Made by a program: the position numbers and the translations under genes. From Gemmatimonadota bacterium (GTDB lineage: Bacteria > Gemmatimonadota > Gemmatimonadetes > Gemmatimonadales > GWC2-71-9): 64,000 nucleotides of DNA. Below the pieces are notes generated by a model. The model did no database searches. It worked only from the letters and a program-made list of their open reading frames with translations, and was not told where the DNA came from. This document shows, in pieces, positions 1 through 64,000 of this stretch (position 1 is the stretch's first letter; each line of letters opens with the position of its first letter). The stretch lies in contig JBDHKN010000002.1 of the NCBI GenBank assembly GCA_039586365.1, positions 32,001 to 96,000 of the forward strand, given 5' to 3'.

Positions 1-1
1 T

Positions 2-565
2 GCAGGACACCAGGAGTGTACGCTCTGCCACAGCTCGATCGCCGAGACCCGCTTGGCTTCAAACCACCGAGGCGTGAGGTGCGAGGTGTGCCATGGCCCG
101 GCTGCGGACCATGTAGCTGCCCCGTTGGACGTCCAACCGCCGGCACCTCGAGAGCGTGGTCTCTGCGTCCTGTGCCACGCGTACAACCCGTCACGACCGA
201 CGGGCTTCCCACAAATCGATCCGGTAGCTCACAACCCCCTCTTGCCCTGCATGGGTTGTCACGAGCCCCATGCGCCGGAACCCCCGGTCGTACCCGGAGA
301 GTGTAGCGCTTGTCATGGACAGATCGCCAGGCAGAAGGCGGTATCGCACCACGCTGGTTTGCCGTGCACGACCTGCCACGCAGCGCCGCAGTCACACAAG
401 GTCGATCCCCGATCGGTCCGGCCCACCAAACCGCAGGACCGGACATTCTGCGGCACGTGCCATGCCCAGGGGATACAGGGCGCACCCCAAATCGATCTGC
501 GCACCCACAACCCAACCTATCTGTGTTGGCAGTGCCACTACCCCCACTTTCCTGAGACGGAATGA
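2..565 (+). CDS. Multiheme c-type cytochrome, at least 8 hemes, 5'-truncated by window edge
   Basis: Frame is open from base 2 (AGHQECTLCH...). Motifs CTLCH, CEVCH, CVLCH, CMGCH, CSACH, CTTCH, CGTCH, CWQCH. Stop overlaps the next start (ATGA). Confidence 0.9.
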   Translation, partial: AGHQECTLCHSSIAETRLASNHRGVRCEVCHGPAADHVAAPLDVQPPAPRERGLCVLCHAYNPSRPTGFPQIDPVAHNPLLPCMGCHEPHAPEPPVVPGECSACHGQIARQKAVSHHAGLPCTTCHAAPQSHKVDPRSVRPTKPQDRTFCGTCHAQGIQGAPQIDLRTHNPTYLCWQCHYPHFPETE

Positions 566-1371
566 TGGCAGACAACGGCAGGATTCCCGACCCGACCCAC
601 AGTCCTCCTGCGACAGAGGACCTGGGCCGACGCGAGTTCTTGAACGAAGTTCTCACAGTATGCGGTGGAGCGGTACCGCTGTTCTTGGGCGCAGTCCGCG
701 TGCCATTGGCTGCCGCGCAAGAGACCGGGTATGACGCGACCGAACACTTCTACGGAATGGGCGTCGATGTCAACAGATGTATCGGCTGCGGCCGCTGCGT
801 GAGCGCTTGCACCATCGAGAATGATGTACCTCCGGAACCGCACTTCACCAACACGTGGGTCGAGCGCTACGTCATTGGCACCGATGGCACGGTGGTCGTG
901 GACAGCCCCGATGCAGGAATGAGCGGCTTCCCGCCCACGGAGCATGAAGAAGGCATCCTCAAGACTTTCTTCGTACCCAAGTTGTGCAACCACTGCGAGG
1001 AAGCTCCGTGCGTACAGGTCTGTCCGGTAGGAGCCACCTTCACTACCGACGATGGAGTGGTCTTGGTGGACGAAGAGTATTGCATCGGGTGCCGCTACTG
1101 CATTCAGGCGTGCCCTTACGGCGCGCGGTACCTTCACCCAGAAAAGCACGTTGCGGGTAAGTGCACTTTCTGCTACCACCGATTGGTCGAAGGGTTGGTG
1201 CCGGCCTGCGTGGAGGTCTGTCCTACCGAAGCGCGCATTTTTGGAGAGGTGGAGGGTCGCCCGACCCCGCTAGCCCAATTCACGCGTTTCAACCAGGTGC
1301 AGACTCTCAAGCCACACCTGAACACCAAACCGAAGGTGTACTACGCCAATCTGGATGGGGAGGTGAGGTAG
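562..1371 (+). CDS. NrfC/DmsB-like 4x[4Fe-4S] ferredoxin subunit, Tat-exported
   Basis: GRREFL twin-arginine motif; CIGCGRCVSAC, CNHCEEAPCVQVCP, CIGCRYCIQACP, CTFC...ACVEVCP. Confidence 0.93.
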   Translation: MMADNGRIPDPTHSPPATEDLGRREFLNEVLTVCGGAVPLFLGAVRVPLAAAQETGYDATEHFYGMGVDVNRCIGCGRCVSACTIENDVPPEPHFTNTWVERYVIGTDGTVVVDSPDAGMSGFPPTEHEEGILKTFFVPKLCNHCEEAPCVQVCPVGATFTTDDGVVLVDEEYCIGCRYCIQACPYGARYLHPEKHVAGKCTFCYHRLVEGLVPACVEVCPTEARIFGEVEGRPTPLAQFTRFNQVQTLKPHLNTKPKVYYANLDGEVR

Positions 1372-1374
1372 ACG

Positions 1375-2568
1375 ATGCAGGGTTACATCTATCCCAACGA
1401 GTTCGAGCTCCAGTGGAGCCTCCTCATAGTCCTCTATCCCTACATCACCGGACTCGTGGCTGGCGCGTTCATCCTGGCATCCCTGGAGCGCGTCTTCAAC
1501 GTGAAAGAAGTGCAGCCAACCTATAGGCTGTCGCTGCTCACCGCATTGGCATTCCTCCTGGTTGCCACACTTCCCTTGCTCGCACACTTGGGCCACCCAG
1601 AAAGATCATACGAGATCTTTCTGACACCCAACCGCAAGTCGGCCATGGCCATGTTCGGGTTCGTGTATGCCTGGTATTTGATGGTCGTGTTGTTGGTGGA
1701 GATCTGGTTCGACTACCGCAAGGACATGGTGCAGTGGTATCAACAGTCGAGTGGTCTCAAGCGTTGGTTCTACTACGCGCTTACTCTTGGAGCCACTGAT
1801 GTCTCCGAGAAATCGCTCAAGTTTGACGACAGCGCCGGACGTTGGATAACGATCATCGGGATCCCGTCAGCTTTTCTGCTGCATGGTTACGTTGGTTTCA
1901 TCTTTGGCTCTATCAAGGCCAACCCCTGGTGGAGCAGCGTACTGATGCCCGTCGTGTTCCTGTTCTCCGCAATCGTGTCAGGTATCGCGCTGGTCCTAGT
2001 TCTCTACATGCTTACCACGATGTTCCGCTGGCGAAAGATCGATATGGCATGTTTGGAGAAACTTGCTCAGTTTCTGTTCTACGCGCTGATCGTCGATTTC
2101 TCCTTAGAGGCGTTGGATTTCTTGCACCGCCTGTACGAGTCGGAGGAGTCGATCGAGATTCTGTCGCAAATGATACAGAGCCGGCTTTTCATTAGCCTCA
2201 TAGTGCTCCAGGTCCTCATGGGGACAGTCATCCCACTTGTCCTACTCGGCCTCACCTCACCTGCTTTGAAAAAGGGTGGGTTCGTCAAGGCTGCACCTGA
2301 GCTCAAACAGTTGATCTTCTTGACCTCCGCGGTTCTTGTGCAGATCGGGATCTTCAGCATCCGCTGGAACGTCGTGATAGGAGGGCAACTCTTCTCCAAG
2401 AGCCTACGGGGACTAACGGTATACAAGGTGGAATTACTTGGAATCGAGGGCTTAGCCGTGACTATGGGGCTCTTGTTCCTACCATTCGTAATCCTCTGGG
2501 TGCTGGTGAAGATACTCCCGCCGTGGACTGACACGGGAGCGCGTGCTGCATCTGCGGCCGCAGGATAG
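1375..2568 (+). CDS. NrfD/PsrC-family integral membrane quinol-interacting subunit
   Basis: About 10 hydrophobic segments; WSLLIVLYPYITGLVAG, HLGHPER, FLFSAIVSG, RWNVVIGGQ motifs; follows the NrfC-like gene. Confidence 0.9.
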   Translation: MQGYIYPNEFELQWSLLIVLYPYITGLVAGAFILASLERVFNVKEVQPTYRLSLLTALAFLLVATLPLLAHLGHPERSYEIFLTPNRKSAMAMFGFVYAWYLMVVLLVEIWFDYRKDMVQWYQQSSGLKRWFYYALTLGATDVSEKSLKFDDSAGRWITIIGIPSAFLLHGYVGFIFGSIKANPWWSSVLMPVVFLFSAIVSGIALVLVLYMLTTMFRWRKIDMACLEKLAQFLFYALIVDFSLEALDFLHRLYESEESIEILSQMIQSRLFISLIVLQVLMGTVIPLVLLGLTSPALKKGGFVKAAPELKQLIFLTSAVLVQIGIFSIRWNVVIGGQLFSKSLRGLTVYKVELLGIEGLAVTMGLLFLPFVILWVLVKILPPWTDTGARAASAAAG

Positions 2569-2638
2569 GCGACCCCTAACAGTACGGGTCTGGAGAGGCT
2601 GGCAATACCCTGACTGCAACCGTCGAGCGGAGGCCGAG

Positions 2639-3055
2639 ATGAATCGCATCAGCAAGAGGATCAGTAGTGCACTCTCTGGAGTGAAGTGCCCGGGCTGCAA
2701 CAAGTTCGTGGTACCGACACTAATGCCAGACCAGGAGCCGCCCGTGGAGACGCAAGACACTGGCCGCCGATGGTCTTTCGTCTGGCGCCCTCCAAGCGGA
2801 GAGGTATGTCCGGAGTGTTTCTTCCCACTGGCACGGTACGCTCGGCGCGTCAAGTGGATCCGGCTGTTCACCACTGGCGTCGTGCTACTGACGATCTCGT
2901 TTCTGCTGTACCTTATCATGAGATTCGGCAGTTCCAGCCAGGTACTCTTGTGGGTGTTGAGGACAGCGACTACTGTAGGGCTTCTCGCTTTTCTAGTAGG
3001 ACTGGTTGGACTGATCGTTGGAGGGCGTAGCAGTCCGGGACCGATCGACTCTTGA
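2639..3055 (+). CDS. Zinc-ribbon membrane protein, hypothetical
   Basis: GGAGG before ATG 2639; CPGC...CPEC followed by two TM helices. Confidence 0.7.
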   Translation: MNRISKRISSALSGVKCPGCNKFVVPTLMPDQEPPVETQDTGRRWSFVWRPPSGEVCPECFFPLARYARRVKWIRLFTTGVVLLTISFLLYLIMRFGSSSQVLLWVLRTATTVGLLAFLVGLVGLIVGGRSSPGPIDS

Positions 3056-3167
3056 ACTCGTGGATCATGCGCGGAGCATGTTACGTAAGTAGGGTTGACG
3101 GCCGCAACCCAAATGCGCCCCGGATAATCGCGGGCCTTGTGGCCCTTCTTCAGACGTCGGGGAGACC

Positions 3168-4454
3168 ATGCTGATGGCTAGGCCGTCGGTGACAGCACTG
3201 GGGACTCTAGTTTCCCTCGCGCTCGCGGCTGTGCCACCGGGCGCTACTGGGCAGTCGCAGGGAGAGCAGCAGCCGGACAACTGCCAGACGTGCCACGAGG
3301 TGCTCGATGAGCGTCTTGCAGCACCTGCCAGAGCCTTCACCGAGGACATTCACGCGGCAAAGGGCTTTGGCTGTGTAGCCTGTCACGGGGGCGACCCCAG
3401 AGAGGCAGGCATGCAGGGCATGGACCGGACCAAAGGATTCGTGGGAAGGCCAAGCGCCCGGGAGATCCCTGTCATCTGCGGCAGGTGCCACTCCGACGCA
3501 GAGTTCATGAGGCGGTACAATCCGGCGCTGCGAGTGGATCAGGTGACCGAGTATCGGACCTCGGTGCACGGGCAGCTACTGCTTGGGCAAGGCGATACGA
3601 AGGTCGCGACCTGCAACAGCTGCCACCCAGCACATTCGATAAGGCCGTCGTCAGATCCCCTGTCGAGCGTGCACCCCCTGAGAGTGGTCGAGACCTGCGG
3701 TGGGTGCCACGCGGACACCACCTACATGCAGCCCTACGACATCCCCACGGACCAGCGCGAAAGGTACGAGCAGAGCATCCACTGGCAGATGCTTTCGATC
3801 GAGGGGGACCTCTCCGCGCCGACGTGCAACGACTGTCACGGCAACCATGGGGCTGCACCACCGGGACTCTCCTGGGTCGGCAACGTGTGCGGACAATGCC
3901 ACTCGGTTATGGCTGATAACTACGGGCAGAGCCGACACGCAGAGACCTTCGCCCTTCTAGGTGTACCAGGTTGCGCAACCTGTCATCAGAACCACGCCAT
4001 CAAGCAGGCCAGCGACGAGATGTTGGGGCTTGATGAGGGGGCCGTCTGCGCTAGATGCCACTCAGCCGAGGACGCGGGCGGGCAGGCGGCGAAGGCAATG
4101 CGGTCACTCCTCGACTCGCTCGGTCGCTCGTTTGCGGAGGCCGACTCAATCCTCAGACAGGCAGAGCGGGCAGGAATGGAGGTGAGCGAGGCGCTCTTCC
4201 AACTGGGCAGTGCGAACAACGCTGCGGTGTTGGCACGGGCGTCCATGCATGCATTTGACGTGGTGGCCGTGAGGGAGAAGGTCGAAGACGGACTGGAGAT
4301 CACAGCTGAAGCACACGAACGTGGCCAGGAGTCGCTGGACGAGCTTCAGTTCCGGCGGGCCGGCCTCGCTATTTCGGTCACGATAATCATACTGCTGATA
4401 GTGGGACTCCTACTCGCGATCCGGCAGATAGAACACAGGCGACGGACGACTTGA
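3168..4454 (+). CDS. Nonaheme cytochrome c with helical stalk and C-terminal TM anchor (bc module 1)
   Basis: Signal peptide, 9 CxxCH, coiled-coil-like region, C-terminal hydrophobic helix with basic tail. Confidence 0.93.
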   Translation: MLMARPSVTALGTLVSLALAAVPPGATGQSQGEQQPDNCQTCHEVLDERLAAPARAFTEDIHAAKGFGCVACHGGDPREAGMQGMDRTKGFVGRPSAREIPVICGRCHSDAEFMRRYNPALRVDQVTEYRTSVHGQLLLGQGDTKVATCNSCHPAHSIRPSSDPLSSVHPLRVVETCGGCHADTTYMQPYDIPTDQRERYEQSIHWQMLSIEGDLSAPTCNDCHGNHGAAPPGLSWVGNVCGQCHSVMADNYGQSRHAETFALLGVPGCATCHQNHAIKQASDEMLGLDEGAVCARCHSAEDAGGQAAKAMRSLLDSLGRSFAEADSILRQAERAGMEVSEALFQLGSANNAAVLARASMHAFDVVAVREKVEDGLEITAEAHERGQESLDELQFRRAGLAISVTIIILLIVGLLLAIRQIEHRRRTT

Positions 4455-4469
4455 CGCAGGGAAATTGCA

Positions 4470-4952
4470 ATGGCTGAGGACGTACCGACTCCCGGGACCT
4501 CCCGCAGGAGATTCATCGACTGGCTCCTGGGCAGGACGCTCATCACGTGGCTTCTCAGCACCAGTTTCGGCGGCCTGGTACTGGCCGTTGTGTACCCGGC
4601 AGGTCGCTACCTCGTGCCGCCCGAGGCTGGTGAGTCCGCCGCAACGTCGGTGACCTTGCCCTTCGCCCCAGACGACATCTCGCCCAACAGTGCCGAGATC
4701 TTCAGGTTCGGCAGCCGCCCGGGGCTCTTGGTAAAGACAGCTGCGGGTGAACTCCGGGCCTACTCAGCCACGTGTACCCATCTGGGATGTATCGTCCAGT
4801 ATCGGAACGACATCGCGCACATCTGGTGTGCTTGCCACAACGGGCACTTTGATCTGAACGGTGTCAACATCCAGGGGCCACCTCCTGCACCCCTGGAGAC
4901 GTACGCGGTCAACGTGAGTGAGGACCGGATCGTCGTGAGCCGGAGAACCTGA
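4470..4952 (+). CDS. Rieske [2Fe-2S] protein of cytochrome bc complex
   Basis: SRRRFI Tat motif, TM helix, CTHLGC and CACHNG boxes, GPPPAPL. Confidence 0.95.
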
Positions 4953-4953
4953 C

Positions 4954-6051
4954 ATGGCCCGTGTGCATCGGTGGTTGGCGGTCTTTCAGGCGTGGCTTGA
5001 CCAACGTGTCGAGCTAGATGCCTTTAAGGCACTTGTCAAGAAGAAGGAGGTACCGGTACATCGACACACTGTCTGGTATTACCTGGGAGGGATGACCCTC
5101 TTCCTGTTCGTGGTTCAGGTTGCCACGGGCATACTCCTGCTCTTCTATTACCGACCGAGCGCGGAGGAAGCCTTCGAGTCGGTTCAGTTCCTGATGGCAG
5201 AAGTCGAATTCGGTTGGTTGGTGCGCTCGATCCACTCATGGGCGGCCAACATAATGATCTTCACTCTGTTCCTCCATCTCTTCAGCGTGTTGCTCCTCAA
5301 GGCATACCGCCCACCGCGAGAGATCACTTGGTTCTCTGGCGTAGCACTTCTGGCAACTGCCCTGGGGTTCGGGTTCACTGGGTACCTGCTACCATGGAAC
5401 GAACTGGCGTACTTCGCGACGCGGGTCGGAACGGAGATTACGGGCGCGATACCCCTCGTGGGAGACTTTCTACTCCGGGTCGCGCGTGGCGGAGATGATG
5501 TCACCGGTGCGACACTCACGCGATTCTACGCGTTTCATGTGGCGGTGCTCCCAGCAGTCACGACCGCGCTCTTGGGCATCCACTTGCTCCTCGTTCAGAA
5601 GCAAGGCATGAGCGTCCCGCCTAGTGTGGAGCGCGCAAGCGGCGGTAAGCGGGTGATGCCTTTCTTCCCGGACTTCCTCCTGCGGGACCTCGTGGGTTGG
5701 CTCGTGGCGTTGGCATTCCTCGCTGCGCTGGCTGCATATTTCCCGGCGGAACTCGGGGAGAAGGCCGACCCCTTCTTACCGGCCCCCGCAGGTATCAAGC
5801 CCGAGTGGTATTTCATGTTCATGTTTCAGACCCTGAAATATCTGCCGGCCCACATTCTCGGCATCGAGGGTGAAGTCGTGGGCATTCTGGGGTTCGCCTT
5901 GGGTGGTGTCCTCTTCCTACTCATCCCGCTGTTGGACCGCCGCACGGGCCGCGGTGAGCCCAGCAAGTTGTTCACGTGGATCGGGATAGGGATCATTGTC
6001 TACGTGGTCGTGTTGACCTACCTCGGCTACACGGTGGATCCCACGACGTAG
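4954..6051 (+). CDS. Cytochrome b of bc complex (b6-like domain fused to subunit IV-like domain)
   Basis: Four heme His (RSIHSW...FLHLF; FHVAV...GIHLL), GYLLPW, intact PEWY at 5800-5811. Confidence 0.95.
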
Positions 6052-6288
6052 GGCCCGCTGCCGGTCTTGACGCCACTTCGCCAGCGGGACCCGTCTGAGA
6101 CCAGCCTCACAGGATCTTCACGGTTGGTTACCGGCAGTACCGTACATTGAGGTCGGTCGACGAGAAGGAGCGTTGGACCAGGCGACCGGATGGGCGAGTG
6201 AAGAGCAACCACCGGCAGTCGCGTGTGGATGCCTGACCGACCAACCCGAGGCATTCATAGCCGCACCCACACTCCCTGCCGCGGGGTT

Positions 6289-7047
6289 ATGGAGATGACC
6301 AACAAGAGCAAGACATCCAAGCCCACCTTCTGCCCACATTGTGGCACCCCTGCCAGCGGCAAATTCTGTATCAAGTGTGGCACGCCCCTGAAAGGGGCTA
6401 GCTGCCCGAGCTGTGGTGCGCCACTTCAACCCGGTGCGAACTTCTGCCACAACTGTTCTCACCGCCTCGGCAATAGCCGAGGCGCGAACTCGGTACTGCC
6501 GTGGGCCCTCGCCGGTGCAGCGGCTGTCGTCCTGATTATCGTGGCGGTGATCAACTTGGGACCGTCCTCACCTTTGCCTACTGCCCTCCCATCAGCCTTA
6601 GCATCACAGGGAGCAGTGACACCCAGCACACCGCGGGGCGAAGCGGACGCCCTGTTCGAGCGGGCCATGACCGCGTTCGAGAATGGTGACTCCTCGCAAG
6701 CTGCCTTCTCCGGGCAGATGGCGTTGAACGCCTACGCGCTACTCGAAGATCTCGATCCCGACGCCCACTTCCACATCGGGCTGCTGCGGCAAATCGAGGG
6801 TGACTTCGACGCTATGTTGGCCCAGGCGGACTCGATAGAGCAGCTGTCCCCAGGACATCTGTTTCCCCCCATTCTCCGTCACCGAGTCGGACGCATGAGC
6901 GGAGACGACGATCTGATGCAACGGTCGTACAGGCGGTTTCTCGAGCGCTACGAAGGTGAGATAGTGACCAATAGGTTCGAATACGATGCACACAACAGGC
7001 TGATCGACAGCTTCCGAACTGAAGCCCGGCAGGCTGTGGGGATGTGA
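6289..7047 (+). CDS. Double zinc-ribbon / TM / TPR-like protein
   Basis: CPHCG..CIKCG..CPSCG..CHNC, one TM helix, helical repeat-like C-terminus. Start 6289 or 6295. Confidence 0.8.
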   Translation: MEMTNKSKTSKPTFCPHCGTPASGKFCIKCGTPLKGASCPSCGAPLQPGANFCHNCSHRLGNSRGANSVLPWALAGAAAVVLIIVAVINLGPSSPLPTALPSALASQGAVTPSTPRGEADALFERAMTAFENGDSSQAAFSGQMALNAYALLEDLDPDAHFHIGLLRQIEGDFDAMLAQADSIEQLSPGHLFPPILRHRVGRMSGDDDLMQRSYRRFLERYEGEIVTNRFEYDAHNRLIDSFRTEARQAVGM

Positions 7048-7108
7048 ACGAAGGGGAGGCGGGATATGGCCTGACTTACACAACAAACCCTACAATCCAG
7101 GACACAAC

Positions 7109-7726
7109 ATGCCCCAATCACGCTCTTCGTTCGCCATCGCCATGGAAGACTACAAGGCGGCTGGTGGCCTGCGGCCCGGTATTGCTCTCACGCTTGCCGC
7201 CGTGGCTCTCATAGCGGCGATCGCCGTCGGAGCGGTGCACATCATCGATCTCGGCAAATCCCGCGAGTCGATCGATGAGCGAGGCCGCACCATCAGGGCG
7301 ATCCACTCGTACAACGCCGCACTCGAGGTCTGGCGTAAGATGGCCGTTACACCGACCCAGTTCCCAGAGCAAACGAGGTTGCGCGACAGCATCTCGACCA
7401 CGTTGACGGCTCAGCTTTCGGCGCTCGAAGAGCAAGTGCAGGACTCCGTGGATAAGAGGCTCGTCGCGCAAGTGCTAGAAGATTTGCGGCAGCCTTCCGA
7501 CGCAGAAGTCTGGGGCCCTGAGCTCGGGATCCGGGGTCGTGCTGCCATGATTGTCTTGACGGCGCGCCAAGACTCTGCTCTCGTCCGAATAGCTGCCGGT
7601 CAGGGTCGGTCTCAGTTCTTCGCCGCTGTGTTCATCGGGTTATCTCTCCTGGCGGCCGGCATATTGGTTGTACCGATGTCGTGGGTGTATGTGCGGTTCA
7701 AGAGGGGGCATCCGATGGGGACGTGA
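7109..7726 (+). CDS. Two-TM membrane protein with helical extracytoplasmic domain
   Basis: Two hydrophobic helices flanking about 125 aa of amphipathic helical sequence. Confidence 0.7.
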   Translation: MPQSRSSFAIAMEDYKAAGGLRPGIALTLAAVALIAAIAVGAVHIIDLGKSRESIDERGRTIRAIHSYNAALEVWRKMAVTPTQFPEQTRLRDSISTTLTAQLSALEEQVQDSVDKRLVAQVLEDLRQPSDAEVWGPELGIRGRAAMIVLTARQDSALVRIAAGQGRSQFFAAVFIGLSLLAAGILVVPMSWVYVRFKRGHPMGT

Positions 7727-7731
7727 GTAGA

Positions 7732-7759
7732 GGGAGCGGGGAGCGCGGAGCGGGGAGCT
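7732..7759 (+). repeat. 4x heptamer tandem (GGGAGCG)
   Basis: GGGAGCG GGGAGCG CGGAGCG GGGAGCT just after the stop at 7726. Confidence 0.7.
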
Positions 7760-7809
7760 GGATCTTCCGGAGCCGATCGGGACCACAGGAGGGTCCCGTT
7801 CCCTCTAAC

Positions 7810-7843
7810 GAGCTACGGGCGGGAAACTTCCCGCCCGTAGCTC
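7810..7843. terminator. Perfect 16-bp inverted repeat between convergent gene clusters
   Basis: GAGCTACGGGCGGGAA-ac-TTCCCGCCCGTAGCTC; no strong U tract. Confidence 0.7.
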
Positions 7844-7869
7844 CAAAACAACTCTAAAAGCCTTCCGAT

Positions 7870-8268
7870 CTAACCGGCTGGTTTGTGGCACAGCGTGCAG
7901 TACTTGACGTCTCTTCCCTCGTGGCTGGCTGGAGCGTCAGGCACAGGCTCCATGGCACCAGCTTTGTGACACATCATGCACTGCTCACGCCCGGCGATGT
8001 CGTGCGGTATTGCCTTGGCATCCGCTGTGAGCATCGGTGAGTCCGTGGCATGACACCACAGGCAGCTCTCGTTGCCCCGGTCGGCATGACTAGCCGGGGC
8101 GTCTGGTACGGGCTCCATGGCACCGGCTGTGTGGCACATCAGGCACTGCTCACGCCCGGCTGTGTCGTGGCTAACTGGCTTGGGCCTATCCTGAGCCAGT
8201 ACTGGTGCCGTCCAGAGACCCGCTACCAACACGAATCCAGCGACGGCAAAGAAACGGCCATGCTTCAT
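7870..8268 (-). CDS. Small periplasmic tetraheme cytochrome c (tandem duplicated diheme unit)
   Basis: Sec signal (VLA-Q); CLMCH, CLWCH, CMMCH, CTLCH; two near-identical halves. Confidence 0.92.
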   Translation of the reverse strand: MKHGRFFAVAGFVLVAGLWTAPVLAQDRPKPVSHDTAGREQCLMCHTAGAMEPVPDAPASHADRGNESCLWCHATDSPMLTADAKAIPHDIAGREQCMMCHKAGAMEPVPDAPASHEGRDVKYCTLCHKPAG

Positions 8269-8387
8269 CTGTTTGACTCCCGGTTCAGTTTAGGAGGATT
8301 CTAATTGCCACAGCGAAGTTGTGTCCTGCGGACCTGCTTCGCTGTCCCACACGAGACGGACTGAGCCTCTCTCGAAGGGACTGTAGC

Positions 8388-8402
8388 GCAAGGAACGTTC
8401 CG
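8388..8402 (-). promoter_or_regulatory. Putative sigma54 -24/-12 promoter
   Basis: Minus strand CGGAACG-TTCC-TTGC vs consensus TGGCACG-N4-TTGC; GG-N10-GC spacing exact; 120 nt upstream of the tetraheme gene. Confidence 0.55.
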
Positions 8403-8504
8403 AAGATACGCCATCCCTCCAGATTGTGCGAGCCTCGGTTTTGCCACAAGTTCGGCGCCGAACGGGGCAAACTTGCAGCCGGCGCCAATCGTCCACCAGC
8501 CAAT

Positions 8505-8522
8505 TGTCCTAAAAATAGGACA
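8505..8522. promoter_or_regulatory. Palindromic operator, candidate enhancer-binding-protein site
   Basis: TGTCCTA-aaaa-TAGGACA, perfect arms, about 100 bp upstream of the sigma54-like site. Confidence 0.55.
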
Positions 8523-8556
8523 CCACAGTGTGCAGCAAGTTCCGGACGGTCCCCTG

Positions 8557-9471
8557 CTACCCCACCCCAGGAATCGACGAACCGTGACAGACAGAACACA
8601 TCGAGGGGTTCTTGTCTCTCAGCCGATCGGCATCGAATCCCGGTCCGTGCGGATTGACCCTGCCTGACAACGCAGAATGGCAGCGCAGGCAGTCGCTCTC
8701 AGCGTGGCACGCCACGCATGATTCGAGACTTTGCCGCGCAGCCTGTCCGTGCCCGGCAATGAAGTTTTGCTTGGCGTCGTGGTAACGCGACCCAATACCC
8801 CCGATCGCCGTGAGGCCCGCCTGAAGATGGCAGCTGGCGCAGAAGGAGCGCACGTTGTGGCAATCGCTGCACGAGAGTTCGCGAGTATACGCAGCCGTTG
8901 GGTGCTCGGACAGGAAATTGGCTGGATGATAACCAGGGGATCCCGTGGCGGGGTTCGGCTGGTGGCACTCCAAACAGTCACCCCTCACATGGCAACCAGC
9001 ACAGGTTTCTGGCGCTGCCGCAGCTTCAGCTGAGTGGCGATTCCGGAAATCGCTGCCGTGCCACACCGAAGGGCTATTGAGCGCCTCCGACTTGCTGTGA
9101 CAGTCGCGGCATTGGCCAGCCATCGGAAGCTCTCCGGCCACCACATGACAGTCAGCGCACTCATTGCTTGCAGCTTCGATGTGGCGTCCGTGCTCGAACC
9201 TCAGATTGGACTGTGGCCGCGGCTCGGTCGGCGTCCAGTCTATCGCGGGCTGCAGATTGCCGTCGTGACACGCCGCGCAAAACGTCGGCTGCGGATAGGG
9301 AGAAGCATCCGGCTGCGTTACACCACCGTGGCACGCGTCACACCCGAACAACCCCGCATGCTTATCGTGGGGGAACGGCTTCGAAATAACGACTGACGCC
9401 AAAGGAGCCCATCCCATTCCCACGGCAACCGTTGTCACCGCCAGCAACGCCAACAACTTGATCGCTCTCAT
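8557..9471 (-). CDS. 11-heme periplasmic cytochrome c (porin-associated)
   Basis: Signal peptide; 11 CxxCH in 304 aa; start overlaps the porin stop. Confidence 0.92.
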   Translation of the reverse strand: MRAIKLLALLAVTTVAVGMGWAPLASVVISKPFPHDKHAGLFGCDACHGGVTQPDASPYPQPTFCAACHDGNLQPAIDWTPTEPRPQSNLRFEHGRHIEAASNECADCHVVAGELPMAGQCRDCHSKSEALNSPSVWHGSDFRNRHSAEAAAAPETCAGCHVRGDCLECHQPNPATGSPGYHPANFLSEHPTAAYTRELSCSDCHNVRSFCASCHLQAGLTAIGGIGSRYHDAKQNFIAGHGQAARQSLESCVACHAESDCLRCHSALSGRVNPHGPGFDADRLRDKNPSMCSVCHGSSIPGVG

Positions 9472-10982
9472 CGTACCCCCCTTCCTTCGGGAATGCGGAG
9501 AATGGCAGGATGCAACCCACCTCCTCTTGGTGTAGTCCCGAAGTCAAACGACAGCCCCGCGTTCAGTCGCCACTGGTCCCAGCTGAGGCGTGCGGCGTCA
9601 CTGCGTTGGCGGACTTCGTCATAGCGACGCACCTCTGCGTTCAGACGAACACCGCCGACTGTCCGATAGTCGAACCGCAGCGCGTATGACCGGACGTCGG
9701 CCTCGTTGAAGCGGAACTCCAGGGGTCGCTGCAAGCGTTGGGCGTGCCCCGTCACGCTGAGCGCCTCGGTCGGAGTGAAGGTAGCTAGCCCCTCGTACCC
9801 CACAGACCTGGAGCCCAGACCCTCGTCCACCCAGTGGCCAGCTTCGAACCTCCAGGCCCTGAGGCCATTATAGGCAGCCCCCAGCTTCCAGCGCCACCCG
9901 TCCGACTCCACCTGTTGTAGTCGCGTTGAGGCCTCGGTGTCGTCGAACTCGTAAATCTCACCTGACGTCCTCACCTCCAGTCCACCAATGGGAGAAATCG
10001 AGAGCGACCCGAATCCTGCATTGTAAGGTACCGGGCTGAACGCTCCCCAAATCGTCCACAGATCGAAACGAGGTCTGTACCGGCGGGCACCCACCGTCAG
10101 GCGTCCCATGCCTCTAGGTGCGATGTAGGTCGCCGAGGCGTCCGCAGTTCCCCACAAGCCGGCCGCCACGTCATACTCAGCGCCACCCGATACTGTGATG
10201 TTGCTTGCAGGGCTCAGATCCAGATCGAATGCCACTCGATCGGACACCAGGTTCTCCGATTCAGGGTCGATCTCTCGCTGCCAAATCGCCTGTCCAAAAA
10301 CCTGCGAGAACGACAGTCCCAGCCCAGCACCAACTATCAGTTGGCGATCACGGGGCTGGAATTCGTCCAGTGGGTTTAGAGCACCACTTGTCACCGGGAG
10401 TGCCACTCCTCGCGCCAAACCCCAACCACCATAGCCCAGCACCCGCAGTTTCCGACCCAAAGGCATGACTTCGGCTTTCACTCCATCGAAGCCAGTCCAT
10501 CCGAATCTCGTGGCAACATGTGTCCGGCCCGCCTGTGCAACCAGACTCCGTTGGGTGTACTCGAGGTACCCTTCCAGCAGCTGTACCTCAGGATCGGTGC
10601 CGGGCCAGACGTCCGCCTTGGACAGGTCAGTGCCGAAACGCACTTTGGTGTTCAGTCGTAAGCCGGAGACGCCGAAACCCCAGGCACTGGCATCCACAGT
10701 CGCCACAACCGGGTGCCCTCTCAGATCCGGTCCTGGACGGTAGAACGTGCAGTACTCCACGCCTGCCGGGCAGTAGGCGGCATAGCCGTCAGCGGTGAGG
10801 AAGGACCCATCACCGGTGAGTCGCACATCGGCAGCCAATACGCTGTCGATAGAGTACCCGCGGTACGATATGCCCTGGTATCGCGCGTCGAGTCGTGCCC
10901 GATAGCCCTGGGCACTGACGGGCGCTGCCCATGTCACGACGATCCCGACGGCCAAAGTTGCCAACAGCTTCGATGACTTCAT
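9468..10982 (-). CDS. Outer-membrane beta-barrel protein (putative porin of a porin-cytochrome conduit)
   Basis: Sec signal (VSA-Q); alternating amphipathic strands rich in G/Y/W/R; terminal strand LNAGLSFDF; lies between cytochrome genes. Confidence 0.8.
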   Translation of the reverse strand: MKSSKLLATLAVGIVVTWAAPVSAQGYRARLDARYQGISYRGYSIDSVLAADVRLTGDGSFLTADGYAAYCPAGVEYCTFYRPGPDLRGHPVVATVDASAWGFGVSGLRLNTKVRFGTDLSKADVWPGTDPEVQLLEGYLEYTQRSLVAQAGRTHVATRFGWTGFDGVKAEVMPLGRKLRVLGYGGWGLARGVALPVTSGALNPLDEFQPRDRQLIVGAGLGLSFSQVFGQAIWQREIDPESENLVSDRVAFDLDLSPASNITVSGGAEYDVAAGLWGTADASATYIAPRGMGRLTVGARRYRPRFDLWTIWGAFSPVPYNAGFGSLSISPIGGLEVRTSGEIYEFDDTEASTRLQQVESDGWRWKLGAAYNGLRAWRFEAGHWVDEGLGSRSVGYEGLATFTPTEALSVTGHAQRLQRPLEFRFNEADVRSYALRFDYRTVGGVRLNAEVRRYDEVRQRSDAARLSWDQWRLNAGLSFDFGTTPRGGGLHPAILRIPEGRGVR

Positions 10983-11065
10983 GAAGCCCCCTCCGCAGTG
11001 AGACTCAAGCGCGGCAGGTCTGAGTGATCAACAACATCGGAACCCAAGGTTAGCTCAGACTACTC

Positions 11066-13909
11066 CTACTGATAGCCGAACAGCATTGCGTATACTATCA
11101 GCGCGATCAGGGTAAGGCCAATAGCTAGGGCAGTGAAGCCCAGCACCTTGAACATCACTTGTAGTTTCCGAGGATACGGATGCGCTAGGTGCTCCGCCAG
11201 TTTCCCCTCTCGTACAAGCTCTTCGTATTCCCTGGGCTTGTCCTCCTTCAACTCCTCCACTGATACCCTACCCGTGAATATCACCGGGTCCATGGGAAAT
11301 TTATCAGGCCGGAAGTGGGTGTTGAAGAAGTGGATTGTGAAAATGAAGCCCACCGCCAACAAGGCTTCGTCACTGTGCACGATGGTAGCCACGTTCACCC
11401 ACCACCCTGGGATCACTGCAGTGAAGAACTCGGGGAACCACAGGAGCAGGCCGGTCGAACCGATGACCATCATGCCCCAGAATACCGCGAAGTAGTCGAA
11501 CTTCTCCCAATAGGTATATCGTCCGTACTCCGGACGAGGGCCGCGGCCCAGGAACCACTTGATCGATCCCCAGAACTCCCTGAGATCTGTCTTGTTGAAG
11601 ATGAGGGAATTCTCGGAAAAAATGAACCTCACCCAGTTCTTACCTGACGCCTTCTTCTGCTTGAACACATCAACCAGATGGACGATGAACACCGTGATCA
11701 GGGCAACCGCTCCAACCCGGTGCAAGAACCCCGTCGTAGTGAAGCCACCAACGACTGAAGAAATGACCTGCGCCCAACGGGCATAGGAGAATTTCAGCAC
11801 CATCCCCGTCAGCGCCAGGGTGAAAAAGCTGAACAGCATGACCAAGTGCAACCCACGGTGGAACGTACTGAAGCGCTTGTACAGCTTCTCTTCGGGAGCG
11901 GGCTTGTGTCGTTTCCAGACACCGGGCGACCGGGTCAGCCTGAAGAGCCAGGCCCCGGTATGAATTAGAGCAAAGGTGAGCGTGCCCACCAGCAGCGCCG
12001 TCATTCCCCAGAAGGCATAGAAGAGTAAGGGGTACTTGTCCTGGTCGTGGTGTGTAGCGTGGGTCAGATAACCCGTGAAGCGACGGTTGGCACCTGGGTG
12101 ACAGGAACTGCAAGTCTCGATGATGTTCCGCCGGCTCAACGTAGATGCGGGCTCTGATGTCGGTAAGATGTTGTGGGTTCCGTGACAATCGTAGCACTTC
12201 GCGGCAGCGGCGTCACCCAGCCGAGACACCTTCCCGTGGAAGGTGTCAAAGAAGGTCTCTGCCTCATCGGTATGGCAGTTGCCACACTGGGTCATCTCGC
12301 GCAGGCGGAAATCTGCCAGGTCCGTGCGACTGATGGAGTGCGACGTGTGGCAGTCTTCGCAGGTGGGGAGCTCGGTCTCTCCCGCTGCCTGACCATTGCC
12401 GGGCCAGTGAATGCTGGCCATGAATACCTCTGCGATTCCGTGATGACAGCTGCCGCACGTTCCTGCGAGGTTGTCGCGGTGTACAGACGACTCAGGGTCA
12501 TCGGGTGCCAGCTCTTTGTGCGGCGTGTGGCAACTGGGGCAAGTCGCCGTAACCACCAAGCCGCTTTCGAACAGGCCCTTCCCATGGATGCTCATTTCGT
12601 AGCTCTCCACGGGAGGAACTAGCTCTAGCGTCTCTCCCAGTGCAACCAGCGGTTCCTGCGCTGCCTCATCCAGTTGTCGGGCCAGATGGTTAGACTCGAC
12701 CCGAACGGCAGCTTTCTGCCCCCGACGGTGGCAGTTGGCGCACAGCCCCGGAACGTTGCGCGCAAAGGTAGGAGACGCAGGAACCAAATGGCTCTGTATC
12801 GCGTGTTTGCCGTGGCAGTCGAGGCAAGTCGGCGCATCGGGATCATTCTGAGCGACCAAGCGACCATGGATACCCGAGGTGTAATCACTCACCTGTTCGG
12901 TGTGGCAAGGGCTGCAATCGACAGGAGATGAGATCGTGGCGCAGGGCCGCGTCAACGTGATGCTGACGTCACTGTGGCATTGGGCACAAGGTGTATCCGA
13001 GTGGACAGATAGATTGTGCGCCTGCTCATCTACGTAAAGTGAAACCGAGTCACCCTGAGCGATACCTGTGAGATTCGGATCACTGTGGCAACGTAGGCAG
13101 TTCTGATTTGCCGCACCCGCTTCGTACAACACGCCTCTAACGGTGTGCGGTGCGTGGCAGTCGACGCACACCGGGATCATGTCTGGCTGTTCCCGCCAAC
13201 GCCGGCCCTCGATCACCTGCCGATGTACCTGTTCGATCTGCGAGTGACACTGCTCGCATGTCCTCGCCACATTGTTGTGATTGATGCTAGATCGCGGATC
13301 AGTGTGCGGCAGTATGAAGTGTGACGTGTGACACGAAGTGCAGACTGCAGTGACCGTGAGTCCCTGTCTGAACAAACCCTCGCCGTGAATGGAAAGCGAG
13401 TAATTGACCAGGATCGAATCCTGCGGAATGTTGCGTGTCCTGGCAACGGGCGCACCTTCCCTGTGGCACTCACCACAGAGGAAGGGGATGTTCATCACCC
13501 TTGTGGGCGATCGCGGATCTGTGTGAGACAGTACGTCGTGAGTCCCGTGACAATCCTGACAGGTGGGTGCCAATAGGTCCCCACGCGCGCCAGCCTGACC
13601 GTGAAGTGACGCTGTGTGTTGTCTCTGTTGCTCGGCATGACACATGCCGCAGTCGACCTTGAAGCGGTCCTCCGGGTGTGGAAACTCCAAGCCCATGTGG
13701 CAGGTCGTGCACTGCATCTCCGCGCTGCCGTGGACCGAACCCGAGAACGTCTCTGTGGTGACAACCAATCGAGGTGCCTCAGCCGCCGGAAACATCGCGG
13801 CATTCCCGTGACACATGAGGCATGTCTCACTGTCCTGAGCCGCGGTCGGGATGGCCGCGAACAGGCTCACAATCACGAATCCAAAGGACACAACGAGAAT
13901 CTTCCGCAT
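11066..13909 (-). CDS. CbcL-like fusion: 19-heme cytochrome c + FdnI/HydC-type cytochrome b
   Basis: GGAG before ATG 13909 and signal peptide; 19 CxxCH; C-terminal RGLH..LALTG..FLHR..GRYTYWEKFDY..VHSDEALLA..IHFF. Confidence 0.93.
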   Translation of the reverse strand: MRKILVVSFGFVIVSLFAAIPTAAQDSETCLMCHGNAAMFPAAEAPRLVVTTETFSGSVHGSAEMQCTTCHMGLEFPHPEDRFKVDCGMCHAEQQRQHTASLHGQAGARGDLLAPTCQDCHGTHDVLSHTDPRSPTRVMNIPFLCGECHREGAPVARTRNIPQDSILVNYSLSIHGEGLFRQGLTVTAVCTSCHTSHFILPHTDPRSSINHNNVARTCEQCHSQIEQVHRQVIEGRRWREQPDMIPVCVDCHAPHTVRGVLYEAGAANQNCLRCHSDPNLTGIAQGDSVSLYVDEQAHNLSVHSDTPCAQCHSDVSITLTRPCATISSPVDCSPCHTEQVSDYTSGIHGRLVAQNDPDAPTCLDCHGKHAIQSHLVPASPTFARNVPGLCANCHRRGQKAAVRVESNHLARQLDEAAQEPLVALGETLELVPPVESYEMSIHGKGLFESGLVVTATCPSCHTPHKELAPDDPESSVHRDNLAGTCGSCHHGIAEVFMASIHWPGNGQAAGETELPTCEDCHTSHSISRTDLADFRLREMTQCGNCHTDEAETFFDTFHGKVSRLGDAAAAKCYDCHGTHNILPTSEPASTLSRRNIIETCSSCHPGANRRFTGYLTHATHHDQDKYPLLFYAFWGMTALLVGTLTFALIHTGAWLFRLTRSPGVWKRHKPAPEEKLYKRFSTFHRGLHLVMLFSFFTLALTGMVLKFSYARWAQVISSVVGGFTTTGFLHRVGAVALITVFIVHLVDVFKQKKASGKNWVRFIFSENSLIFNKTDLREFWGSIKWFLGRGPRPEYGRYTYWEKFDYFAVFWGMMVIGSTGLLLWFPEFFTAVIPGWWVNVATIVHSDEALLAVGFIFTIHFFNTHFRPDKFPMDPVIFTGRVSVEELKEDKPREYEELVREGKLAEHLAHPYPRKLQVMFKVLGFTALAIGLTLIALIVYAMLFGYQ

Positions 13910-14147
13910 CCAGACTCCAGCCAAACTCGCACACGCTGTGTGAGCCCCATTCCCTCGCACAACCACACCCCCGCAATAGCTTCTGGCATACCTCGCAGCC
14001 GGGGTCCGGGACATTTCCCCAGCCTTCCCACCATCTAGAATTTACTTATCACGTGCTGCTCTCCAGCCTCCTTAAAGAGTTCCTCATCAGCGATTTAGAG
14101 GATTCCGGCAGAGTCCGGCCACGCAACTCCGGGGCTCGTGCGCGCAA

Positions 14148-16094
14148 TCAAGCCTCGGAGCTTGCTCCAGACTCCTCCCCTACGTGCGCGATCTCCTCTT
14201 TGTACCAGCGGCCGTGATGTTCCTCCGCAGTCTTCTTGGACATCTTGCCAGTCAGCCAGGTCCAGTTCATGGGATACTCGCCAGGATAGAAGAACACGAA
14301 GAAGAAGTGCCAAACGACGATGGCCAGCGTCGCCAACCAAGCCTCGTAGTAGTGGATAGTCTGCGAGATTGTAACGGCGATTGCCGGTAAGAACCCAACC
14401 GCCACTGTCGGGAACCATAGCACGAAGCCTGTGAGGGCCATTACGACTGTCCCCCAAACCAGCGCCCAGTATTCTGCCTTCTGCGTGTAGTCGTAACGGC
14501 CGAACTTGGCTTTCTTCTCGCTGCGCCATGTGTAGTACTTCATGTTAGCCCAGAAATCCTTCACGTCTTGCAGGTTAGGCAGCATCGCCCAAAACTCTTT
14601 CCTCCCGCGTTTGACGGAGATGATGTACCACAGGTGGCTGAGAGATACAAGGACCATGACAACAGCACCGATGCGGTGGAGAGTCGAACGTACCGGTTCA
14701 GTCATACCCACTACGGACAACTGCTTCACCCACCAAGCATCGGGGAACCTCAGCGCAAATCCCGTGAGCACCAGCAGCCAAAAGGACACCAAGAGACCCA
14801 CATGTTGTATTCTCTGTACTACATCCAAGCGCAGGATTGACTCGGCGGACATGGCCTCCTTCCGGCGCTTGATGGCGTAGAAACTCAGAATCACCACGTT
14901 GTGGAGCAGCATACCGCCGATCGTAAGGGCGATCAACCAAAGGTAGACGCTCTTTATCAAGCGATTGATGGGGTTGGATATGACGGATGTGGCCTCATGC
15001 GTGTAGCTTGCAGCGAACTGTTGATCCGCACCGGGGTGACATTGTTGGCAGGTTTGCACGACGTTGCTGATGTAGATCGTGGACGTAGAGTCCGATGCCG
15101 GCAAGACCCGGTGCGTCGAGTGGCAGCTGACACAAGTGGCCGCAAGCTCGTAACCGCGCCGCGATGCCCAGCCATGGTAGCTGTCCACATATGAGCCTAC
15201 TTCGCCTCCCCTGAGACCATAGGTAGCCACAATGACCGGATCGTCATGGCAGGTGCCACAGGTTTCCGTAGCAAGTCGCGCCGCGTATGTGGTGGCATCA
15301 GGATCGTTGTGTGAGAGGATTAGGTGTTCCCCGTGGCAGTCATTGCATGTGGGGCTGTCACTCACTCCAGCCCGTAGAGCTCTACCGTGAATCGATTGTT
15401 CGTACTCGATCTGGACATCTTGGTGGCACTTGCCGCATGTGCTCGAGACGTTCATGTGGCTCACACTAGACGTGGGATCGTCGGGTGATCCGAGATTGTG
15501 CACCCCATGACAATCGTTGCAGTTTGCTGCGGCGCTGATTCCCTCCTCAGACCGTTGCCCATGAATCGACTCAGCGTAGGATACCGCAGGCCGAGCAACC
15601 TTCACGATAGCATCGGTGAGAAGACCCTGGGTCCCGTGACAAGTGGCACAAGTGGCAGGAACATTGAGTCTATGCGTCGGCGCCCTGGGGTCCGCGCTCC
15701 GCAGTATTCCGTGAGTGCCGTGACAAGTCTTGCACGCGGGCGCGTTCGGACTGCCTCGGTCCAGCGCATAACCATGCATGCTGCGTTGGTAGATATCAGC
15801 AATCGCCGAGTGACAGCTGCCGCAATTCACCGTGGGCATGTCGTCTGGATGCGGAAAGATGACACCCTGATGACACATTGCACAGGAGAATCCAAGTACC
15901 CCGTGGACCGAGTTACTGTATTCTTCCTGTGCCACTACTAGCCGTGAAGGATCCTCTGTACCCGCGAACAGTGACACGTCCGCATGACACATCATGCAGG
16001 GTAACTCACCCTGAGCAACCAAAGTACGGCTATCTATGACTACAGCTGCGACGGCGGCGATCAATGCCGTCAGTCGTGTCGCACGCATACTCAT
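14148..16094 (-). CDS. CbcL-like fusion: 11-heme cytochrome c + FdnI/HydC-type cytochrome b
   Basis: 11 CxxCH; RIQH..LVLTG..TLHR..GRYDYTQKAEY..IHYYEAWLA..VWHFF. Confidence 0.93.
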   Translation of the reverse strand: MSMRATRLTALIAAVAAVVIDSRTLVAQGELPCMMCHADVSLFAGTEDPSRLVVAQEEYSNSVHGVLGFSCAMCHQGVIFPHPDDMPTVNCGSCHSAIADIYQRSMHGYALDRGSPNAPACKTCHGTHGILRSADPRAPTHRLNVPATCATCHGTQGLLTDAIVKVARPAVSYAESIHGQRSEEGISAAANCNDCHGVHNLGSPDDPTSSVSHMNVSSTCGKCHQDVQIEYEQSIHGRALRAGVSDSPTCNDCHGEHLILSHNDPDATTYAARLATETCGTCHDDPVIVATYGLRGGEVGSYVDSYHGWASRRGYELAATCVSCHSTHRVLPASDSTSTIYISNVVQTCQQCHPGADQQFAASYTHEATSVISNPINRLIKSVYLWLIALTIGGMLLHNVVILSFYAIKRRKEAMSAESILRLDVVQRIQHVGLLVSFWLLVLTGFALRFPDAWWVKQLSVVGMTEPVRSTLHRIGAVVMVLVSLSHLWYIISVKRGRKEFWAMLPNLQDVKDFWANMKYYTWRSEKKAKFGRYDYTQKAEYWALVWGTVVMALTGFVLWFPTVAVGFLPAIAVTISQTIHYYEAWLATLAIVVWHFFFVFFYPGEYPMNWTWLTGKMSKKTAEEHHGRWYKEEIAHVGEESGASSEA

Positions 16095-16243
16095 TCATCT
16101 CCCAGTTTCGGACTATAGCCGCCAGACCAATAATGATGCTCGCGGCGCGGGCGATTGGCGCTGGGACTAGACCCACGACGGACTTTCTCCTTGCTACACT
16201 GCAAGCAGCTGACAGCGATTCCCTGCGGGTTCCCTATCTTCGT

Positions 16244-18229
16244 CTAACCGCTCAGTGAACCCACCTGGTGGCATGCATCGCACACCAACGGAGCGTTGTG
16301 CTCCACTTTGTCAGTATGACATACGGTACAGACCTGGCGACTCCACTTGTCGATTCCCACAACCGCGCCCCCATGACACTGCGAACACTGCAGGTGAGCG
16401 AAGCTCAGCGCATGGTTGGATTTCGCTCCCTCTCGATGACAGGAGAGACAAGTTGCCTCGGGTTGGTGGTGCCGATCGTGACAGGTGTCGCAGTTGAGGC
16501 CTCTAGCACTCATGGACGGTGTCTGGTGGCACATCGCGCAGGCCAGATCTGCTTCACGGTGCGGTTCGTGCGAAAAGTCGCCCATTGAATGCACCTGCAC
16601 CTCTGAAGGGGCACCGCCCACACCCTCATGGCATCGAGCGCAGTTCATCGCTCCGATCTCGCGGTGGTGGCAGGAGTTGCACGCCACCACGCTCGCAAGC
16701 GTTGTCTTCCCGTGATCGTCCAGCGGTGTATGACAGGCGGTGCATTCGAGTCCAGCACCGACCGCGTGCCGTTCGTGACTGACAATTCGGTCTCTGAACC
16801 GCACATCCCTCCGCTCGACGCCGAGGTGGCAGCTGAGGCACACATTGTCATTCAGCTTCGGCCCTAAGTCGACGGTCGGAACCCCAAAAGGCAGGCCACC
16901 ATCCATAACGGCTTCATTCATTAGATCCAGAGCAGCCCGCAGCAGCTCGTCGGCAAACGCGACATTGTGCGTTCCTCTCCCGACTCTTACGAATTCGAGG
17001 TTCTCTTCCGCCAGGCTCAGGAGGCTATCAATCTTGGCCCGCGAGCGAATGGGCGCGGAACCAGCCGCTCTGCGGGCACCAGCAACCACCTGACTCACTG
17101 ACACCAGTCTCCGCTGCATCTCTTGCTGCCAGGAAGGCAGGATGTTGGCATAACGGATACCGTGACAAGACAGGCAAGTGGCCTCACCGGCCAACTGGAC
17201 TTCCTCGTGTCCCTCGACCTCACGCGGTAGCCCGTGGCAACTCTGGCATGACACTCGAGCTAGGAACATTGAGCTGGGCATCTCCTCAGCACCGTGACCA
17301 CCCAACCCTGCATAGAGTCGTTGCTGCGCCTCGTGCGTACGCTGGTGACAGGCGCGGCAGTCAAGGTCGAACGTGGGCCTTAGCGAGACAACCCGATGGT
17401 CCATTCGCTCGTGACATTGGGTGCACTCGACGTTGTGCTCCGCTATATGAGTCCGATGCACCAACTCAGTGTTGTCGAACAAAACAACGCGTTCCGGCTC
17501 GTTGTGGCAGTTGAAACAGCGCGACTCCTCAGCTAGTCCAGATCCCGAGACGACCTCACCGTGACAAGAAAGGCACGACACCATGTCCCGGATGTACTGC
17601 GGGTGATCAACCACGAAGCCAGCCGGTGATTCCACCCGAGGCGGTGACTTGTGACAGCCGGTACACCCCGCTATGGGCTCACCCTCGGGTGTCTCCTTGA
17701 AGTGACAGAGATAGCATGTCGACTCGGTGACCCTGAGGTGGTCACCCTGAACGATCTGCGAGTGACAGCTGGTGCAGCGAAGTTGCTTGCCGCGCCGCAG
17801 CTCGCCCAAATGGTGCGCGTGGTCGAACTGGATCCCTCTGAACACCACGATGCCTTCGAGCTTCCTCTGCTCATGACAGCCCGAACGGAGACACGCCGCA
17901 TCTTCTATCTCCGCCCAAGGTTTCATGCCATAGGTACCGGTCACGTATTTCACGACCTGGTTGGCAGCCTGGATCTTGCCCATCGCCTCGGCCCTGATCC
18001 CTGGCGCATAGTGGCACTCGATACAGGGCACGTCGTTGTGGGATGAGCCGGCCCAGGATTCGTAGTAGGGAATCATGATGTGGCAGTTGTCGCAGAACCC
18101 TGGCTGAGCGCTGTATTCGATGAAACCAACGGTGCTCACGGCCGCCAGAATCACGAAGAGGACCCCTACCTGGATCAGGATCCTGACCGGTCGGGCGAGT
18201 CGCCGGAATCTGTGCGACAGGTCTGTCAT
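16244..18229 (-). CDS. 22-heme membrane-anchored cytochrome c with NapC/NirT-type N-terminus
   Basis: ATG 18229 overlaps the upstream stop; N-terminal TM then FCDNCHIM..W..SSH..CIECH; 21 CxxCH plus CLRSGCH. Confidence 0.92.
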   Translation of the reverse strand: MTDLSHRFRRLARPVRILIQVGVLFVILAAVSTVGFIEYSAQPGFCDNCHIMIPYYESWAGSSHNDVPCIECHYAPGIRAEAMGKIQAANQVVKYVTGTYGMKPWAEIEDAACLRSGCHEQRKLEGIVVFRGIQFDHAHHLGELRRGKQLRCTSCHSQIVQGDHLRVTESTCYLCHFKETPEGEPIAGCTGCHKSPPRVESPAGFVVDHPQYIRDMVSCLSCHGEVVSGSGLAEESRCFNCHNEPERVVLFDNTELVHRTHIAEHNVECTQCHERMDHRVVSLRPTFDLDCRACHQRTHEAQQRLYAGLGGHGAEEMPSSMFLARVSCQSCHGLPREVEGHEEVQLAGEATCLSCHGIRYANILPSWQQEMQRRLVSVSQVVAGARRAAGSAPIRSRAKIDSLLSLAEENLEFVRVGRGTHNVAFADELLRAALDLMNEAVMDGGLPFGVPTVDLGPKLNDNVCLSCHLGVERRDVRFRDRIVSHERHAVGAGLECTACHTPLDDHGKTTLASVVACNSCHHREIGAMNCARCHEGVGGAPSEVQVHSMGDFSHEPHREADLACAMCHQTPSMSARGLNCDTCHDRHHQPEATCLSCHREGAKSNHALSFAHLQCSQCHGGAVVGIDKWSRQVCTVCHTDKVEHNAPLVCDACHQVGSLSG

Positions 18230-19476
18230 GACGTGCGGTCCCGCCCGGCCAAATCCCTGAACTTGAACCAGGCAAACACAATCGCAGAGATGGCAAGGAA
18301 CCACACCGGCACTAGCAACAGCTTGTGTTCCCAGCGGCGCTCCGCTCTCACTTCGGCGGTAGTCCGAACCAGCTCGGTGTTTGAGCGCACACTGCGGGCG
18401 AGTTCGTCAAGGAGGTCCACGTCCAGACTGTGCAGTGCCAGCGCCATCTGCCGATACTCGGTTACCGCCGTTTGGTACCGGAACCGCTCGTCAGAAACTT
18501 GCTTGCCGCCGACTGTCAGAGTTGCTATCGCCTGCTCAGCGGAGACCAAATCCGCAGCTGCTTCAACCACCGACTCTTGCAGGTCCACACCTAGCAGTCC
18601 CGCTCGGCTGCTTGGCTCATGGCAGTTGACGCAGACTGAAGCGATTCCGTCCGGAGGCACCCTCTCCGTACCATGGTTGCTGTGACATCCCAGGCATCCG
18701 GCGAGCTCGCCATCCCGGGACGGCTCATTGTGAGGTCCCTGAAGAAACGCTCTCCCGATCAGAAGGTGGCAGTGGTCGCAAACGTTCACTACTTCATTGA
18801 CGCCGGGCGGAAGTGCGGCGTGGGAACCGTGACAACCCATACACGTAGGAGCCGCAAAATTCGATCTCTCGAAGACTGCGATTCCATGAGCGCTGTTTCG
18901 ATATTCCGCGAACTGGTCTGTCGGAATACCGTACTGCTGCATCAGCTGGGCATCCTCATGGCAACGGGCGCAGGTACCCGGGATATTGGTCGGGTAGACG
19001 TTGCTCCTGCCGTCTTCCGGGGGAAGAATCGTGTGGGCGTCGTGGCAATCGGTGCAGGTCGGTGCGTTCAGGTCGCGCCGTTCGAGAAGCAGCTCGCCGT
19101 GTCGGCTGGTGCGGAACTCGGCCAGCTGACCGGCTGGAATGCCGTACTGGCGCATCATGTCTGCGTCCGCGTGACACGACGAACACAGTTCGATGGTCGC
19201 CAGCTTCCCCGGAGTGCCGATATACCGCCCACGGTGCGCTTGGTCTCGCTCGTAGGAAGTGGGATCGCCACCGTGACAGTCGTGACACCTGATACCGTGT
19301 TCCGAGTGGATTCCCAGCGTGAATGCCCTGCGTTTCTCGGCGTGGCAGATGAGACATCCATAAGTGGTATCGGCGGCCATACTCAGACCACCCTGCTGGT
19401 CGGCGCTCCACGCGGGTGCTGGTAGCAGCCAGCCGAGAATCCCGGCAGTCAGGGCGAGTCGCATTGTGTTTCTCAC
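18226..19476 (-). CDS. Nonaheme cytochrome c with C-terminal TM anchor (bc module 2; paralog of 3168-4454)
   Basis: 9 CxxCH; shares CHGGDP, RTS.HG.LL, IPTDQ, APTC..CHG.H.A.PPG, NVC..CH with 3168-4454. Confidence 0.93.
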   Translation of the reverse strand: MRNTMRLALTAGILGWLLPAPAWSADQQGGLSMAADTTYGCLICHAEKRRAFTLGIHSEHGIRCHDCHGGDPTSYERDQAHRGRYIGTPGKLATIELCSSCHADADMMRQYGIPAGQLAEFRTSRHGELLLERRDLNAPTCTDCHDAHTILPPEDGRSNVYPTNIPGTCARCHEDAQLMQQYGIPTDQFAEYRNSAHGIAVFERSNFAAPTCMGCHGSHAALPPGVNEVVNVCDHCHLLIGRAFLQGPHNEPSRDGELAGCLGCHSNHGTERVPPDGIASVCVNCHEPSSRAGLLGVDLQESVVEAAADLVSAEQAIATLTVGGKQVSDERFRYQTAVTEYRQMALALHSLDVDLLDELARSVRSNTELVRTTAEVRAERRWEHKLLLVPVWFLAISAIVFAWFKFRDLAGRDRTS

Positions 19477-20801
19477 GGCTCCCTCCCAGCGGGGTCGGAG
19501 TCTTCTTCACCTGGTGCGGGACGGGGCGGCGTTGGGCCTAAATCTCTGAGTGGCAGCCCGGCCTCTGGAATCTCAGACGCACCTCGCACGGACTCTGCAG
19601 CGGGTCGCGACGATGGACTTACCGATCGGATTTGACGTCCCGTGAGCCAGGCCACACCGAAACCGATGAAGAAGATCAACCCGAGAGCCGCAGCTAGGGG
19701 CCTGTGTCTCAGCCGCCTTTCCGGCCTACGGTCAAATAGCGGAACCAGCACTAGGCTAAATCCAAGTAGTGTGAATCCCGTAAGACCCCACGGACCGAGG
19801 AAGCGAATGAGAGCGAGCGACACATCGACCGGGACCCAGGTGGATACCAGTTCACCTGGAACCAGATACGGATTCGCGGCATCCCCCACCGGTCGGGGGA
19901 ACAGAGCGGCCAACGAAATGGCTACAGCAAGAACCAAGACCACCACTACGAATGACCGGAGAAGGTGGTTCGGGAAGAACGGGATGCCCTGCGGGAAGTC
20001 CTCCAGTTTCCACTGCGCACTTGCGCGCCAAGAATCTCGATCCTCACGGACGTCAGTCGGAGGCGCGACACCCCGACGGCGAACGAGTGTGAAATGGTAA
20101 ACCAACAAGACCAGCGCAATCCACGGCAACACGATCACGTGTAAAGCGAAGAAGCGACTCAGCGTGGCACCCGAGACAATAGCGTCTCCCATGATTGCTT
20201 CCGTGATGACACCGCCCAGCAGCACTGTGCTCGACATCACGTCTAGCACTTCCGACACAGTCCAATAAGCCCATTGGTCCCACGGAAGCAGGTACCCTGT
20301 GGCACCGAAGGCGAGAACGATGAACAGCAGCAGCAGGCCGACGAGCCAATTGGTTTCGCGTGGCGGCTTGTAGGCAGCCGCGAAGTAGACGCGCCCCATA
20401 TGCGCCAGCACAGCGAGCACGATCAGATTGGCGGACCAAACATGCAGGTCGCGTATCAGCCATCCAAATGAGACGTCTGAGACAATGTGCTGTATGCTCG
20501 GGTAGGCCTCCTGTACCGACGGCCGGTAGAACAAAGCGAGGAGGACTCCTGTTACCACCAAGATCATGAAGAGGAGGTACGTGATCCCACCAAACGCATG
20601 GCGCCACCCGACGTGCGGCGGCAGCCGGTAGCGCAGCGCCTTCTGCAGTGCTTGGTCGATTCGCAGGCTGCGATCAATGGGCCCATAAAGGAGTCCGAGG
20701 AAACGAGCTACACCGAGAATGCTGGCGTCGGTGCTCGCCTTGATGTCGGTCCACATGTTCGTGAACCAACTCGTCACCGCCCTCCACGTTCGCCCGATCA
20801 T
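19473..20801 (-). CDS. Cytochrome b paralog with degenerate Qo motif
   Basis: Four heme His retained (DLHVW..LAHMG; LHVIV..VYHFT), GYLLPW present; PEWY position reads STWV (19833-19844). Confidence 0.92.
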   Translation of the reverse strand: MIGRTWRAVTSWFTNMWTDIKASTDASILGVARFLGLLYGPIDRSLRIDQALQKALRYRLPPHVGWRHAFGGITYLLFMILVVTGVLLALFYRPSVQEAYPSIQHIVSDVSFGWLIRDLHVWSANLIVLAVLAHMGRVYFAAAYKPPRETNWLVGLLLLFIVLAFGATGYLLPWDQWAYWTVSEVLDVMSSTVLLGGVITEAIMGDAIVSGATLSRFFALHVIVLPWIALVLLVYHFTLVRRRGVAPPTDVREDRDSWRASAQWKLEDFPQGIPFFPNHLLRSFVVVVLVLAVAISLAALFPRPVGDAANPYLVPGELVSTWVPVDVSLALIRFLGPWGLTGFTLLGFSLVLVPLFDRRPERRLRHRPLAAALGLIFFIGFGVAWLTGRQIRSVSPSSRPAAESVRGASEIPEAGLPLRDLGPTPPRPAPGEEDSDPAGREP

Positions 20802-21256
20802 GCTTCATCCCCAACGTACACCACGCCGTTTCGCAAGAAGACCGAGTAGCGCTGCAACGGCGTGGTGGTAAGACCTGCAACGACGTTGCCCTGCAGATCG
20901 AAGACAACGTAATTGCAGGGAGACACCACTCTCAGAGATTCCAGATCCCAGCGCAGCACGCAGCCGTCTTTGGGGGATGTTCCCTGCAGCCCGACGAAGC
21001 GTTGCTCGCCACTCCGCACCACCAAAACCGTCCTGTCCCCCCAACTCACTATACGGCTCGCACCAACCGGAAAATCGGCTTCTCGCGCCACCCTAACACC
21101 GGGCAGCAGTTCTGAGATTTCCAGATGCTCCCGAGGCAACACGTACAGGGCAAGGATCAAACCCAACCCGGCCAGCATCAGGAGGGTCACGGCACCTAGC
21201 AGGAGATCGTTGAAGCCAAGTTTGGCGGGTTGGCTCTCATCGCCCATATCAATCAT
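20798..21256 (-). CDS. Rieske-fold protein lacking Fe-S ligands
   Basis: TM anchor; aligns to the Rieske fold (FDLQGNVVAG...PL..Y.V) but boxes read SPKDGC and SPCN; no RR motif. Confidence 0.85.
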   Translation of the reverse strand: MIDMGDESQPAKLGFNDLLLGAVTLLMLAGLGLILALYVLPREHLEISELLPGVRVAREADFPVGASRIVSWGDRTVLVVRSGEQRFVGLQGTSPKDGCVLRWDLESLRVVSPCNYVVFDLQGNVVAGLTTTPLQRYSVFLRNGVVYVGDEA

Positions 21257-21333
21257 CTCTTAAGCTCTTTCGCTCACGCTACAACACTCCAGAAGTTACG
21301 CTCCACCATCCGGCACGGGACCCTCATGCAGCA

Positions 21334-21363
21334 GGCCCCGTCCTGCAGGAGGAGGGCGGGGCC
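21334..21363. terminator. GC-rich intergenic hairpin (terminator or mRNA-stabilising stem)
   Basis: GGCCCCGTCCT-N8-AGGGCGGGGCC. Confidence 0.4.
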
Positions 21364-21441
21364 ACAGCTTCGAATGATTGTCTCTGGCGGTCGCAGCTGA
21401 CACGCACGTACCGGCCGTGCCACAAGCGGCGTTGTGTCACA

Positions 21442-22992
21442 TCAATCCCGCGTTCCCCGCGACGGTTGTGCGTCAATCGTCAAATCGACTCCGGCTGGCA
21501 GCACGATCCCGTAGTGGTCCGCTGCCGCGGTGATAGAAGCCTTCAGAAGGGCCTCGAGGAATGGTGGATTGTGGACTCCATTGCCACTAGTGGGATGGGC
21601 GCCGAACTCAACCGTGTCGTTCGCGGCCACCACAATGAAGGCCTCCCGGAAGTATGGCGTGTCGTCCGTGGCCGCCAGCTGTGCATTCCATAGCACTCCC
21701 TCAGCGAACGTGAACAACGTGTCAGACACATCCAGCTCTTTCGGACCAATGGTCGCAACGATCTGTGCCAACACGCCAGCATCGGTGGGAGCCGCGTCCA
21801 GGTGGTCGTCGCCGTTGGAGTCGACCCAGATCTGGCCCAAGAGTACATTCAGCTCGTCGGCGAACGCTTCGTAGATCGCTTGGGAGTTGGCCTCGGTGCC
21901 ATGACAGCTTGCACAGGCGCTGAACGTGCGCTCGTCGTTAGTGCAAGGACCGGGCTCCGGAATCCCGTCCGCATCCACACACGGAATGGCCTCAAAGCTG
22001 TGTCCCACGCTTTGGAAGAATTCGGGCTGGGTCACAGTGAACGATGCAACGTGGCAGGTTGCACAAAGACCGGGATTGACGGCGGGATTGCCGTGGGCAC
22101 CGGTCAATCCATCTAGCCACTCGAAGCCCGGCGCCCACCAACCGATGTTCTGACCGAGCACCAAAGGACCTTGGGCACCGTGCGGCCCGTGCGTAGTTGC
22201 AGTCGGTACCGTCGTCGTACTATGACACTTGATGCAAAGGTTGTTCTTCGTGGCTACCGAGATCGGGGCCCGCAATTGGCCGGGATTCGGGCCGCCGTGA
22301 GGGTCGTGGCACACCGCACACGTGATGTCCAACAGCTCTCCGGTACCCTTTTCCAGATAGTCCGCCGACACCCCGAACTGACTCTCGAGCGCTTTCGTAC
22401 CCTCATGACAATCGTTGCACGGCGACCTTCCCTTGGCGAAGCTGGTGGTGTTCCCGTGGCGGGACTCCTCCCACTGCTCGACAAAGGGATGGTGTGCGTC
22501 GCTGTGGCATTCGCCACATCCGTTGGTGGCAGCCTCGCCAACTGCGATTGACGCTAGGGGTCGTGTGAACGTCGGATCGCTCACATGGTTGACCCCTGGG
22601 CCATGGCAAGATTCGCACTGCACATCTTGATACGCCGAATCGGCGACCAAGCTAAACCCAGCCGGTTCAGCCAGCGCGTTGCCCAGCTCATTGACCGTAT
22701 GGCATCCCTCGCATGATTCCTCCGCGAAATCGGAACTCTGCAACCCAGCCCAGGCGTCGGCATGTGCTGTCTCGGCCCATTCAGCCTGCTTGTCGGCATG
22801 GCAGTTACCGCAGGTCGTCTGCTTCTCCGCCGTCAGGTAGTAGCCCAGGAAGCCGGAGGCAGCATCCGGCGGCGGGTTGAACGGCTCTACATCGCGGAAA
22901 ACAATGTCATCTTTGGTACAACCCGTGGCCAACACCACAGATGCCACGAACGTTGCGAGCCAGCGACGCGAGGAAAACGGATGTTCGTGCAC
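21442..22992 (-). CDS. Nonaheme cytochrome c lipoprotein (candidate outer-surface cytochrome)
   Basis: GTG start after GAGG; lipobox LATG-C; 9 CxxCH; C-terminal helical domain with GVHNP. Confidence 0.9.
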   Translation of the reverse strand: MHEHPFSSRRWLATFVASVVLATGCTKDDIVFRDVEPFNPPPDAASGFLGYYLTAEKQTTCGNCHADKQAEWAETAHADAWAGLQSSDFAEESCEGCHTVNELGNALAEPAGFSLVADSAYQDVQCESCHGPGVNHVSDPTFTRPLASIAVGEAATNGCGECHSDAHHPFVEQWEESRHGNTTSFAKGRSPCNDCHEGTKALESQFGVSADYLEKGTGELLDITCAVCHDPHGGPNPGQLRAPISVATKNNLCIKCHSTTTVPTATTHGPHGAQGPLVLGQNIGWWAPGFEWLDGLTGAHGNPAVNPGLCATCHVASFTVTQPEFFQSVGHSFEAIPCVDADGIPEPGPCTNDERTFSACASCHGTEANSQAIYEAFADELNVLLGQIWVDSNGDDHLDAAPTDAGVLAQIVATIGPKELDVSDTLFTFAEGVLWNAQLAATDDTPYFREAFIVVAANDTVEFGAHPTSGNGVHNPPFLEALLKASITAAADHYGIVLPAGVDLTIDAQPSRGTRD

Positions 22993-23189
22993 GGTCTACC
23001 TCGAGGAGAAGTGTATGGTACTCTTTGACTTCTAGTATCCCAATTATGAAGGAGAACAGCAAGTGGTTCCCCTATTCCGTTAAGGCTTCTTCAGCATCTA
23101 TTTATGCGCTTTCGGACACCGTTGTGGAGTCCTGAGAATTCACGAGGAGTGTGGGTCCAATCCGTTTCCAAGAGGGTAGGGTACAGTAC

Positions 23190-23651
23190 GTGAGTGACCA
23201 GCTTTCTACAAGGCAGCGTGTCGCCCTCAGAGCGGTATGCCGAACGATTCTCCCCGCCCCAATCAGTGATCTGGAGGGTATCGCTCTCGAGCAATCTACT
23301 GGGCGGGCAGAACAACTGATTGCGTCGCTCGCCGACCCCGGGAACCGCGCACGCCTCTTGGCCCTCCTGACGGTCCTGGGTTCGCCCATCGCGAACCTCG
23401 TTCTGGGGGGCCGGGCTGCTGCACTCCAAGCGATGGAGCGGTCGGACCGTGAGGAAGTCCTCCGTGGATGGACTCAATCCCGAGTGCCCCAGACCAATCT
23501 GCGGTGCGGGGAAACAGGTGAGTCTCATGAGGTACCGGGGCTCTACGTCGCCGCCGCGAGCGTGTTCCCCACCTCGAGCGGTGTGAACCCCATGATCACT
23601 ATCATGACAATAGCAGATCACGTCGCACGGGGGCTGGCTGACCGCTTGTGA
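23190..23651 (+). pseudogene. Internally deleted GMC oxidoreductase (long-chain alcohol oxidase-like) remnant
   Basis: C-terminus GESHEVPGLYVAAASVFPTSSGVNPMITIM is the GMC C-terminal signature; no FAD-binding GxGxxG or core; only about 150 aa. Confidence 0.75.
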
Positions 23652-23679
23652 GGACGCGCGAGCCTAGAGCAACGAGTCA

Positions 23680-23708
23680 GGCCGGCCTTCGTCCCACGAA
23701 GACCGGCC
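23680..23708 (-). terminator. Hairpin downstream of octaheme lipoprotein
   Basis: Minus strand GGCCGGTCTTCGT-GGG-ACGAAGGCCGGCC with one G-U pair. Confidence 0.55.
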
Positions 23709-23756
23709 CGCTCATGACGCTCAAGTCAGCTTATCAGAGGTGCGGCTGCCGGTCCA

Positions 23757-25241
23757 CTAGTTGTGAATGCCGTTAGCCTTCGTTGCCAGCTCCGCCATGG
23801 TCCTCTGGCTGAAGCCCCCGCCCTCCGCAGATACCGGGTCCGTATGACAGGAATAGCAGGCAAAATCGAGAGTCACCCATCCCTTGTCCATAAACGTTCC
23901 ACCGGCATCGAACATGTTGTCCTTGATCAGATTGCCATCGGTGTTGATTCCGAAGATGTGGGTGCGCACGTCACCCTCAAAACCGTGCACTGCTCTCGCT
24001 GACATCGTGGCCCGCGGCATATGACAATCCACGCAGCCCGGAGCCGAATTATGCGAATTGTTGGCCGCCTGATCCGGGTGACAACTTTCACACGTTGCCA
24101 CTATACCCCCGTTGGCAGCGTTGCCGTACAGGACGCCAACATGTGCGTCATGGCAGTCGTTGCAGCTCAGGTTTGCGTGAGTTCCCGCCAACAGCTCATT
24201 GTACTGTTCGTGATGTCTGATAAAGCCACCACTGGCAGGGATGGTCTGAGCGTCACCGCGGATATGGCACTGACCGCACAATTCTGCGCTGTCGTCTACC
24301 GTGATGTCAGACCCTGATTGGCTCGCGACATGATTCGCACCGGGACCGTGACACGCTTCGCAAGTAATCCCCGTCTCCTCCCAGGTACCAGCTATGCCCA
24401 CAAGACCATCCTGATGCACGCCACCATTGTCAGCAAAGCTCTGCCATCCAGTTGTATGACAGGCGCCGCAATCGTACGGCTTCCGTTCAGTATCTGTCGC
24501 CTGGTATGGTACCCACTCCGATGGCAGGCCACCCCCCAAGTCACTCCGCGGCAGGTTGTACTGCACGTCGACACCGTCCATCGCATTGGTCATGACCCAA
24601 CCCGAATCGGCGGTTATGTAGCGTGCTTTCCACCCATACCCCCCAATCACGTAAGCTATGTCGCTCCAGGCCGCTCTCGAAGCCCCGGGTGGAGGCGTCG
24701 GTACCTCGCTGTGTGGATACTCGGGCGCTTGCCCGTTCACGATCTTGTTCAGCTTGTAGGGATGACCCGAGTTGAGCATTTCCTCGGAGTAGTTGAAGTG
24801 ACAGTTCCTGCATACATGGCTAGTCACGTAGCCCCGCGCCGAATGCGCGATGATCGCAAAAATACCGTCACTCTCGTCCTCGCCCGTCTGCCCGATGGTA
24901 TCCTTCGCAACCGCCTTCACGGTTACGCTGAACACGTTGGCATCGGGAACCGTCCAAGTGTAGCTGGAGCCTGTGACACCGCTGGCGATCATGGCTTCAA
25001 AACCACCAGAGAGATAGCTGAGGTCGACGCCCACCACTCCAATATCGTCCGTCGCGGTCCAAGTGATCTCAACGTTTGAACCTGGCTGAACGACTTCACC
25101 ACCGTTGGGGGCTGTGAGCTGAATGGTGGGTGGGTTGTCCTCCGGAGAGACGATCGGCTCCGTCCCATCGTCACACCCCGCAACCAGCCCGACAACCACG
25201 AGCACAGAGAGTCCAGCTAGCAACTTTCGCACTGGCTTCAT
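23757..25241 (-). CDS. Octaheme cytochrome c lipoprotein with N-terminal Ig-like domain
   Basis: GGAGAGGAG RBS; lipobox LVAG-C; beta-rich APNGGE..ITW..YTW.VP domain; 8 CxxCH. Confidence 0.9.
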   Translation of the reverse strand: MKPVRKLLAGLSVLVVVGLVAGCDDGTEPIVSPEDNPPTIQLTAPNGGEVVQPGSNVEITWTATDDIGVVGVDLSYLSGGFEAMIASGVTGSSYTWTVPDANVFSVTVKAVAKDTIGQTGEDESDGIFAIIAHSARGYVTSHVCRNCHFNYSEEMLNSGHPYKLNKIVNGQAPEYPHSEVPTPPPGASRAAWSDIAYVIGGYGWKARYITADSGWVMTNAMDGVDVQYNLPRSDLGGGLPSEWVPYQATDTERKPYDCGACHTTGWQSFADNGGVHQDGLVGIAGTWEETGITCEACHGPGANHVASQSGSDITVDDSAELCGQCHIRGDAQTIPASGGFIRHHEQYNELLAGTHANLSCNDCHDAHVGVLYGNAANGGIVATCESCHPDQAANNSHNSAPGCVDCHMPRATMSARAVHGFEGDVRTHIFGINTDGNLIKDNMFDAGGTFMDKGWVTLDFACYSCHTDPVSAEGGGFSQRTMAELATKANGIHN

Positions 25242-25460
25242 AGACCATGACTCCTCTCCAAGGTGCGTGACCACATCCAGAGCCGATACGATTCCTGTTG
25301 CGTCAGCCGCTAGATTGCGACGGTGCAGTGGACATGATCGGTCTGCCTGGACAGTATCACAACCCGTAGCAATGCGCAGGCGCCGCAAGCTAGCTTGGGC
25401 GACTATCTGAAGCATACTATCACAAGGATGTTGGCATTACAAGAACGGAGTAACTGACAC

Positions 25461-26765
25461 CTAAGCCAACACCCTCCGCAGCAGGTCCAACGCTCGCTCG
25501 GCATCGTCTTCGCTAAAGGTTAACGAGGGTCTGAACCGGATGGACCTGGGACCGCACACCAGAACAGCCAAGCCCTCATCCCAGCACCGCCGCCGGATGC
25601 TCTCCCGTATCTCCCCATCGGGTAAGTCCAGGGCCAACATCAGACCTCGGCCACGCACGTTGCTCACACTGGGGAACTCTGTCTGCAACCCTGCGAGACC
25701 TTCCAGGAAGATTCTCCCGACCTTGGCCGCGTTCTCTACCAGACGATCCTCAGCGATGATCTGTAGGTAGCGGGCACAACGGACCATGTCCACGAGGTTG
25801 CCACCCCAGGTGGAATTGATCCGCGAGGAGACGTGGAACACATTGGTCTCGACCGTGTCGATCCGCCGCGTACTCATCATGCCACAGACCTGCGTCTTCT
25901 TGCCGAAGGCAAGAATGTCGGGCGTCACCCCGAGCTGCTGGTAGGCCCACATTGAGCCGGTCATGCCGACACCCGTCTGAATCTCGTCGAATATCAACAA
26001 GGCGTCACGTTCATCGGCAATGGCCCGTAGCTTGTGGAAGAAATCGGGACGGAAGTGGTTGTCGCCTCCCTCTCCCTGAATCGGTTCGATCAGAATCCCG
26101 GCTATCCCATGGGGATCCCTGTCAAACGCTGCGTGGATCTCGGCTATGGATTGTGCCTCCGCCGCCGCGACAGAAGCTTCATTCAACGGGAAGTGGATCT
26201 TGGGGTTTGATACTCTCGGCCAGTCGAACTTGGGATAGTCACGAACCTTGAGTGGCTCGGTGTTAGTGACCGAGACCGCGTAACCGGTGCGCCCGTGAAA
26301 TGCCTCCCGGAAGTGGAGAATCTTGTCACCACCCCCCGCAATTCCCCCAGCCCTATTGCGCTGCACCTTCCAGTCGAACGCCGCCTTCATCGCATTTGCC
26401 ACCGCCACCGACCCGCCAGCGACGAAGAACAGGTAGGGAAACTCAGCCGGCGCTGCAATGTCACGAAAGGTCTCGACAAACGCCGCGAACTCGCGGCTGT
26501 ATACATCGCTGTTGGCGGGATTGCTCAACGCAGCGACCATGAGTGACTGGCGGAACCCTTCGTCGCACATCTTGGGGTGGTTGTGGCCCACCGGCAACGA
26601 CGCGAAGTATGAATAGCAATCCAGGTACTCCTTGCCATCAAGCGCATCTACCATGATCGAACCACGCGATTTCTCAAGGTCGATCACCATGTGAAAGCCG
26701 TCGACCAGAACATTCTCCCGAAGTACTGGGAAAACTCGATCGGCTGGCACAGATATCTGAGGCAT
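25461..26765 (-). CDS. lat: L-lysine 6-transaminase (class III PLP aminotransferase)
   Basis: NPANSDVYS, KAAFDWK, AFHGRTGY, EPIQGEGGDNH, FDEIQTG, FGKKTQVCG, SSRINSTWGGNLVDM. Confidence 0.9.
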   Translation of the reverse strand: MPQISVPADRVFPVLRENVLVDGFHMVIDLEKSRGSIMVDALDGKEYLDCYSYFASLPVGHNHPKMCDEGFRQSLMVAALSNPANSDVYSREFAAFVETFRDIAAPAEFPYLFFVAGGSVAVANAMKAAFDWKVQRNRAGGIAGGGDKILHFREAFHGRTGYAVSVTNTEPLKVRDYPKFDWPRVSNPKIHFPLNEASVAAAEAQSIAEIHAAFDRDPHGIAGILIEPIQGEGGDNHFRPDFFHKLRAIADERDALLIFDEIQTGVGMTGSMWAYQQLGVTPDILAFGKKTQVCGMMSTRRIDTVETNVFHVSSRINSTWGGNLVDMVRCARYLQIIAEDRLVENAAKVGRIFLEGLAGLQTEFPSVSNVRGRGLMLALDLPDGEIRESIRRRCWDEGLAVLVCGPRSIRFRPSLTFSEDDAERALDLLRRVLA

Positions 26766-27171
26766 TGTTGTCTCCCGAGCATCTTTGTTGAGTCGGTCGT
26801 CCCGATCACTGGAGTCTGCCTAGAGCGGGACGGCGATCGCGACGCGGGTGCGTCTAGATACTCACGGAGTTCGGTGGCGCAAAAATCCCTGGACGGGCGT
26901 TTTGAGGAAGGAGTTTTGACACTGCGTGTCCCGGCATAACCTGTCTCATCCCGGCTCCCGAATGACTGTCGTTAAATGTAGCGGTGCGGGCTGACTCTGG
27001 CGATCAGAACCAAGCAACCGCGACTCCTCACACGCTGTGATGGTGTGTCTGCACTCGGCGCGCCTAGACGGCCCACTGGCAGATCGGCCTGGTTGTTCCA
27101 CCGCTTCAGAACCACGGCAGCGCCGGATTCCGAGTGCACGCTCACCTACTCAACACCTCCGTGTCAGTGTC

Positions 27172-28539
27172 TCAGACCGGCTGTGTCGCAGACCTGCGCC
27201 AGAGCCAAAACGCCGGCAAGCCAAGAAAGATTAGGCCCGATCCGATTGCCGCGTTAGCCGGATTGGAAAGCACAGAACTGACTACCACGTATAGAGCGGC
27301 CACCACAAACAGGCCCGGGACCCACGGATAGCCCGGCGTCCGAAAGCCGCTCGGCAAATCTCGGCGCCCGTTCGGCTCTCGATACCGAAAAACGAACACG
27401 GTCGCGCCACAGAGGCCAAAGAAGATCCAGTCACCGAACACCACGTAATCGAGCAACTGGCCGTAAGTCCCACTGAGTGTCAGCAGAATCGCCCAGACCG
27501 CCTGGAAGACTATCGCAACGCTGGGCGTTCTGAAGCGCTCGTGTAGCTGCGCTGCGCGACGGAAGAACACCCCGTCTCGCGCCATAGCCTGGTACACCCG
27601 CGGCGTTACCAGAATCACGAGGTTGAGGAATCCGAACGTCGAAACAGCAATGCCCGCCGCAATGAACGTTGCCCCGTGACGGCCAACTGTGCGAGTCATC
27701 ACATCGGCGGCTGGAGCCAGGCTGCCAGCCAGGCCTGGGACTCCGAGCTGACGGACATAGACGATGTTGGCCATGACATAGACGAGGACGACTCCAGCCA
27801 CCCCGAGTATCAATGCTCGAGGTAGCGTACGCTCCGACTCGATGATTTCCTCCGCGACGAAGTTGGTTTGCTGCCAGCCACCGTATGCGAACAGTACCGG
27901 GATCAACGCCACACCGATGGCTGCTGCGAGGCCGCCCGGTCCACTTGGGTTTGGGAGACTGACCGACCCAGACACGGGAAGCGACGGTGCCCGTGCGATT
28001 GCTAGGCCAAGGATGATGAGACCGGCCAGCGCCACCAGTTTCAGGACGGTGAAGATGTTCTGAGTGGCAGCACCCGGACGCACTCCAGCATAGTTGATCA
28101 GCGACAGAATCACGATTGCGCCTATGGCGAGCGGTACCACAGATCTCTCACCTAGTCCTACCAGCACCGCGGCGTACCGCGCGAACGTCACTGCCACCGC
28201 CGCGATCGCCCCCGTCGCGATTACCAGAAGCAGGGTCCAACCGTAAAGGAAGGCCGGTAGCGGGCCAAAGGCATCACGGAGGTAGACGTATCCACCTCCG
28301 GCACGCGGACGTCGTGCGCCAAGCTCAGCGAAACAAAAAGCCCCGGCGAGGGCTATCGCACCACCGATCACCCACACCCCAACCGTCAGAACTCCGCTCC
28401 CGACCCGTTGAGCTACGATAGCAGGATTGAGGAAGATGCCGGCACCGATGATCCCACCCATAACCAGCATGGTAGCGTCGAACAACCCCAAGCGACGCGC
28501 GTACTCAGCACGGGGATGTGAAGGTCCGTGTGGTCTCAC
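27172..28539 (-). CDS. APC-superfamily amino acid permease
   Basis: GGIIGAGIF, AELG..P.AGG.Y, FAYGGW, R..QAMARDG; about 12 TM; likely GTG start at 28539. Confidence 0.92.
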   Translation of the reverse strand: MRPHGPSHPRAEYARRLGLFDATMLVMGGIIGAGIFLNPAIVAQRVGSGVLTVGVWVIGGAIALAGAFCFAELGARRPRAGGGYVYLRDAFGPLPAFLYGWTLLLVIATGAIAAVAVTFARYAAVLVGLGERSVVPLAIGAIVILSLINYAGVRPGAATQNIFTVLKLVALAGLIILGLAIARAPSLPVSGSVSLPNPSGPGGLAAAIGVALIPVLFAYGGWQQTNFVAEEIIESERTLPRALILGVAGVVLVYVMANIVYVRQLGVPGLAGSLAPAADVMTRTVGRHGATFIAAGIAVSTFGFLNLVILVTPRVYQAMARDGVFFRRAAQLHERFRTPSVAIVFQAVWAILLTLSGTYGQLLDYVVFGDWIFFGLCGATVFVFRYREPNGRRDLPSGFRTPGYPWVPGLFVVAALYVVVSSVLSNPANAAIGSGLIFLGLPAFWLWRRSATQPV

Positions 28540-28543
28540 TGCC

Positions 28544-28879
28544 TCACCTTGAGAGGCTCCCTCGCCGCGGCCTCCAGCGATGTCTGGTGAGATCGATTCG
28601 ATCCTCCTCGTCAAAGTGCACGCCTTCAGCCTCGAGCAACGCTCGCTGCACAGCTCCGTGACCCACTTCTGAGCGCCTACTCACCTGCCCTTTGGCGTTG
28701 ACCACCCTATGCCACGGCACATCGTTCTGGTCCGGTAACGCACTCAACGCATAACCCACTTGCCGGGCATGCCCGGGGAGCAACACCAGGTCAGCCACCT
28801 GACCATAGGTCGCCACGCGCCCTGCTGGAATGCGCCTTATGACCGCGTAGATACGCTGATAAACGCCGTGAGTTGCCAC
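28544..28879 (-). CDS. Alkyltransferase-like protein (ATL/YbaZ family)
   Basis: IP.GRVATYGQVA, ARQVG, PWHRV (Trp in place of the MGMT catalytic Cys). Confidence 0.9.
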   Translation of the reverse strand: MATHGVYQRIYAVIRRIPAGRVATYGQVADLVLLPGHARQVGYALSALPDQNDVPWHRVVNAKGQVSRRSEVGHGAVQRALLEAEGVHFDEEDRIDLTRHRWRPRRGSLSR

Positions 28880-28882
28880 GGC

Positions 28883-29089
28883 CTACTCCAGTTCGATATC
28901 TCCTTCGATGACCTTCTTGAGCGGCAGCCCGTCGATTTCGAGCGTAGCGCGAGCCCGGAGAGTCTCGCCACCTTTGAGACCACCGCCTCGGACCGCCTCG
29001 TCTACCGCCTTTTCGATCTCGCGCTGCCCCGTGATACCAAAGGTCTTCAGAAACTGCCGCATCGTGAGGTTGAACTTCTCTTCGTTCAT
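28883..29089 (-). CDS. Small conserved protein (DUF6494-like)
   Basis: MNEEKFNLTMRQFLK.FGITGQREIEKAV pattern; GGAGG RBS. Confidence 0.75.
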   Translation of the reverse strand: MNEEKFNLTMRQFLKTFGITGQREIEKAVDEAVRGGGLKGGETLRARATLEIDGLPLKKVIEGDIELE

Positions 29090-29728
29090 GGGGCCTCCAA
29101 GACTTGAGAGAAGACAGGCGATAGCATCACAGGAATATGACCGCAGGGCAAGGAGGTTGCCAAACGCCTTGGGGTAGGTCGTCGGACAAGCGTGTACACC
29201 CTGCTAGAGTGCAGAACCAACTGCCGCCGGCCCCATCAGAGAACCATGCGGTCGCTGTTATGTCATGCTATGAACGCAGTTGTTGTCGAACCACCAGACT
29301 CCGCGCAACAGCCGGTACGTATGGATCTTGCATTAGTCACGGTTACCACCTAACTCCGTCTGCAGCGTCTGTTCTCGAGTGCGTTGAAGAGACATTTCCC
29401 TAACCGGAGACGGCGAACCCGGTCCGCTCTTGTCTTGCACCACATTGGCCGTCGCCGAACCCCTCTTGGCAAGTTGCTGAGCTGCTGGCTGTTCGCTGCC
29501 CGCTGAACACTACTGTCCTCTCGTAACTGACAGACTGCGCACTTCACATTAGCATATAATGCATATATATATAATCAATAGTGTCGCCACCCATGCGTTC
29601 CGGTGCCCTGGACCAGGCGCGACGTGAAGTCTGGGATTCTCCCTGGGAGGCGCCCGAAAAGCTCCCGGCGGTGGCACTGCCGCTCGGCGTGCGGCGTGAG
29701 TGGTCGAGGCCTTTCCTCGACGAACTCT

Positions 29729-29747
29729 TACATATATGGTATATGTA
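29729..29747. promoter_or_regulatory. Palindromic operator upstream of padR
   Basis: TACATATA-tgg-TATATGTA, perfect 8-bp arms in an AT-rich patch. Confidence 0.6.
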
Positions 29748-29782
29748 TACATTACAACATCAACGGAATGACCGGACTCTAT

Positions 29783-30178
29783 ATGGCAGACAAGACTACT
29801 CAAGCATCCGACCGTGACGTAGAGGCAATGCTACCGTTGACACCGCTATCATTTCAGATCCTGCTGGCTCTAGTTGACAGCGAGCGCCACGGATACGGCA
29901 TCATGAAGGAGATCGAGCGGCGGACCAAGGGGGGAATGACGACAGCTACCGGCCCCCTTTACCTGGCGGCTCAACGTCTACTGGAAGCCGGACTGATAGC
30001 CGAATCCGACAAGCGACCAGCTCCGGAGTTGGACGACCAGCGGCGCAGGTACTACAGGCTGACGCCGTTCGGTAAGCGGGTTGCTGCTGCGGAGGTGAAG
30101 CGGATGGCTCATCTGGTAGATGTCGCCTTCGACAAAGACCTGGTTTCAGGCAAGATCAAGATTTCCGGGGGCGGCTAA
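29783..30178 (+). CDS. PadR-family transcriptional regulator
   Basis: FQILLAL..ERHGYGIMKEIE..LY..RRRYYRLT..G; start 29768 or 29783. Confidence 0.9.
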   Translation: MADKTTQASDRDVEAMLPLTPLSFQILLALVDSERHGYGIMKEIERRTKGGMTTATGPLYLAAQRLLEAGLIAESDKRPAPELDDQRRRYYRLTPFGKRVAAAEVKRMAHLVDVAFDKDLVSGKIKISGGG

Positions 30179-30181
30179 GGA

Positions 30182-32812
30182 CTAGCTGCCCCTCGCCAAT
30201 ACCTGCTGAAACCTCGGGTGCTGTCGAATCCCCTTCCAAGCGGGGTGGACACTGAACCACTTCGTAGAGTAGCGGGACGGAACGCTCACCAGTATTTCTA
30301 CCTGATCGAGGGCCGTTTCGTACTCGCCTATCGCCGCGTAGATATGAGCGAGGCCGAACACATTGTCCGGTCCCTCCCACGCGTCGTTCGCTACTGAACG
30401 CAGCTCCACCCCCTTCAACCCCTCCCGCACCGCGGCGCTGTCACGTTTAAGCCCGGCATACGCTACGCCGAGGAGAGTGTGACAAATGGCGCAATCCGGC
30501 TCGGTCTCGATCCTCTGCTCGGTCGCGACCCGCAGGGAATCATAGTATGCCCTCGCCAGCCCCGACCGGCCCAACATCGAGTTCGCGTCGGCCAGTGCCA
30601 ACAAATACCTCTCGTAACGGCCTCCAATTGCCGCTGGAGGCAGATCCAACAGAGCCTGCCTGAGCTCACCGTTTACAAGCTTGAATCCCGCTAGGACTGG
30701 TTCCAAAGCCACGAGCTGCTCAACTACGTCCGTCAGTTCGCCGAGCCTTGCCCCTTCGTGCAACCAACCAACCGCCTCATCGATGTCTCCGAATTGGTTG
30801 AGCATCAGACAAGCCTTGAGGACATACGCGTCGGCCAGGTCGGGAGCCAATTGGATCGCTGCATCGAAGTAGCGGTCGGCCTTGCTGTAACTCCGCATCC
30901 TTAGATGCGTCTCGCCCAGGGCTATGAGCGCAGGTCGGTTGCGGGGATCCAACTCCAATATGTTCTCAAGGTTGGCTATCGCTTCATCCCACTGACCAAG
31001 TCGCCGCTGCAGGTGCGCCACCAGGTAGAGAGCGTCGAAATCATTCGGTCTGACCCGCCGAGCATCCGCTGCCAGCTCGAGCGCCCGGTCAAACTTGCCC
31101 AGCGCGTAGAGGTAGTTGGCCTGGGCGAGTACAGCCTCCGGTAGGTCGGGTGCGAGGGCAAGGGCTTTTTCCGCCGCGATACCTGCCCTCTCTACCCCGT
31201 CAAGACTTGCACCTCCGGTCATGCTTATGGCCACGAGAGCGTTCGCCAACCCCGCATATGCCAGAGCGAAGTTGCTATCCTGCTCAACTGCACGCTGATA
31301 CATCGTGGCGGCTCGGCGATTGTCATCGAGCATCGCGCTGCGATGGTAGAAGTGACTACCGCTAGCGTAGTAGCTCCACGCTTCCGGGTCGGCAGTCGGC
31401 TTGAACTCCAACGCCTTGCGTTCAGGGGCCAGAATCACGACGTCGAGCGCCCGACCGACCCGTTCGGCAATGTCCGATTGCAGCTGAAAAATCTCTCCCA
31501 ACGGAGCTTCATATGAGTCTGCCCAGAGGATTGACGCATCCGATACACGAACGAGTTCCGGACTCACTCGCACGAAAGTTCTACCGCCGTTCAACTCAGC
31601 TCGCTGTACCGAACCTCGCAGGAGATACTGCACTCCGAGATCACGTCCAATGGTGTTGATCGCCTGACCTCCGACGGATTCTTCGTCGGAGTGACGGTAG
31701 GCGACTACGGTTAGGCCGGACAGACCAGCCAATCTGTTCCGTATCGCTTCGGCTGTACCCTCGGCGAAGAACTCGTCGCCAGCCGAGCCCCGATCTTCGA
31801 ACGGCAATACTGCAAGCCGCGGGTGCCCGTCGCCCGCGACTGGCTCTCCGTCCCGCAACCACATACCCAGACTCCCGACGATGAGGAGTACAGCCATCGC
31901 CGCACCCACCACGATTCCCGTCGTGAACTTCGGTTGCAGCCGCACGATCGTATCTGGACGAGCATCTGTCCCGGCGGGAATCCGGGAATCGAGTGCCTGA
32001 CTGAACTGCTCGACCGAGGCATACCGATCATCTGCGTACAGCGCCAAAGCCCGGGTAAGCACGGTTGTAACGTGAGTCGGTGCCACGCCCTCCAACGCCC
32101 TAACGAACGGTGGCGGTCCGGTAAGTCGCTCCGACAGGCTCTGCCGCTCGTCAAACCACATACCCGGTGGCTGGCCTACCAACATCTCGTAGAGTACGCA
32201 CGCCAGGCCATAGAGATCCGTCCGCCCATCCAGATCTCTGCTCCCCATCGCCTGCTCGGGACTCATGTAGCCGACAGTTCCGATCGGCAAGTCGGAGTGA
32301 CTCACAACATCACCGCCTGCAGCACTGATCGCCCGTGCGATGCCGAAATCAGTTACTACGACCTCGCCCCCCACTAGCAAGATATTCTCCGGCTTGATGT
32401 CGCGGTGCATCACATTGTGGTCATGGGCGTAGGTGAGGGCCGCCGCCACACCCCGAGTAATGCGAAGTGCTTCCTCAAGTGAAAGCTGCCGCTGACCGTT
32501 GAGACGCTCGCGCAGCGATTCACCTTCCACGTACGGCATTACATAGTAGAGCATGCCGTCAGCCTGACCGGAATCGTGCAGCGGAACGATACGGGGATGG
32601 CTCAGCTGGGAGGCGATCTGGATCTCACGCAGGAAGCGCTCTGCCCCAAGAGAGGAAGCCACCTCCGGTCGTAGCACTTTGATCGCCACCCTGCGATGGT
32701 GTTTGAGATCTTGGGCAAGGTAGACTGTGGCCATGCCGCCACTGCCAAGCTCGCGCTCGATAGCGTAGCGGTCGGCTAGTGCAGATGTCAGGTGCCTGCG
32801 CAGGTCAACCAA
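30182..32812 (-). CDS. Hanks-type Ser/Thr protein kinase with TM, TolB-like and TPR domains
   Basis: AAGGAG RBS then TTG 32812; LGSGGMATVY, VAIK, HRDIKPENIL, DFG, GTVGYMSPEQ; LAVLPF domain; TPR repeats. Confidence 0.93.
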   Translation of the reverse strand: MVDLRRHLTSALADRYAIERELGSGGMATVYLAQDLKHHRRVAIKVLRPEVASSLGAERFLREIQIASQLSHPRIVPLHDSGQADGMLYYVMPYVEGESLRERLNGQRQLSLEEALRITRGVAAALTYAHDHNVMHRDIKPENILLVGGEVVVTDFGIARAISAAGGDVVSHSDLPIGTVGYMSPEQAMGSRDLDGRTDLYGLACVLYEMLVGQPPGMWFDERQSLSERLTGPPPFVRALEGVAPTHVTTVLTRALALYADDRYASVEQFSQALDSRIPAGTDARPDTIVRLQPKFTTGIVVGAAMAVLLIVGSLGMWLRDGEPVAGDGHPRLAVLPFEDRGSAGDEFFAEGTAEAIRNRLAGLSGLTVVAYRHSDEESVGGQAINTIGRDLGVQYLLRGSVQRAELNGGRTFVRVSPELVRVSDASILWADSYEAPLGEIFQLQSDIAERVGRALDVVILAPERKALEFKPTADPEAWSYYASGSHFYHRSAMLDDNRRAATMYQRAVEQDSNFALAYAGLANALVAISMTGGASLDGVERAGIAAEKALALAPDLPEAVLAQANYLYALGKFDRALELAADARRVRPNDFDALYLVAHLQRRLGQWDEAIANLENILELDPRNRPALIALGETHLRMRSYSKADRYFDAAIQLAPDLADAYVLKACLMLNQFGDIDEAVGWLHEGARLGELTDVVEQLVALEPVLAGFKLVNGELRQALLDLPPAAIGGRYERYLLALADANSMLGRSGLARAYYDSLRVATEQRIETEPDCAICHTLLGVAYAGLKRDSAAVREGLKGVELRSVANDAWEGPDNVFGLAHIYAAIGEYETALDQVEILVSVPSRYSTKWFSVHPAWKGIRQHPRFQQVLARGS

Positions 32813-33554
32813 CGGCTGACTCCTTGGCGCCAGCTTCGAAGCCGCACCGGACGGTGTGTCCTGTTCCACTGAATGCCGCGACCGATGAAGACTGCCAGCG
32901 TAATCGATACCCGCTAACCTCGCAAACGTGCCATCGGCCAAGCCTAGGACCCGGCATTCGGCTGCTGCTCCACCACCCCCAAGTTGCCGCTGGGCCACAC
33001 TGTTGCTGGCATTGACTGTCGTGTGCTGCAATCGCTGGGCATGCGCCTACTTCCCCGATTCCGTTGCGGATAGGGCGCCCCCCGGCCTAGGCTGACAACA
33101 CTACGAGGCGCTCAGGAGACGGGTTTCAGGTGGAGACGGGACTGCTCAGTGTCCACGGAGTGGGCGGTCGACTTTCCCACTGCTCCAGACTGCCAGTATG
33201 GGCTGAGGCACCCGGCCTCACCGATGCCCGAGTCAGAATCGTTTTTGCACTATCGCACCAATCGCCAGGATTGTCGGTGCCCGTGCGCCGCGATTGGGTG
33301 TGGGTCTCTGCTATTCCCACTCGCCACACAATCCCGGTGGCAGCCACCAATCACCCAGCTGAGGTCGCCCGCCACGCGGTCAAACTGGGCGAATACCGCC
33401 CGATGTCCCAAGGCTCTGGCGTAGTCGGGCCCCTCGCCCCCCGTTCGCACCTCAGTGCCCCAATCTGGTGCCGCCTCGTAGTCCCTGAAGGCTCCGCACT
33501 CTCCGTCGCCCCCCCGAGGGGTCCCAACGTTCCTGGGACGTGCCGTATCCAAAC

Positions 33555-33633
33555 ACCTAGAACATCTGGGTAGCCGCCTGGGCGAAACAGCCTCCTGGCT
33601 GCGCGCGTAATGATACCTAGAATTTCTATGTAT
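33555..33633. promoter_or_regulatory. Two tandem candidate PadR operators
   Basis: ACCTAGA-aca-TCTGGGT (33555-33571) and ACCTAGA-att-TCTATGT (33615-33631), 60 bp apart, upstream of padR. Confidence 0.65.
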
Positions 33634-33683
33634 GATCCGGTCATCGGCCGGCCCAGTACGCTCCAAAGACACCAGAGGCCAGC

Positions 33684-34022
33684 ATGCCGAAAGGCACACC
33701 CGAACTGCTCAAAGGGACCCTGGATCTGCTGATCCTCAAAACGCTGGATTCCGGCCCCCTACACGGATACGGCATAGCCCGCTCGATCGAGACGAAGACG
33801 GAGCAAACGCTCCAGATCGAGGAGGGATCGCTCTATCCCTCTCTCTATCGGATGACCAACCGCGGCTGGATCGAGTTCGAGTGGGGCCTGTCGGACAACA
33901 GCCGTAAGATCAAGTCCTACCGTCTCACCGCCAAAGGCCGCAAACGGCTGAAGTTGGAGCAGGCAAACTGGGACAGGTTCGCATTCGCAGTTGCCCGGGT
34001 GCTCGGTGAGCAGACGGCATAG
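33684..34022 (+). CDS. PadR-family regulator (acidobacterial, ADOP-associated type)
   Basis: LLKGTLDLLILKTL..GPLHGYGIA..IEEGSLYP.LYR..WG.S.N.R. Confidence 0.93.
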   Translation: MPKGTPELLKGTLDLLILKTLDSGPLHGYGIARSIETKTEQTLQIEEGSLYPSLYRMTNRGWIEFEWGLSDNSRKIKSYRLTAKGRKRLKLEQANWDRFAFAVARVLGEQTA

Positions 34023-34034
34023 AGAGAAGAGATC

Positions 34035-36716
34035 ATGGGCTGGCCAACCGATAGCTGGATGCGCCTACGGTCACTGCTCTCGCGCGGGCAGCGCGAGAAG
34101 CAGATCGATGAAGAACTCGCGCTTCACTTCGAGATGCTGGTGCGGGACCTCGAGGCTCGCGGATTGAGCCCGGCGGCTGCACGCAGGGCAGCTCGAGCGC
34201 GGTTTGGCGATGCGCAGGAGATTAGGAGGGAGATCTTTGGAATGGAAACCAAGCGAGTCAAACAGGAACAGCGGGCCACCTATTTCGACGAAGTGCGGCA
34301 GGATCTCCAGTACGGCGCGCGCCAGCTGCTCAAGAAACCCACGTTCGCTGCCATAGTGATCGGCACGCTAGCCGTGGGGATCGGTGCCAACACCGCCATC
34401 TTCAGCGTCTTGAAGGGCGTGTTCCTCGACCCACTCCCGTATCATGAGCCAGACCGGCTCACTTTCATCTGGCACGGCGAAACCGACGGCACCTGCTGTG
34501 GCCCGCTCTCCGGGCCAGATTTCCTCGACTTCAGAGCCACCACAGAGACCTTCGACGACATGGCGGTGCTCTCCACCCGAGGCACCAACCTGACGGGTGA
34601 CGGTGATCCCGCCATGGTTCTCGGAGCCAAGATCACGCCGAGCATGTTCAGCCTGCTCGGTGTGCAACCCACACGCGGCCGGTCGTTCACGGCCGAGGAC
34701 GAGCTGGGCGACGGCCGAGTGGTGATCCTGAGCGACGGTCTGTGGCGGAACAGGCTTGGGGCCGATCCGGAGATCGTCGGCACCACGATCGAAGTGAACG
34801 GCGAGCCTCATACGGTGGTGGGAGTGCTGCCGCCGGGGTTCAACGTCCCAACACCCTGGTACATAAACCAGATGCATGACGTCTATTTCCCATTCCTCCG
34901 AGAAGAAATCGACCAGGGACGAGATGGCCATTGGCTGCTCAGCATCGGACGGCTCAAGCCAAATGTCTCGGTCGAGACCGGAGACGCCGAGCTTAAATCG
35001 ATAGCTAAGACGCTGGAGGAGCAGTATCCGGAAACGAACCTCGAGAAGACCGCCTACGTACACTCGATGCACGAACGGTTGGTGGGGCGCGTCGGCACCC
35101 AGCTCATCATGCTGCTCTGCGCCGCTGGGTTCATGCTGCTCATCGTTTGCGGCAACGTGGCGAGCCTGCTACTGGCCCGGGCCACCGGACGCCAGACAGA
35201 GATGGCCATACGCGCCGCGGTGGGCGCCGGCCGGACCCGCATCATCAAGCAACTCCTGACCGAGAGCCTGCTACTCTCCTTGCTGGGTGGTGCCGCCGGA
35301 GTGGCGCTCGCCGTGTGGGCGATGACGTTCCTGCGTACGGTGATCCCCACCGACATCCCGCGCGTCGCCAGCATCGGAATCGACGGCACAGTACTCGGCT
35401 ATGCGTTGGTCATCTCGATCCTGACCGGAATCGTATTCGGCCTGGCGCCGGCCCTGTCCGCATCGCGTGCCGACCTCACCGAATCGCTGAAGGAAGGCAG
35501 AGGCAGCCAGCGAGGTGGCTCGCGCCGCAGCTTCCTGCGCGGCGCGCTGGTGTCCGGGCAGTTCGCCTTGGCCCTGGTACTCGCCAACGGCGCCGCGCTC
35601 ATGGTTCAGAGCTACCTCGATTTCCGCGGGCAGGAGCAAGGCTTCGATCCCGAGAACGTGCTGACGGTGAACGTGTCGCTGCAGGGCGAGCGATACGAAG
35701 ACGTCTGGACGCGCGACAACTTCTTGAGACAGACCATCGACCGGATAGCAACCATTCCGGGAGTTCTGCAATTGGGAGCTACCAGCAAGCTGCCCTTGAA
35801 CGGTGGCACTAATGGCTCGGTGTGGACCGAGGACAACCCCGAGCGCCCGCTGTCGGGGTCGTTCGGACCTCTCATCGAGTTCTCTCGCGTGTCCGGGGAT
35901 TACTTCGACGCCATGGGGATCAGACTCCTGGCTGGCCGACTGCCGATCGCCGACGACTCGGTGTCCGCCAACCCCGGTACCATCATCAACCAGGAAATGG
36001 CCAACCGGCTCTGGCCGGACCAGAACGCCGTCGGCAAGCGGTACAGCTTCCGAACCGAACCGCCCAACTGGATGACTGTTGTCGGCGTCGTGGAGGACGT
36101 ACGGCAGTGGGGTCCCTATCGCAGCGCGCGAGCTGAACACTACCTGCCGTACACCGCGCCGGGTTGGGCGTCGGGTTATCGGATGTACCTGATGGTCAAG
36201 ACCGACGTGGACCCCCTATCAATCGTGGGACAGGTGCGCCAGTCCGTACTGGCGGTCGACCCCGATCAGCCGATCTCCGAGATACAGACCATGGCAGGGG
36301 TGCTGAGCGACCAGTTCGCGGGCCAACGGTTCAACACACTGCTGGTCGGGATCTTCGCTGCAATCGCTCTGATGCTCGTCGCGGCAGGCATCTACGGGGT
36401 AGTATCGTTCTTCGTGGTGCAGACGAGTCACGAGATCGGGATTCGCATGGCACTCGGCGCCGGCCGTGGTCGCGTGCTGGGCTTGACCCTCGCCCGCGGC
36501 CTCAAACTCGCCGGGATCGGAGCCGTGATCGGCGTAGGTGGTGTCTTCGCATCGACCGGGGTGATCCGCAGCATGCTGTATGGCGCGAGCCCGGTCGACA
36601 TTGTGACCTTGATTGCGGGGGTGTTCACGCTCATCGGAGTGGGCGTGCTGGCATCGCTCGTTCCCGCACAGCGGGCGGCCCGGGTCAGTCCGGTGACTGC
36701 GCTGAGGACAGAGTAG
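34035..36716 (+). CDS. ADOP duplicated MacB/FtsX-type ABC permease
   Basis: EELALH..ARARFG prefix; LAVGIGANTAIFS; C.NVASLLLAR; EIGIRMALGA; PA.RAARV.P..ALR.E. Confidence 0.95.
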   Translation: MGWPTDSWMRLRSLLSRGQREKQIDEELALHFEMLVRDLEARGLSPAAARRAARARFGDAQEIRREIFGMETKRVKQEQRATYFDEVRQDLQYGARQLLKKPTFAAIVIGTLAVGIGANTAIFSVLKGVFLDPLPYHEPDRLTFIWHGETDGTCCGPLSGPDFLDFRATTETFDDMAVLSTRGTNLTGDGDPAMVLGAKITPSMFSLLGVQPTRGRSFTAEDELGDGRVVILSDGLWRNRLGADPEIVGTTIEVNGEPHTVVGVLPPGFNVPTPWYINQMHDVYFPFLREEIDQGRDGHWLLSIGRLKPNVSVETGDAELKSIAKTLEEQYPETNLEKTAYVHSMHERLVGRVGTQLIMLLCAAGFMLLIVCGNVASLLLARATGRQTEMAIRAAVGAGRTRIIKQLLTESLLLSLLGGAAGVALAVWAMTFLRTVIPTDIPRVASIGIDGTVLGYALVISILTGIVFGLAPALSASRADLTESLKEGRGSQRGGSRRSFLRGALVSGQFALALVLANGAALMVQSYLDFRGQEQGFDPENVLTVNVSLQGERYEDVWTRDNFLRQTIDRIATIPGVLQLGATSKLPLNGGTNGSVWTEDNPERPLSGSFGPLIEFSRVSGDYFDAMGIRLLAGRLPIADDSVSANPGTIINQEMANRLWPDQNAVGKRYSFRTEPPNWMTVVGVVEDVRQWGPYRSARAEHYLPYTAPGWASGYRMYLMVKTDVDPLSIVGQVRQSVLAVDPDQPISEIQTMAGVLSDQFAGQRFNTLLVGIFAAIALMLVAAGIYGVVSFFVVQTSHEIGIRMALGAGRGRVLGLTLARGLKLAGIGAVIGVGGVFASTGVIRSMLYGASPVDIVTLIAGVFTLIGVGVLASLVPAQRAARVSPVTALRTE

Positions 36717-36792
36717 GGCGGCCGGGGGTCAGCGGTCAGCTGTCTCTCCAGGCCCCCGCAAGTCGATCGTTCGATCCCTCGTTCATGCCGTA

Positions 36793-36836
36793 GGAGGCGT
36801 TGGCGATCCGACTCCGTCGGATGAGCCTTCGCCTCC
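36793..36836. terminator. Long imperfect hairpin between convergent genes
   Basis: GGAGGCG..GGC.ATCCGAC-tcc-GTCGGAT..GCC..CGCCTCC. Confidence 0.55.
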
Positions 36837-36842
36837 GAGCCT

Positions 36843-37364
36843 TCACATGCTCCCTTGGCTCGACGGCGGTACCATGCCCTTCAACCGCATGTAGGTCACG
36901 ACGTTGCCGTAGTGCTCCATGTCATGGGCCACGTCGAACATCAGCACCCAGAGCCGGCTTCCCGTTTGCCCGAAGAAAGTTACATCCTCCAGAGCCTTCG
37001 TCTCAGACATCTGGAACGCCGAGTCGCAGTATTCGAACGAGGCTTTGACGCCGGCCACCAGGTCGGCCTTGGACGTGGTCTTTTCGTAGTCAGTCCCGTT
37101 TGGGTTGTCCTCGCCCGTGGCTCCGGCACAGAAGAGGTAGTTGGCGTTGGCCACGTGCCCCATCAGCTCACCGAAACTGCGGACCTCGGGTGTCGGCTTG
37201 AAGCTGTAGTGCTCCTCGGGCACCTGTTCCGCCGATCGGATCAACCAGCCCTTCACGTTCTCGTACAAAGGCCGGACCGACGCCATGCCGGCATTGCTCT
37301 GGGCAACGGCGGGCACTGGGATCGCCCCTAGGGCAAGAGCGATAACGAGATGGTGAGTTTTCAT
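36843..37364 (-). CDS. Secreted DinB-family protein
   Basis: Signal peptide; FKPTPEVRSFGELMGHVA; H..EHYGN.VTYMRLKG. Confidence 0.9.
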   Translation of the reverse strand: MKTHHLVIALALGAIPVPAVAQSNAGMASVRPLYENVKGWLIRSAEQVPEEHYSFKPTPEVRSFGELMGHVANANYLFCAGATGEDNPNGTDYEKTTSKADLVAGVKASFEYCDSAFQMSETKALEDVTFFGQTGSRLWVLMFDVAHDMEHYGNVVTYMRLKGMVPPSSQGSM

Positions 37365-37630
37365 TCGACTCCTCCTCGGTGATTGAACGGAACAGAGCCA
37401 TTTGGGCAACTCTGGCAACGTGACCGCCAGATGCCTATCACACGCCGCAAAGTACGGACACGAGTCTGATAGAAGTTTCAGTCATCCGACGGTTCCCGGC
37501 GTCGCAGCGGGTGCATTGATCGGGAAGTGCCGTGTTGCGACAGTCCAGTGACTTGTTCACCGGAGTTCGGTGACTCCTTTGGTTCTTGGTTAGGAAATTA
37601 TAGGGGAGGTGACCGTTTCGGCCAGGATGG

Positions 37631-38536
37631 TTAACGGGGTTGACGGTCAGTTTCCTCTAACTCCTCAATCGACTGCGGCCAATCATCCCGCAATAACCGC
37701 GACAGCGCTCGATCCCGGAGCAGTCTCCCCTCGGTCTGGCAGACTGGGCAGTAGTTGGTCTCATTGCTCGCGTACACAATGCGTTGCACCGTCGCGCCAC
37801 ATTCAGGGCAAGGCTCTCCGAACTTGCCGTGCACTGCCATCTCGGGCCGAAACACGGTGATCTTGTCGGGAAATCGTGTCCCCGTATCCTGCTTCAACCG
37901 TTCCACCCAAGTGCCCAACGTGGCACGGCTAGCGTCGAAGAGCCGCGCAACCTCACCGTCGTTCAGGCTCTGTGTGCGCTTGAACGGGGACAGTCGAGCA
38001 GCATGCAGGATCTCATCGGAGTAGGCATTGCCTATGCCACTGAACAACCTCGGATCACACAACGCCCGCTTGACCGAGTGATTGCCGGCGCCGAGACGCG
38101 TGGCGAATTCCTCGATGCTGATCTGAAGTACTTCGAGGCCACCACGATCGTGTTCGCTGAGTGCGTCTTCACCTCGCACAACGTGGAGCGACGCGCGTCT
38201 CTTCTTGCCTGCTTCAGTCAGCAACATGGCACCGCTAGTGAACTCAAATAGGGCAAGGCCCGCCTTGGGGGGCACCTTGGCCCCAGCATCCTTCCACCTG
38301 AGCCTGCCGGCGATCATGAGGTGGAGCACCAGGTAGAGCTCATCTTCGACCTCGAACACGATCCGCTTGCCCAGCCGTCGCAGCCCCACGACTGGGCGAC
38401 CGAAGACTACGTCTAGTTTGGGTTCGACCGATCGTAGTACAAACGGATTGCGCAATACCACACGCTCAAGTATGTGTCCGACGGTCCGGCGATGCAGCGC
38501 GTCGAGGTATAGCTCGATGTCAGGAAGTTCGGGCAT
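37631..38536 (-). CDS. Fpg/Nei-family DNA glycosylase
   Basis: N-terminal MPELPD, GK, HLMIAG, H2TH GIGNAYSDEIL, zinc finger CPEC..CPVCQ. Confidence 0.92.
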   Translation of the reverse strand: MPELPDIELYLDALHRRTVGHILERVVLRNPFVLRSVEPKLDVVFGRPVVGLRRLGKRIVFEVEDELYLVLHLMIAGRLRWKDAGAKVPPKAGLALFEFTSGAMLLTEAGKKRRASLHVVRGEDALSEHDRGGLEVLQISIEEFATRLGAGNHSVKRALCDPRLFSGIGNAYSDEILHAARLSPFKRTQSLNDGEVARLFDASRATLGTWVERLKQDTGTRFPDKITVFRPEMAVHGKFGEPCPECGATVQRIVYASNETNYCPVCQTEGRLLRDRALSRLLRDDWPQSIEELEETDRQPR

Positions 38537-38576
38537 AGGAGCGAAGAAAGGGGGAAAAGTATGGCCGCCCAGCCTG

Positions 38577-41500
38577 CTAAGTTGTCTCCTCGCACCATTC
38601 CTTGGCGTTCTGGAAGATCTTGAGCCAAGGTGATGCATGGAGCTCCCGCTTCCACTCTTCCGGCATCCAGCCCCACTGCCACAGCAGAAATGTCCTTTCC
38701 GGATGTGGCATGAGTGCAAGATGACGTCCGTCGGGCGAGCAAAGAGCTGTAATTCCGCGAGTTGATCCGTTTGGATTGAAGGGGTACGCATCCGTGACCT
38801 GGTTCTCATCGTCGACGAAGCGAATTGGCGCAAGCCCCTCTTGCTCGATCTGGTCGAGCACGGACTGATGCGGAAAGAAAGACTGCCCTTCACCGTGAGC
38901 CACCCAGACGCCGAGCGTGGATCCAGCCATGCCGCGGAGCATTATCGCCGGGCTGTCCTGGATTCGTACAGTAGCGAAGCGTGACTCGAACCGGCCGGAA
39001 GCGTTGCGGATGAAGCGGGGTTGCAGCTCATCGGTGATTCCCTGCCAGGGTACCCAACCGAGCAGCGCAAGCAGCTGGCAGCCGTTGCAGACGCCGAGCG
39101 AAAACGTGTCGGTTCGCCCGCAGAACTTCTGGAACTGCTCCCTCAGACCATCGTTGAAACGAATGACCCCCGCCCAGCCCTTCGCCGAGTCGAGCACGTC
39201 TGCGTAGCTGAACCCGCCAACGAAGACGACTCCGCGGAAACTCTCGAGGGTGATCTTTCCCGCCAACAAATCGGACATCGCCACGTCCCAAGGGTCGAAC
39301 CCGGCGGCGAAGAATGCGGAGGCCATCTCGCGGTCGCCGTTGCTACCTTCCTCTCGCACGATCGCCACCCGCGGCTTGTCGGCACACTCGAGCACGGCCG
39401 GAGGCGTTGGTGCCGGAGTGTATGAGAGATGGTATTTCGGGCCACGCCGCTCGCGGAGACCGGCGCGTTCCTGTGCAACGCAATCCGGATTCGCCTGCAG
39501 CCGCTCGATCTCGAAGCCGGTCGCCTCCCACACGTCTCTCAGGTCGCGCATGTCGGCGGCGAGCACCTCTTCGAAGCAACAGCGTATGGATACCGAGGTC
39601 TCAGCCACCACGCTGCCGATCGCTGCGCAAGGTACGTTGGCCCTCTCGAATGCATCGAGAGCTCTGCGCTCGTGCTCCGGACTCACCTCCAGTACCAGAC
39701 CTAGCTCCTCGGCGAACAGGAACTGCAGGCGGTCCACACCAGCCGTGTCCAGGTTCACGTCGATGCCGCAGTTTCCGGCGAAAGCCATTTCGAGCAGCGC
39801 CGTTAACAGGCCACCGTCACTTCGGTCGTGACCGGCCCGTACTACTCCTGCCTCGATCAACTCCTGGGTGGCGTTGAATGCGCGCTCCAAAATCGATGCG
39901 TCGTCCACGTCGGGCGGTTCGTCGCCCAGTTGCTCGAACACCTGCGCCAGTGCCGACCCGCCGAGACGGTGCTTGCCGCCACCGAGATCGACGTAGAGCA
40001 GTCGCCCCTCGCCGGGGAGCTTGAAATCAGGCGTGACCGTCTTGGTCACATCGGGGCAGGTGACGTACGCCGAAATGGTGAGCTCACCCGGGGCCTTCAC
40101 CGTCTCGTCCGCACCCAATTCGTCGGGCGCGTGCGCTGCCATGGAGAGGCTGTCCTTCCCACCGTCTATGGCGATGCCGAGTGCGAGCAAAATCTCGCGC
40201 AACGCTTCGGCCGCGTCGTAGAGGGCGGCTCCCTCACCCGGCAACTTTGCGGCCCACATCCAGTTGCCCGAGCACTTCACATCCTCGAGCGCACTCACCC
40301 GTGCCCACACCAGGTTGGTTAGCGCCTCGCCGACAGCCATGCGTGCCATGGCGGCCGGATCCAGCAGGCCCTTGATCGGCTGCTCACCGATCGCGGTAGC
40401 CGCACCCGTGGCGCTGAAGTGGCTCTGCGCAATCACCGCTACGTCTGCAACCGTTAGCTGGAGCGGACCCACGCACTGCTGCCGCGCCACGAGACCCGTG
40501 ACACTGCGGTCGACCTTCGTGGTTAGGAACCGCTTCGACCCCACCGAGAGGAGCCTGAGCACCCGATCGAGTGCTTCTTTGACCGTGAGTCCCTCCGGCA
40601 ACGTGAGCGGCTCTAATCGGGGGGGGATACGCTGCAACTCGAACGTCTTTTGAGGCATGGCGCCAAGCACCGTGGCGAGTTCGAGGTTTACCGGTGTCGA
40701 GCCGTCCTGTTCGTCGTGCAGCACGATCCTGCCGTCTCCAGTGAGACGCCCGACGAAGGCAGCGGGTACCTTCTCACGCTCGCACAGGGCGTTGAACAGC
40801 TCCGCGTGCTCCGGCCGGAGCAGCAGTGCGTCGTCTTCTTGGTACTCCGCACCCCAGATCTCGAGCACCGACAGCGTCTCGTCGCCGACCGGGATGGCTC
40901 GCACCTCTATCTGTGCACCTGCAGGGTTTACGATTTCCTTAAGCACGTTGCAGTTCCCACCTGCGCCCTGGTCGTGGATGCTCACGATCGGATTGCGCTC
41001 GCCCAGCTCGACGCAGGCCCGGATGACCCGGTTCACCTTCTGCTCCATCTCCGCGTCGCCCCGCTGCACCGCATTGAAATCGAGCTCGGCGATGTTCTCG
41101 CCCTGCACCATACTCGACGCAGCACCACCGCCCATACCAATCCGGTAGGCAGGTCCGCCGATCTTGACGACCCACATCCCCTTCTCGGGCTCGTTCTTCT
41201 CGACGTGCCGCGCATCTATCTGGCCGATTCCGCCGCTGAACATGATTGGCTTTATCCACTCGCGGCGCTCGCCGTTCGGGAGCCGCATGCCGAAGCTGCG
41301 CGTGTATCCCTGGATGACCGGCTCCCCGAAACAGTTGCCGTAGTCGGATGCGCCGTTGCTCGCCTCGATCTCTATCTGGAGCGGCGAGGCGAGATTACCG
41401 GAATACGCGAAGCCAGGATCTTCCCATGGCAACTCGTAGCCGGCGATCTGGAGATTGCCGACGCAATAGGCTGCGGTACCCGCCACCACGAGAGACCCTC

Positions 41501-42494
41501 GACCCGTAGCGTGAACATCGCGAATGCGACCGCCTGTACCGGTTTCCGCACCCGGGAACGGCGCCACTCCCGACGGGAAGTTGTGCGTCTCGGCGGTGAA
41601 GATGATATCGTAGTTCAGGTCCACCGCCACCAAGCGACAAGGGTCACCGACGCGCGCCGGCACGATTGACCTGATCGGGTAGCCGCGGATCGCACTCGAG
41701 TTGTCCTTGAAGGCGATGACGCTGTTGTTGCGGTTCGCAACGAGCGGATCCTCGATCATCGCGATCAGGTGTTTCGGTGCCTCGACGCCGTCGATGATGA
41801 GCCGGCCCTTGAAGAACCAGTGTCGTGAATGTTCGCTGTTTGACTGGGCGATGTCGAAACACTCGACGTTGGTCGGATTACGTCCGACCTGATCGACGAA
41901 CAACCGCGTGTAGTAGTCGAGATCCCATTCGTCGAACGCCAGGCCCATCTCTCGGTTCACCCGCTCGAGCGCTGCCCTTCCCTCCTCCATGACCGGAATC
42001 TCGAACGTGAGCTCCGGTTCCACCCCGGTCTCGAACGACGTCAAGGGCTCGCGGTAGCGACACTCGGTCATCCGGTCGTGCACCAGCACAAGGAACGCGT
42101 TCTGCTGCTCCTCGGTGAGCGGCCGCGCCGCGTCGACGAGGTAACGCCTCGAGCGCTCTATGCGCTCGACCCTCGTGAGCCCGCAGGAGTTGCACACCGA
42201 GACCGCGTTGGTGGACCAGGCAGTAGTGAAGCTCATCCGCGGCCCTACCTCAAGCACCGCTCCGTCCAGGAATGAAGTGTCCCCGAACTGCTCGGGCTCG
42301 AACGTCTCCGCCAGCAACCAAGTGAGCGTGTCGAGGTCCCCTGACGTCAGCTCACTGGTCACAGCTATGTTGTAGCAGTACTCGCTGCCGATGTCCCGAA
42401 TGGTGGACGACACACGCTCCCGGGCTGTTTGAACCAGGGAGCGCTTCTCGGCCTCCGGCAGGCCCGGCTTGCGATATAAGTGGATCAGACTCAT
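38577..42494 (-). CDS. purL: Phosphoribosylformylglycinamidine synthase, large single-chain form
   Basis: 1305 aa; NSEHSRH, ETHNFP, GAETGTGGRIRD, HDQGAGG, GGKDSLSM, GVCNGCQL, MPHPER. Confidence 0.97.
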   Translation of the reverse strand: MSLIHLYRKPGLPEAEKRSLVQTARERVSSTIRDIGSEYCYNIAVTSELTSGDLDTLTWLLAETFEPEQFGDTSFLDGAVLEVGPRMSFTTAWSTNAVSVCNSCGLTRVERIERSRRYLVDAARPLTEEQQNAFLVLVHDRMTECRYREPLTSFETGVEPELTFEIPVMEEGRAALERVNREMGLAFDEWDLDYYTRLFVDQVGRNPTNVECFDIAQSNSEHSRHWFFKGRLIIDGVEAPKHLIAMIEDPLVANRNNSVIAFKDNSSAIRGYPIRSIVPARVGDPCRLVAVDLNYDIIFTAETHNFPSGVAPFPGAETGTGGRIRDVHATGRGSLVVAGTAAYCVGNLQIAGYELPWEDPGFAYSGNLASPLQIEIEASNGASDYGNCFGEPVIQGYTRSFGMRLPNGERREWIKPIMFSGGIGQIDARHVEKNEPEKGMWVVKIGGPAYRIGMGGGAASSMVQGENIAELDFNAVQRGDAEMEQKVNRVIRACVELGERNPIVSIHDQGAGGNCNVLKEIVNPAGAQIEVRAIPVGDETLSVLEIWGAEYQEDDALLLRPEHAELFNALCEREKVPAAFVGRLTGDGRIVLHDEQDGSTPVNLELATVLGAMPQKTFELQRIPPRLEPLTLPEGLTVKEALDRVLRLLSVGSKRFLTTKVDRSVTGLVARQQCVGPLQLTVADVAVIAQSHFSATGAATAIGEQPIKGLLDPAAMARMAVGEALTNLVWARVSALEDVKCSGNWMWAAKLPGEGAALYDAAEALREILLALGIAIDGGKDSLSMAAHAPDELGADETVKAPGELTISAYVTCPDVTKTVTPDFKLPGEGRLLYVDLGGGKHRLGGSALAQVFEQLGDEPPDVDDASILERAFNATQELIEAGVVRAGHDRSDGGLLTALLEMAFAGNCGIDVNLDTAGVDRLQFLFAEELGLVLEVSPEHERRALDAFERANVPCAAIGSVVAETSVSIRCCFEEVLAADMRDLRDVWEATGFEIERLQANPDCVAQERAGLRERRGPKYHLSYTPAPTPPAVLECADKPRVAIVREEGSNGDREMASAFFAAGFDPWDVAMSDLLAGKITLESFRGVVFVGGFSYADVLDSAKGWAGVIRFNDGLREQFQKFCGRTDTFSLGVCNGCQLLALLGWVPWQGITDELQPRFIRNASGRFESRFATVRIQDSPAIMLRGMAGSTLGVWVAHGEGQSFFPHQSVLDQIEQEGLAPIRFVDDENQVTDAYPFNPNGSTRGITALCSPDGRHLALMPHPERTFLLWQWGWMPEEWKRELHASPWLKIFQNAKEWCEETT

Positions 42495-42552
42495 ATGGTG
42501 TTGAGAGTGGTGTGTTCGAATCCCCGTTCGATGAGGTCGAGCGGCAGGAATC

Positions 42553-43332
42553 TCACCCTCGCTGCAGCAACCAGATAGCGCCGGTGATCTCTCGGTCTAT
42601 GAATTCGCACTCGCTTTCCTGACTGGAGATGTACCTGTGCAGGGCTTCTGCTGCCTCAGGATGGCGCTCCACCACTCCGGCGGCACGCCTGCTGATGTGA
42701 CCAATGTAATCGACGTTGACGGCTCTGGTCTCCTCGACCGAGTAGATCCGTTCCGCGACGACGCTGTCGCCATGCGCCTGCAAGTACTCGATGGCGCGGT
42801 CGTACGAAGTCAGATGTGCATAGCCAGGGTGGTTCACTGCCACCGCGCGGGTGAGAAATCCATCGTCAATGAGCATGTATCCACCCGGCCTTACTGCCTT
42901 TCTCATGCTGCCGACACATCGATCGAATCTGCCGAGCACTCCCCCCAACGACGCGAGCACCACCACGTCGAACTCGTCACCTTCTTGGAGCACGTCGCGC
43001 AGGTCACGGTGGACGAACTCGCACAGGTCTGAGACGCCCAGTTCCATCGCTCGTTGTGCGGCATCCCGCAGGAAGTCCTGGCAGAGGTCCACACCTAGGA
43101 CGCGGTATCCCAACTCCTTGGCTACGGCGATCCCCAACGCACCTTTGCCACACCCCAGATCAAGAAGCTTGGCTAACCCAGCGGGCAGATCCAGTGGTCG
43201 GAATAGATTGACGGCCAAATGCGGTGTGCTGCCAAGTGCCCACATGTCGGCCACCAACTCAGTGAGATACGGTAGGATCTCAGGACTTGCATCCATGGAG
43301 GCGGCCAGATCCTCGTCCCGCCGGTCCTCCAT
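42553..43332 (-). CDS. Class I SAM-dependent methyltransferase
   Basis: LLDLGCGKG, GVD, FDVV, RPGG. Confidence 0.88.
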   Translation of the reverse strand: MEDRRDEDLAASMDASPEILPYLTELVADMWALGSTPHLAVNLFRPLDLPAGLAKLLDLGCGKGALGIAVAKELGYRVLGVDLCQDFLRDAAQRAMELGVSDLCEFVHRDLRDVLQEGDEFDVVVLASLGGVLGRFDRCVGSMRKAVRPGGYMLIDDGFLTRAVAVNHPGYAHLTSYDRAIEYLQAHGDSVVAERIYSVEETRAVNVDYIGHISRRAAGVVERHPEAAEALHRYISSQESECEFIDREITGAIWLLQRG

Positions 43333-43484
43333 CCTAGATGTCGTGTCCTCCGGTCAACTCGATCACTTGCCTGGTGACCCGGCGTGCTTGCTGAGAAGCC
43401 AGAGCATCGACTAGCGACGCGCCAGTGCCCGAGCTGCATCCGGTTACGAGGGCGTTCCTACTGCAAAGACCCCGAACCATCACC

Positions 43485-43676
43485 TCAACGTGACCGTTTG
43501 AACACCGCGATTACGTCTCGCGTCTGCCCCGACCCCTGGCTAGTATCGAAGACCGACACCAGTTCCCAACCGTCCCGCCCGGCCTGGTTCAGCGCCTGCT
43601 CGAGGTCCTCCTGTTTGACCTTTCCGCCCAGGAACCCACCGGTCCTCAACGACACCGTCTTGTATTCCCACTGCAT
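43485..43676 (-). CDS. DUF4177-like small protein
   Basis: MQWEYKTV...LNQAGRDGWELVSV...FKR; GGAGG RBS. Confidence 0.85.
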   Translation of the reverse strand: MQWEYKTVSLRTGGFLGGKVKQEDLEQALNQAGRDGWELVSVFDTSQGSGQTRDVIAVFKRSR

Positions 43677-43701
43677 TGGGTCACCTCCGCGCTTTTTGGC
43701 T

Positions 43702-44583
43702 CTACCTGTTGCCCTTGAGTGGTGCCCTTGAGAAGCCCCGCAGCGCGGCAAGCCACTCGCGGGTCAGTAAGTCCAGCACTCTCTTGCCCTTCTCTGCAGT
43801 AGCGAGAGTTGGATCGCCGAACAGACCGGTCTCCGAATACGCCGGATCTGCTGGGTCGCGTGAGAACTGACCTGGCCTGTAACCTGGATACTGCATACCA
43901 AGTGGATCGCCGTAGTCGGTGACCGCACGGTCCATCCGTACAAGATCCGGCTGCAAATAGAGGTGGATGGAAGTCTCCAATTCATCCGCGTGCCCACCTG
44001 CCCGCTGCTCCTGTATCTCCTCCGCCTCGGCGGGCTCGATGTCATCCCACGATACCACCATCGTGGGCGTCCCGGTCTCGGTGCGGATTTCCCTGGCAGC
44101 AACCGAGAGCGGCAACCCGGTAGCCCGGGATATTCCGGTGTTCAGAAACACGATGCGCTTGGCACCCTGTCTGACCAGCGACAGAGCTACCTCGTGGGCG
44201 TACTCTCGGAACACCTCAGGGTTGGCCACCTCGGTACCCGGATAGTCGCGAAAGGCCGGAAACCAGCCATGCAGAATCGGCGGAGCTACGAGGACCGGGA
44301 TTGAATCGATAGCCTGGCGGCAGAGATACTCCATCACGACCGCATCAGCGTTCATCGGCAGGTGCGGTCCATGCTCTTTTGCCCCCGCCCCGAACGGCAC
44401 GATCACCAACGGGACCTCTCTCATACGCTCCTCGGCATCGGGCCAACTGAGTTCGCCCAAGTAAGCGCCAGGAGCCTGGGCATTGGCGGATGTGGCAGCA
44501 GCGACGATCCACAGGAATAGAGCCAGAGATCTCGAGCCAACCAGCATCTGCTTTGATTTCTTCATCTCCTTCAGCTCCTTCAT
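43702..44583 (-). CDS. Creatininase / creatinine amidohydrolase family protein
   Basis: P.GA..KEHGPHLP..D, GGHADELETS, G.FGDPTLAT.EKG; start uncertain (44583, 44565 or 44547). Confidence 0.88.
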   Translation of the reverse strand: MKELKEMKKSKQMLVGSRSLALFLWIVAAATSANAQAPGAYLGELSWPDAEERMREVPLVIVPFGAGAKEHGPHLPMNADAVVMEYLCRQAIDSIPVLVAPPILHGWFPAFRDYPGTEVANPEVFREYAHEVALSLVRQGAKRIVFLNTGISRATGLPLSVAAREIRTETGTPTMVVSWDDIEPAEAEEIQEQRAGGHADELETSIHLYLQPDLVRMDRAVTDYGDPLGMQYPGYRPGQFSRDPADPAYSETGLFGDPTLATAEKGKRVLDLLTREWLAALRGFSRAPLKGNR

Positions 44584-44611
44584 CGTCTTTTTCCCCCCGT
44601 CCCCTCCCATC

Positions 44612-45259
44612 CTAATCGGCTTCGAACCCAACCCCACCATGCGTCCCATCACAGAACGGTTTGTTATCTGACTCGCCACAGCGACAGAAGGATCGTTTCA
44701 CCTGAAATGATTCACCGTCACCGGCATCACACAACCGGAAGCTACCGCTCAACGAAACTGGACCGTTTGGCAAGACCTTTGCCGTGAGGCGTCCCGGCTC
44801 GGTACTCTCCGCCCGCGACTCCACCGTAAACTCCCCACCGTCGCGGAATCCGACCTTGCTGTGCTGCCCGTCGCAGAGTGGCTTGTTCTTCGAGGCACCA
44901 CAGCGACACAGCGCGACCCTGGTGTCGCGGAGCAACACCGTACCGTCGCCTGCCACCAGTTCGATGTCCCCACGGAGGTAGAGTGGGCCATCTGCGGCAA
45001 CGGTGACCGTGTTCTCGCCGACGGTCGCCGCCTGTTCTGCAGCCCCGGTACACTCCATCTGCAATGCGCCTGTGGGACATCGCTGGATCACCTCGGCGAT
45101 TTCAGACGCCGGCGCCGCATCGGCATCCACCCAGGGCCGGCGCTTGGGATTGAACACCTCCGGCAAACCGTTCACGCACTCCGCCACATGAATGCACCGC
45201 TTGGTATCATAGAGGACCTTGATCTCTTCGCTGCCGAACTCGAACACTCTGCTCTCCAT
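44612..45259 (-). CDS. Divergent 4Fe-4S domain + two CDGSH iron-sulfur domains
   Basis: CIHVAECV..CPTGAL; CRCGASKNKPLCDGQH; CRCGESDNKPFCDGTH. Confidence 0.92.
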   Translation of the reverse strand: MESRVFEFGSEEIKVLYDTKRCIHVAECVNGLPEVFNPKRRPWVDADAAPASEIAEVIQRCPTGALQMECTGAAEQAATVGENTVTVAADGPLYLRGDIELVAGDGTVLLRDTRVALCRCGASKNKPLCDGQHSKVGFRDGGEFTVESRAESTEPGRLTAKVLPNGPVSLSGSFRLCDAGDGESFQVKRSFCRCGESDNKPFCDGTHGGVGFEAD

Positions 45260-45467
45260 ACGTCAACTCCTTCTCGCATTCTTCATCTTCTTCCCCCCTT
45301 CTCACTACTCCACTGTCCGCCTCATATGCGCCGCCGCATCCGGAGTCTTGCAGCCTGTCTCTCAGGTGATCCACCTCTACCTCGCTATTCTCTTTGCTGC
45401 GGCAAGAACCTTCTTCTCCATCTGCTTGTGTCGGATGCCTAGTGCAATCGACCTCCGGTTCATGGCG

Positions 45468-45806
45468 TCACGCACGACCGTACCGGTGTTTCAGGCTCTT
45501 GTTTCTGAACACGAGAGCCGAGGCGAACGTGAACGCTGCTACCACCGCGAGGATGACAGCCATGCGAAGCCACGGTTCTCCGGCGGCCTGCCTCCTGGCC
45601 GCGATGGCCACCAGTGTCCGGATCCACTCGATGCCGGCGAGCACCAATGCCACCTGCGCAGCCCGGGCCACCCACTGCCGACGCACGAGTAGGATGAGTG
45701 GGAATGCTAGGCTCAACAGAGTGAGAGCTGTGTTGTCCGCGCGAGAGAAGTGAGCGGCAATGAGGAGTGCGCTCAAGAGTACCGGAAGCAGCCGTCCGAA
45801 GTTCAT
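45468..45806 (-). CDS. Small integral membrane protein
   Basis: Four hydrophobic segments, AAHFSR and PWLR motifs. Confidence 0.8.
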   Translation of the reverse strand: MNFGRLLPVLLSALLIAAHFSRADNTALTLLSLAFPLILLVRRQWVARAAQVALVLAGIEWIRTLVAIAARRQAAGEPWLRMAVILAVVAAFTFASALVFRNKSLKHRYGRA

Positions 45807-46012
45807 CTCAGCGGTTTCACCTCTCTAGAACGGGGAAACATCACGACGATCATGACCACAACCACGGTCGAGCCACGCAATGACATGTGCCCCCTCCTAA
45901 CGTCCGCGGGATCGGTAGATATGCGACGTGTGGGATTGATGGAAGACCATACGAAATCGTAAGAGGGCGCCAGCCGGGAGAGCCGACTCGGCCTTCTTCG
46001 GTCACCCAACGG

Positions 46013-46372
46013 CTAAATGGTCTCGAGATTCTCCCGGGTACGCTCGTTTCGCTCTTTGCCCGTGTTCAATGTGGAAGCCGGCTCGAACAGGAGAACGTGG
46101 GTCTCGCCGCATGCCACGGGCAGATGCTCGACGCCACGTGGTACGATGAAGAACTCACCTTCCTCCAAGATCACATCCCTATCGCGAAGCTTGATCGTAA
46201 GCTGCCCATGCAACACCAGGAACAGCTCGTCCTCCTGGTCGTGCGTGTGCCAGATGAATTCGCCCGCGAGCTTGGCCAGCTTCACCAATTGCCCATTCAG
46301 CTCCCCCACAATGCGGGGATTCCATGTATCCGAGAAGAGGCTCAGCTTCTCCTTGAGGTTGACCTTCTCCAG
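46013..46372 (-). CDS. Cupin-domain protein with probable CTG start
   Basis: WHTH..EDELF, VPRGVEH; AGGAGGT 5 nt before CTG-GAG-AAG-GTC-AAC (xEKVNL...). Confidence 0.85.
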   Translation of the reverse strand: MEKVNLKEKLSLFSDTWNPRIVGELNGQLVKLAKLAGEFIWHTHDQEDELFLVLHGQLTIKLRDRDVILEEGEFFIVPRGVEHLPVACGETHVLLFEPASTLNTGKERNERTRENLETI

Positions 46373-46414
46373 CTAACACCTCCTGGGTGCTATAGGGTGC
46401 AAGGTGGCCGGGAC

Positions 46415-46456
46415 AGAGTTCAACGTTCGAACTTCAGAGTCCGAAGTTCGAAGTTC
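46415..46456. repeat. 6x degenerate heptamer tandem (GAAGTTC)
   Basis: AGAGTTC AACGTTC GAACTTC AGAGTCC GAAGTTC GAAGTTC, abutting the stop at 46458. Confidence 0.75.
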
Positions 46457-46457
46457 A

Positions 46458-47693
46458 TCACTCACTCACCCACTTCTCCATGAATCGTTGTCCTTCTTCT
46501 TTCTCGTCCACCAAAGCCTGGAAGATTGCCCTCAGGTGTTCATAAGGAAACGTGCCGATGATCATGCGGTTGTTGACGATCATCGTCGGCGTCGAGCGAA
46601 TTCCGTGTTCGAACCGGTCCGACGTCTTGTCGTACTCCGCCCCAGTCTGGATCATCCGCTGCAGCATGTCCATCGTGGTTGAGTCGGTGAGCGCCTCCTC
46701 GACCTGGTACCGTCGCCCGAGCTCCTCACGCCATTCGGGCGTGCGTGCGGCTCTGAAGTTGTCCCAGATCTCGTCGTGAATATCCAGGAACTTCGCCGGG
46801 TCGTGGATCGCCATCAGGGAGACGTCACACGCGCCGGGGTGCAGGTCCTTGTCAACCACATCATTGCACTTGCCCTCAAGCGGGAACATCTGGAACGCGA
46901 TGTTAATCCTCCCAGCAAACTCCTCCTTGAGCCTGTCAAGCTGCTCCGCGAGGTAAAGGCAGTCGGGGCACAGGAGATCGGCGTACTCAACGACCTGTAT
47001 AGGAGCGTCCTCGAAGTTCTCCGTCGCCTTGGCGGTCCAGTACGGTGAGATAAAGCTGGGCCAAGCCACTTCGGGAAGACTGTAGAACTGCTCCACTACT
47101 TGTGCAGCCATTCCGACCTGTGCCTGTTCCTTGGCAACGTGATGCTCCCTGAAGCCGTATGCACCGCCTAGCATCAAAACCCCGAATACCGCGACGTGCT
47201 TCAGAGAGGGGTGGAAGAACCTGGCGAAGACACCGGACCTGTCACCGTCGATACCGTACTTCCAAAACAGGATGAAGCTGGCGATCGAGCAGACGTAAAA
47301 ACCACTGCACAACAGGCACAAGCTCCCGAGGTAGAAGACGGAGAAGAGAAGCAGCACCACGACGCCAACCACGTTGACCAGTGAGATCGTCTTGTTGGTT
47401 CTCTCCAATGCCTCGGACGGGAGGATCGCGCCAATGCACACCAGCAAGCCCACGAACATCCCGAAATAGCCCAGCGGCACCCTACCTATGGCGGAGATGA
47501 CGGAATACGCCGAGCTGTCGCAGTTGAAGAACGCATTGATGTCGCAGAAGGAACCTTCGAATATCGATTCGGGGAAGTTCGCGGCAAAGTAGTGTTCTAT
47601 CGTCATGATCGACGCCACCACCATCCCAACGCCAAATAGAAAGCTCAGCGCTCTGCGCCAAGTGTTCCCCTGGAGTGTAAGAGTCTGCTGCAC
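46458..47693 (-). CDS. VKOR-DsbA/thioredoxin fusion protein
   Basis: CDINAFFNC..S.YS and CLLC in the TM domain; EYAD..CPDC and G..STPT thioredoxin fold. Confidence 0.9.
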   Translation of the reverse strand: MQQTLTLQGNTWRRALSFLFGVGMVVASIMTIEHYFAANFPESIFEGSFCDINAFFNCDSSAYSVISAIGRVPLGYFGMFVGLLVCIGAILPSEALERTNKTISLVNVVGVVVLLLFSVFYLGSLCLLCSGFYVCSIASFILFWKYGIDGDRSGVFARFFHPSLKHVAVFGVLMLGGAYGFREHHVAKEQAQVGMAAQVVEQFYSLPEVAWPSFISPYWTAKATENFEDAPIQVVEYADLLCPDCLYLAEQLDRLKEEFAGRINIAFQMFPLEGKCNDVVDKDLHPGACDVSLMAIHDPAKFLDIHDEIWDNFRAARTPEWREELGRRYQVEEALTDSTTMDMLQRMIQTGAEYDKTSDRFEHGIRSTPTMIVNNRMIIGTFPYEHLRAIFQALVDEKEEGQRFMEKWVSE

Positions 47694-47798
47694 GGTGACC
47701 TCCTAATGGACCACACCAATTGTACTGGCGCGTTCGAGATCGCGTCCGACAAACAGGTTAATTAATCGTGAAGAAACCTTGAGGCGTTACCCGCCGTT

Positions 47799-48464
47799 TC
47801 ACTTTGCGTAGAGCGCGTTGACTGTGACTCTGCAACCTGTCTCAGTTGGAGTCTCGACAGTCTCACTGGGTGCGACCGGCCGGAGTCCGTGCAGGGCCAT
47901 CTCCGCATCCAGTTCGTCGGCCTCTAGCAGAAACACCGGGCCGGCCTCGAATCCCTCGTAAACGTGGGGCTTACCGGCCACAGGTTGAACGCCCTGTCCT
48001 TTCGGGTCTGTTCGCGGCGTGAAGTTGGCGACCAAAGCCAATCCACCTGCCTTGAGAACCCGCGCCGTCTCGGCGAGGGCCTGGTTCCACTGTTCACGGG
48101 ATGTCGAGTTGTGGTACAGCCCCAACGCCACGACCAAATCGAACGACTCTGGAGGGAAGCGGCTCAGGTCTTCCATAGCACCAATGGTTACTCGGCGTTC
48201 AGCTTCTTCCCTCCCCACGCTGGCAGCGACTCGCTCCCGAGTGCGTTCCACCATCGCGTGAGAAGTATCCAGCGCGTAGAAATCGAATCCCTGTCCAGCG
48301 AGTACGACTGTGTTCCTTCCACCGGCGCACCCGAGATCCAGGACTCTCGTTTCCGCCGGTACCTTACAGACCGACAACAGCTCCAACAGCCGCCGATCCG
48401 CCTCTCGAACTGAAAACCTCTCGACCTGTTCCGGGTCTTCCCAGAATGGGGACGGATCAGGCAC
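47799..48464 (-). CDS. Class I SAM-dependent methyltransferase
   Basis: VLDLGCAGGRN, FDLVV, RVLK.GG; likely GTG start overlapping the upstream stop. Confidence 0.88.
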   Translation of the reverse strand: MPDPSPFWEDPEQVERFSVREADRRLLELLSVCKVPAETRVLDLGCAGGRNTVVLAGQGFDFYALDTSHAMVERTRERVAASVGREEAERRVTIGAMEDLSRFPPESFDLVVALGLYHNSTSREQWNQALAETARVLKAGGLALVANFTPRTDPKGQGVQPVAGKPHVYEGFEAGPVFLLEADELDAEMALHGLRPVAPSETVETPTETGCRVTVNALYAK

Positions 48465-49068
48465 CCCTCGCGCTCCAGCCTCTTTCTGCCCCGTACTTCG
48501 AGTTCTCAGTCGGATCCGTCGGCAGTTCGTCCGCCGACACATCGACGAATCCGTCAAGTCGGGCTCGCGCTCCCTTCATGGCCACAATCACATCCGACTG
48601 CACAGCTTTGGAGTTGACGTGCATTGACTGGATGCGCCCCTCCCCCACATCGACAAGCAAGTCCAACGCCAGTGCCAGGTACTCCTTCGGGTAAGGCAAC
48701 GAGGACTGGGGTCTGAACTGACACGCTGCGAAAGCCTGGTTGTCATCTGAGAGGAGTTGGCTGTAGCGTCCCCACAGATCAGCAGCTAACCGGAGGTGCT
48801 TCTGCTCGTTGGCGTCCAGTACCGCGGGTGGTTCATCGTGTCCCAGCAGCGGCCTGGTCTTGAGCCATGCTACCTTGAGCTCTAGGACCTGCGCCTCACT
48901 ATGCCGGTTGCTCCCGCGGGCTTCCGCTGCCAAGTGGGAAAACCGGTTGGCTAGCAAGTCTTGCGGATCAGGCAGCTCCTTCTCGGTCCGGGGCGCCGGT
49001 ATCGGACGGTTCTGGCGTATCAACACCCAGACCAAGGCCAATATCAAGACGACTAGAATCCATATCAT
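48457..49068 (-). CDS. Hypothetical protein with N-terminal membrane anchor
   Basis: 203-aa ORF, strongly hydrophobic N-terminus, coupled to the downstream gene. Confidence 0.65.
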   Translation of the reverse strand: MIWILVVLILALVWVLIRQNRPIPAPRTEKELPDPQDLLANRFSHLAAEARGSNRHSEAQVLELKVAWLKTRPLLGHDEPPAVLDANEQKHLRLAADLWGRYSQLLSDDNQAFAACQFRPQSSLPYPKEYLALALDLLVDVGEGRIQSMHVNSKAVQSDVIVAMKGARARLDGFVDVSADELPTDPTENSKYGAERGWSARGA

Positions 49069-49085
49069 AGACTTCTCTTCATTGA

Positions 49086-49599
49086 TTATCCACCGCCATC
49101 ATTTTCACTAAGTTCAGCATAGCCGATCGAGGGATGACCCAAGAGCCTCTGCAGTAGGCCCAGTTATCCAATGTGATACGATTCGTGGTGTAGCAGGAAT
49201 GCTATCCCTCCCAGCACTCTGTTATCGTCGATGGGGAACTTCTGCTCGGACACAGCCTCAAGATCTTCCTGTGAGAGTTGCGTGAGGGACTCAACGACGT
49301 GACGCGTGACATCCTGCCACACAATCCGCAGCTCGGGTAGCGAAGGGAGTTGAATCGTGTCGGCTGATATTGCGTACGGGCTCCAACTCCTGTGGAAGAG
49401 GATTCGGGAAGCTGTCGCTCAGATATTGTGCCATGAAGTGTCGCGCATCGACGATGTGAGTCACCACGAAGCTGACACTGTTCGTGCCCTCCCTAGACTG
49501 GGGTTGCACTTCTTCTTCACTCAGACCGTCCAGACAATTCAAGGCAAGACGGGCGCCCAGATCCAAGGCTGCGACTTGTGTCACAAGCAGGGGATTCAT
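49086..49599 (-). pseudogene. DinB-family pseudogene
   Basis: N-half NS..F...H...AR; frameshift near 49368; C-half FLLHHESYHIG*LGLL with in-frame TAA at 49164-49166. Confidence 0.85.
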
Positions 49600-50190
49600 C
49601 AGCTACCGCACATTCATCTGTGATGAATCGAGCCACGCCACAGAATCCACAGCCAGGCAACCAAGGCCAGCAACCCGATCAGCAACCACACCAACTCGCC
49701 GGGACGGCCCAGTCTCCGCAGTCTGGTCGCGATTACTCTGCTCCAGCCCTCCAACCGTCGGGTGATCCTCGCGGCCCAGGTCTTGAAACCGATTAGCGAG
49801 ACAATGCGATCAGGCATAGCGTTTGAAAGCATGGGACCCTCCGCTGTTATACTACTACAGTATAGTCGTCAGACAGGTGCGTCTTGCGCCGACCGCCCCC
49901 GTGTGGAACCCACAGCAATCATAGACTCACTTCAATCTTCACACTCACTGCTCTCCAGCAAGTAACGGCCAGACTGACTGCAGAGTCTCCCGCGGACCTC
50001 GACAGACAAAGATCACCAGATCGCGCTCCTCAGCGACAGGTTTCGCGGACCGTCGTGCGGATCCGACACCTGAATGTCAACCGTAAGCGCCATCACGGTC
50101 TTGGGGTGGTGGGGACTCCCCAGGGATTGGGTTCTCGACAAGCGCAACAAGCGTTGGGGCTATCTTCGTTCGACTTAGAAACGACATCGC

Positions 50191-50979
50191 TCACCGCCTT
50201 TCTGTTCTGGTCCGCTGTATCGCGGCCATCTCCACCAAGCGTCGCAGTTCCTCAATCGGGTTTTCGTGATCGTCCACCTGAAGCCGGAGCACAACATCGT
50301 TATTCAGCCACACACCACCATCTTCGTTGACGATCAGCATGGCGGCGGACTGCATGCCACGTTTGTCTCCTCCAGCTGCCTGGCCAGCCTCCAGGGCGGC
50401 CAGTAGTCGAAATGACAGGTGGCCCTCGGTCTCCTCGAAGGCGCGCACCATTTCGTCAACCACAGCGGGGCCAGCCAGGATGTTGCCTTGTGCGGAGCAG
50501 TATTCCCCGATCTTGTGTCCGGCCCAGTCGCTAGCCTTGGGACCGGTGTGGGTGGCTACCTCACCACTAGCATTCATGACCGAGAACTGTCGTCCCTCTT
50601 CGGGCCAGCGCTCGGGCAGCGGATCAGGATCGTCATCCAGGATCTTTCGTACGATCTCGGCGGGCGCCATATCATTAAAAAACAATTGCAGGCCCGGCGG
50701 TCCGTAGCTCACGACGACCCAGGCTTGGGTGGCCACCGCCCCGACTCCGGCTTCCCCCCAAATCACACCATTCCCTACAGAAAAGACCCTCGACTGAACA
50801 GCTGCCCCTATCTCACCAGTCGCCGGATCGTAGCCCAGTATCGAGAACGTCGCGACGGGAGACCGAGCATTTCCTCCCGCAATCGTGTCTTGCTGAGCCA
50901 CTACCGCAGCCAATGGTGTAAGCGCCAGCAGCAGCGCGACCCCACTGGCCCGGCCGCTGCAGGTTTGTGGTGTCTTCAT
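50191..50979 (-). CDS. DUF1028-family (Ntn-hydrolase-like) secreted protein
   Basis: TFSI...D..TGE.G.AVQS, GAVATQA, QGNIL.G, AGGDKRG.QSAA, VDDH..P..EL.RL. Confidence 0.9.
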   Translation of the reverse strand: MKTPQTCSGRASGVALLLALTPLAAVVAQQDTIAGGNARSPVATFSILGYDPATGEIGAAVQSRVFSVGNGVIWGEAGVGAVATQAWVVVSYGPPGLQLFFNDMAPAEIVRKILDDDPDPLPERWPEEGRQFSVMNASGEVATHTGPKASDWAGHKIGEYCSAQGNILAGPAVVDEMVRAFEETEGHLSFRLLAALEAGQAAGGDKRGMQSAAMLIVNEDGGVWLNNDVVLRLQVDDHENPIEELRRLVEMAAIQRTRTERR

Positions 50980-51041
50980 GAATACTCCTCCAGTGGCGTC
51001 GATCGGTCCGCTTCGACTAGTCACAGTTCTGCGCTCCCCGT

Positions 51042-51575
51042 CTACTCACCGAGTTCAATGAACCTGGGCGCATGATCCCCGGCCCTCAGAAAACGGACGA
51101 AATCATCGGCACCGATGTTCGTGGTCATGGCGTTGTCCAAAGGGTGGAAGTTCAACGTTTCCACCGCGCGGAGTCTTTGATCCAGTACCACGCTCACATG
51201 ACCACCCTTGTCATTGATGATTGCAAACGGCGTCACAGCACCCGGGATCACACCCAGATACTTCATGAGGCGATCGGCGCTGCCGAATGAGAGACGACCG
51301 GCACCCAGCCGTTCACCCAGATCCTTGAGATCCACCTCACGGTCTTCAGGACACACAACCAGCCACATGACACCATTCTTATTGCGCAAGAAGAGGTTCT
51401 TAGTATGGCATCCGGACAGCTCTCCACGAAGTGCTTTGGCCTCATCGACCGTGAATACCGGAGGATGTTTCGTGGTACGGCTTTCTATCCCGAGTTCCTC
51501 CAGCATACAGAACAACTCCTCGGGCTTAGCTGGACTTGAGCCGTCCACGAGCCGGGCTTCACCAGGTCCAGTCAC
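51042..51575 (-). CDS. ProX/YbaK-like aminoacyl-tRNA editing protein
   Basis: HPPVFTV, KNLFL, RLSFGS, LGV.PG.VTPF, FHPL.N. Confidence 0.9.
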   Translation of the reverse strand: MTGPGEARLVDGSSPAKPEELFCMLEELGIESRTTKHPPVFTVDEAKALRGELSGCHTKNLFLRNKNGVMWLVVCPEDREVDLKDLGERLGAGRLSFGSADRLMKYLGVIPGAVTPFAIINDKGGHVSVVLDQRLRAVETLNFHPLDNAMTTNIGADDFVRFLRAGDHAPRFIELGE

Positions 51576-51617
51576 CGATGCACCGTAGCGCCATCGACCT
51601 CACCGGTGAACAACACC

Positions 51618-51905
51618 TCAGACGCCTTGCACGACAATCATGTTGCTTTCAGCGGACTCATACCGGATCCACTTCGCTTTCCCGTACGCGTCCGAATCCC
51701 ACCACTCTCTGGCACGTTCAGCCGTTGGGAACTCAAGCACCACTACCCGCCCCGGTTCCCATTCCCCTTCGAGAACCTCCGCTGCACCACCCCGTACGAC
51801 GTACCTACCGTCATAGGCTGTCACGGTCGGAGCCGCAAGCTTCTTATACTCCTCATATCGGATGGGATCCTTGACCTGAATGTCCACTATTATGTAGGCT
51901 GCCAT
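51618..51905 (-). CDS. DUF1330-family protein
   Basis: MAAYII..D..RY..Y....GRYVVRGG..LEG.W..VVLEFP..A. Confidence 0.9.
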   Translation of the reverse strand: MAAYIIVDIQVKDPIRYEEYKKLAAPTVTAYDGRYVVRGGAAEVLEGEWEPGRVVVLEFPTAERAREWWDSDAYGKAKWIRYESAESNMIVVQGV

Positions 51906-52141
51906 GGTTCACTGCTCCGAGATTTGGTCTATCGCGTAAACCAAGCCGTCTGCGCACAGTGCTACGTGGCCCAGTCCGGCTGGCACCGGTGCTTCTTTCA
52001 GCCGCTCGGGAAACCCCTCAGTGAGAATATCGGCATAATAACAATCCATGAGGGGCAAGTTGGGGACATCGATCCGAGAGACCCCGCACCGCAGTTATTC
52101 ATGTCTCGCACATCCGGTCTGTTCTCGCCGTTTCCCTGCAA

Positions 52142-52732
52142 CTAGGAAGGTGCGTTGCGCCTCGGCACGAACCTGGGGACTCTGCTACAGTAGGCAGCAT
52201 ACTCTGCGCCGAAACGACCCCGCAGCTCTCGCTCCTCCAGCACTACGATCAAGTACATCACAGGAATACACAACCCAACCGCAACGTAGGCTCCCAGATA
52301 GTTGGCAAAGAGAGCATACGCGAGACTCCAGAACAAGGCCTCGACGTAACGGGGGTGACGAATGGTGCCGTAGATACCGCCTGTGAGAAGCGTGCCTTTG
52401 TTCGACTTCGACAGCTCCGGCATTCCAACAAGGACACTGTATTTCAGGTGTTTCCTTCGTTTGACGCCAATCGCTATTCCCACCGCCAGGCTCAAGGCTG
52501 TCGGAACCAGCAATGTATAGTGAGTACCAAGATCGCTACCGAGCAACCCGTCACGCAGCAAGAATAGAACCGCCATCAGCGCCACGACAAACGGCGAGAG
52601 GACACAGTAGGTCCACCCCGCACCAAGCTTGCGCCAGAAACGGATGAAGGGGTGAATGGCAAACCAGAGCAGAAGGCCAGGAGGCAGACTGATCAACAGC
52701 GCAACACCAACAATGTACCTTGCAGTGTTCAT
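52142..52732 (-). CDS. Isoprenylcysteine carboxylmethyltransferase/PEMT-family membrane protein
   Basis: L.TGG.Y..IRHPRY, EE.EL..RFG.EY..Y..RVPRF. Confidence 0.88.
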   Translation of the reverse strand: MNTARYIVGVALLISLPPGLLLWFAIHPFIRFWRKLGAGWTYCVLSPFVVALMAVLFLLRDGLLGSDLGTHYTLLVPTALSLAVGIAIGVKRRKHLKYSVLVGMPELSKSNKGTLLTGGIYGTIRHPRYVEALFWSLAYALFANYLGAYVAVGLCIPVMYLIVVLEERELRGRFGAEYAAYCSRVPRFVPRRNAPS

Positions 52733-52751
52733 TGCAGTTCCATGTCGCCAC

Positions 52752-53531
52752 CTAGCTCTGCTTGCGCCGCGCGAACTTGAGACCCGACCATGTTGAGTCG
52801 ATTGCGCAAATCTTGTGGTCAACCAGGCCCGCCGCCAGGCCGAGCTTCCGCACTACAGCTTGCGTCAGATCCGTGGTCATACCGGAAGCCTTCTTCGGCC
52901 AAGCAAGCCACATCCCACCCTGTCCAGTCAATTCCGCCATTCGAGCAATACGTCTACTTAGATCCTTGCTGGACTTCACAAACCAGATGATCAAGTCTGA
53001 CTGCCCCCGAACCGTACTACGAAAAGTCACACCTGTTGGTAGCGCGCCGATCTGCTGCTCGAACCCGTGCGGCGCGTCGATCAAAGCCACTACCGAATTC
53101 TCCTTGATACCCAACTTCTTTGGTAGTGGCGTTCCCGCGTATCCTGCCAGTACCGAGTCGGGCACCACCGGATCCGTCGGCGGGCGGGCGATGGCTCGCT
53201 TCAGTGCACTGCGAATCCGGCTCCACGCCGTGTACACTGCATCGGGCAGCTGCTGTCTGATCTGTCCGACCTTCTCGCTGTCTCCGCCGACAAACACCAG
53301 AGGCACTCCCCGCGTAGCCGTCGCGTGCCTAATGGCCAGACCCACGTCGCGCCCTTGCCCCGGAAGCCTAGACAGGTCGATAACTACCGCGGCAGGCGGA
53401 TTACGCTTGAGATCCCGAAGGACCACCGGGGCCAGTGGTTCAAACTCGACACCGTATCCAGCAAGCCTGAGTTTGGCCGCCTTCTCCTCGGCTTCGGCGA
53501 CGTTCCAGTGAATCAGACGGATGCGCTGCAT
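52752..53531 (-). CDS. Receiver-like domain fused to DUF3052-like domain
   Basis: N-half PAAVVIDL..G....IR...TR.VPLVFV; C-half GY.GTPL.KKLGIK..W.AWPKKAS..TDL..GLVD.K.CAID.TWSGLKF. Confidence 0.8.
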   Translation of the reverse strand: MQRIRLIHWNVAEAEEKAAKLRLAGYGVEFEPLAPVVLRDLKRNPPAAVVIDLSRLPGQGRDVGLAIRHATATRGVPLVFVGGDSEKVGQIRQQLPDAVYTAWSRIRSALKRAIARPPTDPVVPDSVLAGYAGTPLPKKLGIKENSVVALIDAPHGFEQQIGALPTGVTFRSTVRGQSDLIIWFVKSSKDLSRRIARMAELTGQGGMWLAWPKKASGMTTDLTQAVVRKLGLAAGLVDHKICAIDSTWSGLKFARRKQS

Positions 53532-53716
53532 GTGATCTCCACTGCCGAGGATACTCAGAAACGCGTTCGGAACATTGCCCACTCATCGAGGGTAACCACG
53601 GACTCTGATTCTAGCACCAGAGCGGTTGCGAAGTGCAACCCGACTGACTTCTTTTGCTCATTGTGATGGGACCGAGCACCAAGATACACAAGGTATCAGC
53701 AAAGAGGAGAGCAAAC

Positions 53717-54586
53717 GTGATTAGACGTAGAACCCGCTGCAGCACGCCCGGCGTCATTGTTCTGGCGGCGAACCTCAGCTTGGTAACAACCGTACAGGCC
53801 CAGGACAAGGAACTCGGTACCTTCTTCACGGCAGAGTTCACCGCGGTTTGGACGGCAGGTAACGCCGAGTCGAACACGCTCGGATTGGCCACCGTGCTGC
53901 GGAGAGTATTGGAGAGCGCAGAACTCAAGCTCGAAGGCGGCGCTGTGCGGTCCGAGTCATCCCTCAAGACGCGCACTGCTGTCGGAACAACGGACAACTT
54001 CCAGATCCAAGAGCAGACCACCACCGAGAAGACTGCTGAGGCCTACTACATCCGCGGTCGTTACGACCGCCAGATTGGTGAGCACTTTTTTGGATTCGCT
54101 GGAGCTGATTGGCTTCGCAACACATTCGCCGGAATCGACAGTCGAATCCTGCTGGCTGCTGGTGCAGGTAATAGTTGGGTGAACAGCGACCGAGTCAGGG
54201 TCAAGACTGACTACAGTGCCACGTACACCTTTCAAGAGGATGTTGTTGAGAATCCGTTCGTCAAGACCAAATTCCCCGGTGTGCGGTTTGCATATGATCT
54301 CTGGGCAAAGCTGACTGAATCAACCGAGCTTACCAGTGCCCTAACCAATGACGTGAACCTCGACAATACCAAAGATGTCAGGCTCGACTTCACCAATGCC
54401 GTGACCGTCGCCATCAGCTCGAAACTCGCCTTCAAACCGTCCCTGCAGCTGCTTTGGCGCAATACTCCTTCGCTCACCGAAGTAGGCCTGGTGGCGACCG
54501 ACGGAACACCAACCGGTGACAACGTGACCGTACCGCTGCAGAAGGTCGACAGCTTCTTCAAAATCGCGCTGGTCGTGAAACTTTGA
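53717..54586 (+). CDS. DUF481/YdiY-like outer-membrane beta-barrel protein
   Basis: GAGGAG RBS; GN.ES, RYDR, F.GI..R...G.G pattern; amphipathic strands. Confidence 0.8.
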   Translation: MIRRRTRCSTPGVIVLAANLSLVTTVQAQDKELGTFFTAEFTAVWTAGNAESNTLGLATVLRRVLESAELKLEGGAVRSESSLKTRTAVGTTDNFQIQEQTTTEKTAEAYYIRGRYDRQIGEHFFGFAGADWLRNTFAGIDSRILLAAGAGNSWVNSDRVRVKTDYSATYTFQEDVVENPFVKTKFPGVRFAYDLWAKLTESTELTSALTNDVNLDNTKDVRLDFTNAVTVAISSKLAFKPSLQLLWRNTPSLTEVGLVATDGTPTGDNVTVPLQKVDSFFKIALVVKL

Positions 54587-54763
54587 GGTCTGACGACTCC
54601 GGCCAGAACGGAGAAGCAAGCGATCGTGACCGGCATGCTACTGCGCATCCGGCACAAGCTCCCCCGCGCGCACTACTGGTGGGGCCAACGCCAGCGGCCC
54701 TATCGTCAGCAGCGTAGGACGATTAGTGCGCGCTTGACCCCTGTGTCTCTCAGCTAGTGTAAA

Positions 54764-56008
54764 TCACTCGTGGCGAATCGCCTCAATCGGCGTTAGGCTG
54801 GCGGCGCGCCGAGCAGGATATGTCCCGAAAACAAGTCCGATCAACAGTGCTGCCCCGACTGCGGCGGCGATCGATGGCCAAGTGAATGTTGCGTTCACCG
54901 GTGCGTCGGTCACAGCCCGGATCACAGCCGTACCGGCAAAAGCACCGACCATCCCAAGGATCACTCCGATGAAGCTCCCCACGCTAGAGATTGCTATTGC
55001 CTCAGCAAGAAACTGCAGTAGGATATCTCGCCCGCGGGCTCCGGCAGCTCTGCGAACACCGATTTCCCGCGTGCGCTCCACCACTGACGCGAGCAGGATG
55101 TTCATGATGCCGATCCCTCCAACGACGAGCGAGATACCAGTGATGCACCCCATGGTGAGTTTGAAGACTAGAAACGCCTGCCGCGCCTGGGCGACTCTCC
55201 CCTCCGAACTGGCTACGGCGAAACTCTCTTCAACCGAGCCAAAGCGTCGTTTCAGCCAGCTCTCCACACGATCGCGGACTTGAGGGACTTGCTCGATACG
55301 ATAGGCTTTCACGGTCGCCATCGCTGCCCGGCGTCCCTCATCGCTGAGCCAGGCACGGATCACAGGTACCAGTGGCACAATGGCTCTGGCCTGCGGCTGC
55401 CCCTCTGCCTGCGCGACTATCCCGACCACTTCGTAGCTGCTGCCGCCGATGTCGAGGGATTGGCCCAAGACCTGCCGCGTGGAGTCCATTCCCGACAATT
55501 GCATGGCGAGCTTCGGTGACAGCACCACCACTCGCCTGTCACTCTCGTAATCACCCGGCTCGAGAAAGCGCCCCGCCTCCAAAGTCACTGGAAAAACCGA
55601 TGTTGCGTTTGGCAGTGTTGCGACTACAAGTGCTGCGTACCGGGCAGTGTCACCAGGCAACCTGGCCCAAGCGGATCCAGTGAGCGTCAGTGTCACATCT
55701 GCGAGGTCACGGATTTCTTCCGCGAGATCAGCGATATCCTGCTGTGACAGTTGGACCACATCCGTGCGGCGTACCAGCACTCCGTCGCTGCGATCTACCG
55801 TCCTGGGAGTGACTGACACAGTCTGTAAGTCCGTGGTGAGTTCGATCTGACTCCGAGAGAACTGCTCGAGGCCGTCACCCAACGACAGAATTGCAACGAG
55901 TGCTCCGACCCCTATGATCACGCCAAGTGTCGAGAGCATAGTCCTCAGCGGATTGGCTCGAAGCGTCTCAATCCCAACTGCCAATGAGGCTAGAGATACG
56001 AGGTTCAT
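54764..56008 (-). CDS. MacB-like ABC transporter permease
   Basis: N.LRT.LS.LG.IIGV, ISLVVGGIGIMNI.L.SV.ERTREIG, YPARRAA.L.PIEA.RHE. Confidence 0.93.
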   Translation of the reverse strand: MNLVSLASLAVGIETLRANPLRTMLSTLGVIIGVGALVAILSLGDGLEQFSRSQIELTTDLQTVSVTPRTVDRSDGVLVRRTDVVQLSQQDIADLAEEIRDLADVTLTLTGSAWARLPGDTARYAALVVATLPNATSVFPVTLEAGRFLEPGDYESDRRVVVLSPKLAMQLSGMDSTRQVLGQSLDIGGSSYEVVGIVAQAEGQPQARAIVPLVPVIRAWLSDEGRRAAMATVKAYRIEQVPQVRDRVESWLKRRFGSVEESFAVASSEGRVAQARQAFLVFKLTMGCITGISLVVGGIGIMNILLASVVERTREIGVRRAAGARGRDILLQFLAEAIAISSVGSFIGVILGMVGAFAGTAVIRAVTDAPVNATFTWPSIAAAVGAALLIGLVFGTYPARRAASLTPIEAIRHE

Positions 56009-56021
56009 CCGGTAGCGGTTC

Positions 56022-56612
56022 TCACTCCTTCAATACCATGTCGATGCACACCACAGCTGCCAGAATGAGCTGTCGCAGCGGGCTATCCGGAGGGACGTCA
56101 TCGGCTATCTGCAACACGTAGTTGTCAGCACTAGTGAAGAACTCCTTACCGATGCCCGCCCACTTCTTGGTGACGTGAGCCAGTTCTCTATCGCCTGCCT
56201 TGAAGCGAAAGTCCCAGCCTGTCCACTTTCCCTGTAAGTGGCACAACGGTCGGTCATCCTTGTCCAGCACTTCGAAGGCCCCACCTATCGACATCAGTCT
56301 CTGGCGAAATCCACCCAGGCGCGCGTTTGACTCGTCTAGTACGGCCACATGAGAGCGCAAGAACGACACCCCGCGGGTCACTCTGACCAGCTGACGGCCA
56401 TCGCGCGCATTGATACGTATATCGAACGGAGTCATGCGCTTATAGTTGGTGAAACGCAACAGTTTTGTAACGGGACCTAGACTCTCTTCCCGACACAGCA
56501 TGATCATGTCACCCGTCGCCGGATCGAAGATGTCATAGTTGTTGGCCGCCTTGAAAACTCCGACATGCTCCTTGACCAAGAACAGGTTCTTGCTGAGACA
56601 CTCGTGCATCAT
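56022..56612 (-). CDS. LURP-one/scramblase (tubby-like) family protein
   Basis: YDIFDP, GKWTGWDF, KKWAG.GKE.FTSADNY, IDM.LKE. Confidence 0.85.
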   Translation of the reverse strand: MMHECLSKNLFLVKEHVGVFKAANNYDIFDPATGDMIMLCREESLGPVTKLLRFTNYKRMTPFDIRINARDGRQLVRVTRGVSFLRSHVAVLDESNARLGGFRQRLMSIGGAFEVLDKDDRPLCHLQGKWTGWDFRFKAGDRELAHVTKKWAGIGKEFFTSADNYVLQIADDVPPDSPLRQLILAAVVCIDMVLKE

Positions 56613-56806
56613 TCGTTCCTCTTGAGCCAGGGTATAGGTGGAACCGCTGACTGCAGTGCTCTACCGGATTCTTGCCAGCTAGCAGTCCTGTGTCGTTGTG
56701 ACCGTCGTTCCACAGATCCTCACAAGGCCACCTCTCTCCCGGGTCAGTACGGACCGGGTTACCCCGCCGCGCGACATACCTCCATGGCCTCGGCCACTAC
56801 CCGACA

Positions 56807-57676
56807 TCACAGCAAGCATTCCATTTCATATTGCCTAGCGTACACCTCAAAACCGATCACATGCGCGAAACGCAGCATCACTTCGTCGCTGCTAAGCACA
56901 TTGATCATCTTCACCCTGGGCGCGCGCCCCCACAGGCGGTCGACCAAGTGCTTCACAAGCCCCGTGCCGATTCCTTGCAGCCGATGGTGCCTGTGCACAA
57001 CCACGTTCAGGACCCAGTTCAACGTCGGATAGTAGGCCAAGATACCAGCGGCGTCACCATCGAGCTGGGCAGCATAGACCCAAACATCATCCCGGATTCG
57101 CTGAATTGACGCGAGGCTATTCTCCCACGATGGTAGCCAATCCAGACTCTCGGAGAACTCTCCCAACCGATCCCTAGGGACTGACTGAATCGCGATCCTC
57201 TCGTTGGCGTTCCTGTGGAATACGGCCCTGTTGAGATCCAACTCGAGACAGTCGAACTCCCGCGTCACCTTGAAGCCGGCCTTCAAATAGGCCTTGACTG
57301 CTGCGTCATTATCCTGCAACACCTCCAGCTGGAGCCGCTTCACTCCTCGCGCCTTGAGTCGATTCGTCGCGTACTCGAACAATTCCCCGGCAATCCCTTT
57401 ACCTCGGTACGGTTTGACAAGACCCGTCGCGATATCGAATGCGGACAACACGCCGTTCCAATGGTCGACGCCTATGAGCGTAAAGCCAACCATCATGTCC
57501 CCATCGTACACACCGACGGAAGACTCGAAGTCTATGCCGTTCTTGAGCGCTCTATTGAGAGTGACCTCCGAGGTCATGTAGCGCATGTCCAAAGGGTAGT
57601 CGTCAAACGCTCGTACGAAGGTATCATGCACTTCGGACAGTTCATCTGGCGACAGGAATCGGTATTGGATCGACAC
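56807..57676 (-). CDS. Tandem GNAT acetyltransferase
   Basis: YRGKGIA..LEVLQ.N..A..Y...GF; second HRLQGIGT motif; likely GTG start at 57676. Confidence 0.88.
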   Translation of the reverse strand: MSIQYRFLSPDELSEVHDTFVRAFDDYPLDMRYMTSEVTLNRALKNGIDFESSVGVYDGDMMVGFTLIGVDHWNGVLSAFDIATGLVKPYRGKGIAGELFEYATNRLKARGVKRLQLEVLQDNDAAVKAYLKAGFKVTREFDCLELDLNRAVFHRNANERIAIQSVPRDRLGEFSESLDWLPSWENSLASIQRIRDDVWVYAAQLDGDAAGILAYYPTLNWVLNVVVHRHHRLQGIGTGLVKHLVDRLWGRAPRVKMINVLSSDEVMLRFAHVIGFEVYARQYEMECLL

Positions 57677-57939
57677 TGGTGCGCCTTGACGGTCTTCCTC
57701 TAGCGGAACTCGAGGACGGCGAGGTCGCCTTCTATTTGTATCTCTGTTCCAAACCGAGCCGCGAAAGCGGCCCGTCGAGACGTGGCATCCCTGCGACTTC
57801 GCGTACCCCACCCCTACTCGGGCAAGAGCGTGCTCTCGCTAAGCTCAGCGAGCTCAAGTGATCTGAACAGGACGGACTCCAAATCCATCTCATGGGCGGA
57901 CTACACCATGCCACGCATTCGCTGACGGGAGTGGAGCGA

Positions 57940-58500
57940 TCAGCCTGGCCACAGCCAACCGAAGACTCCGGCCGTGAACAGTCCGTAGGCGAGTGAGTCG
58001 ATGAGATGCTTGCCTACTGCGCCCCAAGGCCGACCGAACCACACGGCATCTTGCACCACTCCTGCCCCGTAAGCCAACCAAGCGACCGTGCCAGTGATGC
58101 GAAAGACCGCAAGGTATGCAGCCCCTGGAGAGATGGTCCGACTTGCTACATACGCCACACAGAAACTCACAGCGAGATAGTATACGAACGAGAGGACCAT
58201 GCCCTTGGCCATCGACGGAGCCCCTCTCGGGACCACTGTCATGAAGCCGGCAGGGCCCTCTTCGAATTTCTTGAGCATTTCCGGTTTCTTTATTTCGTCC
58301 CTAGAGGACAAATGGGGAACATCGTATTGGCCGGGCGGCAGGTTCTGCGGTACCAGGGCACTCCGCACTGCAGCTTCATCGGGGAACCCCCTGTAATCGG
58401 ACTTGTGGTGCGGGAGTACAGTCCAGATCACAGCACTGATGATCCAAACAACAACAGCGGACAGCAGGATCGCAAGCCAGAGTGAGCCAATCGTAACCAC
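57940..58500 (-). CDS. Conserved integral membrane protein
   Basis: Four TM segments, W.VLPHH..D and FGWLWP motifs; GGAGG RBS. Confidence 0.8.
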   Translation of the reverse strand: MVTIGSLWLAILLSAVVVWIISAVIWTVLPHHKSDYRGFPDEAAVRSALVPQNLPPGQYDVPHLSSRDEIKKPEMLKKFEEGPAGFMTVVPRGAPSMAKGMVLSFVYYLAVSFCVAYVASRTISPGAAYLAVFRITGTVAWLAYGAGVVQDAVWFGRPWGAVGKHLIDSLAYGLFTAGVFGWLWPG

Positions 58501-58691
58501 GCGAACCTCCCTTGCTCAAAAGGCGCCAAGTCACTTCCTGACTTGTGTCCACCAGCCGACTGTTACACAAATCAGGTTCGAGCCGTAGGCTTCGGGTAAG
58601 ATTACCTGCTGCTAGCGGGTCCGCTAGGATCCGAACTGTCGCCGACAGCCACCGGTCAACGAGCGTTTGAATCGGCGATTGCAGCGGGGGA

Positions 58692-59438
58692 TCATCTTAG
58701 TACGAAGCTCACCCTAACCTCGGCGGTGACCGCGAGCTGTCCTGGAGTCATGGGTCCTTCAGGTTCACCTGACTGCCCGCCGACATTCTGGATCACGTTC
58801 TGGGTCATGGTACCCCGCGACCGCGAGCCCCACCACGACCCGTACGACGACCACCAGCCGACGTAGCCTTCCTGAATCGAGCGTGGTTCCCCAACCTCGA
58901 GCCCGAGCTCAGCTGCCATCGCTGCGGCTTTCTCTTTGGCTGCTTTCAGCGCCTGAGAGCGTGCCTGGTCGCGGTATCTTCTCAACTCGGTCGTCCGAAA
59001 ATCGATCCCGTGCACATAATTCGCTCCGGCCTCGAGGACGCCTGACAATAGCGACTCGAACTTGTCGATGTCCCGCAACGTCACTACCAACGTCTTCCGC
59101 ACTGCGTACCCGACGAAATTGCGCCGCCGCTCATACTCATATTCGTAGTGAGGTTCGATATTCAGATAGTCAGTCTGTAGATGGCTTCGGCTAATTCCAT
59201 GCTCGATTGCCACAGCGAGAACTGCTTGGATCCGGACGTCGTTGGCGGCCTTGGCGGTTGCCAAGTCGAGATCAAAAGTCTCGACGCCGAGTGTCAGGAG
59301 CACCTCGTCGGGCGTCACGCGAACCTCGGCGCGACCCGAAACACTGATCAGTGGTGGCTCACCCGATTCCTGAGTCCAAGCGTGCGGGGATACTGCAACG
59401 ACCAAGGTCAGTAGCGCACTGAGGATTCTGGACATCAT
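58692..59438 (-). CDS. SIMPL (DUF541) domain periplasmic protein
   Basis: ISVSG.AEV.V.PD, AR..A..AA.EKA..MA..LG, PG...V...V.V.F. Confidence 0.9.
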   Translation of the reverse strand: MMSRILSALLTLVVAVSPHAWTQESGEPPLISVSGRAEVRVTPDEVLLTLGVETFDLDLATAKAANDVRIQAVLAVAIEHGISRSHLQTDYLNIEPHYEYEYERRRNFVGYAVRKTLVVTLRDIDKFESLLSGVLEAGANYVHGIDFRTTELRRYRDQARSQALKAAKEKAAAMAAELGLEVGEPRSIQEGYVGWWSSYGSWWGSRSRGTMTQNVIQNVGGQSGEPEGPMTPGQLAVTAEVRVSFVLR

Positions 59439-59480
59439 TCAATCTCTCCGGTTACTGATTCGCAGCCACATTACTCGCGC

Positions 59481-60251
59481 TCAACGGTTCGACCAAATAC
59501 GCCTGATCCAGGGCACTGCCAACGCCACCGACTCCACATAGGCCATTACGTCGTAATGGCCTATACCATCAACTGCGACGAACTCGATCGATGCACCCTT
59601 AGCTCCGAGATCCACCACAGCCTGTTCAACCCTGTCAAAAGCAATCAACTCATCGGCGCGACTGTGAACCACGAAGAACGGAATGCTGCGCAGGCTCTCG
59701 CGCCAGGGTACCGTACCTTCCCGCAAGAACCGCCGATACTCCGGTTCTTCGGTGCTGTCCCCCCGGACCACCGTGGGCGCTGTCGCAATTGGGATCGCGG
59801 CACTGAAGAAGTCCGCATATTCAGCAGCCATATACCAGGTGCCCAACCCCCCCAAGCTGAAGCCCGTGACTAGCACCCGCCGGGGATCGATCTCGAACTC
59901 CGACCGGATCTGATCCATGACGGCCCAGATTGCATGCTGACTGCGAGGACTCAGCCAATCACGTTCGGGAGCATCCGGGGCCACCATGATCGCTCCCAAC
60001 TCCTCGAAAGCCGGAGCGATGAGTCGGATGAGAAAAGTCAATCCGAAAAAGCTCGGCAACTCACCTTCCCAGCTGTGGTGTAGCGCAAGCATCAACGGCA
60101 CAGGCTGCTCCAGATCGACGCCCTCTGGCAGCGCAATGGCGTATCGCACCTCGGAACCGTCCTCCAGCGTGAGAGTCCTCCGCTGGATCTCTGAGCTGAT
60201 CGGAGTTGAATACGTCGTAAGGAAAATCAGGCACAGCTGAAAAACGTTCAC
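59481..60251 (-). CDS. Alpha/beta hydrolase (predicted peptidase/esterase)
   Basis: PL..ALH, ID..R..VTGFSLGG nucleophile elbow, H..AD, GH. Confidence 0.85.
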   Translation of the reverse strand: MNVFQLCLIFLTTYSTPISSEIQRRTLTLEDGSEVRYAIALPEGVDLEQPVPLMLALHHSWEGELPSFFGLTFLIRLIAPAFEELGAIMVAPDAPERDWLSPRSQHAIWAVMDQIRSEFEIDPRRVLVTGFSLGGLGTWYMAAEYADFFSAAIPIATAPTVVRGDSTEEPEYRRFLREGTVPWRESLRSIPFFVVHSRADELIAFDRVEQAVVDLGAKGASIEFVAVDGIGHYDVMAYVESVALAVPWIRRIWSNR

Positions 60252-60488
60252 AATCCCAGTCCTTTCAGCACTGGCTGCGCGCCACGCTTAGTACGCTTGT
60301 CATGCTCGACACGCTGTCCCTCTCATCCAGCTCACAGCGACCTCCCGCCACAACTGGATTCCGGTAGTTGTACCCCTGAGAGGCTCACTCTGTCAGGAAA
60401 GGACAAAGCCTTGGATGGCAGGAAGAGGTATCTCATACCTGGAGGTCCAAAGTAAGTCCGCGTGATCGAACCACCAACACAAACGACA

Positions 60489-60517
60489 TTGATCGGACCG
60501 ACCGGTCGTCTTATCAT
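60489..60517 (+). promoter_or_regulatory. sigma70 promoter with embedded operator; probable leaderless tetR transcript
   Basis: TTGATC-N17-TATCAT; GACC-gacc-GGTC in the spacer; ATG 6 nt after the -10 box and no SD. Confidence 0.7.
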
Positions 60518-60523
60518 AGCCCC

Positions 60524-61111
60524 ATGTCGCCGGATACGTCGCGAAGCAGGCTCATCCGTGAAGCCAAGACACTCATGCTGGCCAAGGGATATTCCGGCAC
60601 CACCGTTGACGAAATCTGTAGGGCGGCCGCAGTTAGCAAGGGTAGTTTCTACCATTTCTTCCATTCCAAGGAGCAACTCGGCCTGACTGTCCTCGACGAG
60701 TACTTCTCGTCCACACTCCAGCCTCTGATGAACGGTCCTTTTGTCGAGATCGACGATCCGATCCAGCGCGCTCTGGCGCTCATCGAATATGCTGAAACGA
60801 TCTCCGCTGATATCTGGGCCGAAGGATGCCTGCTCGGCAGCTTCGCCGTCGACCTGGCTGAAACCAGTACCAAGGTCCGCCAGCAGGTATCCAGCCGATT
60901 CCTTCGCCTTGAGCGAGAGTTGGCTCAGATCTTCAAGGCGGCCGGGCTCGGGAAGGCTGGAGATGCCACAGCAACACCCGAGGAACTGGCCGGGCACTTC
61001 ATAGCGGCAATCGAAGGATCCATCGTGCTGGCCAGAGCTCACAACGACACCAAGCGTATTGCCCGGACAATCCGCGATTTCGGTCGGTACATAAAGCTGC
61101 TAATCAGCTGA
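60524..61111 (+). CDS. TetR/AcrR-family regulator (NemR-like)
   Basis: GY..TTVDEIC..A.VSKGSFYH.F.SKE; GCLLG. Confidence 0.92.
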   Translation: MSPDTSRSRLIREAKTLMLAKGYSGTTVDEICRAAAVSKGSFYHFFHSKEQLGLTVLDEYFSSTLQPLMNGPFVEIDDPIQRALALIEYAETISADIWAEGCLLGSFAVDLAETSTKVRQQVSSRFLRLERELAQIFKAAGLGKAGDATATPEELAGHFIAAIEGSIVLARAHNDTKRIARTIRDFGRYIKLLIS

Positions 61112-61954
61112 CCCATCCGCTTCCCGGCTGCTTGCTGCGCCTGACCAGCCAGCATTCTGTCCGCCACTGTTAGTCTGAGTTGAACTCGCGAGAAGATGAA
61201 GAGTCTCCTCGTGAAGCACCCCGTTCGAAGTCACGAGACTGCCGCCATAGATCGTACGCTCTCCCGCTAGTGTCGTGGCCGATCCCCCTGCTTCCTCGAC
61301 GATCACCTGCAGTGGCGCAATGTCCCATGGCTTGACGATTGGGTCGATAGCGATCTCCCCTGCACCCTCTGCAACGAGCATGTGCTGATAGAAGTCGCCA
61401 AAACCTCGTGTACGCTCGACTCGATTCATGAGGCCCAGCATTCCTTCTGGGACCCCCGGCTCACCGGTGCCGCCTATGTTGCTGTGGAATAGTTGCGCCT
61501 CCGCCAGCGTCCTTATCTTGGAGGTTCGTAACAGGCGAGATCCACTATGAGCACCACGGCCGCGTTGGGCGCTCCAACGCAGTCCCATGGCAGGGGCTGA
61601 CACGACACCGGCAACTACCTCGTGGTCAACCTCAATTGCGAGTAGGGTGGCGAAGATGGGTATGCCACGCACGAAATTCCTCGTGGCGTCGATAGGATCG
61701 ATGATCAGACGAACCTCTGAAGATCCAGCGGTCTCACCCAACTCTTCCCCAAAGACGCCCACTTCCGGACACCGCCTGGAAATCACGTGTCTGGCTCTTT
61801 CCTCTATGGCCCGATCAGCTTCGGTTACTGGAGAGCAGTCGCCCTTCTCCTCAATTTGCAGGTCCGTCGCGCGATACAGGCGCAGCGCAATATCATCGGC
61901 CTGGTTGGCCATGTCGTGCAGTAGGGTGAGCCATTCCATCGTTGCTGAGTTCAT
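61100..61954 (-). CDS. hisN: Histidinol-phosphatase (inositol monophosphatase family)
   Basis: SPVTEADR, GEE, DPIDAT.NFVRG.P.FATL, RGFGDFY, WDIA. Confidence 0.8.
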   Translation of the reverse strand: MNSATMEWLTLLHDMANQADDIALRLYRATDLQIEEKGDCSPVTEADRAIEERARHVISRRCPEVGVFGEELGETAGSSEVRLIIDPIDATRNFVRGIPIFATLLAIEVDHEVVAGVVSAPAMGLRWSAQRGRGAHSGSRLLRTSKIRTLAEAQLFHSNIGGTGEPGVPEGMLGLMNRVERTRGFGDFYQHMLVAEGAGEIAIDPIVKPWDIAPLQVIVEEAGGSATTLAGERTIYGGSLVTSNGVLHEETLHLLASSTQTNSGGQNAGWSGAASSREADGSAD

Positions 61955-61991
61955 CGGCGTCAGATCAAGACCGGGGATTCACTTCGGTGTC

Positions 61992-62492
61992 TCAGGCAAG
62001 CGCCCTCTCATACTCAATCATCAGGTACTCATCGAACAGTTCGCCCGGCTACCGAGCTACCTCCGCAAAGCCGCAGCTCTCGTACATGGTCCGCGCAGCA
62101 GCGAAGAAGGGATGCTCATCGGTCTGCACCCGAGCTCTGGCATAACCCGCTCTGGTGAATCGCCGCAGGATCTCGCCTATCTGCAGCTGGCCATATCCTT
62201 TGCGCCGGTACTCCGGCAGGACGCAATTGTGACCCAAGATACCTAGCGAGGGCCACCTCGTTGGATTCCAAGACGCGAAGCCAATGACGTGGCCCTTCAG
62301 CGAAGTAACGAAACCGCTTCCCCCGATGGTGTCAGGCTCTTCAAACACAGCGGTATCATACCCCTGCCAGTCAGCGAGTAGCTCAGTCACTCTGTCTTTC
62401 GGTAACTCTTGCAGCAGCGACGCATAACTCACTGCCAAAATGCGCCATATCAGTCCGGGCTCGTAATACGCGAACGGAGTGAAGCCAATCAT
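61992..62492 (-). CDS. GNAT acetyltransferase, possibly interrupted by TAG at 62049-62051
   Basis: GHNCVLPEYRRKGYG, A..MY..CGF; frame continues PGELFDEYLMIEYERALA after the TAG. Confidence 0.75.
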
Positions 62493-62995
62493 TCTCTGTC
62501 ACGACCACCGCTGGGAACAAACTGAACAGCTCCGTCTGATGTCACCTCACAGCGATAGATTCGGATAGCGACACTGCTCAAGAGCCGTTCCCGCAGAATC
62601 TCCATCGAGTCCTGTTCCTGCATGCGGCTGATCTCCTTGGCAGAAGAGGTCGGCAGTATGCGCCTATAGTCACCGCAGATTGCCTCGTCTGGTCCGTCGG
62701 TTGCAGGGCCGTGAAACAGCAGAATGATCTGCTCAATTCCATGAGCGGCGATTAGAAACTCGCACTCTTTTCTGACGGAATGAGCCCGGGTGAATTCGAT
62801 GCCACTTGACGCCAGGGCTCCGGCACCACCAGGGACATATAGCCGGTCGTATCGTGCGATCCCCAGATGATCGTTCAGGAAATCGTCGACTTCCTGCTGA
62901 AAGCGCCCGTCGGAACAGCAAACAACCAAGGTTCGGGGAAGCTCGCTGTCCCACGATCCTTCCCCACGGTAGACCTCAGAGATCATGGATGTCAC
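62489..62995 (-). CDS. Beta-carbonic-anhydrase-like protein
   Basis: CSDGRF, PGG, H...CG zinc-ligand-like pattern. Confidence 0.65.
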   Translation of the reverse strand: MTSMISEVYRGEGSWDSELPRTLVVCCSDGRFQQEVDDFLNDHLGIARYDRLYVPGGAGALASSGIEFTRAHSVRKECEFLIAAHGIEQIILLFHGPATDGPDEAICGDYRRILPTSSAKEISRMQEQDSMEILRERLLSSVAIRIYRCEVTSDGAVQFVPSGGRDRE

Positions 62996-63014
62996 CGATA
63001 ATTCGATAGTGCAC

Positions 63015-63455
63015 TCAACTCCACTTCTGAACTTCGATGATGTTCCCTTCAGGGTCTGTCAGGTATCGGATCTCAAGTCTCCCGATGTCTGCCACCTCAA
63101 CCACCTCCCTCTCACCCACCGGCCTTCCACCATTGGCAACTATCACTCGACACATCTCATCCACATCGTCCACCGAGAAGGCGATATGTGAAAAGCCAGG
63201 AGTGTTGGCGTTGATCTCCGGTCTGTCGGCTTGCTGGCTGTAACTGTACACCTCTAGCGTGGCACTCCCCCCAGGCAATCGCAGGTGAACACCCTGGATG
63301 TGAGATCCGGTTATTCCAGTGACTCGGTCCAACCATTGTCCTTGCTGATCCCGTTCCGGCAAGACTCGTTGACATCCAAATACAGTCTCATAGAAGGCGG
63401 CCAGCCGGCGCCAGTCCTTGGCAATTAGATTCACGTGGGCAAACCGAAGTGACAT
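63015..63455 (-). CDS. VOC/glyoxalase-family protein
   Basis: HVNL..D...FY..FG, HIAF.VDD, DPEGNIIE. Confidence 0.9.
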   Translation of the reverse strand: MSLRFAHVNLIAKDWRRLAAFYETVFGCQRVLPERDQQGQWLDRVTGITGSHIQGVHLRLPGGSATLEVYSYSQQADRPEINANTPGFSHIAFSVDDVDEMCRVIVANGGRPVGEREVVEVADIGRLEIRYLTDPEGNIIEVQKWS

Positions 63456-63553
63456 TATTCGTACTCCTCTTGGCGCAGATAGCTACGACCCGGCCACCTT
63501 CGCTGCGCTTCCCGACCACCCGAGCTGCAACCCAGCGACAATGACCACTGCCG

Positions 63554-63991
63554 TTAATGCTCCTCACCCTGTCGCTCAGGCTGTGTCCAATCTCTTATCA
63601 GGCGTTTTTGCTCGTCTGACAGCCGAGCGTTCCCATGCATTAGCGCGTACATCGCGGGCGGCATCCCCCCTCCCTCTACTTCATCCCAAATCTCCTCCAG
63701 CACGTGGGCCTCGTTCTCTACTGAACTCCAGTCAGAAAAGCTGAACTGTGCACGCGCCTCCTTCACATCGTGGGCGATGAGCCACGCCACGGGCGCAACA
63801 TATCCATACCAAGGCCAATGCGTCTCGCTGGAGTGGCAATCGTAGCAAGCGTTTCGCAAGACCTCCAAGACCATCGGAGGCGCATCCACTTCAAATCGCA
63901 CCGGTGGATTCTTACGCTCGACAGGGTAGAACTGAATGGCCACGAACGTGATCACAACTGCAAGCAGCACTTGAGACGACCGCTTCATCAA
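63554..63991 (-). CDS. Haem-binding domain monoheme cytochrome c
   Basis: ACYDCHS.ET.WPWY, MPP..Y..H..A.LS. Confidence 0.88.
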   Translation of the reverse strand: MMKRSSQVLLAVVITFVAIQFYPVERKNPPVRFEVDAPPMVLEVLRNACYDCHSSETHWPWYGYVAPVAWLIAHDVKEARAQFSFSDWSSVENEAHVLEEIWDEVEGGGMPPAMYALMHGNARLSDEQKRLIRDWTQPERQGEEH

Positions 63992-64000
63992 TCACCTCGT

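Follow-up and report, generated by a model that had tools for sequence, protein, structure and literature searches.

What does a cytochrome bc module do once it has lost both the Rieske cluster and the Qo site, the two features that define complex III? The question is raised by a stretch of 64,000 nucleotides from a Gemmatimonadota bacterium (the window, meaning the whole stretch analysed). It carries the trio of nine-haem cytochrome c, Rieske protein and cytochrome b twice, once in canonical form (copy 1: c1, R1, B1) and once with neither the iron-sulfur ligands nor the PEWY motif (copy 2: R2, B2, c2; Table 1). Since the scaffold is kept under selection without cluster or Qo site, electrons would have to pass cytochrome b by a route so far undescribed. 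We conclude that copy 2 probably links quinones to about 30 c-type haems without a Q cycle, and the more specific reading, in which the module works on its own as a non-bifurcating wire between quinone and multihaem cytochromes, built on a bc scaffold, is given a probability of roughly 55%.

Table 1. Features of the copy 2 module, its surroundings and copy 1, numbered by position in the window.
Feature	Position	Strand	Remarks
R2, cluster-less Rieske-fold membrane protein, 152 aa	20798..21256	-	one N-terminal helix
Degenerate Rieske box 1, SPKDGC	20960..20977	-	C and H ligands replaced, disulfide Cys99 retained
Degenerate Rieske box 2, SPCN	20912..20923	-	C and H ligands replaced, disulfide Cys114 retained
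B2, long cytochrome b, 442 aa	19473..20801	-	haem ligands H120, H134, H221, H236; PF00033 E 5.5e-49
STWV at the position of the PEWY Qo motif	19833..19844	-	followed by conserved Asp326 and Ser328
cd1 helix of B2, T181...E184	20250..20261	-	alignment with Pseudomonas bc1
c2, 9-haem cytochrome c	18226..19476	-	9 CXXCH; predicted signal peptide and C-terminal membrane anchor
21-haem cytochrome c	16244..18229	-	21 CXXCH; N-terminal membrane anchor, NapC/NrfH-like start
Two CbcL-like proteins (named from domain architecture), 11 and 19 c-haems, each fused to a FdnI/HydC-type b domain	11066..16094	-	PF01292
Probable outer-membrane beta-barrel (9468-10982), 11-haem (8557-9471) and 4-haem (7870-8268) cytochromes	7870..10982	-	porin-cytochrome-like context
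Upstream 9-haem (21442-22992) and 8-haem (23757-25415) cytochromes	21442..25415	-	probably lipoproteins
Copy 1, canonical module: 9-haem c (3168-4454), Tat Rieske CTHLGC/CACH (4470-4952), PEWY cytochrome b (4954-6051)	3168..6051	+	

Sequence comparison bore out the double occurrence of the trio described in the original prediction: the two cytochromes b are 36% and the two nine-haem cytochromes 31% identical, the latter with nine CXXCH motifs each. The gene order is c-Rieske-b in copy 1 and Rieske-b-c in copy 2. BLASTP placed TSPKDGC/VSPCNY of copy 2 opposite the copy 1 boxes TCTHLGC/WCACHN (24% identity, E 3e-8). The positions given for both boxes and for STWV proved exact, as did that of PEWY in copy 1 (5800-5811), and the twin-arginine motif is indeed missing from copy 2 (N-terminus AKLGFN versus SRRRFI in copy 1). 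Besides the gene order, two points had to be amended. The proposed ATGA coupling holds for the Rieske/b junction, whereas B2 and c2 overlap by GTGA (unless an ATG 9 nt further on serves as the start); and the module is more than a trio, because the 21-haem NapC-like cytochrome, joined by an ATGA overlap, is its fourth gene. Among genome loci long enough to show it, c2 follows B2 in 12 of 12 and the 21-haem gene follows c2 in 11 of 12.

R2 of the window retains none of the four Fe-S ligands, and the same holds for 115 of 116 full-length homologues, the remaining one having a single ligand. The cysteine pair C99/C114, predicted from the sequence to form a disulfide bond, is kept in all 116. An RRxF motif within the first 45 residues is found in just one of them; it is present in copy 1 and in canonical Rieske proteins of collinear operons. 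The AlphaFold2 model (pLDDT 88, helix 15-39) shows a Rieske fold with an N-terminal membrane anchor, the best Foldseek match being the Chlorobaculum Rieske protein 8hn2 (E 1.3e-8, rmsd 1.7, TM 0.82 by target length). The Pfam profile search gave no match for R2 and the PetC profile matched weakly (E 1.6e-5); database entries are named hypothetical or ferredoxin subunit, so that annotation overlooks this protein. Replacement ligands were considered and rejected: 103 of 116 homologues offer only the two cysteines, and the histidine that 31 of 117 rows have at the position following box 2 lacks conservation. All named matches to R2 belong to the Gemmatimonadota. A deep profile search returned 13 rows that lack the ligands but keep both cysteines (as far as E 3.6e-27), and beyond these mostly four-ligand Rieske proteins; the rows carry no taxon label and therefore set no limit to the range of R2 beyond the phylum.

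B2 is a cytochrome b by profile (PF00033, 167 bits versus a cut-off of 27) and by fold, with bc1 cytochromes b matched by Foldseek at TM 0.61-0.69 (normalised to the query) and cytochrome b6 2zt9 as the nearest solved structure (E 1.3e-54). The Pfam search found no match to the C-terminal part, PF00032, nor to the FdnI/HydC-type domain PF01292 at E 0.01. All 51 copies retain the four haem-b histidines and none has PEWY, which has given way to STWV in 28 and to STWI in 11; the 12 rows left show ten further motifs, PTWG among them. Asp326 is newly conserved and Ser328 occupies the Tyr/Phe position of the ef helix. In the cd1 helix, YWGAQV of Pseudomonas bc1 is aligned with YWTVSE of B2; the WGA glycine is replaced by Thr in 48 and by Ala in 3 of the 51 copies, and 49 have Glu at the Val position. 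In Rhodobacter, bulkier residues at this glycine block the Qo site, a statement that in the available text of the source covers bulky side chains, especially Trp, and not Thr (PMC7908018).

The Qi side is altered as well. R-S stands in place of the K-D pair in 37 of 51 copies, with Asp in none, the Qi histidine is Arg in all 51, as in b6, and AFGG replaces the CxGG that carries the haem-ci cysteine. The cytochrome b of copy 1 also lacks the Qi His and Cys and keeps R-D. Polar residues of the n-side pocket are strongly conserved in B2 (R241 in 51/51, H279 in 50/51), and its conserved N-terminal extension contains invariant D19, D25, R33, G36, Y39 and G40. Since the Qi side is non-canonical too, E184 and D326 could instead mark a rebuilt quinone site on the periplasmic side.

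Copy 2 lost its motifs in a concerted manner, as the original prediction had proposed, and it is subject to purifying selection: in the homologue search, ligand loss in R2 (115 of 116) went with PEWY loss (51 of 51 B2 copies) and with changes in further Qo residues, and dN/dS of copy 2 was close to that of copy 1 rather than to 1. Median values were 0.34 for R2 and 0.30 for B2 versus 0.26 for R1 and 0.24 for B1 (usable pairs 562/946, 486/861, 51/91 and 77/120, respectively); the closest pairs gave 0.05-0.24 and no usable pair exceeded 0.63.

Of the two alternatives originally put forward, a non-bifurcating quinone:multihaem cytochrome oxidoreductase and an asymmetric heterodimer with copy 1, the former fits best and is supported by these concerted losses. 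The module would be derived from a Rieske/cytochrome b operon and no longer run a Q cycle; the quinol site on the periplasmic side of B2 would have been dismantled, and R2, presumably devoid of cluster, would persist as a disulfide-stabilised structural cap and anchor. As both b haems are kept, a single unbranched electron line is most likely. It may lead from a quinone at the cytoplasm-side, Qi-derived pocket via haem bH and haem bL to the nine-haem and the 21-haem cytochrome, and from there to periplasmic and outer-membrane cytochromes of the cluster, so that the module would act as a redox-loop arm of the FdnI/CbcL type on a bc scaffold. Electrons might flow outward, by menaquinol oxidation for low-potential external acceptors beyond the use of a Q cycle, or inward, reducing quinone with electrons from outside. 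Under other conditions, the same quinone pool could be served by an NrfD-type enzyme or by a canonical bc complex. For a putative complex of B2, R2 and c2, in which c2 may exchange electrons directly with haem bL, structure prediction gave c2 a score of 0.60 (best control 0.01), classed as weak support. Of 157 solved complexes, 116 attained the pass mark of the method, as did 2 of 215 mismatched ones; a pass at a score no higher than 0.60 was recorded for just 18 of the 157, but for both mismatches. The runs agreed in at least 54% of contacts, with a partner pLDDT of at least 79.

The module is surrounded by further multihaem and porin-like genes. Formate-dehydrogenase-gamma profiles matched the CbcL-like pair below cut-off. 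Family profiles gave no match for the probable barrel and the 11-haem and 4-haem cytochromes next to it, and the nearest named Atlas clusters to the barrel region are outer-membrane barrels at 0.92, which is a lead only. In relatives, a gene of the 21442 type often precedes R2. The finding as a whole suggests that Gemmatimonadota of sediments and soils use extracellular electron transfer.

If copy 2 were instead the Qo-dead half of an asymmetric heterodimer or supercomplex beside a canonical monomer, here copy 1, the canonical half would bifurcate and electrons might cross between the two bL haems; R2 would fill the domain-swapped Rieske slot, while c2 and the 21-haem protein would lengthen the exit wire. 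This model offers a direct reason for keeping a cluster-less Rieske protein. The R2-B2 module was found in 42 of 401 Gemmatimonadota genomes, 40 of which hold some second cytochrome b and 31 an orthologue of copy 1. Copy 1 lies within 8 of 14 fetched genome loci, in five as a single co-directional run c1-R1-B1-c-R2-B2-c2, and a sister clade lacking haem bH also adjoins a copy-1-type operon (L162, L163, L171). Co-occurrence with an orthologue of copy 1 holds for most genomes but fails in 11 of 42, which weakens the heterodimer with copy 1. Nine of the 11 carry a cytochrome b of a different family and two show none, and the substitutes come from three distant families (about 32-41% identity to B1). 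Within genus g53 the accompanying cytochrome b is B1-type in G016 and fused b+c in G076 and G207, and none was found in G269, while the identity among the B2 proteins remains at 76-84%. Each module, moreover, has its own nine-haem subunit, diverged long ago. Lifestyle accounts for a large part of this association: among control genomes with a CbcL-type gene and no R2, 27 of 37 also contain a cytochrome b (Fisher p 0.01 against 40/42, overstated because kin are not independent), compared with 111 of all 359 other genomes. A CbcL-type b domain is present in 39 of the 42 module genomes, which counts for the stand-alone reading. Weak PF00033 matches, b/Fe-S/FlpD fusions in 2 of 7 checked, were left out of the count of bc partners. 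In G191 (96% complete, 4 contigs) and G269 (93%, 20 contigs), both with an intact module and NrfD-family genes, no cytochrome b other than B2 was found. With a copy-1 orthologue in only 31 of 42 genomes and two genomes without another cytochrome b, the data argue against an obligate heterodimer, and we regard this model as unlikely. The stand-alone reading is itself burdened by the incompleteness of these two genomes, by the second cytochrome b in the other 40 and by the non-canonical Qi residues.

Still less likely, in our estimation, is a role of B2 and R2 mainly as scaffold, buffer or transmembrane lead, with quinone chemistry at the NapC/NrfH-like head of the 21-haem protein and the B2 haems storing electrons or handing them to a cytoplasmic partner, which the invariant residues of the N-terminal extension could bind. 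The 21-haem protein does match PF03264 (E 3.4e-7), and the canonical Qo and Qi residues of B2 are both altered. However, the NrfH profile match (E 1e-12) is far under its cut-off (48 of 134 bits), members of the 21-haem family occur with canonical Rieske/b operons as well, and locus L001 has R2-B2-c2 and no 21-haem gene within about 7.5 kb downstream; the conserved polar residues of the n-side pocket also speak against it.

That copy 2 is a duplicated bc operon in recent decay, or the product of faulty assembly, can practically be dismissed: the missing Pfam Rieske match, the median dN/dS of R2 slightly above that of R1 and the near-saturated pairs of the window itself, which leave its own branch not cleanly resolved, would fit decay, but one replacement pattern is common to 117 homologues at 49-95% identity, none of the 42 strong genome matches contains an internal stop, usable dN/dS values stay at or below 0.63 and recent duplication is rejected. 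A sequencing artefact is excluded by the same losses in homologues at 91-95% identity. A contig of run X1, which may share its sample with the window or be independent of it, spans both boxes (20832-20985) with two letters differing from the window, one of them, 20927 C>T, synonymous by our own calculation and the second not listed; contigs of X1-X4 cover the module in part, and the runs listed as containing this sequence included no RNA data set.

The AU test rejected a single clade for the two nine-haem subunits (p 0.0005), and an origin of copy 2 from copy 1 by recent duplication is thereby rejected. Collinear canonical operons with the order Rieske-b-nine-haem c-large NapC-like c were found in G009 and G006, from another class of the phylum, and at metagenome loci L111, L112, L115, L121, L126 and L141. 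In G009 and G006 the nine-haem subunit is 34-36% and the large subunit 38-39% identical to those of the window. Unlike R2, the Rieske proteins of these operons keep CxHxxC/CxCH and RRxF; unlike B2, their cytochromes b keep PEWY or PDWY (the G006 ORF ends before the motif), and G009 and G006 carry Lys at the WGA glycine, where B2 has mostly Thr. G009/G006 as the proven intact ancestor was not upheld, since the b trees are undecided and their position as sister to c2 has a support of 96 in FastTree and 36 in IQ-TREE.

A sister clade with the same operon, one member being from Ca. Eisenbacteria, has an intact Rieske protein and a PPWY site, and its haem bH ligands are gone. Canonical and bH-less members of this operon type indicate that parts of the Q cycle are dispensable in this family, which makes the retention of both haems in B2 informative. 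It is conceivable, if somewhat doubtful, that this multihaem-linked operon family dropped the Q cycle twice in complementary ways, losing cluster and Qo site with the b haems kept in Gemmatimonadetes, and haem bH with cluster and PPWY kept in the sister clade; in that case, the enzyme of the Gemmatimonadetes would represent a complex III that has reverted to a redox-loop anchor, with the c-haem wire connected directly to bL and quinone on the cytoplasmic side. That this happened independently is read from the opposite losses rather than from the tree, a common origin of both clades being neither shown nor rejected (AU p 0.11). If true, electrons taken up outside the cell could possibly be used for energy conservation, and the two clades together would represent natural half-Q-cycle enzymes. 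A lineage with the cluster-less module would in any case provide natural test cases for questions usually approached with mutants: short-circuit prevention, direct exchange between bL and a periplasmic carrier, the working of unequal dimers and the reversion of bc complexes to the quinone-reducing anchors proposed as their origin.

Copy 2 resembles bc1 and b6f complexes in its Rieske fold with anchor and disulfide, its four-histidine cytochrome b and its c-type operon partner. It differs by the absence of Fe-S ligands, Tat motif, PxWY and haem-ci cysteine, by altered cd1 and ef helices, and by about 30 c haems in place of cytochrome c1 or f. Our literature search found no description of a module R2-B2-c2-(21-haem c); 'STW' is absent from the four supplements of PMC5600118, as is 'Gemmatimon' from the main text of PMC4122944.

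The Geobacter cluster extHIJKLMNOPQS is similar in that Rieske and b genes (ExtO, ExtP) lie with ExtQ beside multihaem cytochromes (12-haem ExtM, 10-haem ExtN) and a porin (ExtI) (PMC5877670). B2 scored 210 bits against the ExtP model, below the threshold of 290. ExtP is a short cytochrome b, and B2 is long. We take the ext cluster to correspond to subfamily L of the cytochromes b. As defined by Dibrova et al. 2017, this subfamily has an S[A/G]WF motif and mostly CLGG, includes Geobacter metallireducens Gmet_0539, and shares with B2 a serine-led motif in place of PEWY (PMC5600118); B2 has [ST][TS]W[VI] and AFGG. ExtO, compared here by its description only, is called an iron-sulfur protein, in contrast to the ligand-free R2 (PMC5877670). 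A haem bH histidine is lost from the cytochromes b of cyanobacterial subfamily K (PMC5600118) and of Pyrobaculum (PMC4122944), for which the available text of these sources reports no 9- and 21-haem partners. They parallel the bH-less sister clade, a haem ligand having been lost and not the Rieske cluster.

The b domain of CbcL and CbcBA is of the FdnI/HydC type. It does not have the petB/cob fold of B2, and neither enzyme has a Rieske-fold subunit. Geobacter uses several non-Rieske bc-type quinol oxidases according to redox potential, among them CbcL and CbcBA, in which a di-haem b is combined with multihaem c for low-potential acceptors; the likeness to copy 2 lies in the proposed mode, two b haems feeding a multihaem chain without a Rieske step (10.1101/2021.04.15.440034, where the word 'Rieske' does not occur). 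By this analogy, copy 2 would work like the CbcL/CbcBA type, with no membership claimed, and genes for CbcL-like proteins, recognised by their PF01292 matches, sit in the very same cluster.

A Rieske protein, a cytochrome b and a nine-haem cytochrome c are encoded together twice in the window, once as a canonical module (copy 1) and once as a module on the opposite strand (copy 2) whose predicted box substitutions were all confirmed. The Rieske proteins, cytochromes b and nine-haem cytochromes of the two copies share 24%, 36% and 31% identity, respectively, and thus are distant paralogues; an origin of copy 2 by recent duplication was rejected, as the nine-haem subunits of both modules do not form one clade (AU p 0.0005). 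Of the ATGA overlaps in the original prediction, the one between the Rieske-fold gene R2 and the cytochrome b gene B2 holds; the junction of B2 with the nine-haem cytochrome gene c2 is a GTGA overlap, and a fourth gene encoding a 21-haem NapC-like cytochrome overlaps c2 by ATGA. The whole genome (G000) contains four Rieske/cytochrome b pairs, two of them on other contigs, and 25 ORFs with at least four CXXCH motifs. One of the pairs on other contigs is followed by an eight-haem protein, the other combines a PPWY motif with a seven-haem protein.

Coordinates of features in the window, elsewhere in genome G000 and in related loci
Feature	Position	Strand	Characteristics
Copy 1	3168-6051	+	Canonical: Tat motif, CTHLGC and CACH boxes, PEWY
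Copy 2	18226-21256	-	SPKDGC and SPCN boxes; STWV in PEWY position
Eight-haem cytochrome c, Tat 4Fe-4S protein, NrfD-family membrane protein	1-2568		First gene begins upstream, at G000:C55:31663
504-aa protein	9468-10982		No Pfam or NCBIfam match; conserved alongside cytochromes
Short ORF	23151-23651		N-terminal piece joined to the end (34 residues) of a C-terminal GMC oxidoreductase domain
VKOR-DsbA fusion	46458-47693		Disulfide-forming system
CcmF- and CcmH-like genes	G000:C55:23087-25778		Upstream of the window, about 6 kb ahead of the cluster
Rieske/cytochrome b pair	G000:C64:14850-18180		Canonical-looking
Rieske/cytochrome b pair	G000:C92:17150-21830		Canonical-looking
Collinear operon, genome G009	L045:6924-12045		Canonical Rieske
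Collinear operon, genome G006	L046:4899-10219		Canonical Rieske
Fusion gene in a relative	L073:1408-2964		N-domain of a cytochrome b joined with domains of the 4Fe-4S and FlpD/MvhD types
Fusion gene in a relative	L074:1381-2973		N-domain of a cytochrome b joined with domains of the 4Fe-4S and FlpD/MvhD types

Loss of the Fe-S ligands is not confined to this one protein. A search over 5.8 billion clusters gave 255 candidates, of which 117, including one fragment, were homologues of R2, and those with a taxonomic assignment all belong to Gemmatimonadota. Of the 116 non-fragment homologues, 115 lack every one of the four ligands and the remaining protein has a single one, while Cys99 and Cys114 are retained in 116/116, mostly without any further cysteine (103/116); RRxF occurs in 1/116. 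The predicted model of R2 is a Rieske fold (pLDDT 88) with 8hn2 as the closest structure (rmsd 1.7). When 1.84 billion representatives were searched with a profile, the ligand-less relatives among the 150 matches listed reached E 3.6e-27, beyond which mostly ordinary Rieske proteins followed; 115 aligned matches carry four ligands. Three ligands were found in 20 matches and two in 4 (P0136, P0137, P0142, P0147, P0150, P0155, P0158 and others; loci L146 and L169 also encode such proteins), several being about 216 aa long with an additional N-terminal domain, and lineages other than that of R2 may be losing or altering the Rieske cluster. Within the 401 genomes of the phylum, R2 gave any match in 82 and a strong match (E < 1e-54) in 42, and no internal stops were found in these 42. 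The VKOR-DsbA fusion could be a candidate server of the conserved cysteine pair.

R2 was found at 54 distinct loci; at 52 of them the neighbouring B2 was scored, and 51 of these span every scored site; of the two unscored loci, L004 stops within the B2 gene and L013 has a B2 gene. As predicted for copy 2, all four haem histidines are kept in 51/51 B2 and PEWY is present in 0/51, its loss accompanying that of the Rieske ligands; STWV (28), STWI (11) or other motifs (12) are found instead. In an alignment with Pseudomonas bc1, YWTVSE corresponds to YWGAQV, STWV to PVWY and LLRS to TVKD. The WGA glycine is substituted by Thr (48/51) or Ala (3/51), the Val position three residues past it is Glu in 49/51, and an additional Asp directly follows the Qo-motif position in 46/51; these changes besides STWV indicate that the loss of the Qo site extends past PEWY. 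Yeast and bovine residue names for the sites compared include V146, Y279, H201 and D228. On the n side, the 51 copies have a K-D pair without Asp, Arg in the His position and no haem-ci cysteine. The predicted model of B2 retains the cytochrome b fold (pLDDT 82). A passage of Sarewicz et al. (PMC7908018), which also gives the residue name G143, reports that bulkier residues at the WGA glycine block quinone binding at Qo.

The order R2-B2-c2 was found in 12/12 named genome loci where the contig extends that far (14 loci examined), and the 21-haem gene follows c2 in 11/12. Genes close to copy 2 encode two multihaem/b fusion proteins of the CbcL-like type, what is probably an outer-membrane barrel, more multihaem cytochromes and an NrfD/Fe-S/eight-haem module; a CbcL-type b domain is present in 39/42 genomes with strong R2. 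The genes at the start of the window encode a predicted third kind of quinone-linked module within the same cluster. The 504-aa protein, whose neighbours in the Atlas are unnamed Gemmatimonadota clusters and, more distantly, outer-membrane barrels, is likely the porin of a conduit. The short ORF, located between two cytochrome genes, looks like an internally deleted remnant, and by eye the CcmF- and CcmH-like genes look like cytochrome c maturation genes. Sequencing runs matching the window stretch represent estuary and marine sediment DNA, and two contain more than half of its words.

When metagenomes were scanned with the large cytochrome, 80/493 matches were kept, and the upstream genes, where present, fell into three states: canonical, cluster-less and bH-histidine-less. 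The canonical state, with a Rieske protein, a four-histidine cytochrome b and PEWY, PDWY or PPWY, occurs at L111, L112, L115, L121, L126, L127, L141 and in G009, and in G006 as far as its cytochrome b ORF extends. The cytochromes b of the collinear G009 and G006 operons have Lys in the position of the WGA glycine together with GRLLPW, the G006 frame ending past the b6 part; these operons possibly represent an intermediate state. In 13 cytochromes b (L129, L139, L144, L145, L146, L148, L156, L158, L159, L161, L163, L167, L170) Arg replaces the helix-B bH histidine, and 10/13 also lack the fourth histidine, whose position is usually taken by Thr, Ser or Asn; the Qo motif is PPWY. A Rieske gene is visible at 7/13 of these loci, with four ligands in six and three at most in L146; the Rieske boxes of L169 and L146 are partly degenerate. 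The best 120 of 342 homologues of one bH-less cytochrome b (P0386-P0505) read H-R-H-T/S in 120/120 and PPWY in 116, and one of the 342 matches is named Ca. Eisenbacteria. The tree supports neither a common nor a separate origin of the cluster-less and bH-less clades (AU p 0.11 for the former), which have lost opposite halves of the Q cycle.

A complex lacking the Rieske cluster has no high-potential chain and does not bifurcate electrons, and a closed Qo pocket would stop one-electron semiquinone chemistry at Qo. Electrons would probably cross the membrane via bL and bH, because both haems are kept in every B2 while the sister clade shows that an unused bH can be dropped. The only redox partners linked to B2 are c2 and the 21-haem protein. 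In a three-chain model, B2-dependent c2 binding scored 0.60 compared to 0.01 for the best control and was graded as weak support, the mark being reached by 116/157 solved complexes and 2/215 mismatches and, at the 0.60 level, by 18/157 and both mismatches; contact agreement was at least 54% and partner pLDDT at least 79. Electron transfer would follow an unbranched line of quinone, bH, bL, c2 and the 21-haem protein, whose direction is not readable from sequence. Of the two readings in the original prediction we prefer the non-bifurcating oxidoreductase, and we give such an unbranched line, analogous to CbcL/CbcBA, a probability of roughly 0.55.

The other reading, copy 2 as half of a heterodimer with a canonical cytochrome b, appears less likely but keeps some weight from an excess over controls: a second cytochrome b is present in 40/42 R2 genomes compared to 111/359 others and 27/37 controls bearing a CbcL-type gene without R2, and both modules form one co-directional run in 5/14 loci. 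A copy-1 orthologue exists in 31/42 genomes with strong R2, and strong R2 is missing from 19/50 genomes with a copy-1-like cytochrome b. Among the 11 R2 genomes without a copy-1 orthologue, nine contain a different cytochrome b, which is a b+c-fused RPEWY-type protein in seven (G046, G056, G068, G076, G207, G321, G397); G333 and G134 carry two additional types. In G191 and G269, where the module is intact and NrfD-family genes are present, a search with two Pfam models found no cytochrome b beyond B2. That the partner switches family or vanishes while B2 is retained in conserved form agrees better with coupling via the quinone pool than with a fixed interface. Less probable still is a scaffold role of B2 and R2, with the quinone chemistry taking place elsewhere.

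Decay of copy 2 can practically be dismissed. The proposed dN/dS comparison gave Nei-Gojobori medians (pS 0.05-0.6; pairs non-independent, some genomes contributing more than one locus, pairs with the copy in the window close to saturation) of 0.34 for R2 (562/946 pairs), 0.30 for B2 (486/861) and 0.32 for c2 (147/253), with a maximum of 0.63; the eight R2 and B2 pairs of least divergence gave values of 0.05-0.24. The copy-1 medians were 0.26 (Rieske), 0.24 (cytochrome b) and 0.30 (nine-haem c). Copy 2 is a real, conserved Rieske/cytochrome b variant which fails the defining tests of the Q cycle. At L008, G296:C76, G016:C2, G022:C41 and G026:C441 the canonical cytochrome b of copy 1 is disrupted by a split, a frameshift or an internal stop, which could reflect either a faulty assembly or a relaxation of selection on this copy; R2 is intact in G016 and G296.

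No description of a copy 2-type module was found in the openly accessible literature. The relevant sections of Kao and Hunte (PMC4122944) list six major Qo patterns, always beginning with Pro, Ala or Gly, in a set from which sequences without haem histidines were excluded. Dibrova et al. 2017 (PMC5600118) described S[A/G]WF and His-deficient cytochrome b subfamilies; their section 8, parts of the Fig. S1 text and four supplements contain no STW motif, and a cluster-less Rieske protein is absent from those parts of the text. Multihaem acceptors are proposed, for ordinary Rieske proteins, in a part of PMC5317091. The combination of a cluster-less Rieske protein with a Qo-less cytochrome b is a new form of the Rieske/cytochrome b kind. 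Its gene surroundings are similar to the ext clusters for extracellular electron transfer of Geobacter, as outlined in part of PMC5877670, and in the same genus CbcL and CbcBA, according to a section of 10.1101/2021.04.15.440034, serve at low acceptor potentials.
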